Assembly: GCA_002633005.1 (NCBI GenBank)
Contig: NMRA01000390.1
Location: 298,355-362,354 of the forward strand
Source of the DNA: Phoronis australis
Lineage: Eukaryota > Animalia > Phoronida
DNA: 64,000 nucleotides
Direction of reading: 5' to 3'
Positions 1 to 64,000 of the stretch are shown here, one piece after another (the first letter of the stretch is position 1; each line of letters starts with the position of its first letter). The notes under the pieces were generated by a model, which did not search any database, had not been told where the DNA came from, and was given only the letters and a program-made list of their open reading frames with translations. The position numbers were made by a program, and so were the translations under genes.

Positions 1-135
1 ATTGACTCCCATATTGTGCATGCATCCATTGACTCCCATATTGTGCATGCATCCATTGACTCCCATATTGTGCATGCATCCATTGACTCCCATATTGTGC
101 ATGCATCCATTGACTCCCATATTGTGCATGCATCC
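1..135. repeat. 27-bp minisatellite (ATTGACTCCCATATTGTGCATGCATCC) x5, cut by the window edge, in a DENND5 intron
   Basis: Directly visible near-perfect tandem copies. Confidence 0.95.
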
Positions 136-307
136 CTGACGGTCATTAGGTCTACATTGTCGATATGAGTTTCACTACTAAGTGAAGAGCAGACCAACCC
201 ACGAAGTGTGAAATTTTGAGGTCTATGTAAAGTTAACACACAGTAGTTCTTAAATGTATTTTGACACATTAGTCCTCAAACAGCTAGCATGCCCGCTATA
301 ATCATAC

Positions 308-1064
308 CTGAATTTTCATAGGACAGGCACCTGTGATACACGGGAGTTCGTCCCTCCTCCCTCTCTGAGATCGTCTTTACACGGTCGTCAAATATCTTCA
401 AGGCAAGATCAGGCTCTTCCCACATTGACAGGATTTTGTTGTCAATAAGCGTAGCAAACATTTGGGTCTCTATAAAGGCAGCTAGAAACGGCAAATGTGT
501 GTCCGGCTGGTCACTGAGAAACGATGCCTTGTCAAAATTTTGCATGCTCTCTCTGTTTCCTAACCAACTTTCGACACTTTGGCCAACAGGTTGTATCACA
601 AAATGTTCATAATGACAGAATATGTGGAGGAAGCGGTTGAGAAAGACTTGGCGGATAGCATTGTTAAATTTCAATTCCTCCAACTCACGACTAGTTTCAT
701 CCATTTCGTCGTTTCTACTGTTTCTCTTGCTAGACTTATTGCTATCTAGATTGAGTTCAATGTCTTCTATTGAGTTTATGACACCGCTTTTCTTGGCAAT
801 GGCTGTGATTTTCGTAAAAGCTTCACTCTGGGCAAGTATCTCCATCTTGTTAGGTATACTAGTAAGTGAGCTAGACACTGAACCATCACTCATCCCTGAA
901 TCAAAGTCCTCATGGAACACACTATCCTTGGATTCATAGCGTGAGCCAATCTTACTGAGAACAGACTGAAGTTCTTCAATAAAATCACTCAACTGGGGGA
1001 AGGTGGGTAAGTCCTCTGGTAACTCCACAGTTCCCGTATCTATGTCCACAAAACACATGTTAGC
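308..1064 (-). CDS. DENND5: DENN domain-containing protein 5 (Rab6IP1-like), coding exon 6 (end of cDENN plus dDENN); gene continues beyond the window start
   Basis: ANMCFVDID...AIRQVFLNRF...QNFDKASFLSDQPDTHLPFLAAFIETQMFATLIDNK typical of DENND5; acceptor TTTCCAG, donor GTATGA; 757 nt, phase 0 to 1. Confidence 0.93.
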
Positions 1065-1684
1065 CTGGAAACAAACAAACAAATGGTTGATTGACATTTT
1101 GTTAACAGAGTTATTAAAAAGCACCCAACTTTATCAAACGTATCGGATCTTGATAAGTACAGGGCAGATTTTTATTGCATCAGATAAACATGCATTTTCC
1201 AGAGTTTTGTAAAAATTAAAAACCGGCTTCCTATTTCCCACGAGAAGTGGACTTGAGCACAAAAAAGTTGGTTCAAGAATTTTTTTAAATATATTTTAGT
1301 TATTTAATTTTCGGCTGAAATAAGAAAAAGTGCCAGTGGCAAACCTGTTTACGAGGCAGTGAGTCACTAATGGTCTGACGTTAGGTGACCGTGGCTCAGT
1401 GAGGCAAGCCATGGTGAGTTGGTGTGGATAATGAAAACAAAGATCTTGGCTGAAACAGTTGCGGGAGGACGCTTCCATTATTTTTTCTTCAAGTTCTGAG
1501 GCGCAGTTGGAGGGTACCCCAGAAAAAAATTGCTTTTTTTCTTTGTCCTATTATATTCCACCACAAGCACTCAATGAGGAAAAGCAATAAATTAATAGCA
1601 CTGCAAAATAACACTAAACGCAGATTTGATCTGCAAACTTAAACTATTAATGAAGCTGAACTGTCTTTGTGATGGTGTAATTAC

Positions 1685-1869
1685 CTCACTTGGGAGGGCA
1701 AGGTCTGATCTCTCCTCCAGACCATGATGAAGGCCCATAATGAAGGGCACCGGGGCATCTAGGAAATGAAGTAGTGAAGCCGGCAGGATGGGTACATATA
1801 CGTGTTGCCATGAGAATGGGAACACGAGGGAGGTGAGTCCTTCAGCCACCAACATCAGGTAGTGATAAT
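1685..1869 (-). CDS. DENND5: DENND5 coding exon 5 (core DENN)
   Basis: [46 protein letters not shown] hallmark DENN motif; TAG acceptor, GTAATT donor; phase 1 to 0. Confidence 0.95.
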
Positions 1870-2733
1870 CTACAACCATAAGAGGAGGTGAGAAAAGTGA
1901 CATGGCATAAGACGCTGACCACAGGAGTGGTAGATAGGCCTAGGGGTTAAACCAAAACTTTAAATGGTGATGCATACTTAGCTGAAAAGTTAGGGTATCA
2001 CCCCCTTTTGTAGGCAGCTTCCATGAAAACGTTATCTTTCATAACAAACAAGTTTGTTATAATGTAACTGTAGAATATTGAATTGGATGTTCTAAAACTA
2101 TTCAACTGTAGACAGTGTTCCAACAGTTGCAAAAAATGCAAATAATTTGTGGAAAAAAGCCTTTTACGCAACTCTGTAGTGCATTTAATCTAATAAGCGC
2201 ACCATTTTGTAGAGAATTTATAGTGAACCCCCCCTCCTCCTAAGCAACATATATTAAGTGCAACCAGACTGTAAGTAATCCCTTCTGAGATACACATTCT
2301 GTACACATCACCACGGTAAGAATTCCCTCTTGGGGCTTGGGAATGACAGACATCAAACTGGACTGAATTAGAGTTCAGTCTATGTTACTGGACAATGACA
2401 ATCAAATTACAATATGACATTCTTATAACTAGCAGCACCTGACATCTAATACAATTACATAACAGATATCTAAATATAAAAATGTAATTAATAAATAAAT
2501 GGGTCCAGATTAATACAAACCACACATAAAAGATGACAGACAACACGGGAGACAACTTCTCAGTAGTAACTTGGTTAAGAGAAAGAACATAGGGACCAAC
2601 GAAACAAGACTGACACACACTAGACACTAGTCAATCTCTCATACATATCAACCTGTAGCCAACCTTTCCTTCAATTTGTTGGAGCTGAGGTGCGATTTCA
2701 TATTTGTTGCTAGGCAACAGGTAGTTAACTTAC

Positions 2734-2859
2734 TTGATGAATACAGTAATATTTGATGCTCGAGAAGAATACAAGTGAAGATAGCCAGCACATTCTTGAT
2801 TCCCAACATCCTGAATATCTCTCCTATTGGCATGTCTAGTAACGGCATTTCATCCACGC
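2734..2859 (-). CDS. DENND5: DENND5 coding exon 4
   Basis: GVDEMPLLDMPIGEIFRMLGIKNVLAIFTCILLEHQILLYSS; TTTCTAG acceptor, GTAAGT donor; phase 1 to 1. Confidence 0.93.
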
Positions 2860-2967
2860 CTAGAAAAGATACATACCCGCACTTTTATAACAAGAACAAA
2901 TTTACATAACTGGTGTAACAGGGCTAGACGTAAGTGAATAAACACTACAACGTACCAGTGGAAAAAG

Positions 2968-3107
2968 TAAAATACGAGTAGAAAATATGGTCACTTGTAT
3001 CACTCCCACAGGCGCCGAGCAGTCGCTTGGCGTTCTTTCTAGTGACCACTGTTTACAAGACCAAACCCAGTAATACAATTGGCAAATGTGGAGTCACTCG
3101 TATTTTT
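2968..3107. repeat. Imperfect palindromic element
   Basis: Nested inverted matches AAAATACGAGT/ACTCGTATTTT and GGTCACT/AGTGACC, central CGCCGAGC-AGTC-GCTTGGCG. Confidence 0.5.
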
Positions 3108-3900
3108 GAGTGGCCATTTTCGCCTGAGTTGAGCCCTATCTAAGGAATGAAGTTACAGTTAGACATTGCATTTTGTGTTACATGAATCACATTTTATACA
3201 ACTGCAATGCATAAGGCCATAAAATTTTATTCGGTGGTTCTTGTGCAAAAAATATTTTAGATTACAAACCTGGAATGACGGTACTTTATAATAACCCTGC
3301 TTTTACAGTTTTATGACAACCTTCATTTTTCACCAAAAGTGGCCACGGAATATGGATCTTGATTGTGATTCACCCGCACGTATATCTGCGTCAAGTTTCA
3401 CCAAAATCAATCAATCGGTTCTCTGGATATCATCCGGCAAAGTTCTTCCCAAAATGGCCACTAGGAGGAGCTGTAGGGGTCAAATCCACTTAAAAATCAA
3501 ATGGTGTCGGCACATTGACATCATATACCCCTGTGTCAAGTTTCACTTAAATCTGTCAGTCAGCTCTTTAGATATCATCCGGAAATGCTCATCCCTTAAA
3601 CACCACTTAAAAACCCTTCATCAAGAACAAAATTACCACTAGAAGGTGCGGCAGAGGTCAAATCCACATTTACCCTTATTTCGAGAAAAGCACGAGGCCT
3701 ACATTTTTGGTGTTCCTGCCTTCGGCCAACCTCAATTAATTTGTAGTTTTGCATTCAGTTTTGCCAAGTGAAGCTCCTCAGAACACTTTTATTTTTGTTG
3801 TGTACTGTACGTAATGTAAAAACAAATTTCCATTATTGCTATCTCCAAGAAAGGCGATTTGAGACAACTAGTTTGATACATAAGTCGACCTGTTACTAAC

Positions 3901-4429
3901 CTGGTCTTTGGCACATGATGTCTCTTGCACAGCAGGTAAACTTGAGACTTCTACCAGGTGGAGGCATGGGAACCTCATGTAACACATTGTACACATAGCA
4001 CTCTAGAGGCAGGTCAGGGGCTGTGAAGTTCTGACTTATACTGTATAGACTAGTTAGAAACTTCCTCATGGCCGACACCAGAGGGAGTTGCGAGATGAGA
4101 CATATACACTTAGTGCTGTAAAGTTTGTCCTGGCTGATGTCATAAGTCTGATAGGTGCCCCGCCTCCGTCCCTGCACAGGACTGCGCTCATGGGCAGGAC
4201 CCAGGTGGGAGTACAGTGTCCGTGACTGGCTGTTGCTAAGCTCGGCCAGATGCATGGCATGAAGTGTCTGCATTGCAGCGCAAATTTGATGGTTGGATAC
4301 CTCCTCATAGAATGTGTACGCGGCACCATGTACGCGTGAACCATCCTCACGTGTGATTAGGAAAGAGTGGAAACTAGGACGACGCTGCTGCTTCTGAGTA
4401 CGGAATGCGATCCCCCGGGGACAACACAG
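3901..4429 (-). CDS. DENND5: DENND5 coding exon 3 (uDENN to cDENN)
   Basis: LCCPRGIAFRTQKQQRRPSFHSFLITREDGSRVHGAAYTFYEEV...KLYSTKCICLIS...LPLECYVYNVLHEVPMPPPGRSLKF; TTTCCAG acceptor, GTTAGT donor; 529 nt, phase 0 to 1. Confidence 0.93.
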
Positions 4430-7400
4430 CTGGAAAGAGAGCAGGCAGTGAATTGACAGACGTCATTAACAACAGAGCAAGCATATGAATAATATCCATA
4501 ATATAATGAAGACTTATAATTTGTATTTTGCACTTGTTAGTCAATCTTGGCTTGACATAGATGTTGATAAAAATACTTTGGGACAACTAATAACACAAAA
4601 CCAAACCATCCCAATAATGATTCCATTCTTGATATCTTACATACAATCCATGTTCTATTTAATTAACACTTTACATAAATTTAAACTTTTATATTTTTTA
4701 TTATTTTTTATATTTTATTTTTTATTATTTCTATATTTTATTTTTAGGTAAATATTTTGTTTCTCAAAAGAAAGAAAATAACAGCAAATGTTAACTAGTA
4801 ACTATCTAGCAATGGAAAAGGTACATTCACGCACCATTCACACATCCACACACTCTTAATGAACAAGTTACCCATACTTCCCAAATTATACATGTGCAAG
4901 TAATTATATATCTACTTATTTACAGAGGGCTTCCCAAAAGGTGAAATTCAGGGTTTTTTAAAACTGATGATCAGCTTTCGTCTTATTTTGATATAATGAT
5001 ACAAAGAATATCAAAATTTTTCAAATGTAGGCTAACTGTGGTACAAAGATGAGTGAAACATAAAGTACTGGCATAAAGAGTATTAACCCCTTCAAAATTA
5101 GGCCCAAAATACATGTTTAAAATGTAGTATTTATTAAATTTATTGTTTTTTAGCAATATTACTTAACAGAACTTGAACTTTGGATCACAGCGCCTGTACA
5201 TGTGAACAATCACAAAACAAATGACCAAAACAGCATTACAGGACAAACAATTATCATCTCTTACAATCTTCATCTTTTTCAAGAGATATTTTGTGTAAAC
5301 TTTTCTATGCACACAATAATATTAAAAGTTTTAACTTTTGAAAGGAGTACAAGTCTGAATGGCAACGCGTAAATCTGTTGGTCTGAATAAACATCACTTA
5401 ATCTGTGTTCTACATCAGGTTGTAAAATCTTTTTATATAAAAAGTAAATATAATTTGATTGTGTACTAATCTGGCTGTACTGAAAGTCGTCCATTGAATT
5501 TGTCTTGGAAGAGTTCATTCTATTAGGTTACTTAAGTGCTTTCATCAAGGTATAAGTATTGCAACCAACTTGATAATTTGTATCCTTGTTTTATAACTTG
5601 CCAGGGCAAAAACTTGTTTTGAACATCTACCAGTATCTTTTACATAAGCTATGCCAGCCTTGTAGAACCCACTGAAAGACACAGATTTACCACCAATCAA
5701 AATATTTTTATTGTCCCACATTACCTTACTAATATCAGTTTCGCTGTGTAAGACAATGCTGACTTTTTCCTTGCATTCAACAAGTCACAATAAAAGTTGG
5801 TGGTATCATCCAAAGGCAAAAAGTTGGCAGAAAAATTGGATCTAAAAAGTAATCTGATTTAAAAAGTAATTAAGCTTGTAATATTAGTTTTTGCTTGTAG
5901 TATTTGAAATTTATTACATACCCCTAAAAGCTGAAAAAAACTCTTCCTTAACCATAAGCTTCTTACAACACTGAACAGCAAGTATCAATGGGCACAGTCC
6001 ATTCCTCACCACAAATTGACATAATTAAAGCCAGTGTCCCTTCACAGCAACCCATATCTGATTACCTGTAGTTTAAATTCTTGTGGGTTAAATTGAGCTC
6101 CCAAATTACTCACCACAGCAGTGTGTCAAAGCCCATCACACTAAAGTGCTGGTACAGAGAACTCATGACCTTTAACCTCATGATGATTAATCAATTTTGA
6201 AAGTGCAATTAACTACCTTGGTCAAGAAAGTCCAAAAGTAAACTGACAACAAAACACCTTTTACATGAATTCACAAAATTGCCAAAATAAAGATTCAAAT
6301 ATGCAACAATGAAATGGGTAAAATGGCAACTGATATTGATGTTCAGTTTTTGGTAACAATGGCAATGGTTTCACTGACACTATAATATATATGAAATGTA
6401 ACACAGAATAGTTTTATGAATTGAATCAAAGAAATTTCATCAGTTCTTTCTTTCATGGCACTGATTTTTTTATTCCATACATGGCAATTAATTTTTCTAG
6501 TGGGCACTCTCAGTTACAAGAGAGTGATCCATGTTGGGCTCCCCTGGAGTCCATGGGGTTCACTGAGATATTACCCAGATTTTATAGTGAGTAAAGATTG
6601 CAGGCAACAACTCTTGAAAACCACAACATAAACCACAACTGAAACTGTGTATGAGCTCAGCATGCCCTGAACAGATTTTCACAAGCTGAATTGTAGAGAT
6701 GCATACTGTTATAAGCAGACCTACACAAGGAATTTGAAAATCCCAGCACTGGGTTTCCTTGGCCACATGGAACTTCCAAGATATCGTGACTTCAAGGCTG
6801 ACATGAATTTTCTAAAAATCAATGTTCATGGTTGAGCCACATGAATCTTCCAAAATTGAATCATGGAGGGGCACCGCACAGTAACTGTATTCTTTTTTAT
6901 TCACAAAATATATAACCAAAATATAGACCATGAAGTTCTGGAATTTATCAAACCATTTTCAAAAATCATGGACATTTCATTCTTCATCAGTGAGACGGAG
7001 AGAGTTGGCACATAGCTGGAAATAAGAGGTGCTAAAAATGTCCAAAGTGCTAAAAACATACATAAATGGGTCACATGGTAGATTAACTAGCTGTTTTATA
7101 CTGAGATGGGGTTAACACAAGACAATCAAGATTGAGGAGTCAAGCCAATGTTGCTCCTAGATAACAATATCATCTTGGGAAATAAGGCTCAGTTATATTT
7201 AGCATCATAGTTGGAACATGAGAAAGGGAAGATGGCTCAAGGCAAAATCTCTATAGCTTGTGGTATGCAAGAAATAAGCTCCAGACAATCATATTGTCAA
7301 ATCAACAACCCAGAACATTGTGCTTTGCTTTGGACATTAAACAGTAGAAAGTTATAACCTGTAGACGAGATTTTGAATAGAAGGGCTAAACTACAGCCTC

Positions 7401-8462
7401 CTATCACTTTATTGAATGAACTGGTCCAGGATTATTAATACGCTAATTGTTCACATATTTTGCACAAAAATCGCCAAACTAGTTATTTTTTGATGAGTAG
7501 AAACTTTACCAAAAATGTTGCCTTTTGACATCTAAACAGTATTTCTAAACCAAGCTAATAGACAATAATTTTCTTTAAAAATCTTAAACTTAATGATTTT
7601 TAGTAGGTATGAGTTAATCTAGATGAACATATTATTTAATTTCTCTGACTATAATCGTTAATTTTGTTAACAAAGTTGAAAAAATTTTGCAAGTTTGCCA
7701 CACTGTGTCAAATTGGTGAAAAATTACCATATACCAGCTATATTTTGTCCTTGCTCAAAATGTCACCATATGTCAAGTAATTTAACACTAAACCTTTTTC
7801 ACTGGTGGCACTGCTGCAGTGTAAAACAACTATACTTAAGCAGATCAGTTATTAAAACGCCACTCACTCCTGGGTTTAGGAAAAGGGACGTAGACTTAGA
7901 TATGTGACACAAAACTTGATTAACGTTGCATTTTTGTAACCAACGAAGTTCAGCTATGATGTGGAATTATTTATCAACATTAAGATGGGACTTAATGACC
8001 TTGGGTCCGACTGAAGCGCACAACTATATTTCAGGGTCACAGGGAAAGTACAGAAAAATTGACCAAATTAGGACAAAATGTGGCAGATAAAAGAAATATA
8101 TTTTGTCCTTTTTTCGACAAAAGATGGGTAGCCCCACATTAAAGCTTTTCCATGTTCAAGTTATGAAGCACAGCTTCAACCAGACAATATATTGACAAAT
8201 AGTGGGTATTCAAAAAATGTAAGAACCATTGATGAAAGAAAAAGTCGAACTTGTGGAATTACTTTTGTCCGAAATTAGAATAGATTTCATTGTAAGTACT
8301 ATATTCACACAGGTTGAATCTTTTTAACAATTTTTGTGACTTGTGATCAGAATGCCAAAATCCTTGATAATGAGAGACAAGTAAGAAAACTTTTAAAGCG
8401 CAAAATAATATTGTCTTAGTGGAAAGCATCTCAGAAGCTGAAAATTTGAAATTCAAAATTAC

Positions 8463-8572
8463 CATGCCAACAGCTTCCTTGTCAAATGGGTTCCAGGGTA
8501 CATTGTCAGGATAGTGCGCCAACACGTGTGACTTGTATGGCCTGTCCAAAGGCTGAATGTGCAGGCTGTCAC
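8463..8572 (-). CDS. DENND5: DENND5 coding exon 2
   Basis: GDSLHIQPLDRPYKSHVLAHYPDNVPWNPFDKEAVGM; TTTATTAG acceptor, GTAATT donor; phase 1 to 0. Confidence 0.93.
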
Positions 8573-10624
8573 CTAATAAAGAGGGGAAAGTTAGCATAAT
8601 TAAGTAGAAGACACAGTAAAATGTCGAGAACATACATGTAAGAGGTATACCAATGAGCAAGTGATGATGCACAGTTCTGCCATCCTTCAATCAATTAGAA
8701 CCTGACCGTGAGAGCTTTGAATAACATCTTGACCACTCATACAGCAAAAGCCTAGATGGACTGATCACGTGATCAAAATATACCAAACATGACGGTCACT
8801 TTTAATTTAAGAGTGAAAATGGCAAGTGACAACAAGGAGCAAAATAAAGCAATCCTTATAAAAATTCAAACAACAGAAAGTGGGACAAGATATGTCTTCT
8901 GAGACTATAGGTTGACTGAAAACATAAACTAAGGAGGATGGGGTCTAGTTGTTGGTGCCTGGGTAATGACTGATTACACAGACTTGCCACAGCAAATATT
9001 CTCTCTTATTGATTCAGCCAAACTGAACCACCAATGAATCAATAATTCAACTTCCTGGAATGCAAGTGCTACAGTCAGAGAGGGATTACTCATGTTGAAA
9101 CAAGTTAATAACAATAAGATATATGACCACGCTGTTGAACCTGTATAAACCTGACTGATGCTTTGTCAACAAAATAAAACAATAAAATAGAGCCATCATT
9201 GTATTGCAAACAATCATAACTCAAAATACTACAACATGACAGCCTACAAAAGGGATCTTTTTAATTTTCGATCATAGATGTATATTGTATTTACAACCAC
9301 GGGGTATTTGTTCAAAACATTCTGCACTAAGCTTGATATAATTTCTCAGGTGACTGTTTCTACCCTGCCAGTACTATACTCAAGGCTATGTAGGCCTACA
9401 CTCTAGTAAATTGACATCGTCAAGAAGACCACCTGATACAGCTGTACCTTGGTTCTTCGCTGACAATAAAAGATACAATACAGTCTGTTACCTCGACAAC
9501 ATAACTCTAAATTATCCTACAAACTTTTGACAAAATCATCATGAATAAAGCGACCTAAAGCAGAAGAGGGTTGATATGACCAAAAAAATTGCAAGAGCTC
9601 TGCACTTATTGTGTGGCTGATCAGAGGTTGAGTGACTTCTCCACATGCTGAAACGAGTAATAATGTAGCACCGCCACTGTGCTAAGGGAATGTAAGCTAG
9701 ATACGAGTACAACACAAGCACATGTATCAAAAGCCAGATGAATGCAATGTGTTTTCATGGTCTCAATCATAATATACAATGCAGTACCATGTCATCCTAG
9801 TTACAGTCTATTTCCCCCTCTCAATTGCCACTAGATCACTCAATTCTCTCCTCGTAAAGTACAACCTATACTAGTTCTACCAAAACTGGGTTTTGGACAG
9901 CACCATGGGTCTAAAACCAATTCTGCACATTTAGGATCAAGAGTAAGACTACCACTCCTATGAAACAAGAACGTGTCCTAAAAACCAAATGCCCAGAGTA
10001 AAAAGTCAAAAAACAAGCATTGTTTGCTACCTAGTAGCCTCTACCTATGAGTACTGCATTTCGTCTCATGTAACTTGCAATAAAACTGAAATGAAATTAA
10101 GCTTTAAGTCTCATAAAATTATCACATAACATTCGTTATCATCACTAGTATTTCCGTTTCATGCACGAATGTCGAAACCATCAGCAACTCAAGAATTGCT
10201 TGTAAACAAAAGTTGCCAATCACTTTTTTGGTGGAAAACCAATCTGAACATGGGCAAGGAATATTATGAGACTGGTTATAGTGAGATAAACAAAGCAAAA
10301 TACACCATTTTTACACTGCTTGGGCCAAAGGAAATAAGACGTCATATCTGCGAGCAGTGTAAAAATGGCCACTTGCAGAAGAATTTGTTCAAGCTAGAAA
10401 GATTTCAAGACATCAACGGCCTCTTAAGGTATCCCTCTATGCACAACATATACTTAATACAGTTATATAGCAACACCACTGATGGTCAGTGACAGTGTGA
10501 GGCATAATTCGCCGAAACGCTTCCAGCGTATGGAGGGCCTATGGGATGGGCACCGTCCCTACTGCAGAATTGAGACGGTGGCACTGTCCACATGATCCGA
10601 CCATTGCACTGTGGTGTGAGTCAC

Positions 10625-11221
10625 GGCACTGATCGGATAAAGTGGTCCCAGATTTTGAGAACCAGTTTCTTCCACTGAATAACAGGCCCGTTATTCATTT
10701 ATTGCCTGGTTCTCAAAATCAGGGATTGTACTGATTGTAGTGAATCAGTTACATGAGGTTTGATTGGATAGTCAGGTTCGCGGGCTTTTATACTATCATG
10801 GCTCTGATTGGAGAATGGATGGAACCTGCTGGGAGGGATGATGTAACGATGACGTAATGACCTCGTAGTTCACTCGCCCTTCGTACTTGAGACTCACCTG
10901 AGATAAGACGTATATCCAACCATCATTAGTGCTTCACTTTACTTTAGGGTGTCAGAGACTAGAATATATCCAGTTAGGTAACCTGTCTTCTACATATCTA
11001 ATATACTAGAATAACGTGGTAAGGGCGGCGCACAACAGGACCCCTATATCCGACCAGTGGCAGTGCCTGCTTGTCAAAGTGGATATGAGCAGTACGAGTG
11101 TGACTGAACAGAGTGAAGGCATCGCTCGTATGAAGGAACAAATTTCATCTATTGAATAACGATCCCGTTATTCATTCATTAGTCTGGTTCCCTAAAACTG
11201 GACCTATATCCGACCACTGCC
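10625..11221. mobile_element. MITE with ~70-bp imperfect terminal inverted repeats in DENND5 intron 1
   Basis: GGCACTGATCGGATAAAGTGGTCCCAG...GAATAACAGGCCCGTTATTCA at left is mirrored by TGAATAACGATCCCGTTATTCA...GGACCTATATCCGACCACTGCC at right; no coding capacity. Confidence 0.6.
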
Positions 11222-11308
11222 AACCATGTGAGTGAGCATGTCAGAATCAGAATGACATTGAAAAGACTGAATGAAAGACGAATGATTGAAACTTGACAGA
11301 ATGTTTAC

Positions 11309-11405
11309 CCGATAATTTATCCGGCTCTAAGCCACATGAAGGTTCCAACCCGCAGATGACGAAGTAGTCGGCAAACTTGTTGCCTGGACTACCAGAACTT
11401 GACAT
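11309..11405 (-). CDS. DENND5: DENND5 first coding exon
   Basis: [32 protein letters not shown] matches the DENND5 N-terminal [15 protein letters not shown] motif; donor GTAAAC; phase 1 joins exon 2. Confidence 0.93.
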
Positions 11406-11720
11406 TCTGTTACACTTTCACGTCCATTTCACCATGTTTAGAGACTGCAGATGTCGATCCGTCGCTTATCCATCTTTGACACATTCACCTTCCTTGTTGT
11501 TTTCCTGCGCATACGGCCTGACGCAAATGACGTCATGCTATAGGCAGAAATATAATGCGTGAACTCATAAAATTTCGAGGCACGGCTGTTAAAACTGAGA
11601 TTATATCTTTATCAGATGTTCCTGCCTCTAAAGTAGGCCTGAATGCGTGGTAAATATCTAAAGTGGTATAAAAAAACAATCATAGCTCTTCTAATTATGT
11701 AGTCAACATCTGTACTGTCC
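11406..11720. promoter_or_regulatory. Putative bidirectional promoter shared by DENND5 and HINT2, with a palindromic CRE (TGACGTCA, 11528-11535)
   Basis: Only 315 bp between divergent ATGs; full CRE plus adjacent TGACG half-site; locally CpG-richer. Confidence 0.65.
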
Positions 11721-11813
11721 ATGTTCTGTGCGTTGCGAGGTGTTACAGAAACTTCGTCACTTTTAAAACTAATAGCAACCAGTAAAGGTCTAGCTCGTGT
11801 AGCTAAATTTCAG
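11721..11813 (+). CDS. HINT2: HINT2-like histidine triad nucleotide-binding protein, exon 1 (predicted mitochondrial targeting peptide)
   Basis: MFCALRGVTETSSLLKLIATSKGLARVAKFQ is basic, Ser/Thr/Leu-rich with one acidic residue; CAG|GTATGC donor in phase 0 matches the exon 2 acceptor. Confidence 0.75.
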
Positions 11814-11979
11814 GTATGCCATATTGAGATTTTATTGGATAAGTATCATTGCCCTATATGCGTGCCTTTGGTCGCAATCCTCTTGGCAAATACGGCATGA
11901 TTGCCCTACTCAGTGAGCACTGATTTTTGCGACACCTGACGGTTGTTTCTGAATTGTTGTTTATCTTCATTTTTGGTAG

Positions 11980-14198
11980 TTTGAAGCACAGGTGTCCTCA
12001 GCAGCTCAGCTTCTGGTCGTCCCCAATACCCTATATATAATACTACAAGGTATGACACTCCGGACCAGAAATTCCACGGGGGCTTCACTTGAGCCATCCA
12101 TATCAAACACAAAACAATAAATTTACACAAAACAAGGTTTCAACAAACCATTAGTAGGGAGGACAATGTTTTTATTTTTTTTGCAATACCCATGTGTCAT
12201 ACATTTTTGAAAAGCCCTTGGTGTGAGAAATGAAATGGTGCAAAAACCAGAAAAATTGGGCGAGCGGTTACCGAGAAAATGGACGTTGAAATGCGACGAT
12301 TATGCGTAAAATATCTGCCTTTTTACATAATTTCGTAAACAATAAAAGAATATACATGTGCTGCATATAAAAATATTCGTCTCATTGAGACAAACTTGGT
12401 GGTGTGTAAATTTGGATCGATTTCTACAGAGATATTGCTGTTTAAATGTGTTCTTAGCATATGGAACAGGCTCATCATCAACCTCATGTTTGATGAAAAC
12501 AATGCATTACACAGCTTAAAAGGTAAAGAGCAAAAAACAACACATCAGTTCAAAAATAAATACATCTGAGCTAGGAGGAAATTTCACATCAAATCACAAG
12601 ACAACATTAGTGGATTTGGGGAGGGGCAAGAGGGCCAGCCCTTATAAACAGTCCCCCCCCAAAAAAAAACTCCCAGATTTCATTTAGCAATTTGAGGGTG
12701 CAAATATCTTATGGGTAAAATCCTGCGTAATACTCTGCCCTGGCCCCCCCCCCCTCCTATCTAAAAATCCTAGATCTGCCCTTGAATACTACTATCTGGG
12801 CAACATATCATGGCCTGACAGGGGGCTGGGGTCGCTGGGGAAGGCTATAGCTCCCCCACTGCTGGGTGCCACCCATGTACTATTAGATTGTATCATAGCA
12901 TCAGAAAGTAGACAAAAGACCATTTGGGAAAACAAAAAACTCTTAACATGAAGGATTTCATCATTTACGCAACAAAAACTCTTTGTAACAGCTTTATTTC
13001 GAACGGTGAAGTTGTGGTGCAATTGAACTTCAACATAGCCGCTCGTGGCGCTGACATGCGGCGACTTAGTGAACTAACGACTGCTGCTTGAAAAGTGCCA
13101 ATGCGCAGCAGTTTGACAGAATTTCCGAAAAAGAAATAATTACCAATTAAAAGAGTGATAAATTCTTCATCTAAAAATCTGGGGGGGACTGGAAAAACAT
13201 CTCCCGACCGACCAAAATTAGGCCTTCCAGACGATCGAAAACTCCCCATGAAAACTTGGCTTTGACTTCGACAAAACAACTTGAGGAGACGTGCACGCAT
13301 CTAACCTACATCCTGGCCAAATTTCATGTTTGTATTCGAGAGTATAGTGCTCTTTTGGATAGGAGGAACAAGAGGCACTTTTTCGAAAGTTGATTGCATG
13401 GCGGAAAATCGTGCGCTACAAAAAGCTTACAAAAATGATTTATCAGCAATAATTCGAGACAAAAAGATTACAAAACTTAGAAGTAAAGACTAAGGTAATG
13501 ATTTATAACAATATTGTCTTATAGTTAACGTTGAAGTCTGAAATTGGGTATAATTTACTGACGTGGGTTTTACACGGAGGCCGATGTGGAGCACCGTGAC
13601 CTACTTTTCGATTGTCCTGCCTACCATTAGCAATTGTTCTTTCTTCTAATACCACTCGTGGTGTCCTGCTCCAGTGAGTTCACAACAAATTCGTGGTCAA
13701 AGCACAAAAATGTTCCCAAAAAGCCCACGCATCGAGCCTTCTTGGACGGTTCGAGGTCAAGGACGGTACGGCAATTGCCGATTTGTCATGGACTGTCACG
13801 ACATCGATAACTCCACATTAGCCAGACCATTTCGTAACCTTCCGTGAGAAACTGGCAATTGCCGTCCATCGGTAACTCATCAGATAATTTCATACCGTCC
13901 TTGACCTTGAACCGTCCAAGGAGGCTCGATGCGTGGGCTTTTTGGGAACATTTTTGTGCTTTGATAGCGAATTTGTTGCGATCTCGCTGAAGCAGGACAC
14001 CGTGAATGGTATTAGAGGAAAGAACAATTGCTAATGGTTTGTTCAAACCTTGTTTTGTGTAAATTTATTGAGTTTTGTGTTTGATATGGACGGCTGAAGT
14101 GAAGCACCTGTGAAATTTCTGTTCGGGAGTGTCATACCTTGTAGTATTATGTAGTGTATTGGGGATGATCAGAAGCTGAGGACGCATGTGGTTTGAAG
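11980..14198. mobile_element. Foldback/palindromic element (arms ~350 bp) interrupted by a nested insertion
   Basis: 11980-12154 plus 13624-13790 is the reverse complement of ~13860-14198 once 12155-13623 is removed. Confidence 0.7.
12155..13623. mobile_element. Non-autonomous DNA transposon with 13-bp TIR (TAGGGAGGACAAT/ATTGTCCTGCCTA) and 7-bp TSD CCATTAG
   Basis: TSD at 12148-12154 and 13624-13630; the insertion splits one arm of the foldback element. Confidence 0.8.
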
Positions 14199-14599
14199 TC
14201 GTTAAGAAGCAATTACTATCTCTGAATAATCTTCAAAAATATAGCATGCAGGATTACTTCACTATTGTATTTGAACACATTGGCATTCATAAGGGTATAT
14301 TAGCCTTGTAAAGCTACAGATTAGGCAATACCTAGGGCCTTGGTTGGCTAGACAGGGGCTACAATACTTCCCATTGCTTTCTGCACGAATTTTGTCCCGT
14401 GTATTTTAAATGGGTGGTAGGCTAAATCTGCTCACCGACTAAGAGGTTTTAAAATCATTGAAAATACATTTTACACTTAAAATTGTCACTTAAAACTTAA
14501 GGATCGGGCTAAACTTAAGGTATTAGCCAAAGTGATTATTTGAAGGATCTGAAACTTTTAGAATATTTTCAAAAGTTATTAGCCAAATACATTCTCCTT

Positions 14600-14830
14600 A
14601 TTCCCGGGTTACAGCGGGAGTACGTCGGCCACATGGGCTCAATGTTGACTTAAAAAATTCGGCAGGGGTTCTGGCCCTAGATCCCCGGGTTAAGGCGGGA
14701 GTACATCCGCCACATGGGGATTTAAATGATATTGACCTTTAAAAAAGTTGAGGGGGTTCTCCCTATCCCTGGGTTACAGCAGGGCTATGTTAGCCACATG
14801 GGCATTTCATTGACGTTGACCTAAAAAAAT
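14600..14830. repeat. Three diverged ~80-bp tandem units (CCCGGGTTACAGCGGGAGTAC...GCCACATGGG); duplicated at ~18240-18470
   Basis: Visible recurring motif. Confidence 0.7.
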
Positions 14831-16115
14831 TTGTATGCCATTACTTCACTGCACTTGATGGTTCCCATTGATCATAGAAACCTGAAAAGTGAGATACATC
14901 CTTCATGGAATTCTTATGGAAATTAAGTAGGTAAAAATTGATAAAAAACTCATTGTCTTAGAACACGTCACGAGATATGAAAGACCCCTTCATTTCATGA
15001 GTTTTGTTCATGCATGCTGGAGAACTAACAGTTATCCCAGAAGTCTTCATGGGAATTGAGAGATCTATACCACTGAGAACGACAAGGTCAAATATGTGAT
15101 CAGAATAGTCAAATTGCCTGCAAAGCCATTCAAACTGTGTTAGTGTTTAATGTCAATTTTGAGGTCACATGAGTTAACCATTATTACATGTGGACAAACT
15201 GTTCTAGAGTTGGACTGTACAGTCAAACTGTGTCATCGGATCACCTGCAGTATTGTGCAATGCAATCACATCTGGTTATATGCAAGAGTGAGTGCTGACT
15301 CGTGATGTCACCTGATGGTACTAGAGGTACTGGAACCTACTAGGCAAAACTACATCAGACTCCTGGATCTTTCTGAAACGTTCCTTGTACCTGAAGTTAA
15401 CTGTTAGCTAAAGTACTTTCATTTGCGTGAGCAAACCTGAGCAAGCTTTTTCAACCAGGATTCTGTTTTACGTCGCAAGCCCTGTCGTAACAAAGATATT
15501 TGTAGGCAAAGTTATTGTCACGGCAACATATTGCCACATTTCTGTAGCTACCATTGAACATTCCTGTGTAGTACATGGTAGAGTACATTCAAACTGAATG
15601 CAGAGAATGACTTTGGAGACCCAAAAGTCCACCATTTACAGTTGATTAGTTTCATTGGTGTAATTGTCACTGGAAGTACATGTCTCTCTTTAACAACATA
15701 CTGCTGTCGCAGCTGTTTGATGACAACCCACATCATACCACACTGCAGCTATATGCATTTTGTATTAATATTGGCCGTAATTGTCGACAAATGTACCCGT
15801 ATTGACCTATTTTCAATGAAGTGACCTAAAAGCTGAGCATGGAATTGACTTGTGTTTTTCTCCATATAGATATTGACTTGAGTAAATGTTCAGAAATCTC
15901 ATGTGATAACTTGGTGTGTTTTTGAATGAAATTACTCATATGTGAAATTTAGGCTCATGAACTTTCTTACTGTAAGCAAGTTTGTTTTACGTGAGTACTA
16001 ACTTTATTTAGTGTTCATGTGGTATAGTTTTCCTGTGGTGATTTTTCTACCTGAATATGTCTCTGTGTTATCATGTTAATCTCATGTAGGTTTGTGTGTG
16101 TATTTGCTTGTTTAG

Positions 16116-16244
16116 GTGGCTAATAGAAGTATGAGTGATGAAGTGAGCAAGGCCCAAACTGCGGCACCCAACCAGGAGAAAACCATTTTTGGTAAAATTG
16201 TCGATGGAACAATTCCTGCAGATATTATCTATCAAGATGATCTG
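16116..16244 (+). CDS. HINT2: HINT2-like exon 2, copy A
   Basis: VANRSMSDEVSKAQTAAPNQEKTIFGKIVDGTIPADIIYQDDL (HINT family TIFGKI..IPA.IIY.DD); TTTAG acceptor, GTATGT donor; 129 nt. Confidence 0.85.
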
Positions 16245-16479
16245 GTATGTTGGATTTTACTTCTCAACTTGATGCATTTGTTCGCAGCTGGGTGTCCAAC
16301 ATTTTTGGCTTCCAGCTTTGTTTAAGTAAACTATGCAGCATAGGAGCTATTTGAGATTTACTGATTGAGGTCTGATTTGACAGTCTGTAATTAAAAGTTT
16401 CAGAACACTTTACAGCAAAATAGTGAAGTATTATTTTCTCAAAATATTTTACAAAAATAAACAAAAAGGAAATCTGTTA

Positions 16480-17497
16480 CAGGGCTCGACGCTATTAAAA
16501 TCGCCAGGTCGCATTTTGCGACCTAGCCAAAATCCCAGGTCGCATTTTCAAAATCCAGCTCGCATTAGTAAATGCCAGGTCGCAAAATTTTCCCGCCATT
16601 TTTACGCGCCAAAATAGATTTTTTAGATCATCGAGAAAGTGTTTAGATTATGATCTTACCTGCAGCGTTAAATACTCACAAATTAATTTCGGATCTCAAA
16701 ATTGACTTCATTCATGCAGGTACGGCCTTACTGTTCTTCACGACTGCCATTGAAAGACTCTAGAGCGCAAGGCAAGTTGCCGACGTGAAAGTTGAATCAG
16801 TGCTCTCTAACTGACTTGTGCATTCGAGTAGCTAAATTTGCGATGTGAAAAGGGAGAAAATCCCCGTTGAAAAAGTGTCCGGGATTTTGTTAGATCTGGC
16901 CTTACAAGTACGGGAAAAATAGGTCAGTCACAAAACGATACGCATGTCACTAGTGTTAACTTTCTTTCCGAGGTATAAAACAAAGCCGGGATTTTGTTTT
17001 TACATATTGTGAAAAGAGGTTTTTGAAAACTGAAGTCGTGTACAGTGAAAGTGACACACCATATAAGCTGCGTGACAATTTTAAACCACACGCGGTCGTT
17101 TGTAGTGCACTATGATGGGCGCTAGCTTGAACTGTGGGCGCTAAATTGGAAATTCGCAAAATTTAAGAGGGGACTTTTAATAGATCAATGAGCGCTTATT
17201 ATGAAACACTTTAAAGGTAGGGAGTAGGCTTGTGCGTGAGCATAGTTGTTAACCTCAGCGGTAATAAGATATTAAAACGCTGCAATGGTAAGAAACGTTA
17301 TAATGAAATACGATTTTGCGAGGCAAACTCCATCTAGTAGGGATGACTTTCTGGATATCGTTACCACCTACATTGTACCCTTTTTAGCCACCCGGAAAGA
17401 TTTTGTTTGTAACTGCCCGCTTCAGCCGGAACAAGATTGTTTCTATAGGAGTCTGAACATTTTACGGCGACGGTGGTTAGGGGAGCGAAAAGTTGCC
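16480..17497. mobile_element. hAT-like element left end (CAGGGCTCG...), truncated at the N join; absent from the duplicate copy
   Basis: CAGGG terminus with subterminal GGTCGCA repeats; the homologous site at ~20345 is empty. Confidence 0.6.
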
Positions 17498-19713
17498 NTT
17501 GCCGTCCATCGGTAACTCATCAGATAATTTCATACCGTCCTTGACCTTGAACCGTCCAAGGAGGCTCGATGCGTGGGCTTTTTGGGAACATTTTTGTGCT
17601 TTGATAGCGAATTTGTTGCGATCTCGCTGGAGCAGGACACCGTGAATGGTATTAGAGGAAAGAACAATTGCTAATGGTTTGTTCAAACCTTGTTTTGTGT
17701 AAATTTATTGAGTTTTGTGTTTGATATGGACGGCTGAAGTGAAGCACCTGTGAAATTTCTGTTCGGGAGTGTCATACCTTGTAGTATTATGTAGTGTATT
17801 GGGGATGATCAGAAGCTGAGGACGCATGTGGTTTGAAGTCGTTAAGAAGCAATTACTATCTCTGAATAATCTTCAAAAATATAGCATGCAGGATTACTTC
17901 ACTATTGTATTTGAACACATTGGCATTCATAAGGGTATATTAGCCTTGTAAAGCTACAGGTTAGGCAATACCTAGGGCCTTGGTTGGCTAGACAGGGGCT
18001 ACAATACTTCCCATCGCTTTCTGCACGAATTTTGTCCCGTGTATTTTAAATGGGTGGTAGGCTAAATCTGCTCACCGACTAAGAGGTTTTAAAATCATTG
18101 AAAATACATTTTACACTTAAAATTGTCACTTAAAACTTAAGGATCGGGCTAAACTTAAGGTATTAGCCAAAGTGATTATTTGAAGGATCTGAAACTTTTA
18201 GAATATTTTCAAAAGTTATTAGCCAAATACATTCTCCTTATTCCCGGGTTACAGCGGGAGTACGTCGGCCACATGGGCTCAATGTTGACTTAAAAAATTC
18301 GGCAGGGGTTCTGGCCCTAGATCCCCGGGTTAAGGCGGGAGTACATCCGCCACATGGGGATTTAAATGATATTGACCTTTAAAAAAGTTGAGGGGGTTCT
18401 CCCTATCCCTGGGTTACAGCAGGGCTATGTTAGCCACATGGGCATTTCATTGACGTTGACCTAAAAAAATTTGCATGCCATTACTTCACTGCACTTGATG
18501 GTTCCCATTGATCATAGAAACCTGAAAAGTGAGATACATCCTTCATGGAATTCTTATGGAAATTAAATAGGTAAAAATTGATAAAAAACTCATTGTCTTA
18601 GAACACGTCACGAGATATGAAAGACCCCTTCATTTCATGAGTCTTGTTCATGCATGCTGGAGAACTAACAGTTATCCCAGAAGTCTTCAAGGGAATTGAG
18701 AGATCTATACCACTGAGAACTACAAGGTCAAATATTTGATCAGGATAGCCAAATTGCCTGCAAAGCCATTCAAACTGTGTTAGTGTTTAATGTCAAATTT
18801 GAGGTCACATGAGTTAACCATTGTTGCATGTGGACAAACTGCTCTAGAGTTGGACTGTACAGTCAAACTTTGTCATCGTTTCACCCGCAGTATTGTGCAA
18901 TGCAATCACATCTGGTTATGCAAGAGTGAGTGCTGACTCGTAATGTCACCTGATGGTACTGGAGGTTCTAGAACTTACTAGGCAAAACTACATCAGACTC
19001 CTGGATCTTTCTGAAACTTTCCTTGTACCTGAAATTCACTGTTAGCTAAAGTACTTTCATTTGTTATCTTGGCTTTGGGACATTGCGTGAGGAAACCTGA
19101 GCAAGCTTTTTCAACCAGGATTCTTTTTTACGTCGCAAGCCCTGTCGTAACAAAGATATTTGTAGGCAAAGTTATTGTCAAGGCAACATATTGCTGCATT
19201 TCTGTAGCAACCATTGAACATTCCTGTGTAGTACATGGTAGAGTACATTCAAACTGAATGCAGAGAATGACTTTGGAGATCCAAAAGTCCACCATTTACA
19301 GTTGATTAGTTTCATTGGTGTAATTGTCACTGGAAGTACATGTCTCTCCTTAACAACATCCTGCTGTCGCAGCTGTTTGATGACAACCCACATCATACCA
19401 CACTGCGGCTATAAGCATTTTGTATTAATATTGGCCGTAATTGTCGACAAATATACCCGTATTGACCTATTTTCAATGAAGTGACCTAAAAGCTGAGCAT
19501 GGAATTGTCTTGTGTTTTTCTCCATATAGACATTGGCTTGTGTAAATGTTCAGAAATCTCGTGTGATAACTTGGTATGTTTTTGAATGTAAGTACTCATA
19601 TGGGAAATGTAGGCTTGTGAATTTTATAACTGTAAGCAAGTTTGTTTTACGTGAGTATAAGTAACTAACTTTATTTATTGTTTGTGTGGTATAGTTTTCC
19701 TGTGGGGATTTTT

Positions 19714-19976
19714 CTACCTGAATATGTCTCTGTGTTATCATGTTAATCTCATGTAGGTTTGTGTGTGTTTAGGTGGCTACCTTATGTCTCTGCGTTATCA
19801 TGTTAATCTCATGTTAGGTTTGTGTGTGTTTAGGTGGCTACCTGAATATGTCTCTGTGTTGTCGTGTTAATCTCATGTAGGTTTGTGTGTGTTTAGGTGG
19901 CTACCTGAATATGTCTCTGTGTTATCATGTTAATCTCATGTAGGTTTGTGTGTGTATTTGCTTGTTTAGGTGGCTA
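19714..19976 (+). repeat. ~62-bp tandem repeat (x4) of the HINT exon 2 acceptor region
   Basis: Each unit ends TTTAG|GTGGCTA; copy A has only one unit. Confidence 0.9.
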
Positions 19977-20098
19977 ATAGAAGTATGAGTGATGAAGTGA
20001 GCAAGGCCCAAACCGCGGCACCCAACCAGGAGAAAACCATTTTTGGTAAAATTGTTGATGGAACAATTCCTGCAGATATTATCTATCAAGATGACCTG
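19970..20098 (+). CDS. HINT2: HINT2-like exon 2, copy B
   Basis: Same peptide as copy A with three synonymous differences; intact AG/GT. Confidence 0.85.
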
Positions 20099-20404
20099 GT
20101 ATGTTGGATTTTGCTTCTCAACTTGATACATTTGTTCGCAGCTGGGTGTCCAACATTTTTGGCTTCCAGCTTTGTTTAAACGTAAACTATGCAGCGAAGG
20201 AGCTATTCGAGATTTTCTGATTGAGGTCTGATGCTGGCATGTTGTCAGTCGGTAATTAAAAGTTTAAGAACACTTTACAGCAAAATAGTGAAGCATTATT
20301 TTATCAAAATATTTTACAAAAATAAACAAAAAGAAAACCTGTTATTCGTTATTTGAATGTTTTGTACTGTACATAATGTCAAAAACAAACAATGACATTT
20401 GAGC

Positions 20405-21861
20405 ATTTTTATGCTTCCACATAGTTATGTAATATGGGTGCATTATGCCATCATCCCCATTCGTCCATCTATGCAGTGTTCAGCATCCTCTGCTGTATCT
20501 TCAAAACCCGTGGTGGATGTACGTGAAATTTTGCTAACATATTCTTATCGTAGATGGGATGGCATGAGTGAATTTTCGGACAGGTCCGACTGTGGTTTCT
20601 CCCCTAGTGGCAAATTTAGTTTTTTACATTTGCCTCTCTATCTTGACAGATTTGCATTAAATTTTGCAAATACTTAGATGCCGTCTTGTTTTCGGATGAA
20701 TTTGACACTTTCTGCGCTAGACGTAGTACCCATTTTTATGCGCCTACATATTTATATGTTGCCGCTGTTGCTTCAAAGGTCTTCAACCGATTTTCATGAA
20801 ATTTGGTACATAGGCATCTATGAATGAGTTAACGCTATCCTCTCGTTTTTGGATTGCTTCGATGGATTTTGTGCCATCTAGTGGCCATTTTTACTATTTT
20901 CGAGTCGTTTTTTGACGTCCGCTCCTCTAACACCCAAACCACTATAAGGGTGATTGTGAAAATTGGCATGTATGGTCTTATTATGAAGAAGACTGTTGAC
21001 GATGATTTTCCAATGACTTCGACTAGTGTGGCGCCTCCTAGTGGTAGTTTCGTTTGTTTTTGCGCCCATGGCTGTATCTCCTAAACGCTCTACAGGATCT
21101 TTCTTAAATTTAACAAATGTGTTGACAACAGACGACGACGACTTTGGGACAGATCGGTCTACCGGTGTGCCCCCTTGTGGCAATTTTAGTTTTTTACGGT
21201 TATCGCTGTATCTTCAAAGATACTCAACGGATTTCCATAAAATTTGGCTCATAGACATCCATTAGTGAGGTGACGCTAGCCATTCATCTTCGGATTGATT
21301 CGAGGTTTTTGCGCCACCTAGTGGCCATTTTTGTTGTTTTTGAGTCTGTTTTGTTGCGTTTGTCCCTCTGTCAACGAAGCCACTCTAAGGATGATTATGA
21401 AAGTTGGCATGTATGTATTTTCTATGAAGGGGACGGTTGCCGATGATTTTCTTATGACTTTGACTACTTTGGCGCCTCCTCGTGGCGGTTTTGTATTTTT
21501 TTGCACCCATACCTGTATTTCCTAAGCCTTCTGCAGGATCTTTATTATATTTAGCACTTGTATGAAGTTAACAAGAAAAGAAGACAACTTTTAGACGGAT
21601 CCGATGAACACTGTGCCCCCTAGAGGCAATTTCGTTTTTTTGTTTTCCTCTGTTGCTCTGAAATTCCTTGGCGAATTTTAATTAAAATTGGTAAGTGACT
21701 TTCTTTTAAAGAAACAATGACATTTTTTTTTGTTTTCAGACGGATTTGGTGTATTTTGCGCCATCTAGTGACCATTTTAATGATACAAATAAACAACCCT
21801 AAAAGCACACCATTTGCGATGCATTCGTGGGCGCATTTCAACGCTCTGCCTTGCTCTTGTT
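20405..21861 (+). mobile_element. Helentron-associated (HINE/DINE-like) non-autonomous element with internal ~150-bp tandem units
   Basis: 5' TTTTTATGCGCC(T/C)AC, 3' subterminal inverted GTGGGCGCAT, 3' hairpin and CTCTTGTT end; same family at 23355-24600 and 36104-38396. Confidence 0.7.
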
Positions 21862-22754
21862 ACAGCTTGTCTAGAGCTCTATCTGCCAAACTACTCTAAG
21901 AATGATTATGAAAATTGGCATTATGTCTTCCAAGCGGGAATTAGAAGGCTGACAATGATTTTCAGATGACTCCGACTATTGTGGCACTTCCTAGTGGTAG
22001 TTTTGTTTTTTGTCCACAGCTGTATGAAATAAACCCCTTGCATGAAATTTGTTAGTTTTGGCAAATGAATTTATATAAAAGTGACAACAGATGACTAATA
22101 CTTTTGGACGGAACCGACTACTACAGACTGCACCTCTTAGTGGGTGTGGCTTCATATTTTCCTATGTATATTGGGAGTTTGATAGTTGACGGATTTTCAT
22201 GCTTTTCTGTTGTGACACTTTGCCATTTTCCGATAGATTCGACCTATTATACGCCAACTGATGAATATTGTAATTATTTTAGTGTTATTTTGGCATCCGC
22301 TTTGTATCTACCAAATCACTCTAAGGATCATTATGAAAACTGGCCAATGAGTTTCTACTGGGAAGTGCATGACTGACGACAGTTTTGAATTGGTCCGACT
22401 ATTGTGGGACCCTCTTGTTGTAATTTTAATTTTTGCCTATGGCTCATTGTGCAAGTTCCTTGATGGATTTCATGAAATTTGGAAAATATTATTGAGTTCT
22501 GTCAGTGGTGCTTGTGGCATTGTCTTTGATGTTAACAGTGCCCAGTGGCGATGTCATGGTCTTTGATTTCACCTTGTATAATGCTGCGTGTCTAGAGTTT
22601 CTATTTTATTAATTGTTTCAAAGAATTTGAAACTTCTAGTTGTCTGTCATGACATCACACTCTTTATGGTTCTTTTGCGATAGTAAGGTTGTTGTGTCTC
22701 CATGACCTAGTTGGTTTTGCTTTTATTTTGGTATTATCAAGCCACTAAGTTTGA

Positions 22755-22970
<216 letters not shown>

Positions 22971-23027
22971 TAATACTCAATAAATGTCATTGAACAGTGA
23001 AGGCAAAATCCATGAAACAGTTGTTAA

Positions 23028-23353
23028 GAGCAATTCCATATAAAAACCAGATGGTGGGCTATATATGCAAAATCACCAATTTTTTTGAAACTTAGCATAT
23101 CAGCTGGCCTTGTCAAAAGAAACCTGAGCCTGAATTTTTAAGAGTTTCCGAGTTTTTTTTAACCCTTTTTACGACCACTTTGTACTTTTTCCGAAAAATA
23201 GCAAATAATAGTACTTGGAAGTAGGTGACTTTTTGTCAGCAACAACACATCATCGCTTCACGCTATAAAAAAATAACTATATAGCAGAAAGAAGAAAGAA
23301 TAACGTACAAGAAAAACTAGTTCGGATGTATTTTTTGATTTTTTATGTCCTCC
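23028..23353. mobile_element. Insertion at TTAA starting GAG (Sola3-like terminus), truncated at N; absent from the duplicate copy
   Basis: TTAA|GAGCAATTCC in copy A vs empty TTAA|GTTCTGG at ~26535 in copy B. Confidence 0.5.
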
Positions 23354-23354
23354 N

Positions 23355-24600
23355 GCGTCCGGCGTCCGCGGCTGTACCTCCTAAAACCCTTGCAGGATCG
23401 TATTGAAATTTGGTAGGTGTGCTCCTATGGGGTCTAAAACTGAGGGCTGCGAGTTTCGGACCGACCCGAATACCGCTGTGACCCCTAGTGGCAATTTTAG
23501 TTTTTTATGTTTGCCTCTGTTGCTTCAACCGATTTTCATGAAATTTGGTACATAGGCATCTATTAACGAGTTAACACTATCCTCTTGTTTTCGGATTGCT
23601 TCGATGGATTTTGCACCATCTAGTGGCCATTTTTACTATTTTCAAGTCGTTTTTTGACGTCCACTCTTCTAACAACCAAACCACTATAAGGGTGCTTGTG
23701 AAAATTGGCATGTATGGTCTTACTATGAAGAAGACTGTTGACGATGATTTTCCAATGACTTCGACTAGCGTGGCGCCTCCTAGTGGTAGTTTCGTTTGTT
23801 TTTGCGCCCATGACTGTATCTCCTAAACGCTCTACAGGATCTTTATTAAATTTAACAAATGTGTTGACAACAGACGACGACGACTTTGGGACAGATCGGT
23901 CTACCGGTGTGCCCCCTTGTGGCGATTTTAGTTTTTTACGTTTATCGCAGTATCTTCAAAGATACTCAACGGATTTCCATAAAATTTGGCACATAGACAT
24001 CCATTAGTGAGGTGACGCTAGCCATTCATCTTCGGATTGATTTGAAGTTTTTACGCCACCTAGTGGCCATTTTTGTTGTTTTTGAGTCTGTTTTGTGGCG
24101 TTTGTCCCTCTGTCAACCAAGCCACTCTAAGGAGGATTATGAAAGTTGGCATGTATGTATTTTCTATGAAGGGGACGGTTGCCGATGATTTTCTGATGAC
24201 TTTGACTACTTTGGGGCCTCCTAGTGGCGGTTTTGTATTTTTTGCACCCATACCTGTATTTCCTAAGCCTTCTGCAGGATCTTTATTAAATTTAGCACCT
24301 GTATGAAGTTAACAAGAAAAGACGACGACTTTTAGACGGATCTGATGAACACTGTGCCCCCTAGTGGCAATTTCGTTTTTTTGTTTTCCTCTGTTTCTCT
24401 GAAATTCCTTGGCGAATTTTAATTAAAATTGGTAAATGGCTTTCTTTTAAAGAAACAATGACATTTTTTGTTTTCAGATGGATTTGGCGTATGTTGCGCC
24501 ATCTAGTGACCATTTTAATGATACAAAAAAAACAACCCTAAAAGCACACCATTTGCGATGCATTCGTGGGCGCATTTCAGCGCTCTGTGTTGCTCTTGTT
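23355..24600 (+). mobile_element. Helentron-associated element, duplicate or allelic copy
   Basis: GTCC-like 5' repeats, same internal units and GTGGGCGCAT...GCTCTTGTT end. Confidence 0.65.
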
Positions 24601-24866
24601 ACAGCTTGTCTAGAGCTCTATCTGCCAAACTAATGTAAGAATGATTATGAAAATGGGCATTATGTCTTTCAAGCGGGAATTAGAAGGCTGACAATGATTT
24701 TCAGATGACTCCAACTATTGTGGCACTTCCTAGTGGTAGTTTTGTTTTTTGTCCACAGCTGTATGAAATAAACCCCTTGCATGAAATTTGTTAGTTTTGG
24801 CAAATGAATTTATATAAAAGTGACAACAGATGGCTAATACTTTTGGACGGAACTGACTACTACAGA

Positions 24867-25567
24867 CAGGCCTTTATGCAGCGTACGTCCTGGGCGTCCA
24901 TTTGGAGGGACGCCCTAGCACTAAACTGGATGCCCTGGCAAGGACGCCCAATGTATCATTTGGACGCCCACTGTCAATAGGAACCTTTCAAGTTTGGACT
25001 TACACATTGTAACGAATACTAGGAAGCCTCTGAAGGCTCACAGTGGGGACTCTTTTTTCAAAGCAGGAAGAAATATACAATGTATATGCAAAGTATATGC
25101 ATTGCATTGTTGCTATTTTGACACTTAATTGACAGCATTGTAAGAGCCATGGGGCCCGTTCCAACAAAACTGACTTACCTAAGACAATTCCTAAATTTTA
25201 CTAACTTTTAAAATAAAAGTTCAATTTGTCTCAAAATTATTTCAAGAAAGAGATGTCAAGCTTCATTTAAATGTTTGACGTACGTTTTGGCTTAATTTTG
25301 ATGAATTTACCAGATATGGAAGTTTCAAAGTTTGGAAGTTAAGACAAATCTTAGACTTAAGTCAATAATGAACTTAAGTCAGTTTCTTGGAACGGGCCCT
25401 TGGTCTACAGTTTTTTTAGAAAAAATGCTCACCATGGAAGGCTGTTTTATAAACTTAGATGTAAAAACCTTGATCTATGCATTTTTTTTGTAAAAAAATC
25501 TGTGTGTTTGGGGATATTTCTGGGGGTGGGGGGGGGGTTACGCGTCGGAATCATGGACACAGGCTTG
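24867..25567. mobile_element. hAT-type non-autonomous element with 8-bp TSD ACTACAGA, containing a nested Harbinger-like MITE (25152-25399)
   Basis: TSD at 24859-24866 and 25568-25575; empty site in the other copy (~22120); imperfect CAGGCC/GGCTTG termini; inner TIR GGGCCCGTTCCAA..AAACTGACTTA. Confidence 0.8.
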
Positions 25568-26238
25568 ACTACAGACTGCACCTCTTAGTAGGTGTGGCTT
25601 CATATTTCACTGTGTATATTGGGAGTTTGATAGTTGACGGATTTTCATGCTTTTCTGTTGTGACCTTTTGCCATTTTCCGATAGATTCGACCTATTATAC
25701 GCCAACTGATGGATATTGTAATTATTTTAGTGATATTTTGGCATCTGCTTTGTATCACTCTAAGTAAAGATCATTATGAAAACTGGCCAATGAGTTTCTA
25801 CTGGGAAGTGCATGACTGACGACAGTTTTGAATTGGTCCGACTGTTGTGGGACCTTCTTGTTGTAATTTTAATTTTTGCCTATGGCTCAGTGTGCAAGTT
25901 CCTTGATGGATTTCATGGAATTTGGAAAATATTATTGAGTTCTGTCAGTGGTGCTTGTGGCATTGTCTTTGTTGTTGACAGTGCCGAGTGGCGATGTCAT
26001 GGTCTTTGATTTCACCTTGCATAATGCTGCGTGTCTAGAGTTTCTATTTTATTAGTTGTTTCAAAGGATTTGAAACTACTAGTTGTCTGTCATGACATCA
26101 CACTCTTTATGGTTCTTTTGCGATAGTAAGGTTGTTGAAAGCTTTAGATAAGTTTGAAACTAAGCTAACCTGTCTTGGTGTCTCCATGACCTAGTTGGTT
26201 TTGCTTTTATTTTGGTATTATCAAGCCACAAAGTTTGA

Positions 26239-26454
<216 letters not shown>

Positions 26455-27613
26455 TAATACTCAATAAATGTCATTGAACAGTGAAGGCAAAGCGCGAACA
26501 TACTTTTTGAGACAAAATCCATGAAACAATTGTTAAGTTCTGGGATAAAAAAGGTGACATGTTCTGTGAATCTTTAATCTATTTTCGTGAATGTTCATGA
26601 CTGTAACAATGAACGGTACATTCACTCAAGCACAGGTTAGGTTCCCTTTGTGAAGCGTATAAGCCACTTTACCTGGAACAAGTAGTAAAGCTGGTCACAA
26701 AATGTTACCTGTAGGCCCAATACATGGTATTGTAGCCAGACTTGCAACCACAACGATAGACTTCCATGAATTTCCATGGGGAAGGTTGTAGATTGATCAT
26801 GATTGGCAGTAAGTTCACTGCACTGACTTTTAAGTCACAGTACACTGAAAAAAGTCATTTCAACACCTAACCACTTCTGGGTCTGGAGGGATGGTATAGT
26901 TAGCGTAACTGTATTTGTCTGAAGCCGTCATAGGAGGAAGTGCCCTAGGCTAAACTGACACTGTGTTTGTAGCAACTTCCACGCAGAATCTTTCATACCT
27001 CAGAATTAAAAGTGGCCATTGTACACCCAAACTAGGGATGTTTCTTCCGTAGACTCAATATCAATTTTTTTTATCTAATTGGCTCATGAAAATCTATGCC
27101 GGATTTTGGAAATGACTGTCAGATAGGATCTTTGAGATTGATAGTTTCTTGGCCAAACTGTAATAAACATCATACTGGTGTGACAGCCAATAATGAACTG
27201 TCTTTGCTGCTTGGTTGGACATTGTACCCATCAGGCACTTACTAGTAACATTCTGTTACTGCATGCCATTCTTAAGTGTGATAGCACATGTAGTTTGGGT
27301 AAGAAATCATGTCAAGAACATTCCAACTATCTCTCTAGACCAGGACCAATTTCTAATGTGATTTAGTGATGCAGTATGCCATGTTGGAAACTACTCTCCA
27401 ATGTCAGAATAATTCATGGACTTTTTTGCTGACAAAATTGTTATTACTTGACCAATTTTGAAAATGTTTATTCCTCTGCTACAATTTTATAGTTTCCATT
27501 GGTATTCATGTCCCAAAAAGAGAATGGAAAATATAGTCTGGATGCTTTCAAGCCTTCTACATGTATTTAGATATGATCTTATAAGTAGCAAAAATTACCC
27601 TCACTGTGTGACC

Positions 27614-30009
27614 TACTCTGGAGTTCCAAATAGTTGTAGAGACAGCAATAATAGTATAGACTGGAAAATTTCACGATTTTTAATAATAGTAGAGACTAAT
27701 AATAGTATAAGACCCAACATTTTTGCCACTAGAAAAGTAGAATAATAGTATAGACCGGAAATTTTCGGAAAAACAATAATAGTATAGAATGGAATAATGG
27801 TATAGACGGCAAATTTGTGGAAATCTAAACATAGTATAGACTGGAATAATAATATTGATTATAAATTTAGGTAAAGTCTAATAATGATATAGAAGGGAAC
27901 AATAATGCAAAACAGCAAATTCTAGGGAATAATGGTACAGACGGGAAGTTTGTGGAAAATTAAAAATAGTATAGACTCGAATAATAACATTGATTACAAA
28001 TTTGCGTAAAATCTAGTAACGGAAGATGGAAATAGTAGAAAGTGCAAAATCTAATAATGATATAGATGGGAATAATAGTGCAAAGAAGCAAATTCTGTCT
28101 GACTTGCCACCGCTTTAAGTAATTATTTCAAAGAAAAACTTAAAACTGAACATTAGCATACAGTGTAGTAAAATTATTGCATTGGTGTATCCACCCATGC
28201 CATAACATAGTACAGTGGAATGGAATATTAGTGTCATTGCTAAAACAAAGACCATTAGTTTATTCAATAACTTTAAATGGAAGTCTATATAGACGTGTTT
28301 TAAACAGTATGCTGAATCATTTTACTCAAAAAAGACTGTGACATTCATACTAGAGATGCCAATGTTGACTAAGTCCAAAAACTATAACAAGGAGGTAAAG
28401 ATTTCAGCAGCAACGTCCAGTCTTCCACGAAGCCGACAGTCTGAATAAAGACAATAAAGTGTCTTGGTAAAACGAGTCGCATTTTTATCGTACATTTTCC
28501 TGACAGTCGAGGCTTTTATTTTATTTTATTTTCTTTCAATCTCTTGTCTTGCACAACGTTCACAGTCAATACCCTCCTAATGTTAGTCAGAATTCGATGT
28601 CAAAAAGTCGGTACATCCAAAATTTCACACGGCCAGAAATTGAGATTTCTTACAGAATTGCCCAACATTCGAGTGCACGACCACGACTACGTCCACCATC
28701 TTGAATATCTAATTAGGTATAAACAAACCGATTCACGTGCGTTTTTCCATTTATTTGGACAGGAGAGCATCCAAGTAGAAATCAATTTCAATAGATATCG
28801 ACTGGATTTTCGAACGTTAACAACTATGTCATTTTCAAGATTGTCACAAGTACATTCTTCCTGTTCATAAAATAATCTATTCTCAAGTTTGGAGCGAATT
28901 GTAAAAATCCTGATGTTCGATGGCGATATTGTCAGCAACTTTTTGACTGAAAAGTTTGACACCGTTCATTAATTGTACGGGTATTTGCGCTTCGTGGACT
29001 GGTCGCGTTATCACCGCGGTCCGTATCTGTAGCTTGATTATTTGTCGTACCAACATCTGAATCATTGTCTGTATCTGGAACATCTCTGGGTTTGTAAAAT
29101 AATCCTCGAATTCTTTAGGCCTTTGCACGGCAGACGACATGATTAAGTATGCGGAATGTGCATGTCAATAATGACGGAAACCGCAGATGACACTGGCTGT
29201 GCAAAATTTCGGAATTACTCCCCCCGGAAACGCAAACTTTGGGGACAATCACAGTGAAGAGTTGTAATGGCTTGCCAGTTTTTCACAGGGTGCAATCATA
29301 AATATTGGATCACCCAAAGAAACTCGTTGAAAGCGTTTTTATTCACATGAATGTTGAGCTGCCGGTAACACCGATCTGTGTCACGGGGTGCGCGGAATAT
29401 TGAAAAATGCACTTTTTGAACATTTCTCATTTCTGAAATTACTGATGGCCTATTTTTTTGAGTGGCTGCCAACCAGCCGTTAATATTGAGAGAAGTGGTC
29501 CTCATTTCAAACTTTTTAAATTTTGCCAAAACTTTCTTAATTCTGACCGATCCCGTCAAATCCGTCCAAAATAACATTCTGGCCGTCCAACAGACGGCCG
29601 CTGCGTAAACCCTTGCTTGGGAGACCGACTATTTTACGCTTTGAAACATACAGTTGTATATTTTAGGAAATAAACTCTTTTAATGTGTATGACACGTGAC
29701 TTCCATTTCGTATATAGCTCTTCTAAATTACAACCTCAGAACTGAGAGTCTCGTGGTCTAGAGGTTTAGAGCGAATTAACTTTGTCTTATGACCATGGTA
29801 CGATACCCGGTATCAGCAGCAAATTTTTTGTGTAACAAATTTGTATTGAAGAAACAAAAATTGTGACCTTGCTGAATCAAATAATCGTGGAGAGTGGAAA
29901 AAGGTTAGTAAATTAATAAACGTAGAGACCCGAATAAGCGTCGTATAGAACGGAAAACGAGTCTGAAAAAAATAATCGTATAGATACGGCTATTCAGAAC
30001 TCGAGAGTA
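27614..30009. mobile_element. DNA transposon with TA-flanked imperfect TIRs, subterminal AATAAT(A/C)GTATAGA arrays and decayed internal ORFs
   Basis: TACTCTGGAGTTCCAAATAG at left vs reverse complement TACTCTCGAGTTCTGAATAG at right; tandem subterminal motifs at 27645-28080 and 29880-29990. Confidence 0.7.
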
Positions 30010-30848
30010 GGTGAATAAAGTCACTCTATTGATAACTATCCCCCTATTGTGATTGGAATGTGGATAGAACTGGTATGGGTGACCAGTTAAATTCAAAAGA
30101 TTTCTCCCAATGTGTCCTTATCTCCTGTAAATTGGATGTTTACAGCTTTTTATCAAGCTCATTGAACAAGTCTAAAAGTGAGTTTCACAACCAGGAAAGG
30201 ATATCCATGGGCCAATTGAGATGACATCATCTCTGTAGGTGAATCAACCCTAGTTTGGTTGTTGTTTGGTAACCTTCACTTTAGTATATCAGTGTCGTCA
30301 TAGATTATAGACAACAGATTCGCAACTCCTTCATTTTCTTACATGCTAGCCAAGAGGCGCCGCCACTCTCCTCACCTTTCTGGTGCAGTTTCCGGTTAGT
30401 GTATTTTGACGAGAAATATTTGCATCTACATTACAGTCCAGTACAACGAAAAAAATATTAATTTCGACATTGAAACGCTGTTCAAAGTCTTTCAATAGTA
30501 GAAGTGTTGGTATCGTGAGTACTTTTGGCAATGCTGCTGGTAATTAATTACAAAATTCAAACTTCGGTGCTGACTGATTATGTCGTCTGCTTGCCCAATA
30601 GCATAGCAGCATTTGATAGTGATTTATGGTTCACGTAGGCCTACTGAGAAAACTACGAAAGCATGTTTGTGCACAAGTTCCAAGGAGTATCCTGTGAATG
30701 CAAAAGACATATAACGTTTTTGGTTTAGAAAAATATCAATTTTGTTTGAATTAAAAAATGCGCCTCTGCAACAATTTGACTATTTTAACCTTTGCATGTT
30801 TATAATTCAACATTCTCAAGTGAGCAGTTCTTCTGGGAAGTGTTGAGT

Positions 30849-30905
30849 GGCCCTTAAAAGGGCCATTGGTTGTAGGTATAGCGTGAAATGGTTCTTAAAA
30901 GAACC
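30849..30905 (-). other. Two tandem histone-mRNA-type 3' stem-loops (GGTTCT-TTTA-AGAACC 30890-30905; GGCCCT-TTTA-AGGGCC 30849-30864)
   Basis: 6-bp stem/4-nt UYUN loop consensus with AAC/CCAAT 5' flanks; ACTCA and a purine-rich CAGAAGAA follow the distal loop. Confidence 0.7.
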
Positions 30906-30915
30906 GTTGAATAAT

Positions 30916-31248
30916 TCAACATAAATCACACAGTATACCATGCTCACTCAAGTACTGAAGGTCCTCTTCATTCAAGTTTTCATCTGGGAATGTTGGATGA
31001 AAACAGAGGAGATGACAACATCGATGACAGTTGTAACACCTTATATAATTGTTAATGTTCTCCAACATTGTCACGAACCCAGCCTCTTTCAGTTCTTATT
31101 CCTGGATTCAGAAGTAACCCTGAACCATAGTGAAAAAAGACATACACCGAAAACGAATCAAATTTTGAAAATAATCGCCTTCGTACGATTCCGTGTTGCT
31201 GTCACCAGACTGATGTTCCTCCCCAACATCAATGTCGAAAATTGACAT
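30916..31248 (-). pseudogene. Intronless 110-codon PHD-finger-like ORF with two in-frame stops, antisense in HINT intron 3
   Basis: MSIFDIDVGEEHQSGDSNTESYEGDYFQNLIRFRCMSFFTMVQGYF*IQE*ELKEAGFVTMLENINNYIRCYNCHRCCHLLCFHPTFPDENLNEEDLQYLSEHGILCDLC*; CxxC-x4-H-xxC...CxxC pattern. Confidence 0.6.
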
Positions 31249-32273
31249 TACAAGTGATGGAAAGTTGTGTCCTTTGTTTCTAACTTTTAACCCATTTTTA
31301 AGAAAGGAGTGTAGTGATTTTGTCTAACGTTGATAGAGCATAACTTTTGGTTTTTACAATGCATTAATTTTGTTGAATGCATTCATATTAGGTGGCTTCA
31401 TTCAGTTGAACAGAAAATAAATTAAATGTAACACAATAAAGTTTTGAAAATAAATAGAACAGTAACAGGACTCCCTAAAAATCGAGCTGTTTTCGAAAAC
31501 TTTGCGCCATTGGTAATCTGATTGGTTCATGCATTTATGGTGGGAAAATAATAGACCAAGTATTCTGCACGTGTGCACTGTAGCAACACTTTGCATCTTA
31601 TTCTTAGTTGACCAATCTGTTGATACAGTAAATTTCCTTATTTATGCCCATCCTGATTTGACCACAACTTGAGTTTGTTGGGTTCTATCATATATTGGGT
31701 TGGCATAGGGACTCACATGGTGCTTACTCGAATGGGCTTCATTTTACCAACTATTTCAAATTGAGGTGAAGTAAATAAACAAAGTGGGTGATTATCAACA
31801 CTGGAATTTCGTCATTATTATCTTTTGCCGGGTGCTCAAATTTTCTGAGACTAAGGTAGAAGGTAAGGTAAGGTAGAAGTGTTTCGTTGGACTTCCAGGT
31901 CTGTGGCGTTATTTATACCGGACCAAAATTAAAAAACGAGACCTTTGTTTAAATCATTAGCTGCATGATACACGTTTTATTAGACGTGTGCAGGCAGTGC
32001 ATGTGGGCCCATTGCACTGATCACTTGGAATGGAACCATTTTTATGGTTTATCAATATACAGTTAAACCGAGCTGAGAAGTTTGAAACCTGATTCACGTC
32101 AATTTTTGGCATTTTGGCAGTGGGATTTTCTGAAAAATGCTCGTAAGTTAACAACAAAGTTTGATATCGATGCACTGCAGTTTTGTAGAAACTGTCACAT
32201 TTTACAGATGCGTCACAGAGCGCAAATTTGATGAATTCTAGCTTACGATTTCACCTGTTTCGGAGACCGGGTT

Positions 32274-32432
32274 CAGGGGCGGATCCAGGATTTTTAGTTA
32301 GGGGGGGGNACGGCAGTATATTGTCCAGAATTTTGGCCGTCAGACATTCGCACCCCCAAATTGCCAAATGGAATCTGGGGGAATTTTAGGGGAGGCCATG
32401 GCCCTCTTGGCTCCCATCTAAATCTGACACTG
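32274..32432. mobile_element. Short MITE (CAGGGGCGGATCC...ATCTGACACTG) with 5-bp TSD GGGTT
   Basis: Imperfect TIR, flanking GGGTT duplicates, internal G-run. Confidence 0.6.
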
Positions 32433-34669
32433 GGGTTTCAACCACTTTTGGGCTATAATAAGCGCCTCCCCTTCCTGAAGTGGATTTTTCTAAGCACCCT
32501 GGCTGCTTATTGGGGCGAATATGGTAATATTTCAGAAGGACAATACTTAGTATCTGTTTTGCAGGGGACCCTTTTGTTACTTAAGGAGTGGGATTGGTTC
32601 ATTATGTACCCTACAGGTGGCATAGGACTTTACAAAACTGGTTGAGGAATTTCATAAATGTTCGTTTGAAAGGATTGTGTTTGGAATTGTTAGGACTTAA
32701 GGCGGAATTTTAAAAAACCATGTCCGCTTACAAAAAAATTAACATTGAAGAATAAAAACAACCTTTACACCCCTCTGGTGTTCCTGTTCCATGTTTTCAA
32801 AGAAGTTGGTTGCATTTTCATAGACTGCAGTCGAGAGATTTTGTGCGGCATATATTCGACATGAAATGAGTGTGTAACCTACTGTTGAATTGCGAGATAG
32901 ATTTCGGGAAGGCAAATTGGTTATTTCTGAGCTACTGTTGTGATCTTTATTAATGTTAAAGGTTTTACCAGCATTCAATTTATTTGTACACGGATTTATA
33001 AATCGTGTAAGTCGGTGATCCATATCCCGATGAAATGTGCGCATTCTGCTGCAAGATAGTAACCGCCTGATTAGGGCCAGCCAAGGTGATTAATTTGGTT
33101 AATTCGCACACTAAACTATGGCTGAAGCTCCTAGTAAGGACAGGAGTTCGTGAATCACTATCTTTTGATAGGTTTTTCTCCCACAGCTGATTATGGAGTC
33201 TCCGTACGCTATGGAAACTTGTCCTTTGCATTTTGCCTGTGTGGCCGAAAACCCAGCCACACAGCAACCGACCATGATTAGCAGATGACGTACTTGCCGG
33301 AAATGACACCAGATAATTTAGCCAGGTGTCGCCAGTGAATAATGACGTAAGGGCTTGTGCGAAACAGCACATATTTCGTCCATTGAAAGTATTCGGAGTT
33401 GGCGGTCCATGTACTAACTATAAAGGTCATGCAAGACTTCACAGGGTGTCGCCTGGTGGCTGGTGTGCATTACGTAGAGACGAGAACCACACAAGGTCAG
33501 GCAAGACCTCACAGGCCCTCGCCATTTATTGCATTCAAAGTACATGATCACACTTTTTTTGGCTTTCTTTGTGAGATTCTTGGGTCTACAGAACTCGACT
33601 TTGATATGTAGCACAATACGGTTGTAGAGAAAATTTGTGAAGTTTCACAATGTCACTAGGAGTATAAGTTTCAGTTTATTATTACGTTATGATATGTATT
33701 GTACATGTATATATGTATCGCAGAATGTATATAATTATATATGACCAGTTAAATGTATATATATCATGGGCGGCCCCCACTTTTTTAAGTTCTACGCTGC
33801 ACATGGTCTATAGGCAGTGCACCACGGGGGGGCTGAGGGGGCTTTAGCCCCCCCTTTTTTCAGTGCTGCACTGCCCATGTATTTACTAAAACTGCATCAT
33901 TTAAGTCTTGCATTAGCTAACTCAGTGTTTGCTACAACAAATTGATGCTTTATGTTCTGAATATTAATTCTTGTGTGATATTTTCTCATTTCTAAATCTA
34001 CCATAATCATGTGTACCACCTCATCTAACTCCTTATGTTATTTAAGTATTGCGTTAATGTTCAGAGAGACTCTGTATTATCACAGCTGAAGTCTGGCATC
34101 TGGGAATGTGTTTGGCCAATTGTATTCCTACCTAATAAAAATGTGTTTCACTAAATTTGGTTTTATTAGATTTTGATATGTTGTAGAACAGTTCAAGAGC
34201 TTTCATTTTAATATATATAATTTATTACTGTTGGTTTGAACATTTCCTTATATCACCTACACTGTTGAGCGCCTCCGGTATCAGAATGGAGAAACTATTC
34301 AGTGTCGAGACTGATTAATTCTCTGGTATTCAAGGTTTACTGGACATTATATGGCCAGTGATCTACTTTTATGCACTGGACCCAATACAAAGACAGTGCA
34401 TATGAGATCATTAAATCAACCGGTTTGGGCAGACATTATTGGTAGGAGGTCATGGTTGAGTTTCGTAGATGCAACAATCTGACGGAGGAAGCTAGTGTGA
34501 TCGTATGCTTTGCTTGTAATACATGGCGATATATTGCAAATCTTTCGGGGTTCTCGTGTCTATGGAAGGCATACCTGGTGGTGTGCTTGATGGACCATGA
34601 CATAGTATGTTGCGGCCATTGATTGTCTTGTGTTGCCATTGTCATTGTGTTCTGATCATGTTGTTTCAG

Positions 34670-34742
34670 TTGTTGGGCCACTTGATGGATGTGGTCAGAA
34701 AAGTGGCCATCCAAAAAAAACTGGACAATGGTTACAGAGTAG
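34670..34742 (+). CDS. HINT2: HINT2-like exon 4
   Basis: LLGHLMDVVRKVAIQKKLDNGYRV; TTTCAG acceptor, GTGAGC donor; phase 0 to 1. Confidence 0.92.
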
Positions 34743-35093
34743 GTGAGCAACTACATTGTGTAGCAGACTTAGGACAACACCTGATATCAGACCATGTCCA
34801 CCGTTTTGTCAGCAAGAAACTTAGGGTTTTAGAAATATTTTTATGTCTTTCCTTGTTCTATGTCAAACCCATGAATAATCATTTGCAAATTTCTTACATA
34901 TTTAGTTATTTTGTTTTTAGCTAGGTTATAATCATAGTGATGTGGCAAATGTCACAAAACTTGCAGGAGTGTCTTGTAGAATCATTTCACCCAACACATA
35001 GTAGCAGTCAGTGATGGGCACAAGCATTGATTCAACCACACAAGCCATTGAATCCATTGATGGAGCTCAATCACAGCCACATGACACATATTA

Positions 35094-35529
35094 GGGCGTT
35101 TTCCCATTGCTCCCAACTCCCCCGGCTTTCTTTTGTTCGATACTTGCTCTAATCTCCAGTAAGATCAAATCTACACTAACTGGGTTGTGCTGCTAAAATA
35201 AAAGTTAAGTTAAAATATTTTTTAACATAAACCAATAGCATTTCTGAAATTCTCATCAAATGGTGATCATGTTTAGTTTTTGAATTGCCAAAATTGCCCA
35301 ACTACAAACTGAAGTTACGACAATTGATTCTTTCCGAATGTACCAATTTTCTCTGGGTTTGACTGTGTTCACACGTGGTCTATAATAAGCCTGGTGGATA
35401 ACTGGCCTGCCAGTTGTCATACCAGACAAAAGACTGTGCTTGGCAGTTAACAAAGGAGCTAGAGGTTATCACACACTCACAACCCTCTACCTCTGGTAAA
35501 GTCACTGAATTGAACATGAACAAACACCC
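35094..35529 (-). mobile_element. PIF/Harbinger-like MITE, inverted homologue of 60901-61395
   Basis: Reverse-complement similarity to 60901-61395; GGGCGTTTTCCC terminus. Confidence 0.65.
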
Positions 35530-35707
35530 TGTTTTGGAAGTGTAAACTCATGTGCATCGAGTAACACATCTTTACTGTGAGCACTGAATCATTTCCTCGC
35601 ACCAGTCATATCAATTAAAGAATGTAGTTTGTAGGCTGGTATGATTCAGTGGCTTGTGCGGATGATTCGATTCATGATGCTGGTGTTTGTGACTGGTGTT
35701 TAACTAA

Positions 35708-35833
<126 letters not shown>

Positions 35834-35942
35834 TACATCACCTACAACTGAGAGAGTACTATGGTACTGGACACGTTTAGTGACTCACTAGCTTGAACTC
35901 CTGGCATTCATCATAAGTGCTGTGTGTTTGAATGATTGATAA

Positions 35943-35948
35943 AATAAA
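35943..35948 (+). terminator. Polyadenylation signal AATAAA of the HINT gene
   Basis: 110 nt after the stop codon, followed by GT-rich sequence. Confidence 0.6.
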
Positions 35949-36103
35949 ACACTTATTTGGAATGAACATGTTGTGGGGTTCTTTTGAAGTTACTAAAGTG
36001 CATCAAAAAGCAATCTAAATGTCATCAAGATATGAAATTGATGCCAAATATACATGTTTTGTATTCTTGAGTAAGTTTGAAAGAGCGCTTAAAACACCAT
36101 CCA

Positions 36104-38396
36104 TTTTTATGCGTCCACATATTTATATGTGGTCGCATATTCCCCTCATCTCTGTCTAGGCATCTGGCGTTCACAGCTGTATCTTCTCCTAAACCCTTCA
36201 CAGAATCTTGATGAGATTTGGCTGTTATGTTCCTTCAGTATGAAGCTGAGGACGGACGATGACGAATTTCAAACCTCTCCAGCTACGGGTGTGCCCCCTA
36301 GTGACAATTTTAGTTTTTATGCGCCCACATATTTATATGTGGACGAATTGTGCCGTCATCTCTGTAACGCCTCCTTCGGGCGTCCGTCCGGCGTCCGCTG
36401 CTCTATCTCCAAAACGCCTTGACATATGTTCATGAAATTTTGCAGGTGTTTCTTTCGTGGATGGGACAGCATGAGCGAACTTTCAGACAGATCAGACTGC
36501 CGGTGTGCCCCCTAGTGGCAATTTTAGTTTTTTACGTTTACCTCTTTATCTTCATAAGTCCTGAACGGATTTTCATAAAATTTGTTATGTAGGCACCTAT
36601 TAGTAAGGTGACACTATCCTACCATTTTCAGATGGATTTGACATAGTTTGCGCCACCTAGTGGCCATTTTTACTGTTTTCGAGTCTGTTTTTTGCGTCCA
36701 GCCCTCTATCAACCAAACCACTCAAAGGATGATTGTGAAAATTTGCATATATTGTTACTATGAAGTAGACGGCTGACGATGATTTTCCCACGACTTCGAC
36801 TACTGTGGCAGTTTTTTTTTGCGCATATGGCTGTATCCCCTAAACGGTTCGCAGGATCTTTACTAAATGTAGTAAGTGTATTTATGTGATGTTAACAACG
36901 ACAGACGACGCCTTTCAGACGGATCTGACTACTCGGGTGTGCCACCTACTGGCAATTTTATTTTTTTACGTTTACCTCATGACATTCAAAGGTCCTAAAC
37001 GTATTTTCATAAAATTTGGCATACAGGTATCTGTTAATGAGGTGACGCTATCTCTCCATTTTCAGATGGATTCGACCTAGTTTGCGCCACCTAGTGGCCA
37101 TTTTTACTGTTTTCGAGTCTAGTTTTTGGTGTCCACTCGTCTATCAACCAAACCGCTTGTGAAAATTGTATGTTTTTACTGTGAACAAGTGGATGGCTGA
37201 CGACGATTTTCCGACGAGTTCGACTATTGTGGCGCCTCCTAGTGGCAGTTTTGTTTGTTGTTGCGCCCATGGCTGTATCTCCTAAACCCCTCACAGGATC
37301 TTGTTGAGATTTGACAGATGTGTTCCCATGAAGCTGACGACAGATGACAATGATTTTCGGACCTCTCGACTACTGGTGTGCCCCCTAGTGGCAATTTTAA
37401 TTTTTTACCCTTACCTCTGCAGATTTGGAGGTCCCCTACGAATTTACATAAAATTTGGGCATTATAGGCATCTCTTAGCCCGAGATGATGCCATCCTCAC
37501 GTTTTTGGACAGATTCGAGGTACCTTGCGTCACCTAGTGGCCATTTTTACTGTTTTCGAGTCTGTTTTTTGGCGTCCGCCGTTCTATCAACCAACCCGCT
37601 CTAAAGGGATGATTTTGAAAATTGGCATAGATGTTCTTACTGTGAAGACTGCGGCTCAAGATGATTTTCCGATGGCTTGAACTACCATGGCGCATCATAG
37701 TGGCGGTTTTGTTTGTTTGTTTTTGCGCCCATGGCTGTATCTCCTAAATGCTCTACAGGATCTTTATTGAATTTAACTGGTGTATTAATTTTATACAAAA
37801 GAGGACGACGACTTTCGTATAGATCGGGTTACTGGTGGCCCCCAATTTTATTTTTTTTTTTACTTTTACCTCTTTATCTTAAAAGATCGTCAATGGATTT
37901 TCATATAATTTGGCAGTCATGCATCTATTAGTGAGGTGACGCTGTCATCCGGTTTTTGGTAAAATTTGAGGCTTTTGCGCCACCTTGTGGCCATTTTTGC
38001 TGTTTTCGAGTCTTTTATTTGGCGTGTGCCCCTTTGTCAACCAAACCATTCTAAGGATGGTTGTGAAATTGGAATGTATGTTCCTAATGTAAAGCGAAAG
38101 TTTGATTATGATTTTCCGATGACTTTATCTGCTTTGGCGCCTCGTAGTGGCAGTTATGTTTTTGCGCTAGCCTCTTAGTGACAATTTCATTTTTTTGTTT
38201 TCCTCTGTTTTCTCAGATATTCCTTGACGGATTTTTATGAAATTTTTAAATAGCTTTGATGACACTTGACGTTTTCGGATGTATTCGACATATTTTGCGC
38301 CGTCTAGTTGGCATTTTTGTTTTCCAAATCGTACCCCTAGAGCACCGTTAACGGTGCATTCGTGGGCGCATTTCAACGCTCCGCGTTGCTCTTGTT
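36104..38396 (+). mobile_element. Helentron-associated (HINE-like) element, ~2.3 kb, with tandem CTCF-like motif array
   Basis: TTTTTATGCG(T/C)CCACATATTTATATGTGG 5' ends (36104, 36314), CGTCCGTCCGGCGTCCG tract, 3' GTGGGCGCAT plus CAACGC-TCC-GCGTTG hairpin plus CTCTTGTT. Confidence 0.75.
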
Positions 38397-40861
38397 ATAC
38401 ATCAGACGGAAAAAGCAGTCTACCATATACCCCATCTCTCTTTGTGATTTTATGAAAAGTGCTTCACAATGCACAGTATCATCAGGCTGAAACTTGTGCA
38501 CTGAAAGAACGTCTCCCATTGTTGCACCAACTTAAAATGACTCACTCGGGCTCCTTAATTTACAGTCAAAAACGACTCATTATAATATTGTCCACGACCA
38601 AACACTTCAGCGCACGTTACCGTGTGGTGTATTGACTCCCCGAGCGAGGGAATTGGATCGAGTAACACCATTCAAGTGTATGGAAAATGACATTCTGGAC
38701 TGTGTTGACAGGTCTTTGCAAAGATACAGCTGGCAAATACTTGTGTTGAATGGTCTCCAAAAGTCAGTTAACTGAGGTGTGCATTGTGCAGATGCGAAGA
38801 ATTCTTGATAAAGCAAGATTGCACAAGACCACTCCTTCGTTAGTACCATGTGTGACGGATTAGAATTTAAACTGCCGCGAGTAACCAGAGTTCAGTGGAA
38901 GGATCCCCAAATAACGTGGTCGGCGAGTTTGGAATCTTAAAATAATGATAGGATTGGATTAACTGTTCACATTCCGCTCCTTATCGAAAATGTCTCGGCC
39001 CACGAAACAAGAAACGTATTCGGTGCACCTCGGGCTCAGAATGTGGATAGACGGGCTCGGCGGTCTGACCATGTGACGACATTGAGAAATGCAAAAGATG
39101 TAACCAAGTCACTCCTACAGCACGCCTCGATGCATCATCGCACAAACACAGCTCCAGTGGTGGGGAATCATTTGGGTGGCGAAGGGCACGGGCTTGTAGA
39201 GTACTGCATGGATAATTAATTAGAATTAAATTAACAACCTAGAAATTTATCTAGAGGATAATCATGGTTATGTGAAAACTAGTATCATAGTTGGGTACGC
39301 CGTGCAATATTTTGAGTAGAGTCGCCGAGTCAGTTCAAACTCAAAGCTGGCATTAGTTATTAAAAACAGACGTTAACAGTTGTGTACCATTGTTCTGACT
39401 AAATGGGTTGAAAATTTATTCTATCCATTATAAGAATCCCTACGAATTGTAATTAGATCCTTCGCCTTGTGTTTCTGCAACAAAACCGCTGACGATCTAA
39501 AGGACGACTCAGTTTTCGGAACTGAGTTCCTTCCGACAACTCAGTGAAATGTGTTACACTTTAATGGTATCTTGATTCCAGCTGCACCCCTATCAAAATA
39601 TCGACTACCCCCGAGGATTTATTTAGGTTCATGATTGGGGAACATTCTAATCTACAGTCTGAGTGGCAAGTCTTGATCACGTCAAATTCCGGCTCCAGAC
39701 AACGTACCCCCCAACCAAGTCGGTGATTCACTTGCACTGTGACCGGTTGCACGTAACTGCCGAATACCCGCAATAAGGACTCGACTCGCTACGGTATGTT
39801 TCCTAAATCTTCAGCGCGTAAATTTTATTTGTTTACGATGCAATTGTAATATTTTTCTACCACATTCTCTTTATTCTATTTCGAGCTTCTCATCACATTT
39901 TCTATGCATATAAAAACCGAACCCTTATTTCAATGAAGCAGGGGGCGATCACATAAAAAGGTCCCTATATTTTAAAAATAGTAATTTCTCTTGATGTGTC
40001 AGAATCGAGCTAAAACTTGACGTCGGTACCCGTTGAAGGTAAAGGAGCAGAAAAAAAGAACACTCCGTGTTTGCAATAAGTTCGCAACTGTCCGGACTTT
40101 AAAGTTAGGGAACCTAGATGAGTTCGTAGAGTGTTATACAACCCGGCACTATCGCCCCCCCGGGGGGAGAGAGCGGCTCGGCTTGTAAAGACTCTCATTA
40201 CTGTGTTACGGAGTTAGCCCCTGTGTAAAGCGAAACCCGGCAAACAAAGCACAGCCCGAGGTCACGATATACGTCAATCACCATGGCACTCTCTATTGAA
40301 AGATTACAGGCACTGCCACGCGTCGTAAAGTATTGTGCAATCTCACTGAAGGTGGCAGAAGAAAGTGACGATCGCTGACCCCGCGACTGAACCTAAAAGG
40401 GATTTTATCATGATGAACGGCAATTGTAAGTACTCCTGCTGTTCTCAGTGGTACATGGTCAGCATTTGTCGAATTACTACCAGTCTGAGCTGCTTCGCCG
40501 TGTAACAGGATCTGGCTTGAAAGCACTGAGGTGAGCCGGGCGATGTCCAGTTCAACATAGGGCCTACGCGTGAATTATGCTAGGGACAACAAATGTATGG
40601 GTGGGTTGCCAAGATATCCACAGGCAAACACCCCTCCATTGGAGATGCACACTCAAGAACGCCGGATACTGTGGGAGGGCTTCAGTCCCCTCCAAAAAGC
40701 GTGGAACTCTCCGGTGATTATTTTCGAGTGCTCAGTGAAAAACTTCCAAACCTTTTGTGATATCGTGTCACTGAAAAGCACCGCATGTCAGCTTCAATAA
40801 TGGTTTCATAACTATGGATCCCTATGAGCGACTTTCAGTGTTCTTGTGCATGGGTAGCGAA

Positions 40862-40880
40862 CTCTCTCTCTCTCTCTCTC
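40862..40880. repeat. (CT)n microsatellite
   Basis: Directly visible. Confidence 0.9.
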
Positions 40881-42277
40881 GACTCAGTCCCCGTCATAAC
40901 CTGCCAATCGATATCTGATACTCCATGTTTATAATCCTAGGTTCGAAATAAGGTAATTTGCAATTTACACTGTCTTTTACAACGGTGTATAAAATAGTTA
41001 AAGTTTAGGAGGAACGTTATTATATCCATGTTTATTTTTTATAAAAACACAGATCCTAGTAATCTTGGACTGAAATAACATTTATCTTTAATGTGATAGA
41101 CACAACTGCGCTGCCCTCTGTGTTTGTGTCAGTAAATTTGTTGGCCGTTTGTGCCACTCACATGCAGTGGCGGATCTACGTTTTCAGTAAGGGGGGGTTT
41201 AGGATTCCCGAGGCGCGTGGTGCCGAGCGGGGGGGGGGGGGGGGNGTGTAAGACAACTTTTTGTTTTTGTAGCCAAACAGTGAAATTTCCATGCATCCAT
41301 TTCTCGCACTTAACATGTCCCTGGAGTTTTTCTTAAGATGATTAAAAACCCTTCTCGCTTTCGTCACATGGACTTGGCTCATAAGTTTCGTGAAACCATA
41401 TTTGTGCACATCTGGGTATGAGTCACGCCATCAGCAAAATTTATGTTGGAACATCTGTTTACACGCACCTTTTTAGCATACGAAAAAGTGTGGTGTGTAT
41501 ACAGGCGTTTAGACAACTAACAAATATTAAAGAGCATAAGGAGCACCGACGGGGTGTAAAAACTTGAATATCAGATGATCGCAACAGCCTCAAGCTGTTT
41601 AAGAACGAAGACCTGCCCTGTTAGTCCGGAAATAAACATATGTTCTGTCTCGTTACGAGAAAAACTGGCGAACGATGGTGCTCTCAGCTCATAGTCTATT
41701 ATTAAAAGCGACAAAAACAATTGAGTATCACTTTATTAAGCTGAATCACGTTGACAATAATTGAAAAACGTCAAATGAATCAGGAAACAAATCATCTGAA
41801 AACAGTTTCACGAAACCAAAACACTCTGTAGACCTACCCCGTGGTGAAAAGACATAAGGAGCAGTTCGCAGAGGGACCAGAGTACACAAAAACTCTGGCC
41901 TGGTCCGTCACGAGACCAAAAGTACACCTGTGGTTGTTATCCCTATAAAAATAGTCGATCTGTCACGGGACCCAACAGTACTGCCTGAGATAAATAGTTT
42001 TACAAAGCACACTTTGGTAAAAAAAACATCACAAAATTAAGACTAGTTCGCCGAGGGACCAGAAGTACACTGAAACTCGACATCTACATAAATCAAGCTG
42101 GCCTGGTCCGTCGCGAGACCTAAAGCGTACTTTGCAAACAATTTTGAATTGAAAACTTCTCTCTAGACACTTTTTAATCCCCAGTGGATGCTCATACGTG
42201 TAGTTCACACATCTGGTGGTCAACTGCTGCGAGAGGTTGTCTAGGAAGGGTTTTCGCACCGTTCTGTAGTACTCACT

Positions 42278-43015
42278 NNNNNNNNNNNNNNNNNNNNNNN
42301 NNNNNNNNNNNNNNNNNNNNNNNNNNNNNNNNNNNNNNNNNNNNNNNNNNNNNNNNNNNNNNNNNNNNNNNNNNNNNNNNNNNNNNNNNNNNNNNNNNNN
42401 NNNNNNNNNNNNNNNNNNNNNNNNNNNNNNNNNNNNNNNNNNNNNNNNNNNNNNNNNNNNNNNNNNNNNNNNNNNNNNNNNNNNNNNNNNNNNNNNNNNN
42501 NNNNNNNNNNNNNNNNNNNNNNNNNNNNNNNNNNNNNNNNNNNNNNNNNNNNNNNNNNNNNNNNNNNNNNNNNNNNNNNNNNNNNNNNNNNNNNNNNNNN
42601 NNNNNNNNNNNNNNNNNNNNNNNNNNNNNNNNNNNNNNNNNNNNNNNNNNNNNNNNNNNNNNNNNNNNNNNNNNNNNNNNNNNNNNNNNNNNNNNNNNNN
42701 NNNNNNNNNNNNNNNNNNNNNNNNNNNNNNNNNNNNNNNNNNNNNNNNNNNNNNNNNNNNNNNNNNNNNNNNNNNNNNNNNNNNNNNNNNNNNNNNNNNN
42801 NNNNNNNNNNNNNNNNNNNNNNNNNNNNNNNNNNNNNNNNNNNNNNNNNNNNNNNNNNNNNNNNNNNNNNNNNNNNNNNNNNNNNNNNNNNNNNNNNNNN
42901 NNNNNNNNNNNNNNNNNNNNNNNNNNNNNNNNNNNNNNNNNNNNNNNNNNNNNNNNNNNNNNNNNNNNNNNNNNNNNNNNNNNNNNNNNNNNNNNNNNNN
43001 NNNNNNNNNNNNNNN
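42278..43015. other. Assembly gap (N run)
   Basis: N bases. Confidence 1.
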
Positions 43016-44020
43016 TCTCCAAGATAAACAGGGATTGTGCGATTTCAGTAAAAAGACCGAGTACAACTTGCCTTGAGTGTATTGAAAACGAGCTGATAAC
43101 ACGTATATGTAGGCCTACTTTGTATACTGGAGGTCGTGTTCGCTCATCGACCATGCTTAGCTGGGCCACCAGCTAGTCCAATGTGTTTGGCCTGGGAGTA
43201 ATATACATTGATATTGGTCCTAAGTTTGGCTTATTACTTTACAAAAGATTTGCACTTAGATCCTAACTATACCTGGGTATCGTCGCCTATTTTTGGTCGG
43301 CCTCTCATGTTCCAGCGGGGCACTACGCACGGTTTGCAAAATAATCGGCTGGTGCTAGCTAGAAACCCCAGCTAATGACAGTGACCATACCCATACACTG
43401 CTGGTAGGCCTACCGTGGAATCACAACTTTCCGAAATTCACATTGACCATTAAACCTGTAGATCAAGTTTTATGACGTTCTTGTAATCATAAGAAGTGTA
43501 GGCTGTCGGAATTTCGCGGCTAACTGAAGATCCCCTCGTATGCTCGGGCTCCTCACCACTGTCATTCAGTAAGCTGGCATCTCCGCGGAATTGAACGACA
43601 CTCCAGGTTTTCAGTCTGAATTTCCATGAATTTCCATACAGACTCAAAGTTGGTTAAACGGGTGTTCCGTTCTCTGGGTCGGGAACATTGGCCGACAGTT
43701 GCAAGGTCTCCGGCGTCTTCTTTGCAGCAGAGTTACATCGCAATTTTACTCATCATCTCACTGACTGAAGACAGAATCAGAACAATCTGCCAATTTCATC
43801 AAAAACATTTACGCTGGGACGTGGAACATTCCTTTCGTCCCTCTGACGCCCTACTCTGTCACCGACACATTTTGAATATGTGACTGTAGTTTTCCTGCGT
43901 GCAGGAAACGCCTTTTTTTACTGCTTTTGATAATGCCAAACCTTTGCCATATTATCAGACCAAACCAACTGTGTGGTCTGAGAACCGCCCATTGTGACCT
44001 ACGATTTTGGTTGCTTTCAG

Positions 44021-44068
44021 ATGCTGGACTGTGCCTCATCTTTACAGCCTACCCGTGGTCGTTTGTTG
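44021..44068 (+). CDS. Candidate signal-peptide exon of the MAM-MAM-CUB membrane protein
   Basis: TTTCAG acceptor and GTGAGT donor; phase 1-1 frame reads AGLCLIFTAYPWSFV(A), hydrophobic, and joins the next exon in frame; the ATG exon was not found. Confidence 0.45.
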
Positions 44069-44724
44069 GTGAGTAAACTGGGGCCAACAGAACGCAAACC
44101 TTTAACTGTTTGATACCCGGGAGTGTTAGCAAGAGTCAATATTTCAGTAGGAATGTCTTTGCTGGATAGCTCAGACACTGTTTCGGACTCGCATGTTTTG
44201 GGCTAGTGACTAGAACAGAGTAAAGCCGTAGAGTAGAATAAAATTTATGTGAAATCGGTGTGAGTCAAAATACAACAATGAAACATCAAGAACTAGTTGT
44301 TGATTACACATTTAAAAATCCTTAAAAGTCTAAAAGTTATGAGCAATAAATACAATGTTTATATCGCAGTATGTTGATTACTGATTTTCAAAAAGGATAG
44401 CACATGCATATACTAAACAATAACAATGTCTAACCAACACAAATTAAGTCCTTCTCACTGGCATCTAAAACTTTACGACCGAGTTGCAATTCCATAGTAC
44501 AGTAAAGTGTTTTCATTTAATTTTAGAGGGTCCATGTCGTGAATTTTTGACAGGGCGTTCCATAGTTTGATACTTTGATAACACAAAGACAAAACTTCAC
44601 CTTTTCAGAGATTAAAGGATCTCATTTACTGAGAGTATCTGTTAACTAAGTATTTCCTGACAACATGAGCAATTCTCTATTGGTGCTTCATATTAATTTC
44701 TTATTCATTGCAATCCAACTTTCA

Positions 44725-44860
44725 CATGCGGGCACCCAGCCTCCAATATGGGGGGGCTCGAATTCCTGGCGTTGTGGACCTTTTCCTAACAAAATAGTCG
44801 GTTGGCTAAAAAAAAAACACCGTTGGAGTCCCCCGAGCCCCCCCCCTGGATGCTCGCATG
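44725..44860. mobile_element. MITE family CAYGCGCGCACCCAG with 5-bp TSD (TTTCA)
   Basis: TIR and TSD visible; related copies at 56403 and 63363. Confidence 0.75.
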
Positions 44861-46560
44861 TTTCAAATAGAATTTGTGATGTATGAATGATTGAAATAGC
44901 GTCACATGCTATTTTTCGTGCGCACGTGTAAGATTGGTCACGTGACGCTTTCACACTTTTGGGCTTGTTTTATCATTATGTGCACTGTAAAGTTGTAATG
45001 TAAAACACATTACGAGGCCAAGGCCTACATACAATAAACATTTCTGATTTCTGATTTTGGTGTCCTTTTCCAGCGAGAACGCTCTTTCTTTTTCAATGAG
45101 AAAAAGCATTAGCATGCTAATTTGTGAGTGACGTGTTAAAACGTACTTTGCGACGAATCACGTTAAACTTAAAACGTTCTAGCTAAACCTACCACCTAAT
45201 GCGCCCTTAAAACGTTTCCCGCCGAAAACATGTTGAGTAGAGTCGCCCAGGGTGTCCGTTTGAACACAGTAACCTCCGTTAAAGAACATGTGATAATAAT
45301 AAAAACAATGTTAACACTACTACTAATAATAACAACAGTAATGACAATGTTTATTTCGTTGTTGTACAAAAGGTCTGTGGCCCATAATACGCATTTATGC
45401 AATACATTACAAAAACCTAATGCCTACATCGTCTCGTTTTTCACCAGTTCGTAACAAAGACGTAACTTAATGTTACTTTGCACGTTTGCAGGTAATTTTA
45501 CAAGTCCTGCTTGCAACCTTAAAAGTTGGTTTTAAATCGCTATCAAGTGGAAACTCAATTAAATGCGATATTTTTCTTGTACAATGTGTGGGTTACAAGT
45601 AGTCCATAATCTATCGTCTATGTGGATTTTTGAATGTCATCCTCTTTCCGCAAGTAAGTTATGTTTTGAACATCTAAATATTGCTATAACCTTCAGATAT
45701 TTTCAGTTTTTAAACTTGAGACAAACTTTTTCACAAGTAACTGCTTTTTGCATAACCTGTTAGTATCAAGTTCACGAGTAACTGCTGCTTGCTTAACCTG
45801 TCAGTACCAAATTCACTGCCATTCAACAATTGTCTATGCCACTGTTGCACACCAATGTCCAAATGTCGTTGTTTAAGCTCCCTCAAAAGTAACCTTTCAC
45901 CCCAACCGACTGAGTTTCCCAAACAATATCAAATACTTCTCATTCAAACATAATGCACTAACATTTGATATCGCTTTCAGCTAAATTACATTATATCGAC
46001 AGTCCCAGCAAATTTTTAAAAACTTGTCCTCACCAACGTTAAGCAATATCAATCAATATTTAATAATTAACAAAAATCTTAAAGTTAACATGGTTTCTTC
46101 CCAGTTCTATGTTTACCGTGAAGTTCGGTGCATTTTGCCCAAGGCCCAATAAGAGTTTACAGAACGTGTTCAAAATCCGATGCACCATATTGCAATATTA
46201 CTATCAAAAATTCGCAGCCAAGTGAACTCCGTTACCTCCTCAAACTGGAACGTGTGTGTATTTTCATTATAAATAAGACTTTGGATGCTTGGTCGACTAA
46301 ACTTTTTTGCGTCTTTGTTCACACATTCTTGACAGTAAAGTGTATACCCAGGTATACATATACACTATACAGGTGTTCACGTTTCCCTTAGAAAATTGTC
46401 ACGTTCCACAGCAATACATGGATACAGGTTTCTCAGCCTCCTTCGGGAAGTTGTAGGCTTGTAAAAACTATGAATTATGTACAACTGTCTCGCCACTTTC
46501 ATGTGGTGTGAAAATCTGCCAGTCACTATCTCATTCAAATATTTTCATGACTATTTCCAG

Positions 46561-46742
46561 CTTCTGTTACGATAACCTTCAACTATGGTAGCCTTTCGCC
46601 GCTTGTGAACGACAAAACGGATGATTTCGATTGGTCGATACGGAACACAAACACGCCCTCTTCCAACACGGGTCCTTCCAAAGGCCATACATGCAGTGCC
46701 TGCAGCTCGGACTACTACGCCTTTATTGAAACAAGTAGTCCG
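46561..46742 (+). CDS. MAM-MAM-CUB type I membrane protein, MAM1 exon a
   Basis: SVTITFNYGSLSPLVNDKTDDFDWSIRNTNTPSSNTGPSKGHTCSACSSDYYAFIETSSP (MAM DDFDW...TPS..TGP..(D)HT...Y.YIE.S); AG/GT intact; 182 nt. Confidence 0.88.
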
Positions 46743-46795
46743 GTAAATATATTGTCTTGGTAATATCATAGCTAAAATGACACAATTGGTGAAAT

Positions 46796-48272
46796 ATGAC
46801 CGAAAATGTAGTTTATGCATTACTTTTTGATATATTCACGGGCAGCGCAGCAATGAAAAAAGTGGGGGGTGGGGCGCCATAGCCCCAGCCCTCCTGTGTA
46901 GCACCTCCCATAGACCATGGGCACCGAAGCCTTGACAAAAGTGAGGGTGCTATAGCCCCCCAGCCCCCTATGGTGCTCCGCCCATGATGTTTAACTTCTT
47001 GAAGTTATGACCTTTGTCCAGCAAAAATGTGGCGTTTTTGAGATCACCGATTAGTAGCTAATGTAATAAAAAAAGCCTTCATGTGAAAGTTAACTGAACT
47101 CGAGGCGGAGACCTCTTTCGTTTTTTTTGTTGCTAGTTGGGTGAAAATACCCGACCTTGGGCGGTGTGTAGTGCGGTGGTAACGTTGGCATGATAAAAAG
47201 CCAAAGGCTAGAGTGTGTGTGAGAAAAACAGACGAAGACTCGAAGCAAACTGAAGGTGTAAGCTCCCTCTCGCGAAAAACCATCTGGGAAACAAATCGAG
47301 CGCTGGACTGGCGTGCAAGATGAGTTGAACATTTTCAGAAATGCCGAGCCTGGTCGACCGGTATACAGCAGACTGGTTTTGCGTCCCTCTCACGTCTTCC
47401 AGAAATAGCTTGATTCTATGGTTAATTTTGATTAATTTCATGTTAGGCATAGAATTGGTTTTTAAAATCTGACTTTATCCAGTCCTTTACTTCTTAACCG
47501 ACTGAACTTCGCTGAGTCCCAAAAAGTTTCAAATTATNATGACCGAAAATGTAGTTTATGCATTACTTTTTGATATGTTCACGGGCAGCGCAGCAATGAA
47601 AAAAGTGGGGCCCCAGCCCCAGCCCTCCTGTGTAGCACCTCCCATAGACCATGGGCACCGAAGCCTTGACAAAAGTGAGGGTGCTATAGCCCCCCAGCCC
47701 CCTATGGTGCTCCGCCCATGATGTTTAACTTCTTGAAGTTATGACCTTTGTCCATCAAAAATGTGGCGTTTTTGAGATCACCGATTAGTAGCTAATGTAA
47801 TAAAAAAAGCCTTCCTGTGAAAGTTAACTGAACTCGAGGCGGAGACCTCTTTCGTTTTTTTTTTGTTGCTAGTTGGGTGAAAATACCCGACCTTGGGCGG
47901 TGTGTAGTGCGGTGGTAAAGTTGGCATGATAAAAAGCCAAAGGCTAGAGTGTGTGTGAGAAAAACAGACGAAGACTCGAAGCAAACTGAAGGTGTAAGCT
48001 CCCTCTCGCGAAAAAACATCTGGGAAACAAATCGAGCGCTGGACTGGCGTGCAAGATGAGTTGAACATTTTCAGAAATGCCGAGCCTGGTCGACCGGTAT
48101 ACAGCAGACTGGTTTTGCGTCCTTCTCACGTCTTCCAGAAATAGCTTGATTCTATGGTTAATTTTGATTAATTTCATGTTAGGCATAGAATTGGTTTTTA
48201 AAATCTGACTTTATCCAGTCCTTTACTTCTTAACCGACTGAACTTCGCTGAGTCCCAAAAAGTTTCAAATTA
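46796..48272. repeat. ~740-bp direct duplication joined at a single N (47538)
   Basis: 46796-47537 vs 47539-48272 nearly identical; probable haplotype or overlap artefact. Confidence 0.9.
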
Positions 48273-48428
48273 TCCGGCCCAGTCATCATAATTATATAAA
48301 ACCATGTTCCTAAATGGCCTAATCCGGCTTAAAGACTGAACAACCTGATAATGATATTGTTATATTGCCACTTGAGGAGTTCGTGTTACTGGCACACTGA
48401 AGTGACTGAACCTACTTATATGTTCCAG

Positions 48429-48668
48429 AGAAAACTGGATGACAGTGCCGTCATCTATTACCCTGTTTCATTTCAACCTTCGAAGTGTGTTAAAGTTTCT
48501 TTTTGGTACTACGGCTACGGTTCAACATTAGGAAAGTTGGCTGTGGTAGCTAAACACGGATCGTCATCATCATGGACAGAACACGCCTTTGCCTCGACAC
48601 TTAGCTACCAACAGTGGAGGTATAAAGAAGTCTCTGTACATCCAAGCAACGCCCAGCCAAGTGTTATG
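48429..48668 (+). CDS. MAM1 exon b
   Basis: RKLDDSAVIYYP...KCVKVSFWYYGYGSTLGKLAVV...QQWRYKEVSV (MAM C..F.Y...G...G.L.V...W); phase 0-0. Confidence 0.88.
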
Positions 48669-49093
48669 GTAAGTTATGAAGTTTGTTTTCTGGAGGGAAG
48701 TGTTAAAGCGACCGGTCAGTTGTAAAACTGACTCTAACTAGTTCCTTACTCAGTTTAGAGGTAACATGTTATTCCTGGACTTGGAATGAACTTGAGACTT
48801 GGCTACTGTTCTTGAGATCCACCTCACTAAGTGGTGACATTTTATGCGGCAAGGACGGTCTTGAGCAATAGCAATACCGAACCAGAAATCATTCCTCATG
48901 AGAGTTGACAACAAGATTATAGCGGTGAATCGTCTAAATCAAACAGTCAGATGGTCAAAGGAGGCTTTACCGGCGAGCTTGCACAATGAACGCTCCGACT
49001 TGATAATTGCTGTTGCAATACCAAACACTTTACCATCTTTTATGAGTGTTGTATGAAATACTCGTTTATTACAACTTTACATCGTCATTTCAG

Positions 49094-49196
49094 GTGGGCT
49101 TCAAAGGTGTTCGAGGCACAGATTTCTATGGTGACTACGCTATAGATGACATCGTCATTACGGATTGCTCCAGTAGTAGCAATGCAGTAATTGTAG
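49094..49196 (+). CDS. MAM1 exon c
   Basis: VGFKGVRGTDFYGDYAIDDIVITDC (MAM C-terminal G..G.IAIDDI); donor GTCAGT, phase 1. Confidence 0.85.
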
Positions 49197-50882
49197 GTCA
49201 GTGTACAACTGGTCCTCTTGATGCTCCTTAGTATACTCACTTCTCAGTGTAGGTCATTTTTTATATAGAACGCGGTACTGTTTGCAGTCCAATCCCTTTC
49301 TCAAAATACGCTCATGGACCAAATTAGCTAGCCATAAACAATTTCCCAAAGTATGATTGTATATTATAGTTAAAATGTTGTCTGTGGGCGTAATTGCCAC
49401 ATTTATCTGAAAAAGCCCGACCCAAGAACATTCACAGAAAATCACGGATATTGGAAAACTTCATGAACAAGTAATGCATCAGAAATGAAGCCTCATTTTT
49501 CAAAAGCAATACTTTTGATGCGGGATATCACAAAATAATGTCATGCCTTTGCTTAAAAATACTCGTATGTGGTAACTAAGTGGATATAGCTCTGGTTATT
49601 GATTAGTTGGATAATGCACACTATTGTTTGCTATTCGAAGTAAATGGATAAAATTGATCGACAAAAAGTGGCCATGTTTTGATTATTTGACACATTTAAT
49701 TGTCGAAAAGACTAGCACTGCTGGAACTTGTTCCTATACGCCTGTATATGTATTCACATGCCACTGGCCTGTAGTACTACAAATATGCGAAAATGTGCAT
49801 GTGTAGTCGCAAGAAGTGCATAAAAATGAACGCAACGGGTTACATATCCATCAGTGGATCAAAACAATAAGCCGGAACTTGTCAATGGTAAAAGGAGTTT
49901 ACACCGTTTCTCTTTTAGATCAGAAGCATAATAAAGAAATTTACCTAACTTAGATTGTACATTTTCACCACAGCTTGTTTGTAACCCTTTAAATGTTCTG
50001 GCTTTGGGTTTCGCCCAGTGCAATAAATACATTTCTTAGTCTCGAATACAGTGTGAAACAACCCATAAAATGAAACTAGTCTTCCATAGCTTTTTTAGTA
50101 CAAAAACCGAAAATGCCGGTCGATATATATGGATGTGTCGTCCAGTCGTAATAGGTAATTTTTGATTTGATAACAAGATTGCTTGATACATTAACAATAC
50201 CTCGCATGTGCTTCCCATATTTTGCTTGTTAACGTACCTGTCCACGTTTACTGAATTTCCTCATTGAACTAGTTTAATTTGTTTTTATGGGTAAATTAGA
50301 GAATATTTGAACACTAACACCCTTTTTCACGTGGTTACGCGGTCACTAAAAGCAGCTATTTCAATGCAAGCAACACTTTTAGTTACAAAACGTCCAGCGG
50401 TGTTACCAAGGCCCTAATCTAATCTCACGACTTCAAAATCGACTCGAAATTTGATCAATAGCTGACAAGCTCCAAGCTCAGAATAGAACTTAGACTTTTA
50501 CGTCTGGGTCATCAAGTGCACACTTGCAGTAGACTGTCATGTACACAAATCATATTGTATCATATTAATAAATTATTCCACAAAAGAGTGAAAAATACCA
50601 GAAATAAGTTTTTTGTCGATTTCGAGTGAAAAGACTAGATTTCGTGCGCAGTTTTCGAATAGTGTAATTTGTTGGCAGCACCTGGATCGTCATGTTTGTG
50701 AAGATGAACTGAAAATAACTGTAGTACCGCTTCCAAGTTATTAGGAAGTTATAAAATGCCTCGCAAGTAATTAGTGACTGAGAAATAATACAAAGCTAAG
50801 ATATTTTGCACAAAACTCTCTCATTTCACACGCGTAAAAGATATTTGACTGACCTGCTAACTTTTGGCTTAACCCATTTCAG

Positions 50883-51064
50883 CCCCAGTGACAATAGACT
50901 TCACGTCTGGCAGCTTGTCACCGCTGATGGACTCCACATCGGATGATTTTGATTGGTCAACACGGAGGACAAGCACGCCCTCTTCCAACACGGGACCTCC
51001 CAAAGGCCACTCGTGTACTTACTGCAGCTCAGACTACTATGCTTTCATTGAAACAAGTAGTCCG
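50883..51064 (+). CDS. MAM2 exon a
   Basis: PVTIDFTSGSLSPLMDSTSDDFDWSTRRTSTPSSNTGPPKGHSCTYCSSDYYAFIETSSP; same 182-nt size and phases as MAM1 exon a. Confidence 0.88.
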
Positions 51065-51252
51065 GTAAGAACATTGTTTTCGTTGTCTTGGCTGCGTTAA
51101 CGTTTAGTAACTACTTGTATCACCTCAAAAGAAAAAAATCTCTGGGATCATGTGCTCCCCCTTCAGAAAAAACGATTGCTTCAGGCATAAAAAGAACCCA
51201 CAACCGCTTTCGTTAGAAGATGCTTCAATTCAGCACCAACATTATGTTTCAG

Positions 51253-51489
51253 AGAAATCAAGGCGACTTTGCCATTCTATATTACCCTTTTACCCTGAGG
51301 CCTTCAAGTTGCATGAAAGTCTCTTTTTGGTACTATGGCTATGGTTCGACCTTGGGCAAGTTGGCTGTGGTCGCTCAGCATCCACCCTCGACAGCATGGA
51401 GGGAACATTTGGTAGTGTCGACAGTTAGCAATCAACGATGGATATATGAAAATACGTACATATACCCATACAGTCAATCTGGAGTTGTG
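51253..51489 (+). CDS. MAM2 exon b
   Basis: RNQGDFAILYYPF...SCMKVSFWYYGYGSTLGKLAVV...NQRWIYENTYI; AG acceptor, GTAAGT donor. Confidence 0.88.
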
Positions 51490-51916
51490 GTAAGTACAGA
51501 ATAAGTCCAATAATGAATATTAAGGTGTGAATTCAGCAGGTAGTTTACCACTGTGGCAAGCATGAATGTCTCAGAAATGGAAAAGCTGAAAATTGGATTT
51601 ATACTTGTCTTAAAAGTACATAATAGATTTTTAAATGTCGATACTATGGATTCCTAGGACTTGGATATCGAATATTAGCGTTTGAGATTGCTCACTTGTT
51701 ACTAGATTTGTACAAAGATACCGGAAGTCCTAACAAACGCATACACGCCACGCCCACCCTGAATAATGTTGTAAAGTTCGCAATTGTACCACAAAAAGCA
51801 ACAGTCTTTTTAGGATGTGCTTTTGACCATATTTTACTGAAACAGTTACCATATCATAGAGCATGTCATCAAACTCGTTCGTAGGAAGCAAACGTGGAAT
51901 ATGCTCATCCTTAGAT

Positions 51917-52815
51917 CAGTGGCGGATCTAGAATATCACAAGGGGGGGGGCCCAACATTTTGTCTGGTTGGAACCATTTGCGCAAACTGAACCACGATTG
52001 TAGATGCGCATAGCACCGAATGGGGGGAGGTCGGGAGGGGGGTTTGCCCCCCTCCCGCCCAGGAAATTTTTCTGTTTTTACCTCTAACAATCAAGCATTT
52101 TCCTTGATTCCTGAAGTATTATCNNNNNNNNNNNNNNNNNNNNNNNNNNNNNNNNNNNNNNNNNNNNNNNNNNNNNNNNNNNNNNNNNNNNNNNNNNNNN
52201 NNNNNNNNNNNNNNNNNNNNNNNNNNNNNNNNNNNNNNNNNNNNNNNNNNNNNNNNNNNNNNNNNNNNNNNNNNNNNNNNNNNNNNNNNNNNNNNNNNNN
52301 NNNNNNNNNNNNNNNNNNNNNNNNNNNNNNNNNNNNNNNNNNNNNNNNNNNNNNNNNNNNNNNNNNNNNNNNNNNNNNNNNNNNNNNNNNNNNNNNNNNN
52401 NNNNNNNNNNNNNNNNNNNNNNNNNNNNNNNNNNNNNNNNNNNNNNNNNNNNNNNNNNNNNNNNNNNNNNNNNNNNNNNNNNNNNNNNNNNNNNNNNNNN
52501 NNNNNNNNNNNNNNNNNNNNNNNNNNNNNNNNNNNNNNNNNNNNNNNNNNNNNNNNNNNNNNNNNNNNNNNNNNNNNNNNNNNNNNNNNNNNNNNNNNNN
52601 NNNNNNNNNNNNNNNNNNNNNNNNNNNNNNNNNNNNNNNNNNNNNNNNNNNNNNNNNNNNNNNNNNNNNNNNNNNNNNNNNNNNNNNNNNNNNNNNNNNN
52701 NNNNNNNNNNNNNNNNNNNNNNNNNNNNNNNNNNNNNNNNNNNNNNNNNNNNNNNNNNNNNNNNNNGGGGGGGGGGGGGGCCGGGCCCCCTGGGCCCCCC
52801 CTAAATCCGCCTATG
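51917..52815. mobile_element. MITE (CAGTGGCGGATCT...ATCCGCCTATG) spanning the N gap, flanked by CTTAGAT duplication
   Basis: TIR-like ends and 7-bp direct flank; G-runs; related ends at ~12780, 32274 and 41165. Confidence 0.6.
52124..52766. other. Assembly gap (N run)
   Basis: N bases. Confidence 1.
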
Positions 52816-55800
52816 CTTAGATTAGCCAACCTATTGATGCGTCAAGCTTCGTGATAAACCTGCAGTGCTCCATTTGGCAGCCTGCAGATCGCCCAGCCGA
52901 ATAGTACTTGGCGAACTGGGAAAATCCCAAGGGCGCCACGGAGTCGCCAGTGCGAGACTCAAAGTCAGACAATAGAAACCCCCAAAATTTATTTCAAAGT
53001 TTGTTGTGTCTTCAAAACTTTAAATTACGAGTAGTTTTATTAGATTTAAAAGCCTTTGCCTTCAGACACGCGCTTAAACAGCCTCGTCTCCAAGCCTGAA
53101 GATGGCGCCGATTGGTTCAGCTATTTGAGGCGGCTTGGTTAGGGGAAATCAATTGTGTTAGAATTCTGCCATTCGGAATATCAAGCAGTGATATTGAGTT
53201 ATATCACCTCTAAAATTTCCTTTAGTATGAAAAAGTTACGGTATTTATGGAGCAATTTAGGCTTAGATCGTACTTCGCAAAAGGAAACGCCACACCTCTC
53301 CGATGCCGATGACCGGTGAGGTTTCCTTCTCTCTGCGCACATACCGACTTTGCTCAGTTGTCCTCAGTGGACGAGAGGGTAGTATGTGCATATATAGTTT
53401 TAATTACCGGAAACCTTCAAATTTCGTTTTTGAAGCTCAAAAATTGGCCACGAATACAGTATTTTGAGTGTTTAAAAGTCTAATTCTCAATTTCTCCAGT
53501 TGGTACACCAATGAAGTAAACGAAAGTAGTTCTGCTTGTCGCGTCAGCTGTTGGTATCATTATCTCGATTTATGGCCCACAACGCGTGACTGGACAAAGC
53601 CTTTTCAAATTAGTGTAGATAAGCCGGTGGAGCGTGAGACCCCTGAGGTCCCAATCGAGTCCTCACGACAACTCCACGTTATGAACAGATATTCTGGAGT
53701 CGAAAGCAGATTCCCTCACATTCAGAACAGCTAACCAGTCCAAAAAACACAAAACCTGACATTTAAAACACAAGCCCCGACCTTTAAAACAGGAATTCCA
53801 GGGCCGGATCGGACAGGAGACCCGGAAATAATTTTTTCATTTTTGAGACGATGTCAATAGCCTCAAACTTTGAGTTAAACCATTTGCAAATACTTTTCAC
53901 TTGTTTTTTGTATTTGTTTGTAAGAAAATTGTCAATGATAAAACGTAGCTTAATATATTATATTGTGAATGATAAAGCGTAGCTTATATTATATTGTAAC
54001 CTCTCTCCGTGAAACACTGTAACACGATATTAACATATACAAATGTCATGTTGAAAAACTCCTGGCATGTAAGACAGTAGCTTGTCGAAAGTGGTTCTAC
54101 GGCTGGAGCTGAAAAAATATCAGAGTCCAAACTGTACCCCCGGCATCCACACAGGGCCACAGGTCGGTGATTATAAAGAATTGCCATTGTAATTGTCGGT
54201 TGTGTTGACTAATTTTGCCGAGAAACCGTTGATTGTATGGGATCTTACCTCACGAGTCTCGCTTGATGAACAATAATAACAAAATGAAAATAAAGTTATG
54301 AGATTGGGCTTGATTTGAAAACTAAAACTCTTGATCAAAATTCAGTCGAGCAGGCAGTCGCAAATTCTCAGTGTAAACTCTCACGTCTAGTTTCGGGGTC
54401 ACGAAGCATAATACAATACTTACCGTTCACGTGCAGGTGTTGGCATCCCAGGGCTGGCTTCTATGTAACAGTGCAGCGTTCCGTAAACCAACTTTCTTGC
54501 TAGAGATCATGCAAAACCACTCAAAATCACGTGAGGCTACTGAAGTGATTGGTTGATGAGGTTGAACTGCTGAATTACGTGATACAATTAATAAATTAAG
54601 GGATATAATTGTAATTCACCGCCGCAAGTGCATCTTTAATATATTGCGTCTACGGAACACACCTAAGTACCATTGTTTCACCGTGACATTATACACTTAC
54701 TTTCGGTGACAAAGAGTTGGTGCTGTGCTGCCCAAATGAGGGTGAACAACTACCCCCACGCGCAATTCGTGTTCAAATGCATAATGGAACGGTTGTCATC
54801 TCGTAAACTTCAGGTCATGTCACAGAAGACTTTCTGACTTATAAATCATGTAGTACGTCATTTGAGCATTGAAGACAAATACTCACTGTGGCGTGTGGAT
54901 TGTCACAGCTGAGAAAATGCTTCATGCGGTAACGCAACAGCAGCAGGTTTGACATGCTAGATATTTTGCTGGCACGCGAGGAAGTTACAGTTTGTGGTGA
55001 CAACATTTCCTCGCGTGTCCGACCAGTCGGGGATCGCGCGGACGCAGTCACGTGACGTCTTTATGGCAGCGCCAACATCAACATAAAATAGTCTAAAGAC
55101 ATGATGGGAAGTTTTGCAGCTGGAAGGTCATATCCATTTTCAACGTCAGATGCGTTCACTCGAGTGAAGATTTCACAGATCTTTTCGGAAAATTTTAGCA
55201 GACGTTCACCCGACGATCATAAAATTCCGCAAAAACCATTGGCCTCTGTTGACCAAAGTATTGCAAGTTTACACTAGGTGCATACGGAATGTGCCGATTA
55301 TTGACTTTTACATAATACTTATTTGATATTTTGTTGGTATTTTTCTTAAAACCATTGCTTCTAGTCCATGTTTTATTAAAGTGAAATCAATAAATTTTAC
55401 ATTACGTTCAGCGTTCGAGACGCTTAGCTAAACGCCAAGTCACATTTGGCGACCAGGCAAAAATTGCAGCTCACCAAATGAAATCTGAAGACGCTAAAAC
55501 TGAAAATCTCGGGCGCCGAAATAATTATGAGGTTTCCTATCGGGCGTAAAAGTTCATCGACGAAAACGGTTGTACCGTCACCCTCTCTCTCTTACCGTCC
55601 TCCAATTTCCCTGTAAATGCCCAATGCAGGCGTACCTTCATTATCGAGGTACACGCTATCCCTTCTCAAGTCAATGTCACCACTTAAATAGTATTTTGTA
55701 GACCTAAGGAATTCGCGAGATATCGCCATGGATTACAAGCGAAACACGTGATTACCATAGATTTACTCTCCAATTTTTTGCCTTTTTCGAACAAATGTTT

Positions 55801-56402
55801 ACGAGCTACTTGCCTAGTGTTATAGTGTTGTATTGGGTCCAGTCTACGAAGCCAGCGTGACTTCATTCGCTGTTACCCACATATCCACATGATTCCACTA
55901 CATTATCATAGTTAAAATAAAACTAAACATATTTGTGAAACGTTATGAAGGTCGGAATTTCCTTCACTTGCACTTGCGTGACGTTTGTTTTGCTTTTTGT
56001 CAACGACAAACAAATTTTCTCGTTCGTTCCCCACACATCGTTGATATGCATATCCAGCGTATGAGAAAACCCAGTTTTACGCTTTCGTTAGCAATATCGT
56101 TGTGTTCACGCGCCCTGGTTGGCTTCAGTTATGAACTTGATTGGCAAGGAAATCACATACTTCTAAAACAAAGCAACTTTATAGACAGGCATGGCGCTCA
56201 AGCAGTGTGTTTTAGTGTCAATCAAAGTCAAGTTGACTACCTGTCTTGGCAGTGAATACTCTTAACCGGGGGCTTCAGTTGTTTAACTAACAGCATTACC
56301 ACTGCCCACGTTATCGGAATACAATTATGTCTTTGCAAGTTAGGCATCTGATTTTCATATTGAGAAAATATCGTCTCATTATCATACGGTTTGTGGTGAG
56401 TT

Positions 56403-56659
56403 TATGCGCGCACCCAGGGGGCCGGGGGGGTCTCGGGGGGGGGGCTCGAATTTGGTCCGCTTCAGAGAAACGAAAAGTCCGAGAAAACGAGATAAAAAAT
56501 CTGCTAAAAAGGCGCAAACGCAGAATTCAAATTCACAGCACGTACATCTCCGATCGTGGCACTGTTTTTTGTCGACTACTCGACTGACTATTTTCTTAGT
56601 AAAAGATGCAGATCGCCAGGAATTCGAGCCCCCCATATTGAAGGCTGAGTGCGCGCATG
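56403..56659. mobile_element. MITE family CAYGCGCGCACCCAG, copy 2
   Basis: TIR; flanks GAGTT/GCGTT. Confidence 0.7.
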
Positions 56660-56829
56660 GCGTTCACGAGCTTGAGTCTCAAGTCAAACGGTTAACTTGA
56701 GTACACGAGGCACGGAATTTTCGTTGTGTTTAAACCTAATTTGAACGTACAATGACGCAATAATTTCACTAAAGAAAGTATGATTGATAGTCTTCCTCGT
56801 TAATGCGTGAGTTAAAATCATCCTTTCAG

Positions 56830-56983
56830 GTGGGATTTAAAGGTGTACGGGGGTCGGATTTTTACGGTGACTACGCCATTGATGACATCGCCATTACGGA
56901 TTGCGATGACACCTCACTGACAACGACGACGACATCGACATCTGGCGGCGGTAGTGGAGCAACCGTACCTATCAACTTTGTGG
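56830..56983 (+). CDS. MAM2 exon c plus Thr/Gly-rich linker
   Basis: VGFKGVRGSDFYGDYAIDDIAITDCDDTSLTTTTTSTSGGGSGATVPINFV; donor GTATGA, phase 1. Confidence 0.88.
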
Positions 56984-58476
56984 GTATGACTTTGCCATTA
57001 GTTATCCCGTAGTTGTAATTATAGTCGTGCAACGGCAAGCTTGTTCGATACAAACTTCATCCATTTCAGTGTGACGTTATCGTGTTCATTATTAGTAGGC
57101 TAATATTAGCTTGAGCAACGAATTTCGCGGGCGACCTGTATTTCGTAATAGAGGCTATCCCGTCAAACTTTGAGTCTGTATGGGTAGTCAGTGACATCTT
57201 GGCAATCGTCTCCATCTCATCTTCAGTTCATTGTATTCAAAATATGTCTTGAATCGACGATTTTGCACACATCAAACCAAGAACTAGTTTCTTTATTCAC
57301 TCGCTGATTGGCTTATTTTCTCAATGCTGTTCTAGATCTGACTAATCACATTTCTTCTCAAGATTAGGTATGGCTTATCTTGGAACTTGTTACTCAACCA
57401 ATTTTGACTTTAAGTAAAGCAATACTTGTTAAGCTTTCAAACGTGAACAAGATCAAATTCAGGTACATTCTGCATCTTTCAACGGATAACCTATTTTTGT
57501 ATCGATAATTCCCACAAGCTTACCTAATCTTGGTACCGATTCAACGAGCTCTGAATTCCATTTTTATTTCGATGCACCATGTTCTCACACGATCAATCAA
57601 ATAAGACAATTTCAGAACATGGCTTACTTGATCTAGCCGCAGCTGTAGGCCTACGGTTACAAACCACTACTCAGAAGGTCCACTGCTTCGAAGGCCGCCC
57701 ACTACTTCGAAAAAACTACTACTACTCCGAACTCCAAAAAAAACACTGCTTTGAAAAATCCCATGCCGCCGCTAAACATGGATCATTTGTTTTATACCAC
57801 CACCTCGAATGGCCAATACAACCGTGTAATAATCCATTTAGTAAGATAACATTTTGGCGGTAACCGAGGCCGGTTTCGAACCCGGTCCGAAAGAGTTTCG
57901 AGTCGTCGACTCTACAACCACACCACTCAGCAGCTGACGTCATCGAATGGAAAAATAGAATTCTTAAATGAGCACGCGCAATAATCTCATGTTCGACAAA
58001 GGGCATTGTACCGACATTTATACGCTTTGAAAATAAGGCGCATAATTTCCATAAATACGATATTTTAATTCAGTGAAATTTTTCTCATGTTTTCTCACTT
58101 GTAAATTACCGGTCTCCAATTTGAATGCGGATATCGTGTCGTCAGGATCCTTCGACTTGAGCATTATACTCAGTTACCAGTAGTAACCTACTTTAGCTGA
58201 CGATACTTACCCGGTCGCAGCTTAGCGTGATAAAATGTGTAGTAAGCTATAATAATTGCTAAACCTTAATTTATGGATTCACTTTATTTTTATTTTGCTT
58301 AAATTTTCAAATGGTATTGAGTAAAAGCATTATTTGACAAAAATAGCTCGGCTTTTCTGAAAAAGTCACGACCTCTGATCCCGGGACTCTGACATAGAAA
58401 GTAGTCACAAAGTCGAAGCTAGTCGAGAAAGGCAGATCGATTCATTGCAATGTTTCTCGTTCAGTATGTGGTATAA

Positions 58477-58626
58477 ATAGATTATTACATGTTCTCAGTC
58501 GTTATCCCCCTTATCTAGAGCCCTCGTGGATTTTGGAGAATTATCGCCCCGAGGGGCGATAATTCTCCAAAATCCACTCGGCCACTAGAGTACGGAGGAT
58601 AACGACTTCGCCATGTAATAATCTAT
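58477..58626. repeat. 150-bp palindromic hairpin element
   Basis: Perfect core GTGGATTTTGGAGAATTATCGCCCC-GA-GGGGCGATAATTCTCCAAAATCCAC; outer arms ATAGATTATTACATG/CATGTAATAATCTAT. Confidence 0.9.
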
Positions 58627-59638
58627 ATTTATTTAATAACATTAATATGATACGTTTTCTTTTGGTCAGCGAACTTAACTCCATATACTGTACAAAGACA
58701 GTAGAAACGACAGAAAAAATTTGGACTTCATTGTCCGAATTTTATTTCTTTGCATAGATTTTGATATTAAGTAAGCAATAACAACCCGTTCGTGAAACTG
58801 GGAGAAGACTCCTGAAGGTCGATTTTGATATGTAAATATCAAAAAATATCCCGTTGTCGATGATCCCCCCTACCTCTCACTCTTGTTTGCTTTGGTAGAG
58901 GCCTAATTCTTATTCCGTGGCTTATTACCCCGTGCATGTCACAATTTCGCTTTCAAAATTTAAATTATTCATAAAACTCAACGCGGGTTTAATTGATGTT
59001 AAAGGTTTTGTGACGATGTTATTATTGTTATTATCAACCACAATCCAATCCTTTTGTAGCATCTGTCCTGCATAACGAGTGAAAAAGATTTCCGCTTGTT
59101 TGTAACGTGTAAATTTGTAGGAAATCTACATGTTATTACATTTGCTTAATGTTAGGAAACATTAAACAAGAAAGACACCCTATTCTGAAGTATTTTTGTG
59201 CACAGTCCTTAAAATTGCGGAACAAACAAAAATTGCTCATAAGGTTAAGGAAGCAGCGGTAACGGAGAACATCGGAAGCCCCCATTTTGGGGAACCTTCA
59301 ATTCAGTATGTGGAAAATGACGAACCGTATCGAATGAGCGGGTACCATGGAATCTCCTATCTTTCGCAAGAAAACGGCCAAAGTAATCAAAAAGCAGACC
59401 ATAAATGAAGTGTAAACTTGTGCAGCTAGAAAACTAAGTGGTATAGCCTACTCTGAAATGTGACCTGGACACAGCTGAGATTTCCATGGTAAATTGAAGG
59501 TCAAGGCCAGTTTTCATTACCTGTCACTGTCAGTTTTGCGTGACAGGATGTAAACTGTGTAATAACTATGGGCGCAGATTGTTTAAACTCACCTATAGGC
59601 CTACTGTCTTGGTTGACAGTGAAAATAAACTTTTGTAG

Positions 59639-59820
59639 AGTACGGGAACACCAAAGAGTTCTACGGTTATACACATGGCGACATCTACAGTCGAGGATAT
59701 CCGGATGGTTACTCGTATAACGACTGCAAAAACCAGACTTGGAAAATCACCGTTCAGAGTGACTACGAGATACAGATACAAATAAAGGAATTCGAAACCT
59801 CCCCAAACCACGTCTTAACG
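59639..59820 (+). CDS. CUB-like domain exon a
   Basis: YGNTKEFYGYTHGDIYSRGYPDGYSYNDCKNQTWKITVQSDYEIQIQIKEFETSPNHVLT (CUB G.I.S..YP..Y...W.I.V); TTTTGTAG acceptor, GTAAGC donor; phase 1 to 0. Confidence 0.8.
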
Positions 59821-60900
59821 GTAAGCATTAACGCACGGGCCACCTTTAAACTAGATGAAGAAAAAACAGACGAACACCCATTCATCGTCAGCGCATTTTG
59901 AAAACACTGGAACTATTTACCAAGCAGATGCAGTTTTGTTGTATTTGCAGTTTTAAAGATAACCTGGTGGCTTAATTGAATTTGTTGTTTTTGTCTTGGT
60001 CCAGGTGCTTGTTTCACTAAGCTGTCGTAATTTTATGACGTTTTCTTGCATGACACAGTCTAAACGAAGACTTACGATATGTTGTAAGTTTTGGCGTAAG
60101 TCTTCATTTAGACTATGTGTAAAAACGTAAAGATGCGACATATAGTGGAAGAGGACATAGTTTTCAGATAGGCGCAATTTTCGTAATTGATTAAGGGGAA
60201 TGAAGACCTACAGGTACTAAAAATTTCAGTAATTCGTTTTCAGCCCTAGAAAACGTAAAAAAAAACGATATAGGCTCTGACCAAAGTGCTAAGCCCTGAA
60301 GTAAATAACCGATAGGCTCTGACGAAAGTTGTATGCGCTATCGTAAACAACCGATAGGCTCCGACCAAAGTTTTATGCGCTGTTGTTGCAACTTTAGTGA
60401 TGTCATAACAATTAGTTATGGTACATTGGTCACCAAGGATCGAATTTCTTGAATAGTAAGTGATTTTTAAAATTCGTGATGATGACCGAATTGTATTGTG
60501 TGCACAAAAATATTTCCCTGTTGTTCATTATCACGAGATTGCGTTTTTTTAAGAAATGCAGATTTTTCACGGAGATAGCCGTAAACACGATTTTGTTAGC
60601 AAGACACTTGCACATTCTGTTTTTTTACTTTGTTAGCCGCAAAAGCGTGTCTGGGTTTTTGTTTTTAGGCAATTTGACTGTTTTAATTTATCGTTGATTC
60701 TTTTTAATTTTCCTATTTTGCCTCCAGTTACACCTCAACAGGGATCACTGAATTAGTTACACCCGCTAAAGCAGAGCCACTTGTGGCAAAAACGTGAAAT
60801 TTACATGTCTTTAGTTACTGAAAAGTCACGTAGTTAATATTGAAATACTTTTGAAGATGGTTTAATTTCGTTTCACGATGCCCTTTTTATGGTTTCATGA

Positions 60901-61395
60901 CGGCGTTCTCCCGTTCAATGACTTTAACAGTCGTAGCGGGTTGTGAGCGTGTGATAACATCTAGCTCCTTTGTTAACTGCCAAGCACAGTCTTTTGTCTG
61001 GTATGACATCAGGCAGGCCAATTTTCTACCAGGCTTATTACAGGCCACGTGTGAACACAGTCAATTCCAGAATGAAATGGTACGTTCGGAAAGAATAGAT
61101 TGTCGGAACTTCGGTTGTAGTTGTGCGATTTTGGCGATTCAAAAACTAAACATGATCACCATTTGACGAGGATTTAAGAAATGCTACTGCTTTATGTTCA
61201 AATACGTTATAACTTAACTTTTATTTTTAATCGCACAGCCCAGTCAGCCTAGATACGATCTTATTGGAGAGCTGGCCCTCCAACCATAAATGCCAGAAGT
61301 TAATCAGTCACGTAAGATATTGCCTACAGGGGTCATCTTCCCAACTTGTTGTTGGGCTATAGAATCAACAAGTTGGGAGCAACGGGAAAACGCCG
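60901..61395 (+). mobile_element. PIF/Harbinger-like MITE
   Basis: 15-bp TIR CGGCGTT(C/T)TCCCGTT; flanks TGA/TAA; second copy at 35094-35529. Confidence 0.7.
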
Positions 61396-62471
61396 TAATG
61401 TAACGGCTTTGGGTATATTGCCAGATTTACCGAATTTCGTTGGCGTTTTTTTATAATTTTGAGTACCCCAGAGTTTACCGTTTTGGCTTATCACGTTTTG
61501 TTTTCGTGCCCCTCACGTTTTCCATGAAATAAGACAGAGTTAGGTTGTCAAACATCGTCAAATAAGAATGCTCATTAAAACCTCCTCAAAAGAGCGCCGA
61601 TTTCAAGATAGTGACTACACCGCTGCATTTCCCTAGATGGAGATTTTGCAATTTTCTTGGGATTGCGAAATACGTGAAGCTGATGAGCATAATCTAAGAT
61701 GCGAAGTTTTCTATCAAATCAATTCAAATTTGCCGTTTGAATTAAGTCACGTGGACTGGCCGGGCTCCAAATCTTTTTGCTTGAGATAGAGCGCGAACTT
61801 ATTTTCGTCAATTTTCGTTCTTCTTTTTTGCAAATGCAAGATAAGTGCCTTTTATTCAGTGCTCAAATACGTTATGGTCTATGCAAATGAGATTCTAGTC
61901 CACGTTCGTACTTTATGATGCCTCGATTCGAATTAAAAACTCCAGTAAAACTTGAGATTTTGAGTAAAAAGTCGATATTTCAAGTTCAGACTCCATTTTC
62001 TATCCTTATTGTTGAGGCTGTTCAGTAAGAACTAGGATTAGGCAATTATGAACGTATGCCGTTACGCACTCAGCGCAGAATAATAGACACTTATCTTGAG
62101 TTGCGCAAAAGTACAACAGAAAATGTGAAAAAAATGCGAAAAAAGATTAGACTGTGGAGCGTAATGTGTACACTTGGATTTGCATATTGTTTAATATGAT
62201 GTCAAATTGATGAATTAGTCAATGTCATAAAACAATGACTACCTTTTTTTTCTGGGAAACGGTGTCAAACACCCTTGAAGTAGTTTAGGCGGAGTATTCC
62301 ACATTAAATTATCTCACATTTTTCCTGCAATGTACTCTGTGTGAAGGCATCTGCCACAGACATCTATCGCACGTTGCTAATATTACCCTAAAAGTTGTTT
62401 ACGTGTAATAAATTCGTTGAATTTCTAAGTCATTGGACAAACTATAAGAAGAATCCTAAGTCAACATGAAT

Positions 62472-62749
62472 TGTCATGACGTTGGTTTAACTTGTACACC
62501 AACACTGTCATGACATGTTTGCTTAACTTGTACACCACGACTGTCATGACATGTTTGCATAACTTGTACACCACGACTGTCATGACATGTTTGCATAACT
62601 TGTACACCACGACTGTCATGACATGTTTGCATAACTTGTACACCACGACTGTCATGACATGTTTGCATAACTTGTACACCAACACTGTCATGACATGTTT
62701 GCTTAACTTGTACACCACGACTGTCACGACATGTTTGCTTAACTTGTAC
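62472..62749. repeat. 36-bp minisatellite (~7.5 copies) with internal palindrome TGTCATGACA
   Basis: Directly visible. Confidence 0.95.
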
Positions 62750-62939
62750 AAAACAGTTGTCGTTTCTCCAATGATTAAGAAATAGCAGTAATCGTGGAAA
62801 AATCGACCAGCAGTTGAGTTGAAGGGATTTGTCTGTTGAATTGTTGGTTAAAGTATTCGTTAGTTTGTCTTGACACCTTTGAACACCGCCACATTTAAGT
62901 GATCCGATACATTCTATCCTTTACTGTTCTCACCTGAAG

Positions 62940-63216
62940 CTCTACGACATGACGAGGAACTCCATTCAGACTCTCTACAGTTACTGGAAAGTGACGTCAT
63001 TCTCGGGGCGCAATTTCACAAGTTCCGTTCTCGATACCAACACTCACCAGTTGTACCTCAACTTCACTTGTAAAAAGAACTACTACTACTACAACTACAA
63101 CTACAATGACAATTACAAGGGGTTTCACTTATCGTGGTTTTTGCACGATAGCATGGGAAATGAAGTGTTCAAGTCAAATGAAGCACCGGGATCGAGCGCC
63201 CCTTTGTCCCGCTCAG
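62940..63216 (+). CDS. CUB-like domain exon b plus juxtamembrane stalk
   Basis: LYDMTRN...TSFSGRNF...TNTHQLYLNFTCKKNYYYYNYNYNDNYKGFHLSW (CUB YD..F.G...L.L.F....KGF); AAG acceptor, GTTTGT donor; phase 0 to 1. Confidence 0.78.
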
Positions 63217-63362
63217 GTTTGTACATATGTAACTGCTGAATTATATAGTTCTGGCGTTGAAAGTTTGATTCAACCTTGCTGCCATCCTCCATCTTGGGTT
63301 CTGGGTGAATTATAGCGACGGTCACCTAACATTGTTGAATACCATAAACACGTGTGCGTTTG

Positions 63363-63603
63363 CACGCGCGCACTCGGGTGGGGGGGGGGTTCGGGGTAGG
63401 GACGAAGTTGGAAAAAGGTCCGCCTCAGAAAAACAAAAAGTCCGAGAAAACGAGACTAAAGTCCACTAAAAAGGCATAAACGCGCAATTCACAGCTCCTA
63501 ACGTGGTACCCCGTTTTTTCAGTCCTCTCGCTTTTTTGTTTGTAAAAGGTCCAAGTCGTCGGAAATTCCAGCCTCCCCATATTAAAGGCTGGGTGCGCTC
63601 ATG
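63363..63603. mobile_element. MITE family CAYGCGCGCACCCAG, copy 3, TSD GTTTG
   Basis: TIR plus exact 5-bp TSD. Confidence 0.75.
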
Positions 63604-63774
63604 GTTTGTAATAAATGATTATTAATGCGTTTTTGCATGAACATCAGATAATTACAACTTATGGAACTTTATTTTTCATTAGCCGGAAAATGTTATCAAT
63701 CAGCCAAAAGTCTTCTAAACATATAGTAGTGAGTACAAGTTCTTATTGTTTTTATTTTTCCATTATTTTTGTAG

Positions 63775-64000
63775 TTTACATCGGAATTGGTGTCGGAGCA
63801 GGGCTTCTAGTTGTTCTACTGGCGGTCACCTGTTGTTGTTGCTGCTTTTGTAATCAGAAAACAACAGTATCATCTTCAACTCATACTGCTAATGGCACTG
63901 ACACAGGCTCCCGCGGTCAAGGCTATATCAACCAGTCCTATTCTTCTGGTCAACAGATGGCTATGCAAGCGGTATACCCAACCGCTAACTATGAGCGGCC
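63775..64000 (+). CDS. Transmembrane and cytoplasmic exon of the MAM-MAM-CUB protein (runs off the window)
   Basis: VYIGIGVGAGLLVVLLAVTCCCCCFCNQKTT...GQGYINQSYSSGQQMAMQAVYPTANYERP; strong polypyrimidine acceptor, phase 1. Confidence 0.85.

Follow-up and report, generated by a model that had tools for sequence, protein, structure and literature searches.

How a gene that encodes no histone came to end in what look like two histone mRNA 3′ ends, and whether it ever used them, is the question raised by positions 30849 to 31248 of the window, the 64,000-nucleotide stretch of the Phoronis australis genome analyzed here. A sequence-only reading had seen in this segment a decayed copy of a mobile cassette that expressed a small PHD-finger-like protein as a histone-like mRNA. 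According to the accessible part of PMC4604434, no cellular mRNAs but the replication-dependent histone mRNAs are known to be non-polyadenylated, and no stem-loop target of SLBP outside the histones was found in HeLa cells. We find that the window holds a dead copy of a PHD-like gene from a high-copy repeat, itself likely a DNA transposon, which probably made use of the pathway that serves histone messages. Processing of the lineage's accessory PHD gene by SLBP and U7 is the reading we favor, with a probability of roughly 55%.

Re-reading of the minus strand confirmed an intronless frame of 110 codons running from an ATG at 31248 to a TGA at 30916 with two internal stops, as had been described from the letters. 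Seven of the eight zinc ligands of a C4HC3 pattern are recognizable in it. Against a profile of 19 family sequences that excluded the window ORF, the ORF scored 57 bits (E 7.5e-11, computed for a search size of 1e9), and hhalign matched it to the PHD-like family at 99% (E 5.5e-18); the Pfam PHD model matched the ORF alone weakly, below its cut-off (E 0.13). Its closest relative, P0001 (69% over 74% of the query), reads through both window stop positions and, like other family proteins, has the first CxxC, which relatives had been expected to restore. P0001 starts five codons later than 31248, and that ATG may not be the original start of the window ORF. Because five consecutive residues at the first CxxC are unlike those of P0001, a short compensated frameshift is possible there. 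Judged by these comparisons, the window ORF belongs, in decayed form, to a conserved ~108-aa C4HC3 PHD-like family. Two CCAAT boxes on the minus strand ~265–280 nt upstream of the ORF (31509..31525) are a possible promoter.

The family was collected by a profile search, which gave six matches, two of them spurious, and by an iterated search, which gave 20 proteins, mostly 107–111 aa long and including unnamed proteins of Dreissena polymorpha. The two spurious profile matches, P0003 and P0005, were unrelated, low-complexity sequences and were dropped. All eight ligands, arranged as C-x2-C-x34-C-x4-C-x4-H-x2-C-x24-C-x2-C, are kept in 24 of 28 family proteins and in none of the three sequences of the window's own clade (window ORF, P0001 and P0002), which form a separate long-branched group with 100/100 support in a tree whose midpoint root serves for drawing only. 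An intact member of this clade was not found among the family proteins; neither was a fused, longer PHD form of the family, which is weak evidence, nor a name for the family in the sources examined. Viral contigs yielded no relatives of the ORF (one 38-aa row was spurious) and no match to the hairpin patterns.

The family shares with PHD fingers (Pfam PHD, PF00628) the C4HC3 ligand order and the C-x(2-4)-C-x4-H-x2-C core, and differs from them in carrying a helical insert of 34 residues behind the first CxxC and in being a stand-alone protein of ~108 aa. One member, P0004, passes Pfam PHD_NSD (PF22908) with 27.7 against a cut-off of 23.9. For the predicted model of P0019 (pLDDT 78), PHD fingers ranked first in both fold searches, although weakly: the best Foldseek E was 0.24, with nothing at E 0.001, and the top 13 rows from VIA were PHD-containing chains, the best of them with Z 4.1 and an rmsd of 3.4 over 64 aligned residues. 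The earlier assignment to PHD folds was upheld in rank and remained weak in score; together with the 57-bit profile match and the PHD_NSD pass of P0004, this ranking speaks for a PHD finger. We read the family, from sequences and a predicted model, as PHD-like fingers that have diverged and carry a helical insert. In methyl-lysine-reading PHDs, the cage residue is a Trp two residues before the His. The family has a Tyr at that position, which makes H3K4me3 reading doubtful. Histone binding of any kind is conjectural, and chromatin reading by the protein is a guess from the predicted fold.

Behind the stop, on the same strand, the two tandem histone-type hairpins of the earlier description were confirmed in coordinates, spacing and compensating pairs, and they are the only pattern matches in the window. 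Stem-loop 1 (30890..30905) lies 10 nt past the stop, and stem-loop 2 (30849..30864) lies 51 nt past the stop and 25 nt past stem-loop 1. Both are in sense orientation, carry G-C at stem position 2 and U at loop position 3, and form in the MFE structure (z −4.3). The G-C pair 2, loop U3 and a short stop distance are diagnostic hairpin criteria in the part available to us of 10.64898/2026.10.14.759114 (section 9), which also gives a median of 30 nt between stop and hairpin for metazoan histones and a rule of cleavage five nt past the stem. Under that rule, cleavage is predicted after 30844, behind the ACTCA that follows hairpin 2. With Rfam Histone3 (RF00032, gathering score 34), hairpin 2 scored 34.1 bits, just at the cut-off, and hairpin 1 scored 22.8 bits (E 0.007), below it, so the expected match to this model was obtained for one hairpin and fell short for the other. 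Hairpin 2 has a CCAA flank on its 5′ side and AAGA at the expected distance within a candidate histone downstream element, CAGAAGAA (30828..30835, minus strand), 14–21 nt after stem 2. The purine-rich downstream element claimed earlier thus has a candidate behind hairpin 2, which is short (8/15 purines, vs. 7/15 behind hairpin 1), and none behind hairpin 1, in whose next 25 nt no AAA/AAGA box was found. No AATAAA or ATTAAA occurs from the ORF stop to the element end; a weak TATAAA lies at 30804.

Shuffled sequence gave an expectation of 0.01 pattern matches in 64 kb, against the two observed, 41 nt apart. The stems differ at four positions that make up two compensated pairs, an outcome that random substitution yields 0.09–0.8% of the time, and random placement of a hairpin within the element would put it in sense and ≤60 nt past the stop about 1% of the time. 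That the hairpins or the reading frame arose by chance might be suspected from the Pfam PHD score of the window ORF under the cut-off and from the score of hairpin 1 under Rfam gathering, but this explanation deserves next to no weight, as the pattern-match statistics and the family profile match (E 7.5e-11) refute a chance origin.

The surroundings of the ORF were characterized with one DNA run and three RNA runs carrying the same species label, mapped onto positions 27000–35000. Summed contig depth was ~1000–10000 over 30204–33407 vs. ~10 in the unique flanks (a measure of depth, not of copy number), and loose read ends piled up at 30299 and 33416. Contig depth, loose ends and deletion joints outline a host repeat of ~3.1 kb at 30299..33431, situated among other repeats of an animal genome; the boundaries left open by the sequence-only reading can now be estimated at 30299 and ~33416–33431. 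The likely left terminus, CATAGATTATAG (30299..30310, plus strand), is marked in run X7 by 260 reads with loose ends at 30299 and is the sole exact match in the window. The likely right terminus (33405..33431, plus strand; 240–309 reads per RNA run) is degraded in the window copy; reads from other copies run past 33416, and their letters complete a 12-bp inverted repeat of the left end. Of the terminal repeats and target-site duplication anticipated for the cassette, the former were thus recovered as likely 12-bp inverted ends, and no clear target-site duplication was found in the flanks of the repeat. Deletion joints leading from 30326, 30412, 30530 and 30535 to 33257–33287 look like independent internal deletions that kept both ends. 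A 133-nt segment at 30664..30796, bounded by a short direct repeat, is missing from many other copies (joint 30663–30797, loose ends at 30797).

From these features, we infer that the host repeat is likely a non-autonomous TIR DNA transposon. The depth, the defined ends and the internal-deletion derivatives support the earlier view of a mobile cassette, present in many copies, of which the window holds a decayed one. A PolB-like phrase near 30500–30440 had prompted a Maverick/Polinton reading; this was rejected, as 27500–33420 gave no Pfam match to PolB, integrase or capsid, and no viral gene was recognized inside the repeat. For the element ends, an Academ or Crypton identity was also considered, as an assumption of ours. 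The element contains a short, very high-copy insert at 32274–32435, likely a MITE, which many joints skip.

Linkage of the hairpins to the ORF extends to other copies in the species. High-depth contigs, among them X1 record 3 (30815–30960, depth 164, one difference), join the ORF end and both stems, as does X3 record 11; the distance from one hairpin to the other varies among copies and is greater in some, and a few copies have a changed stem 2. The hairpins belong to the repeat family. Positions with a listed difference among copies number 2/24 in the stems, 2/8 in the loops and 29/139 elsewhere (p 0.12, not significant), the family being too uniform for selection to be visible. The main rival to processing, which we rate as less likely, is passenger capture: pieces of one or two host histone 3′ UTRs came to lie behind the PHD ORF and spread with the family unused. 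In a repeat family that is young and uniform, shared stems need no selection, and the compensated stem pairs could have been inherited from two different captured histone genes. Such a passenger would not be expected to lie right behind the stop in the sense orientation, a placement with a chance of ~1%, nor to comprise two hairpins instead of one. No histone coding remnant accompanies the hairpins in the six frames of 30013–33420 (Pfam at E up to 1), and the gene has no alternative canonical poly(A) signal.

The lack of a processed end in the RNA data counts for passenger capture. In runs X5 and X6, there was neither an end pile-up nor a depth drop at 30844 (~18% of reads, many copies, library selection unspecified); reads lay on both strands, and 56–61% of them continued into unlike sequence. 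This pattern resembles transcription running through embedded copies and is of little help in placing the 3′ end of a real transcript. Poly(A) selection and decayed copies could mask a processed end. Between 30790 and 30960, the RNA of X5 and X6 also shows A>G (and T>C) changes with a strand bias, many of the A>G ones in one mate direction, which the DNA contigs mostly lack; A-to-I editing of transcripts made from both strands of the repeat is the likely cause.

Distant relatives of the gene were found on eight metagenome contigs from two assemblies (L002–L009), which encode the other clade of the PHD-like family (31–35% identity) and which probably derive from few hosts, so that they are not independent. 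Four further matches (L001, L010, L011 and L012; E about 1e-4 over 13–38 aa) were dropped as spurious. Seven of the eight contigs are informative, having DNA behind the PHD stop; L004 ends within the PHD ORF. None of these seven carries a hairpin behind the stop, either with Histone3 at E up to 0.5 or with a relaxed hairpin pattern. The absence counts for passenger capture and against general use, and the earlier expectation that the hairpins are kept beside the ORF held for other copies in the same species and failed at these distant loci. Because the hairpins are missing from all seven, the signal would be at most lineage-specific, as far as surveyed.

Where the window has hairpins, the distant loci have a second gene. 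The next long ORF starts with an ATG 2 nt past the PHD stop in L003, L005 and L006 and 31 nt past it in L002; L007–L009 are decayed. The following ORF matches DUF7869 with 27.7 bits against a cut-off of 26, and the C-terminal ORF of L006 has three acidic motifs at 98, 176 and 217. We take the motifs of this transposase-like ORF to be those of a Sola transposase. Its predicted model (pLDDT 39) gave a best Foldseek E of 0.02, to terminase nuclease domains; the model is too poor to judge the fold. No paper on DUF7869 was found in our literature search. Since relatives of the window ORF lie directly upstream of a transposase-like ORF, the PHD-like family is likely a transposon accessory gene. The near-abutting ORFs suggest that their translation is coupled or that they are alternatively spliced from an intron in the 5′ UTR, and L002, L003, L005 and L006 possibly represent an undescribed two-ORF Sola-type layout. 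L002–L004 have a splice-acceptor-like AG just before the PHD start. In the window, tblastn and phmmer with the L002–L006 ORFs returned no significant transposase match, and the host repeat may be non-autonomous or of another superfamily than Sola.

Weighed together, the sense hairpins close to the stop, the compensated pairs, the missing canonical poly(A) signal, the missing histone coding remnant and the linkage in copies speak for SLBP/U7 use, and the seven distant loci, the RNA without an end at 30844, the non-significant difference between stems and other positions (p 0.12), the short downstream box and the failure to find an intact member of the window's clade or a transposase in the element speak against it. 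If, in the active ancestor of this copy, the gene was processed in this way, Pol II would have started upstream, at the CCAAT boxes, and transcribed the intronless ORF with both hairpins. SLBP would have bound the two hairpins, the U7 snRNP would have paired with the AGAAGAA box that follows hairpin 2, and cleavage by CPSF73 would have come after the ACTCA behind stem 2. This would have yielded a poly(A)-minus mRNA that bears two SLBP sites and is stabilized and translated in S phase or in oocytes. The encoded PHD-like protein likely served as an accessory of transposition.

The hairpins may instead have been used in part, bound by SLBP for stability, translation or a transcription stop that spares the element end from read-through, with weak U7 cleavage and an mRNA that was polyadenylated or ended elsewhere. 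The lack of a downstream box behind hairpin 1, the short box behind hairpin 2 and the weak TATAAA at 30804 would fit, and polyadenylated, SLBP-dependent maternal histone mRNAs are described in the accessible part of PMC11997800. The full layout of hairpin 2, with CCAA flank, ACTCA tail and AAGA spacing, argues against partial use, and we regard it as quite improbable. Returning to full SLBP/U7 processing, we put at about even odds the wider proposal that an animal transposon lineage swapped a bicistronic PHD–transposase layout for a stand-alone PHD gene whose end combines a double SLBP site with a U7 box, and so would have had a non-polyadenylated, non-histone mRNA and a transposition cofactor tied to S phase or the oocyte.

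The 3′ end of the window gene resembles that of metazoan replication-dependent histone mRNAs in its 16-nt hairpin with a 6-bp stem, G-C pair 2 and loop U3, and in the CAA-type 5′ flank, ACTCA tail, AAGA box, close stop, missing AATAAA and intronless ORF. Unlike histone genes, the ORF encodes no histone, its hairpins are in tandem, and it lies in a dispersed high-copy repeat. The two-ORF transposons of L002–L009 share with it the PHD protein family and the mobile-element context, but in the window, where no such transposase is detectable, hairpins stand in the place of the transposase-like ORF. In our literature search, which lacked most of the subscription literature as well as Repbase Reports and supplements to bioRxiv papers, no paper described histone stem-loops on transposon genes, and the accessible parts of PMC13525598, PMC10294476, PMC4455052 and PMC5751038 do not mention histone ends on transposon genes. 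If the processing reading is true, a transposon gene would break the rule that histone mRNAs are the sole non-polyadenylated cellular mRNAs, the element could gear its activity to DNA replication or to the germ line, and its transcript would be invisible to poly(A)-selected RNA-seq. Within one protein family, hairpins in one clade, and in the other a transposase-like ORF right behind the PHD gene, would provide a natural before-and-after for the gain of such a signal.

Several other features were observed in the window. A separate 2.4-kb repeat at 27612–30011 has ~28-bp terminal inverted repeats with CC...GG ends, a likely 3-bp TGA target duplication and decayed minus-strand frames inside; reads joining 27585 to 30025 represent a related empty site. 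Arrays of diverged 140–150-bp units at 20587–24825 and 36185–38210 carry GCCCCCTAGTGG, which we take to be CTCF-like, and are grouped in ~441-bp higher-order repeats and a 2.74-kb duplication. At 13849–19382 lies a tandem duplication, near-identical and with a ~3.65-kb period, that may be recent or else an artifact of the assembly. Ordinary animal host genes are represented by exons of a DENN-domain gene (uDENN, DENN, dDENN) at 276–4462 on the minus strand and by a MAM-domain exon at 48333–48725 on the plus strand.
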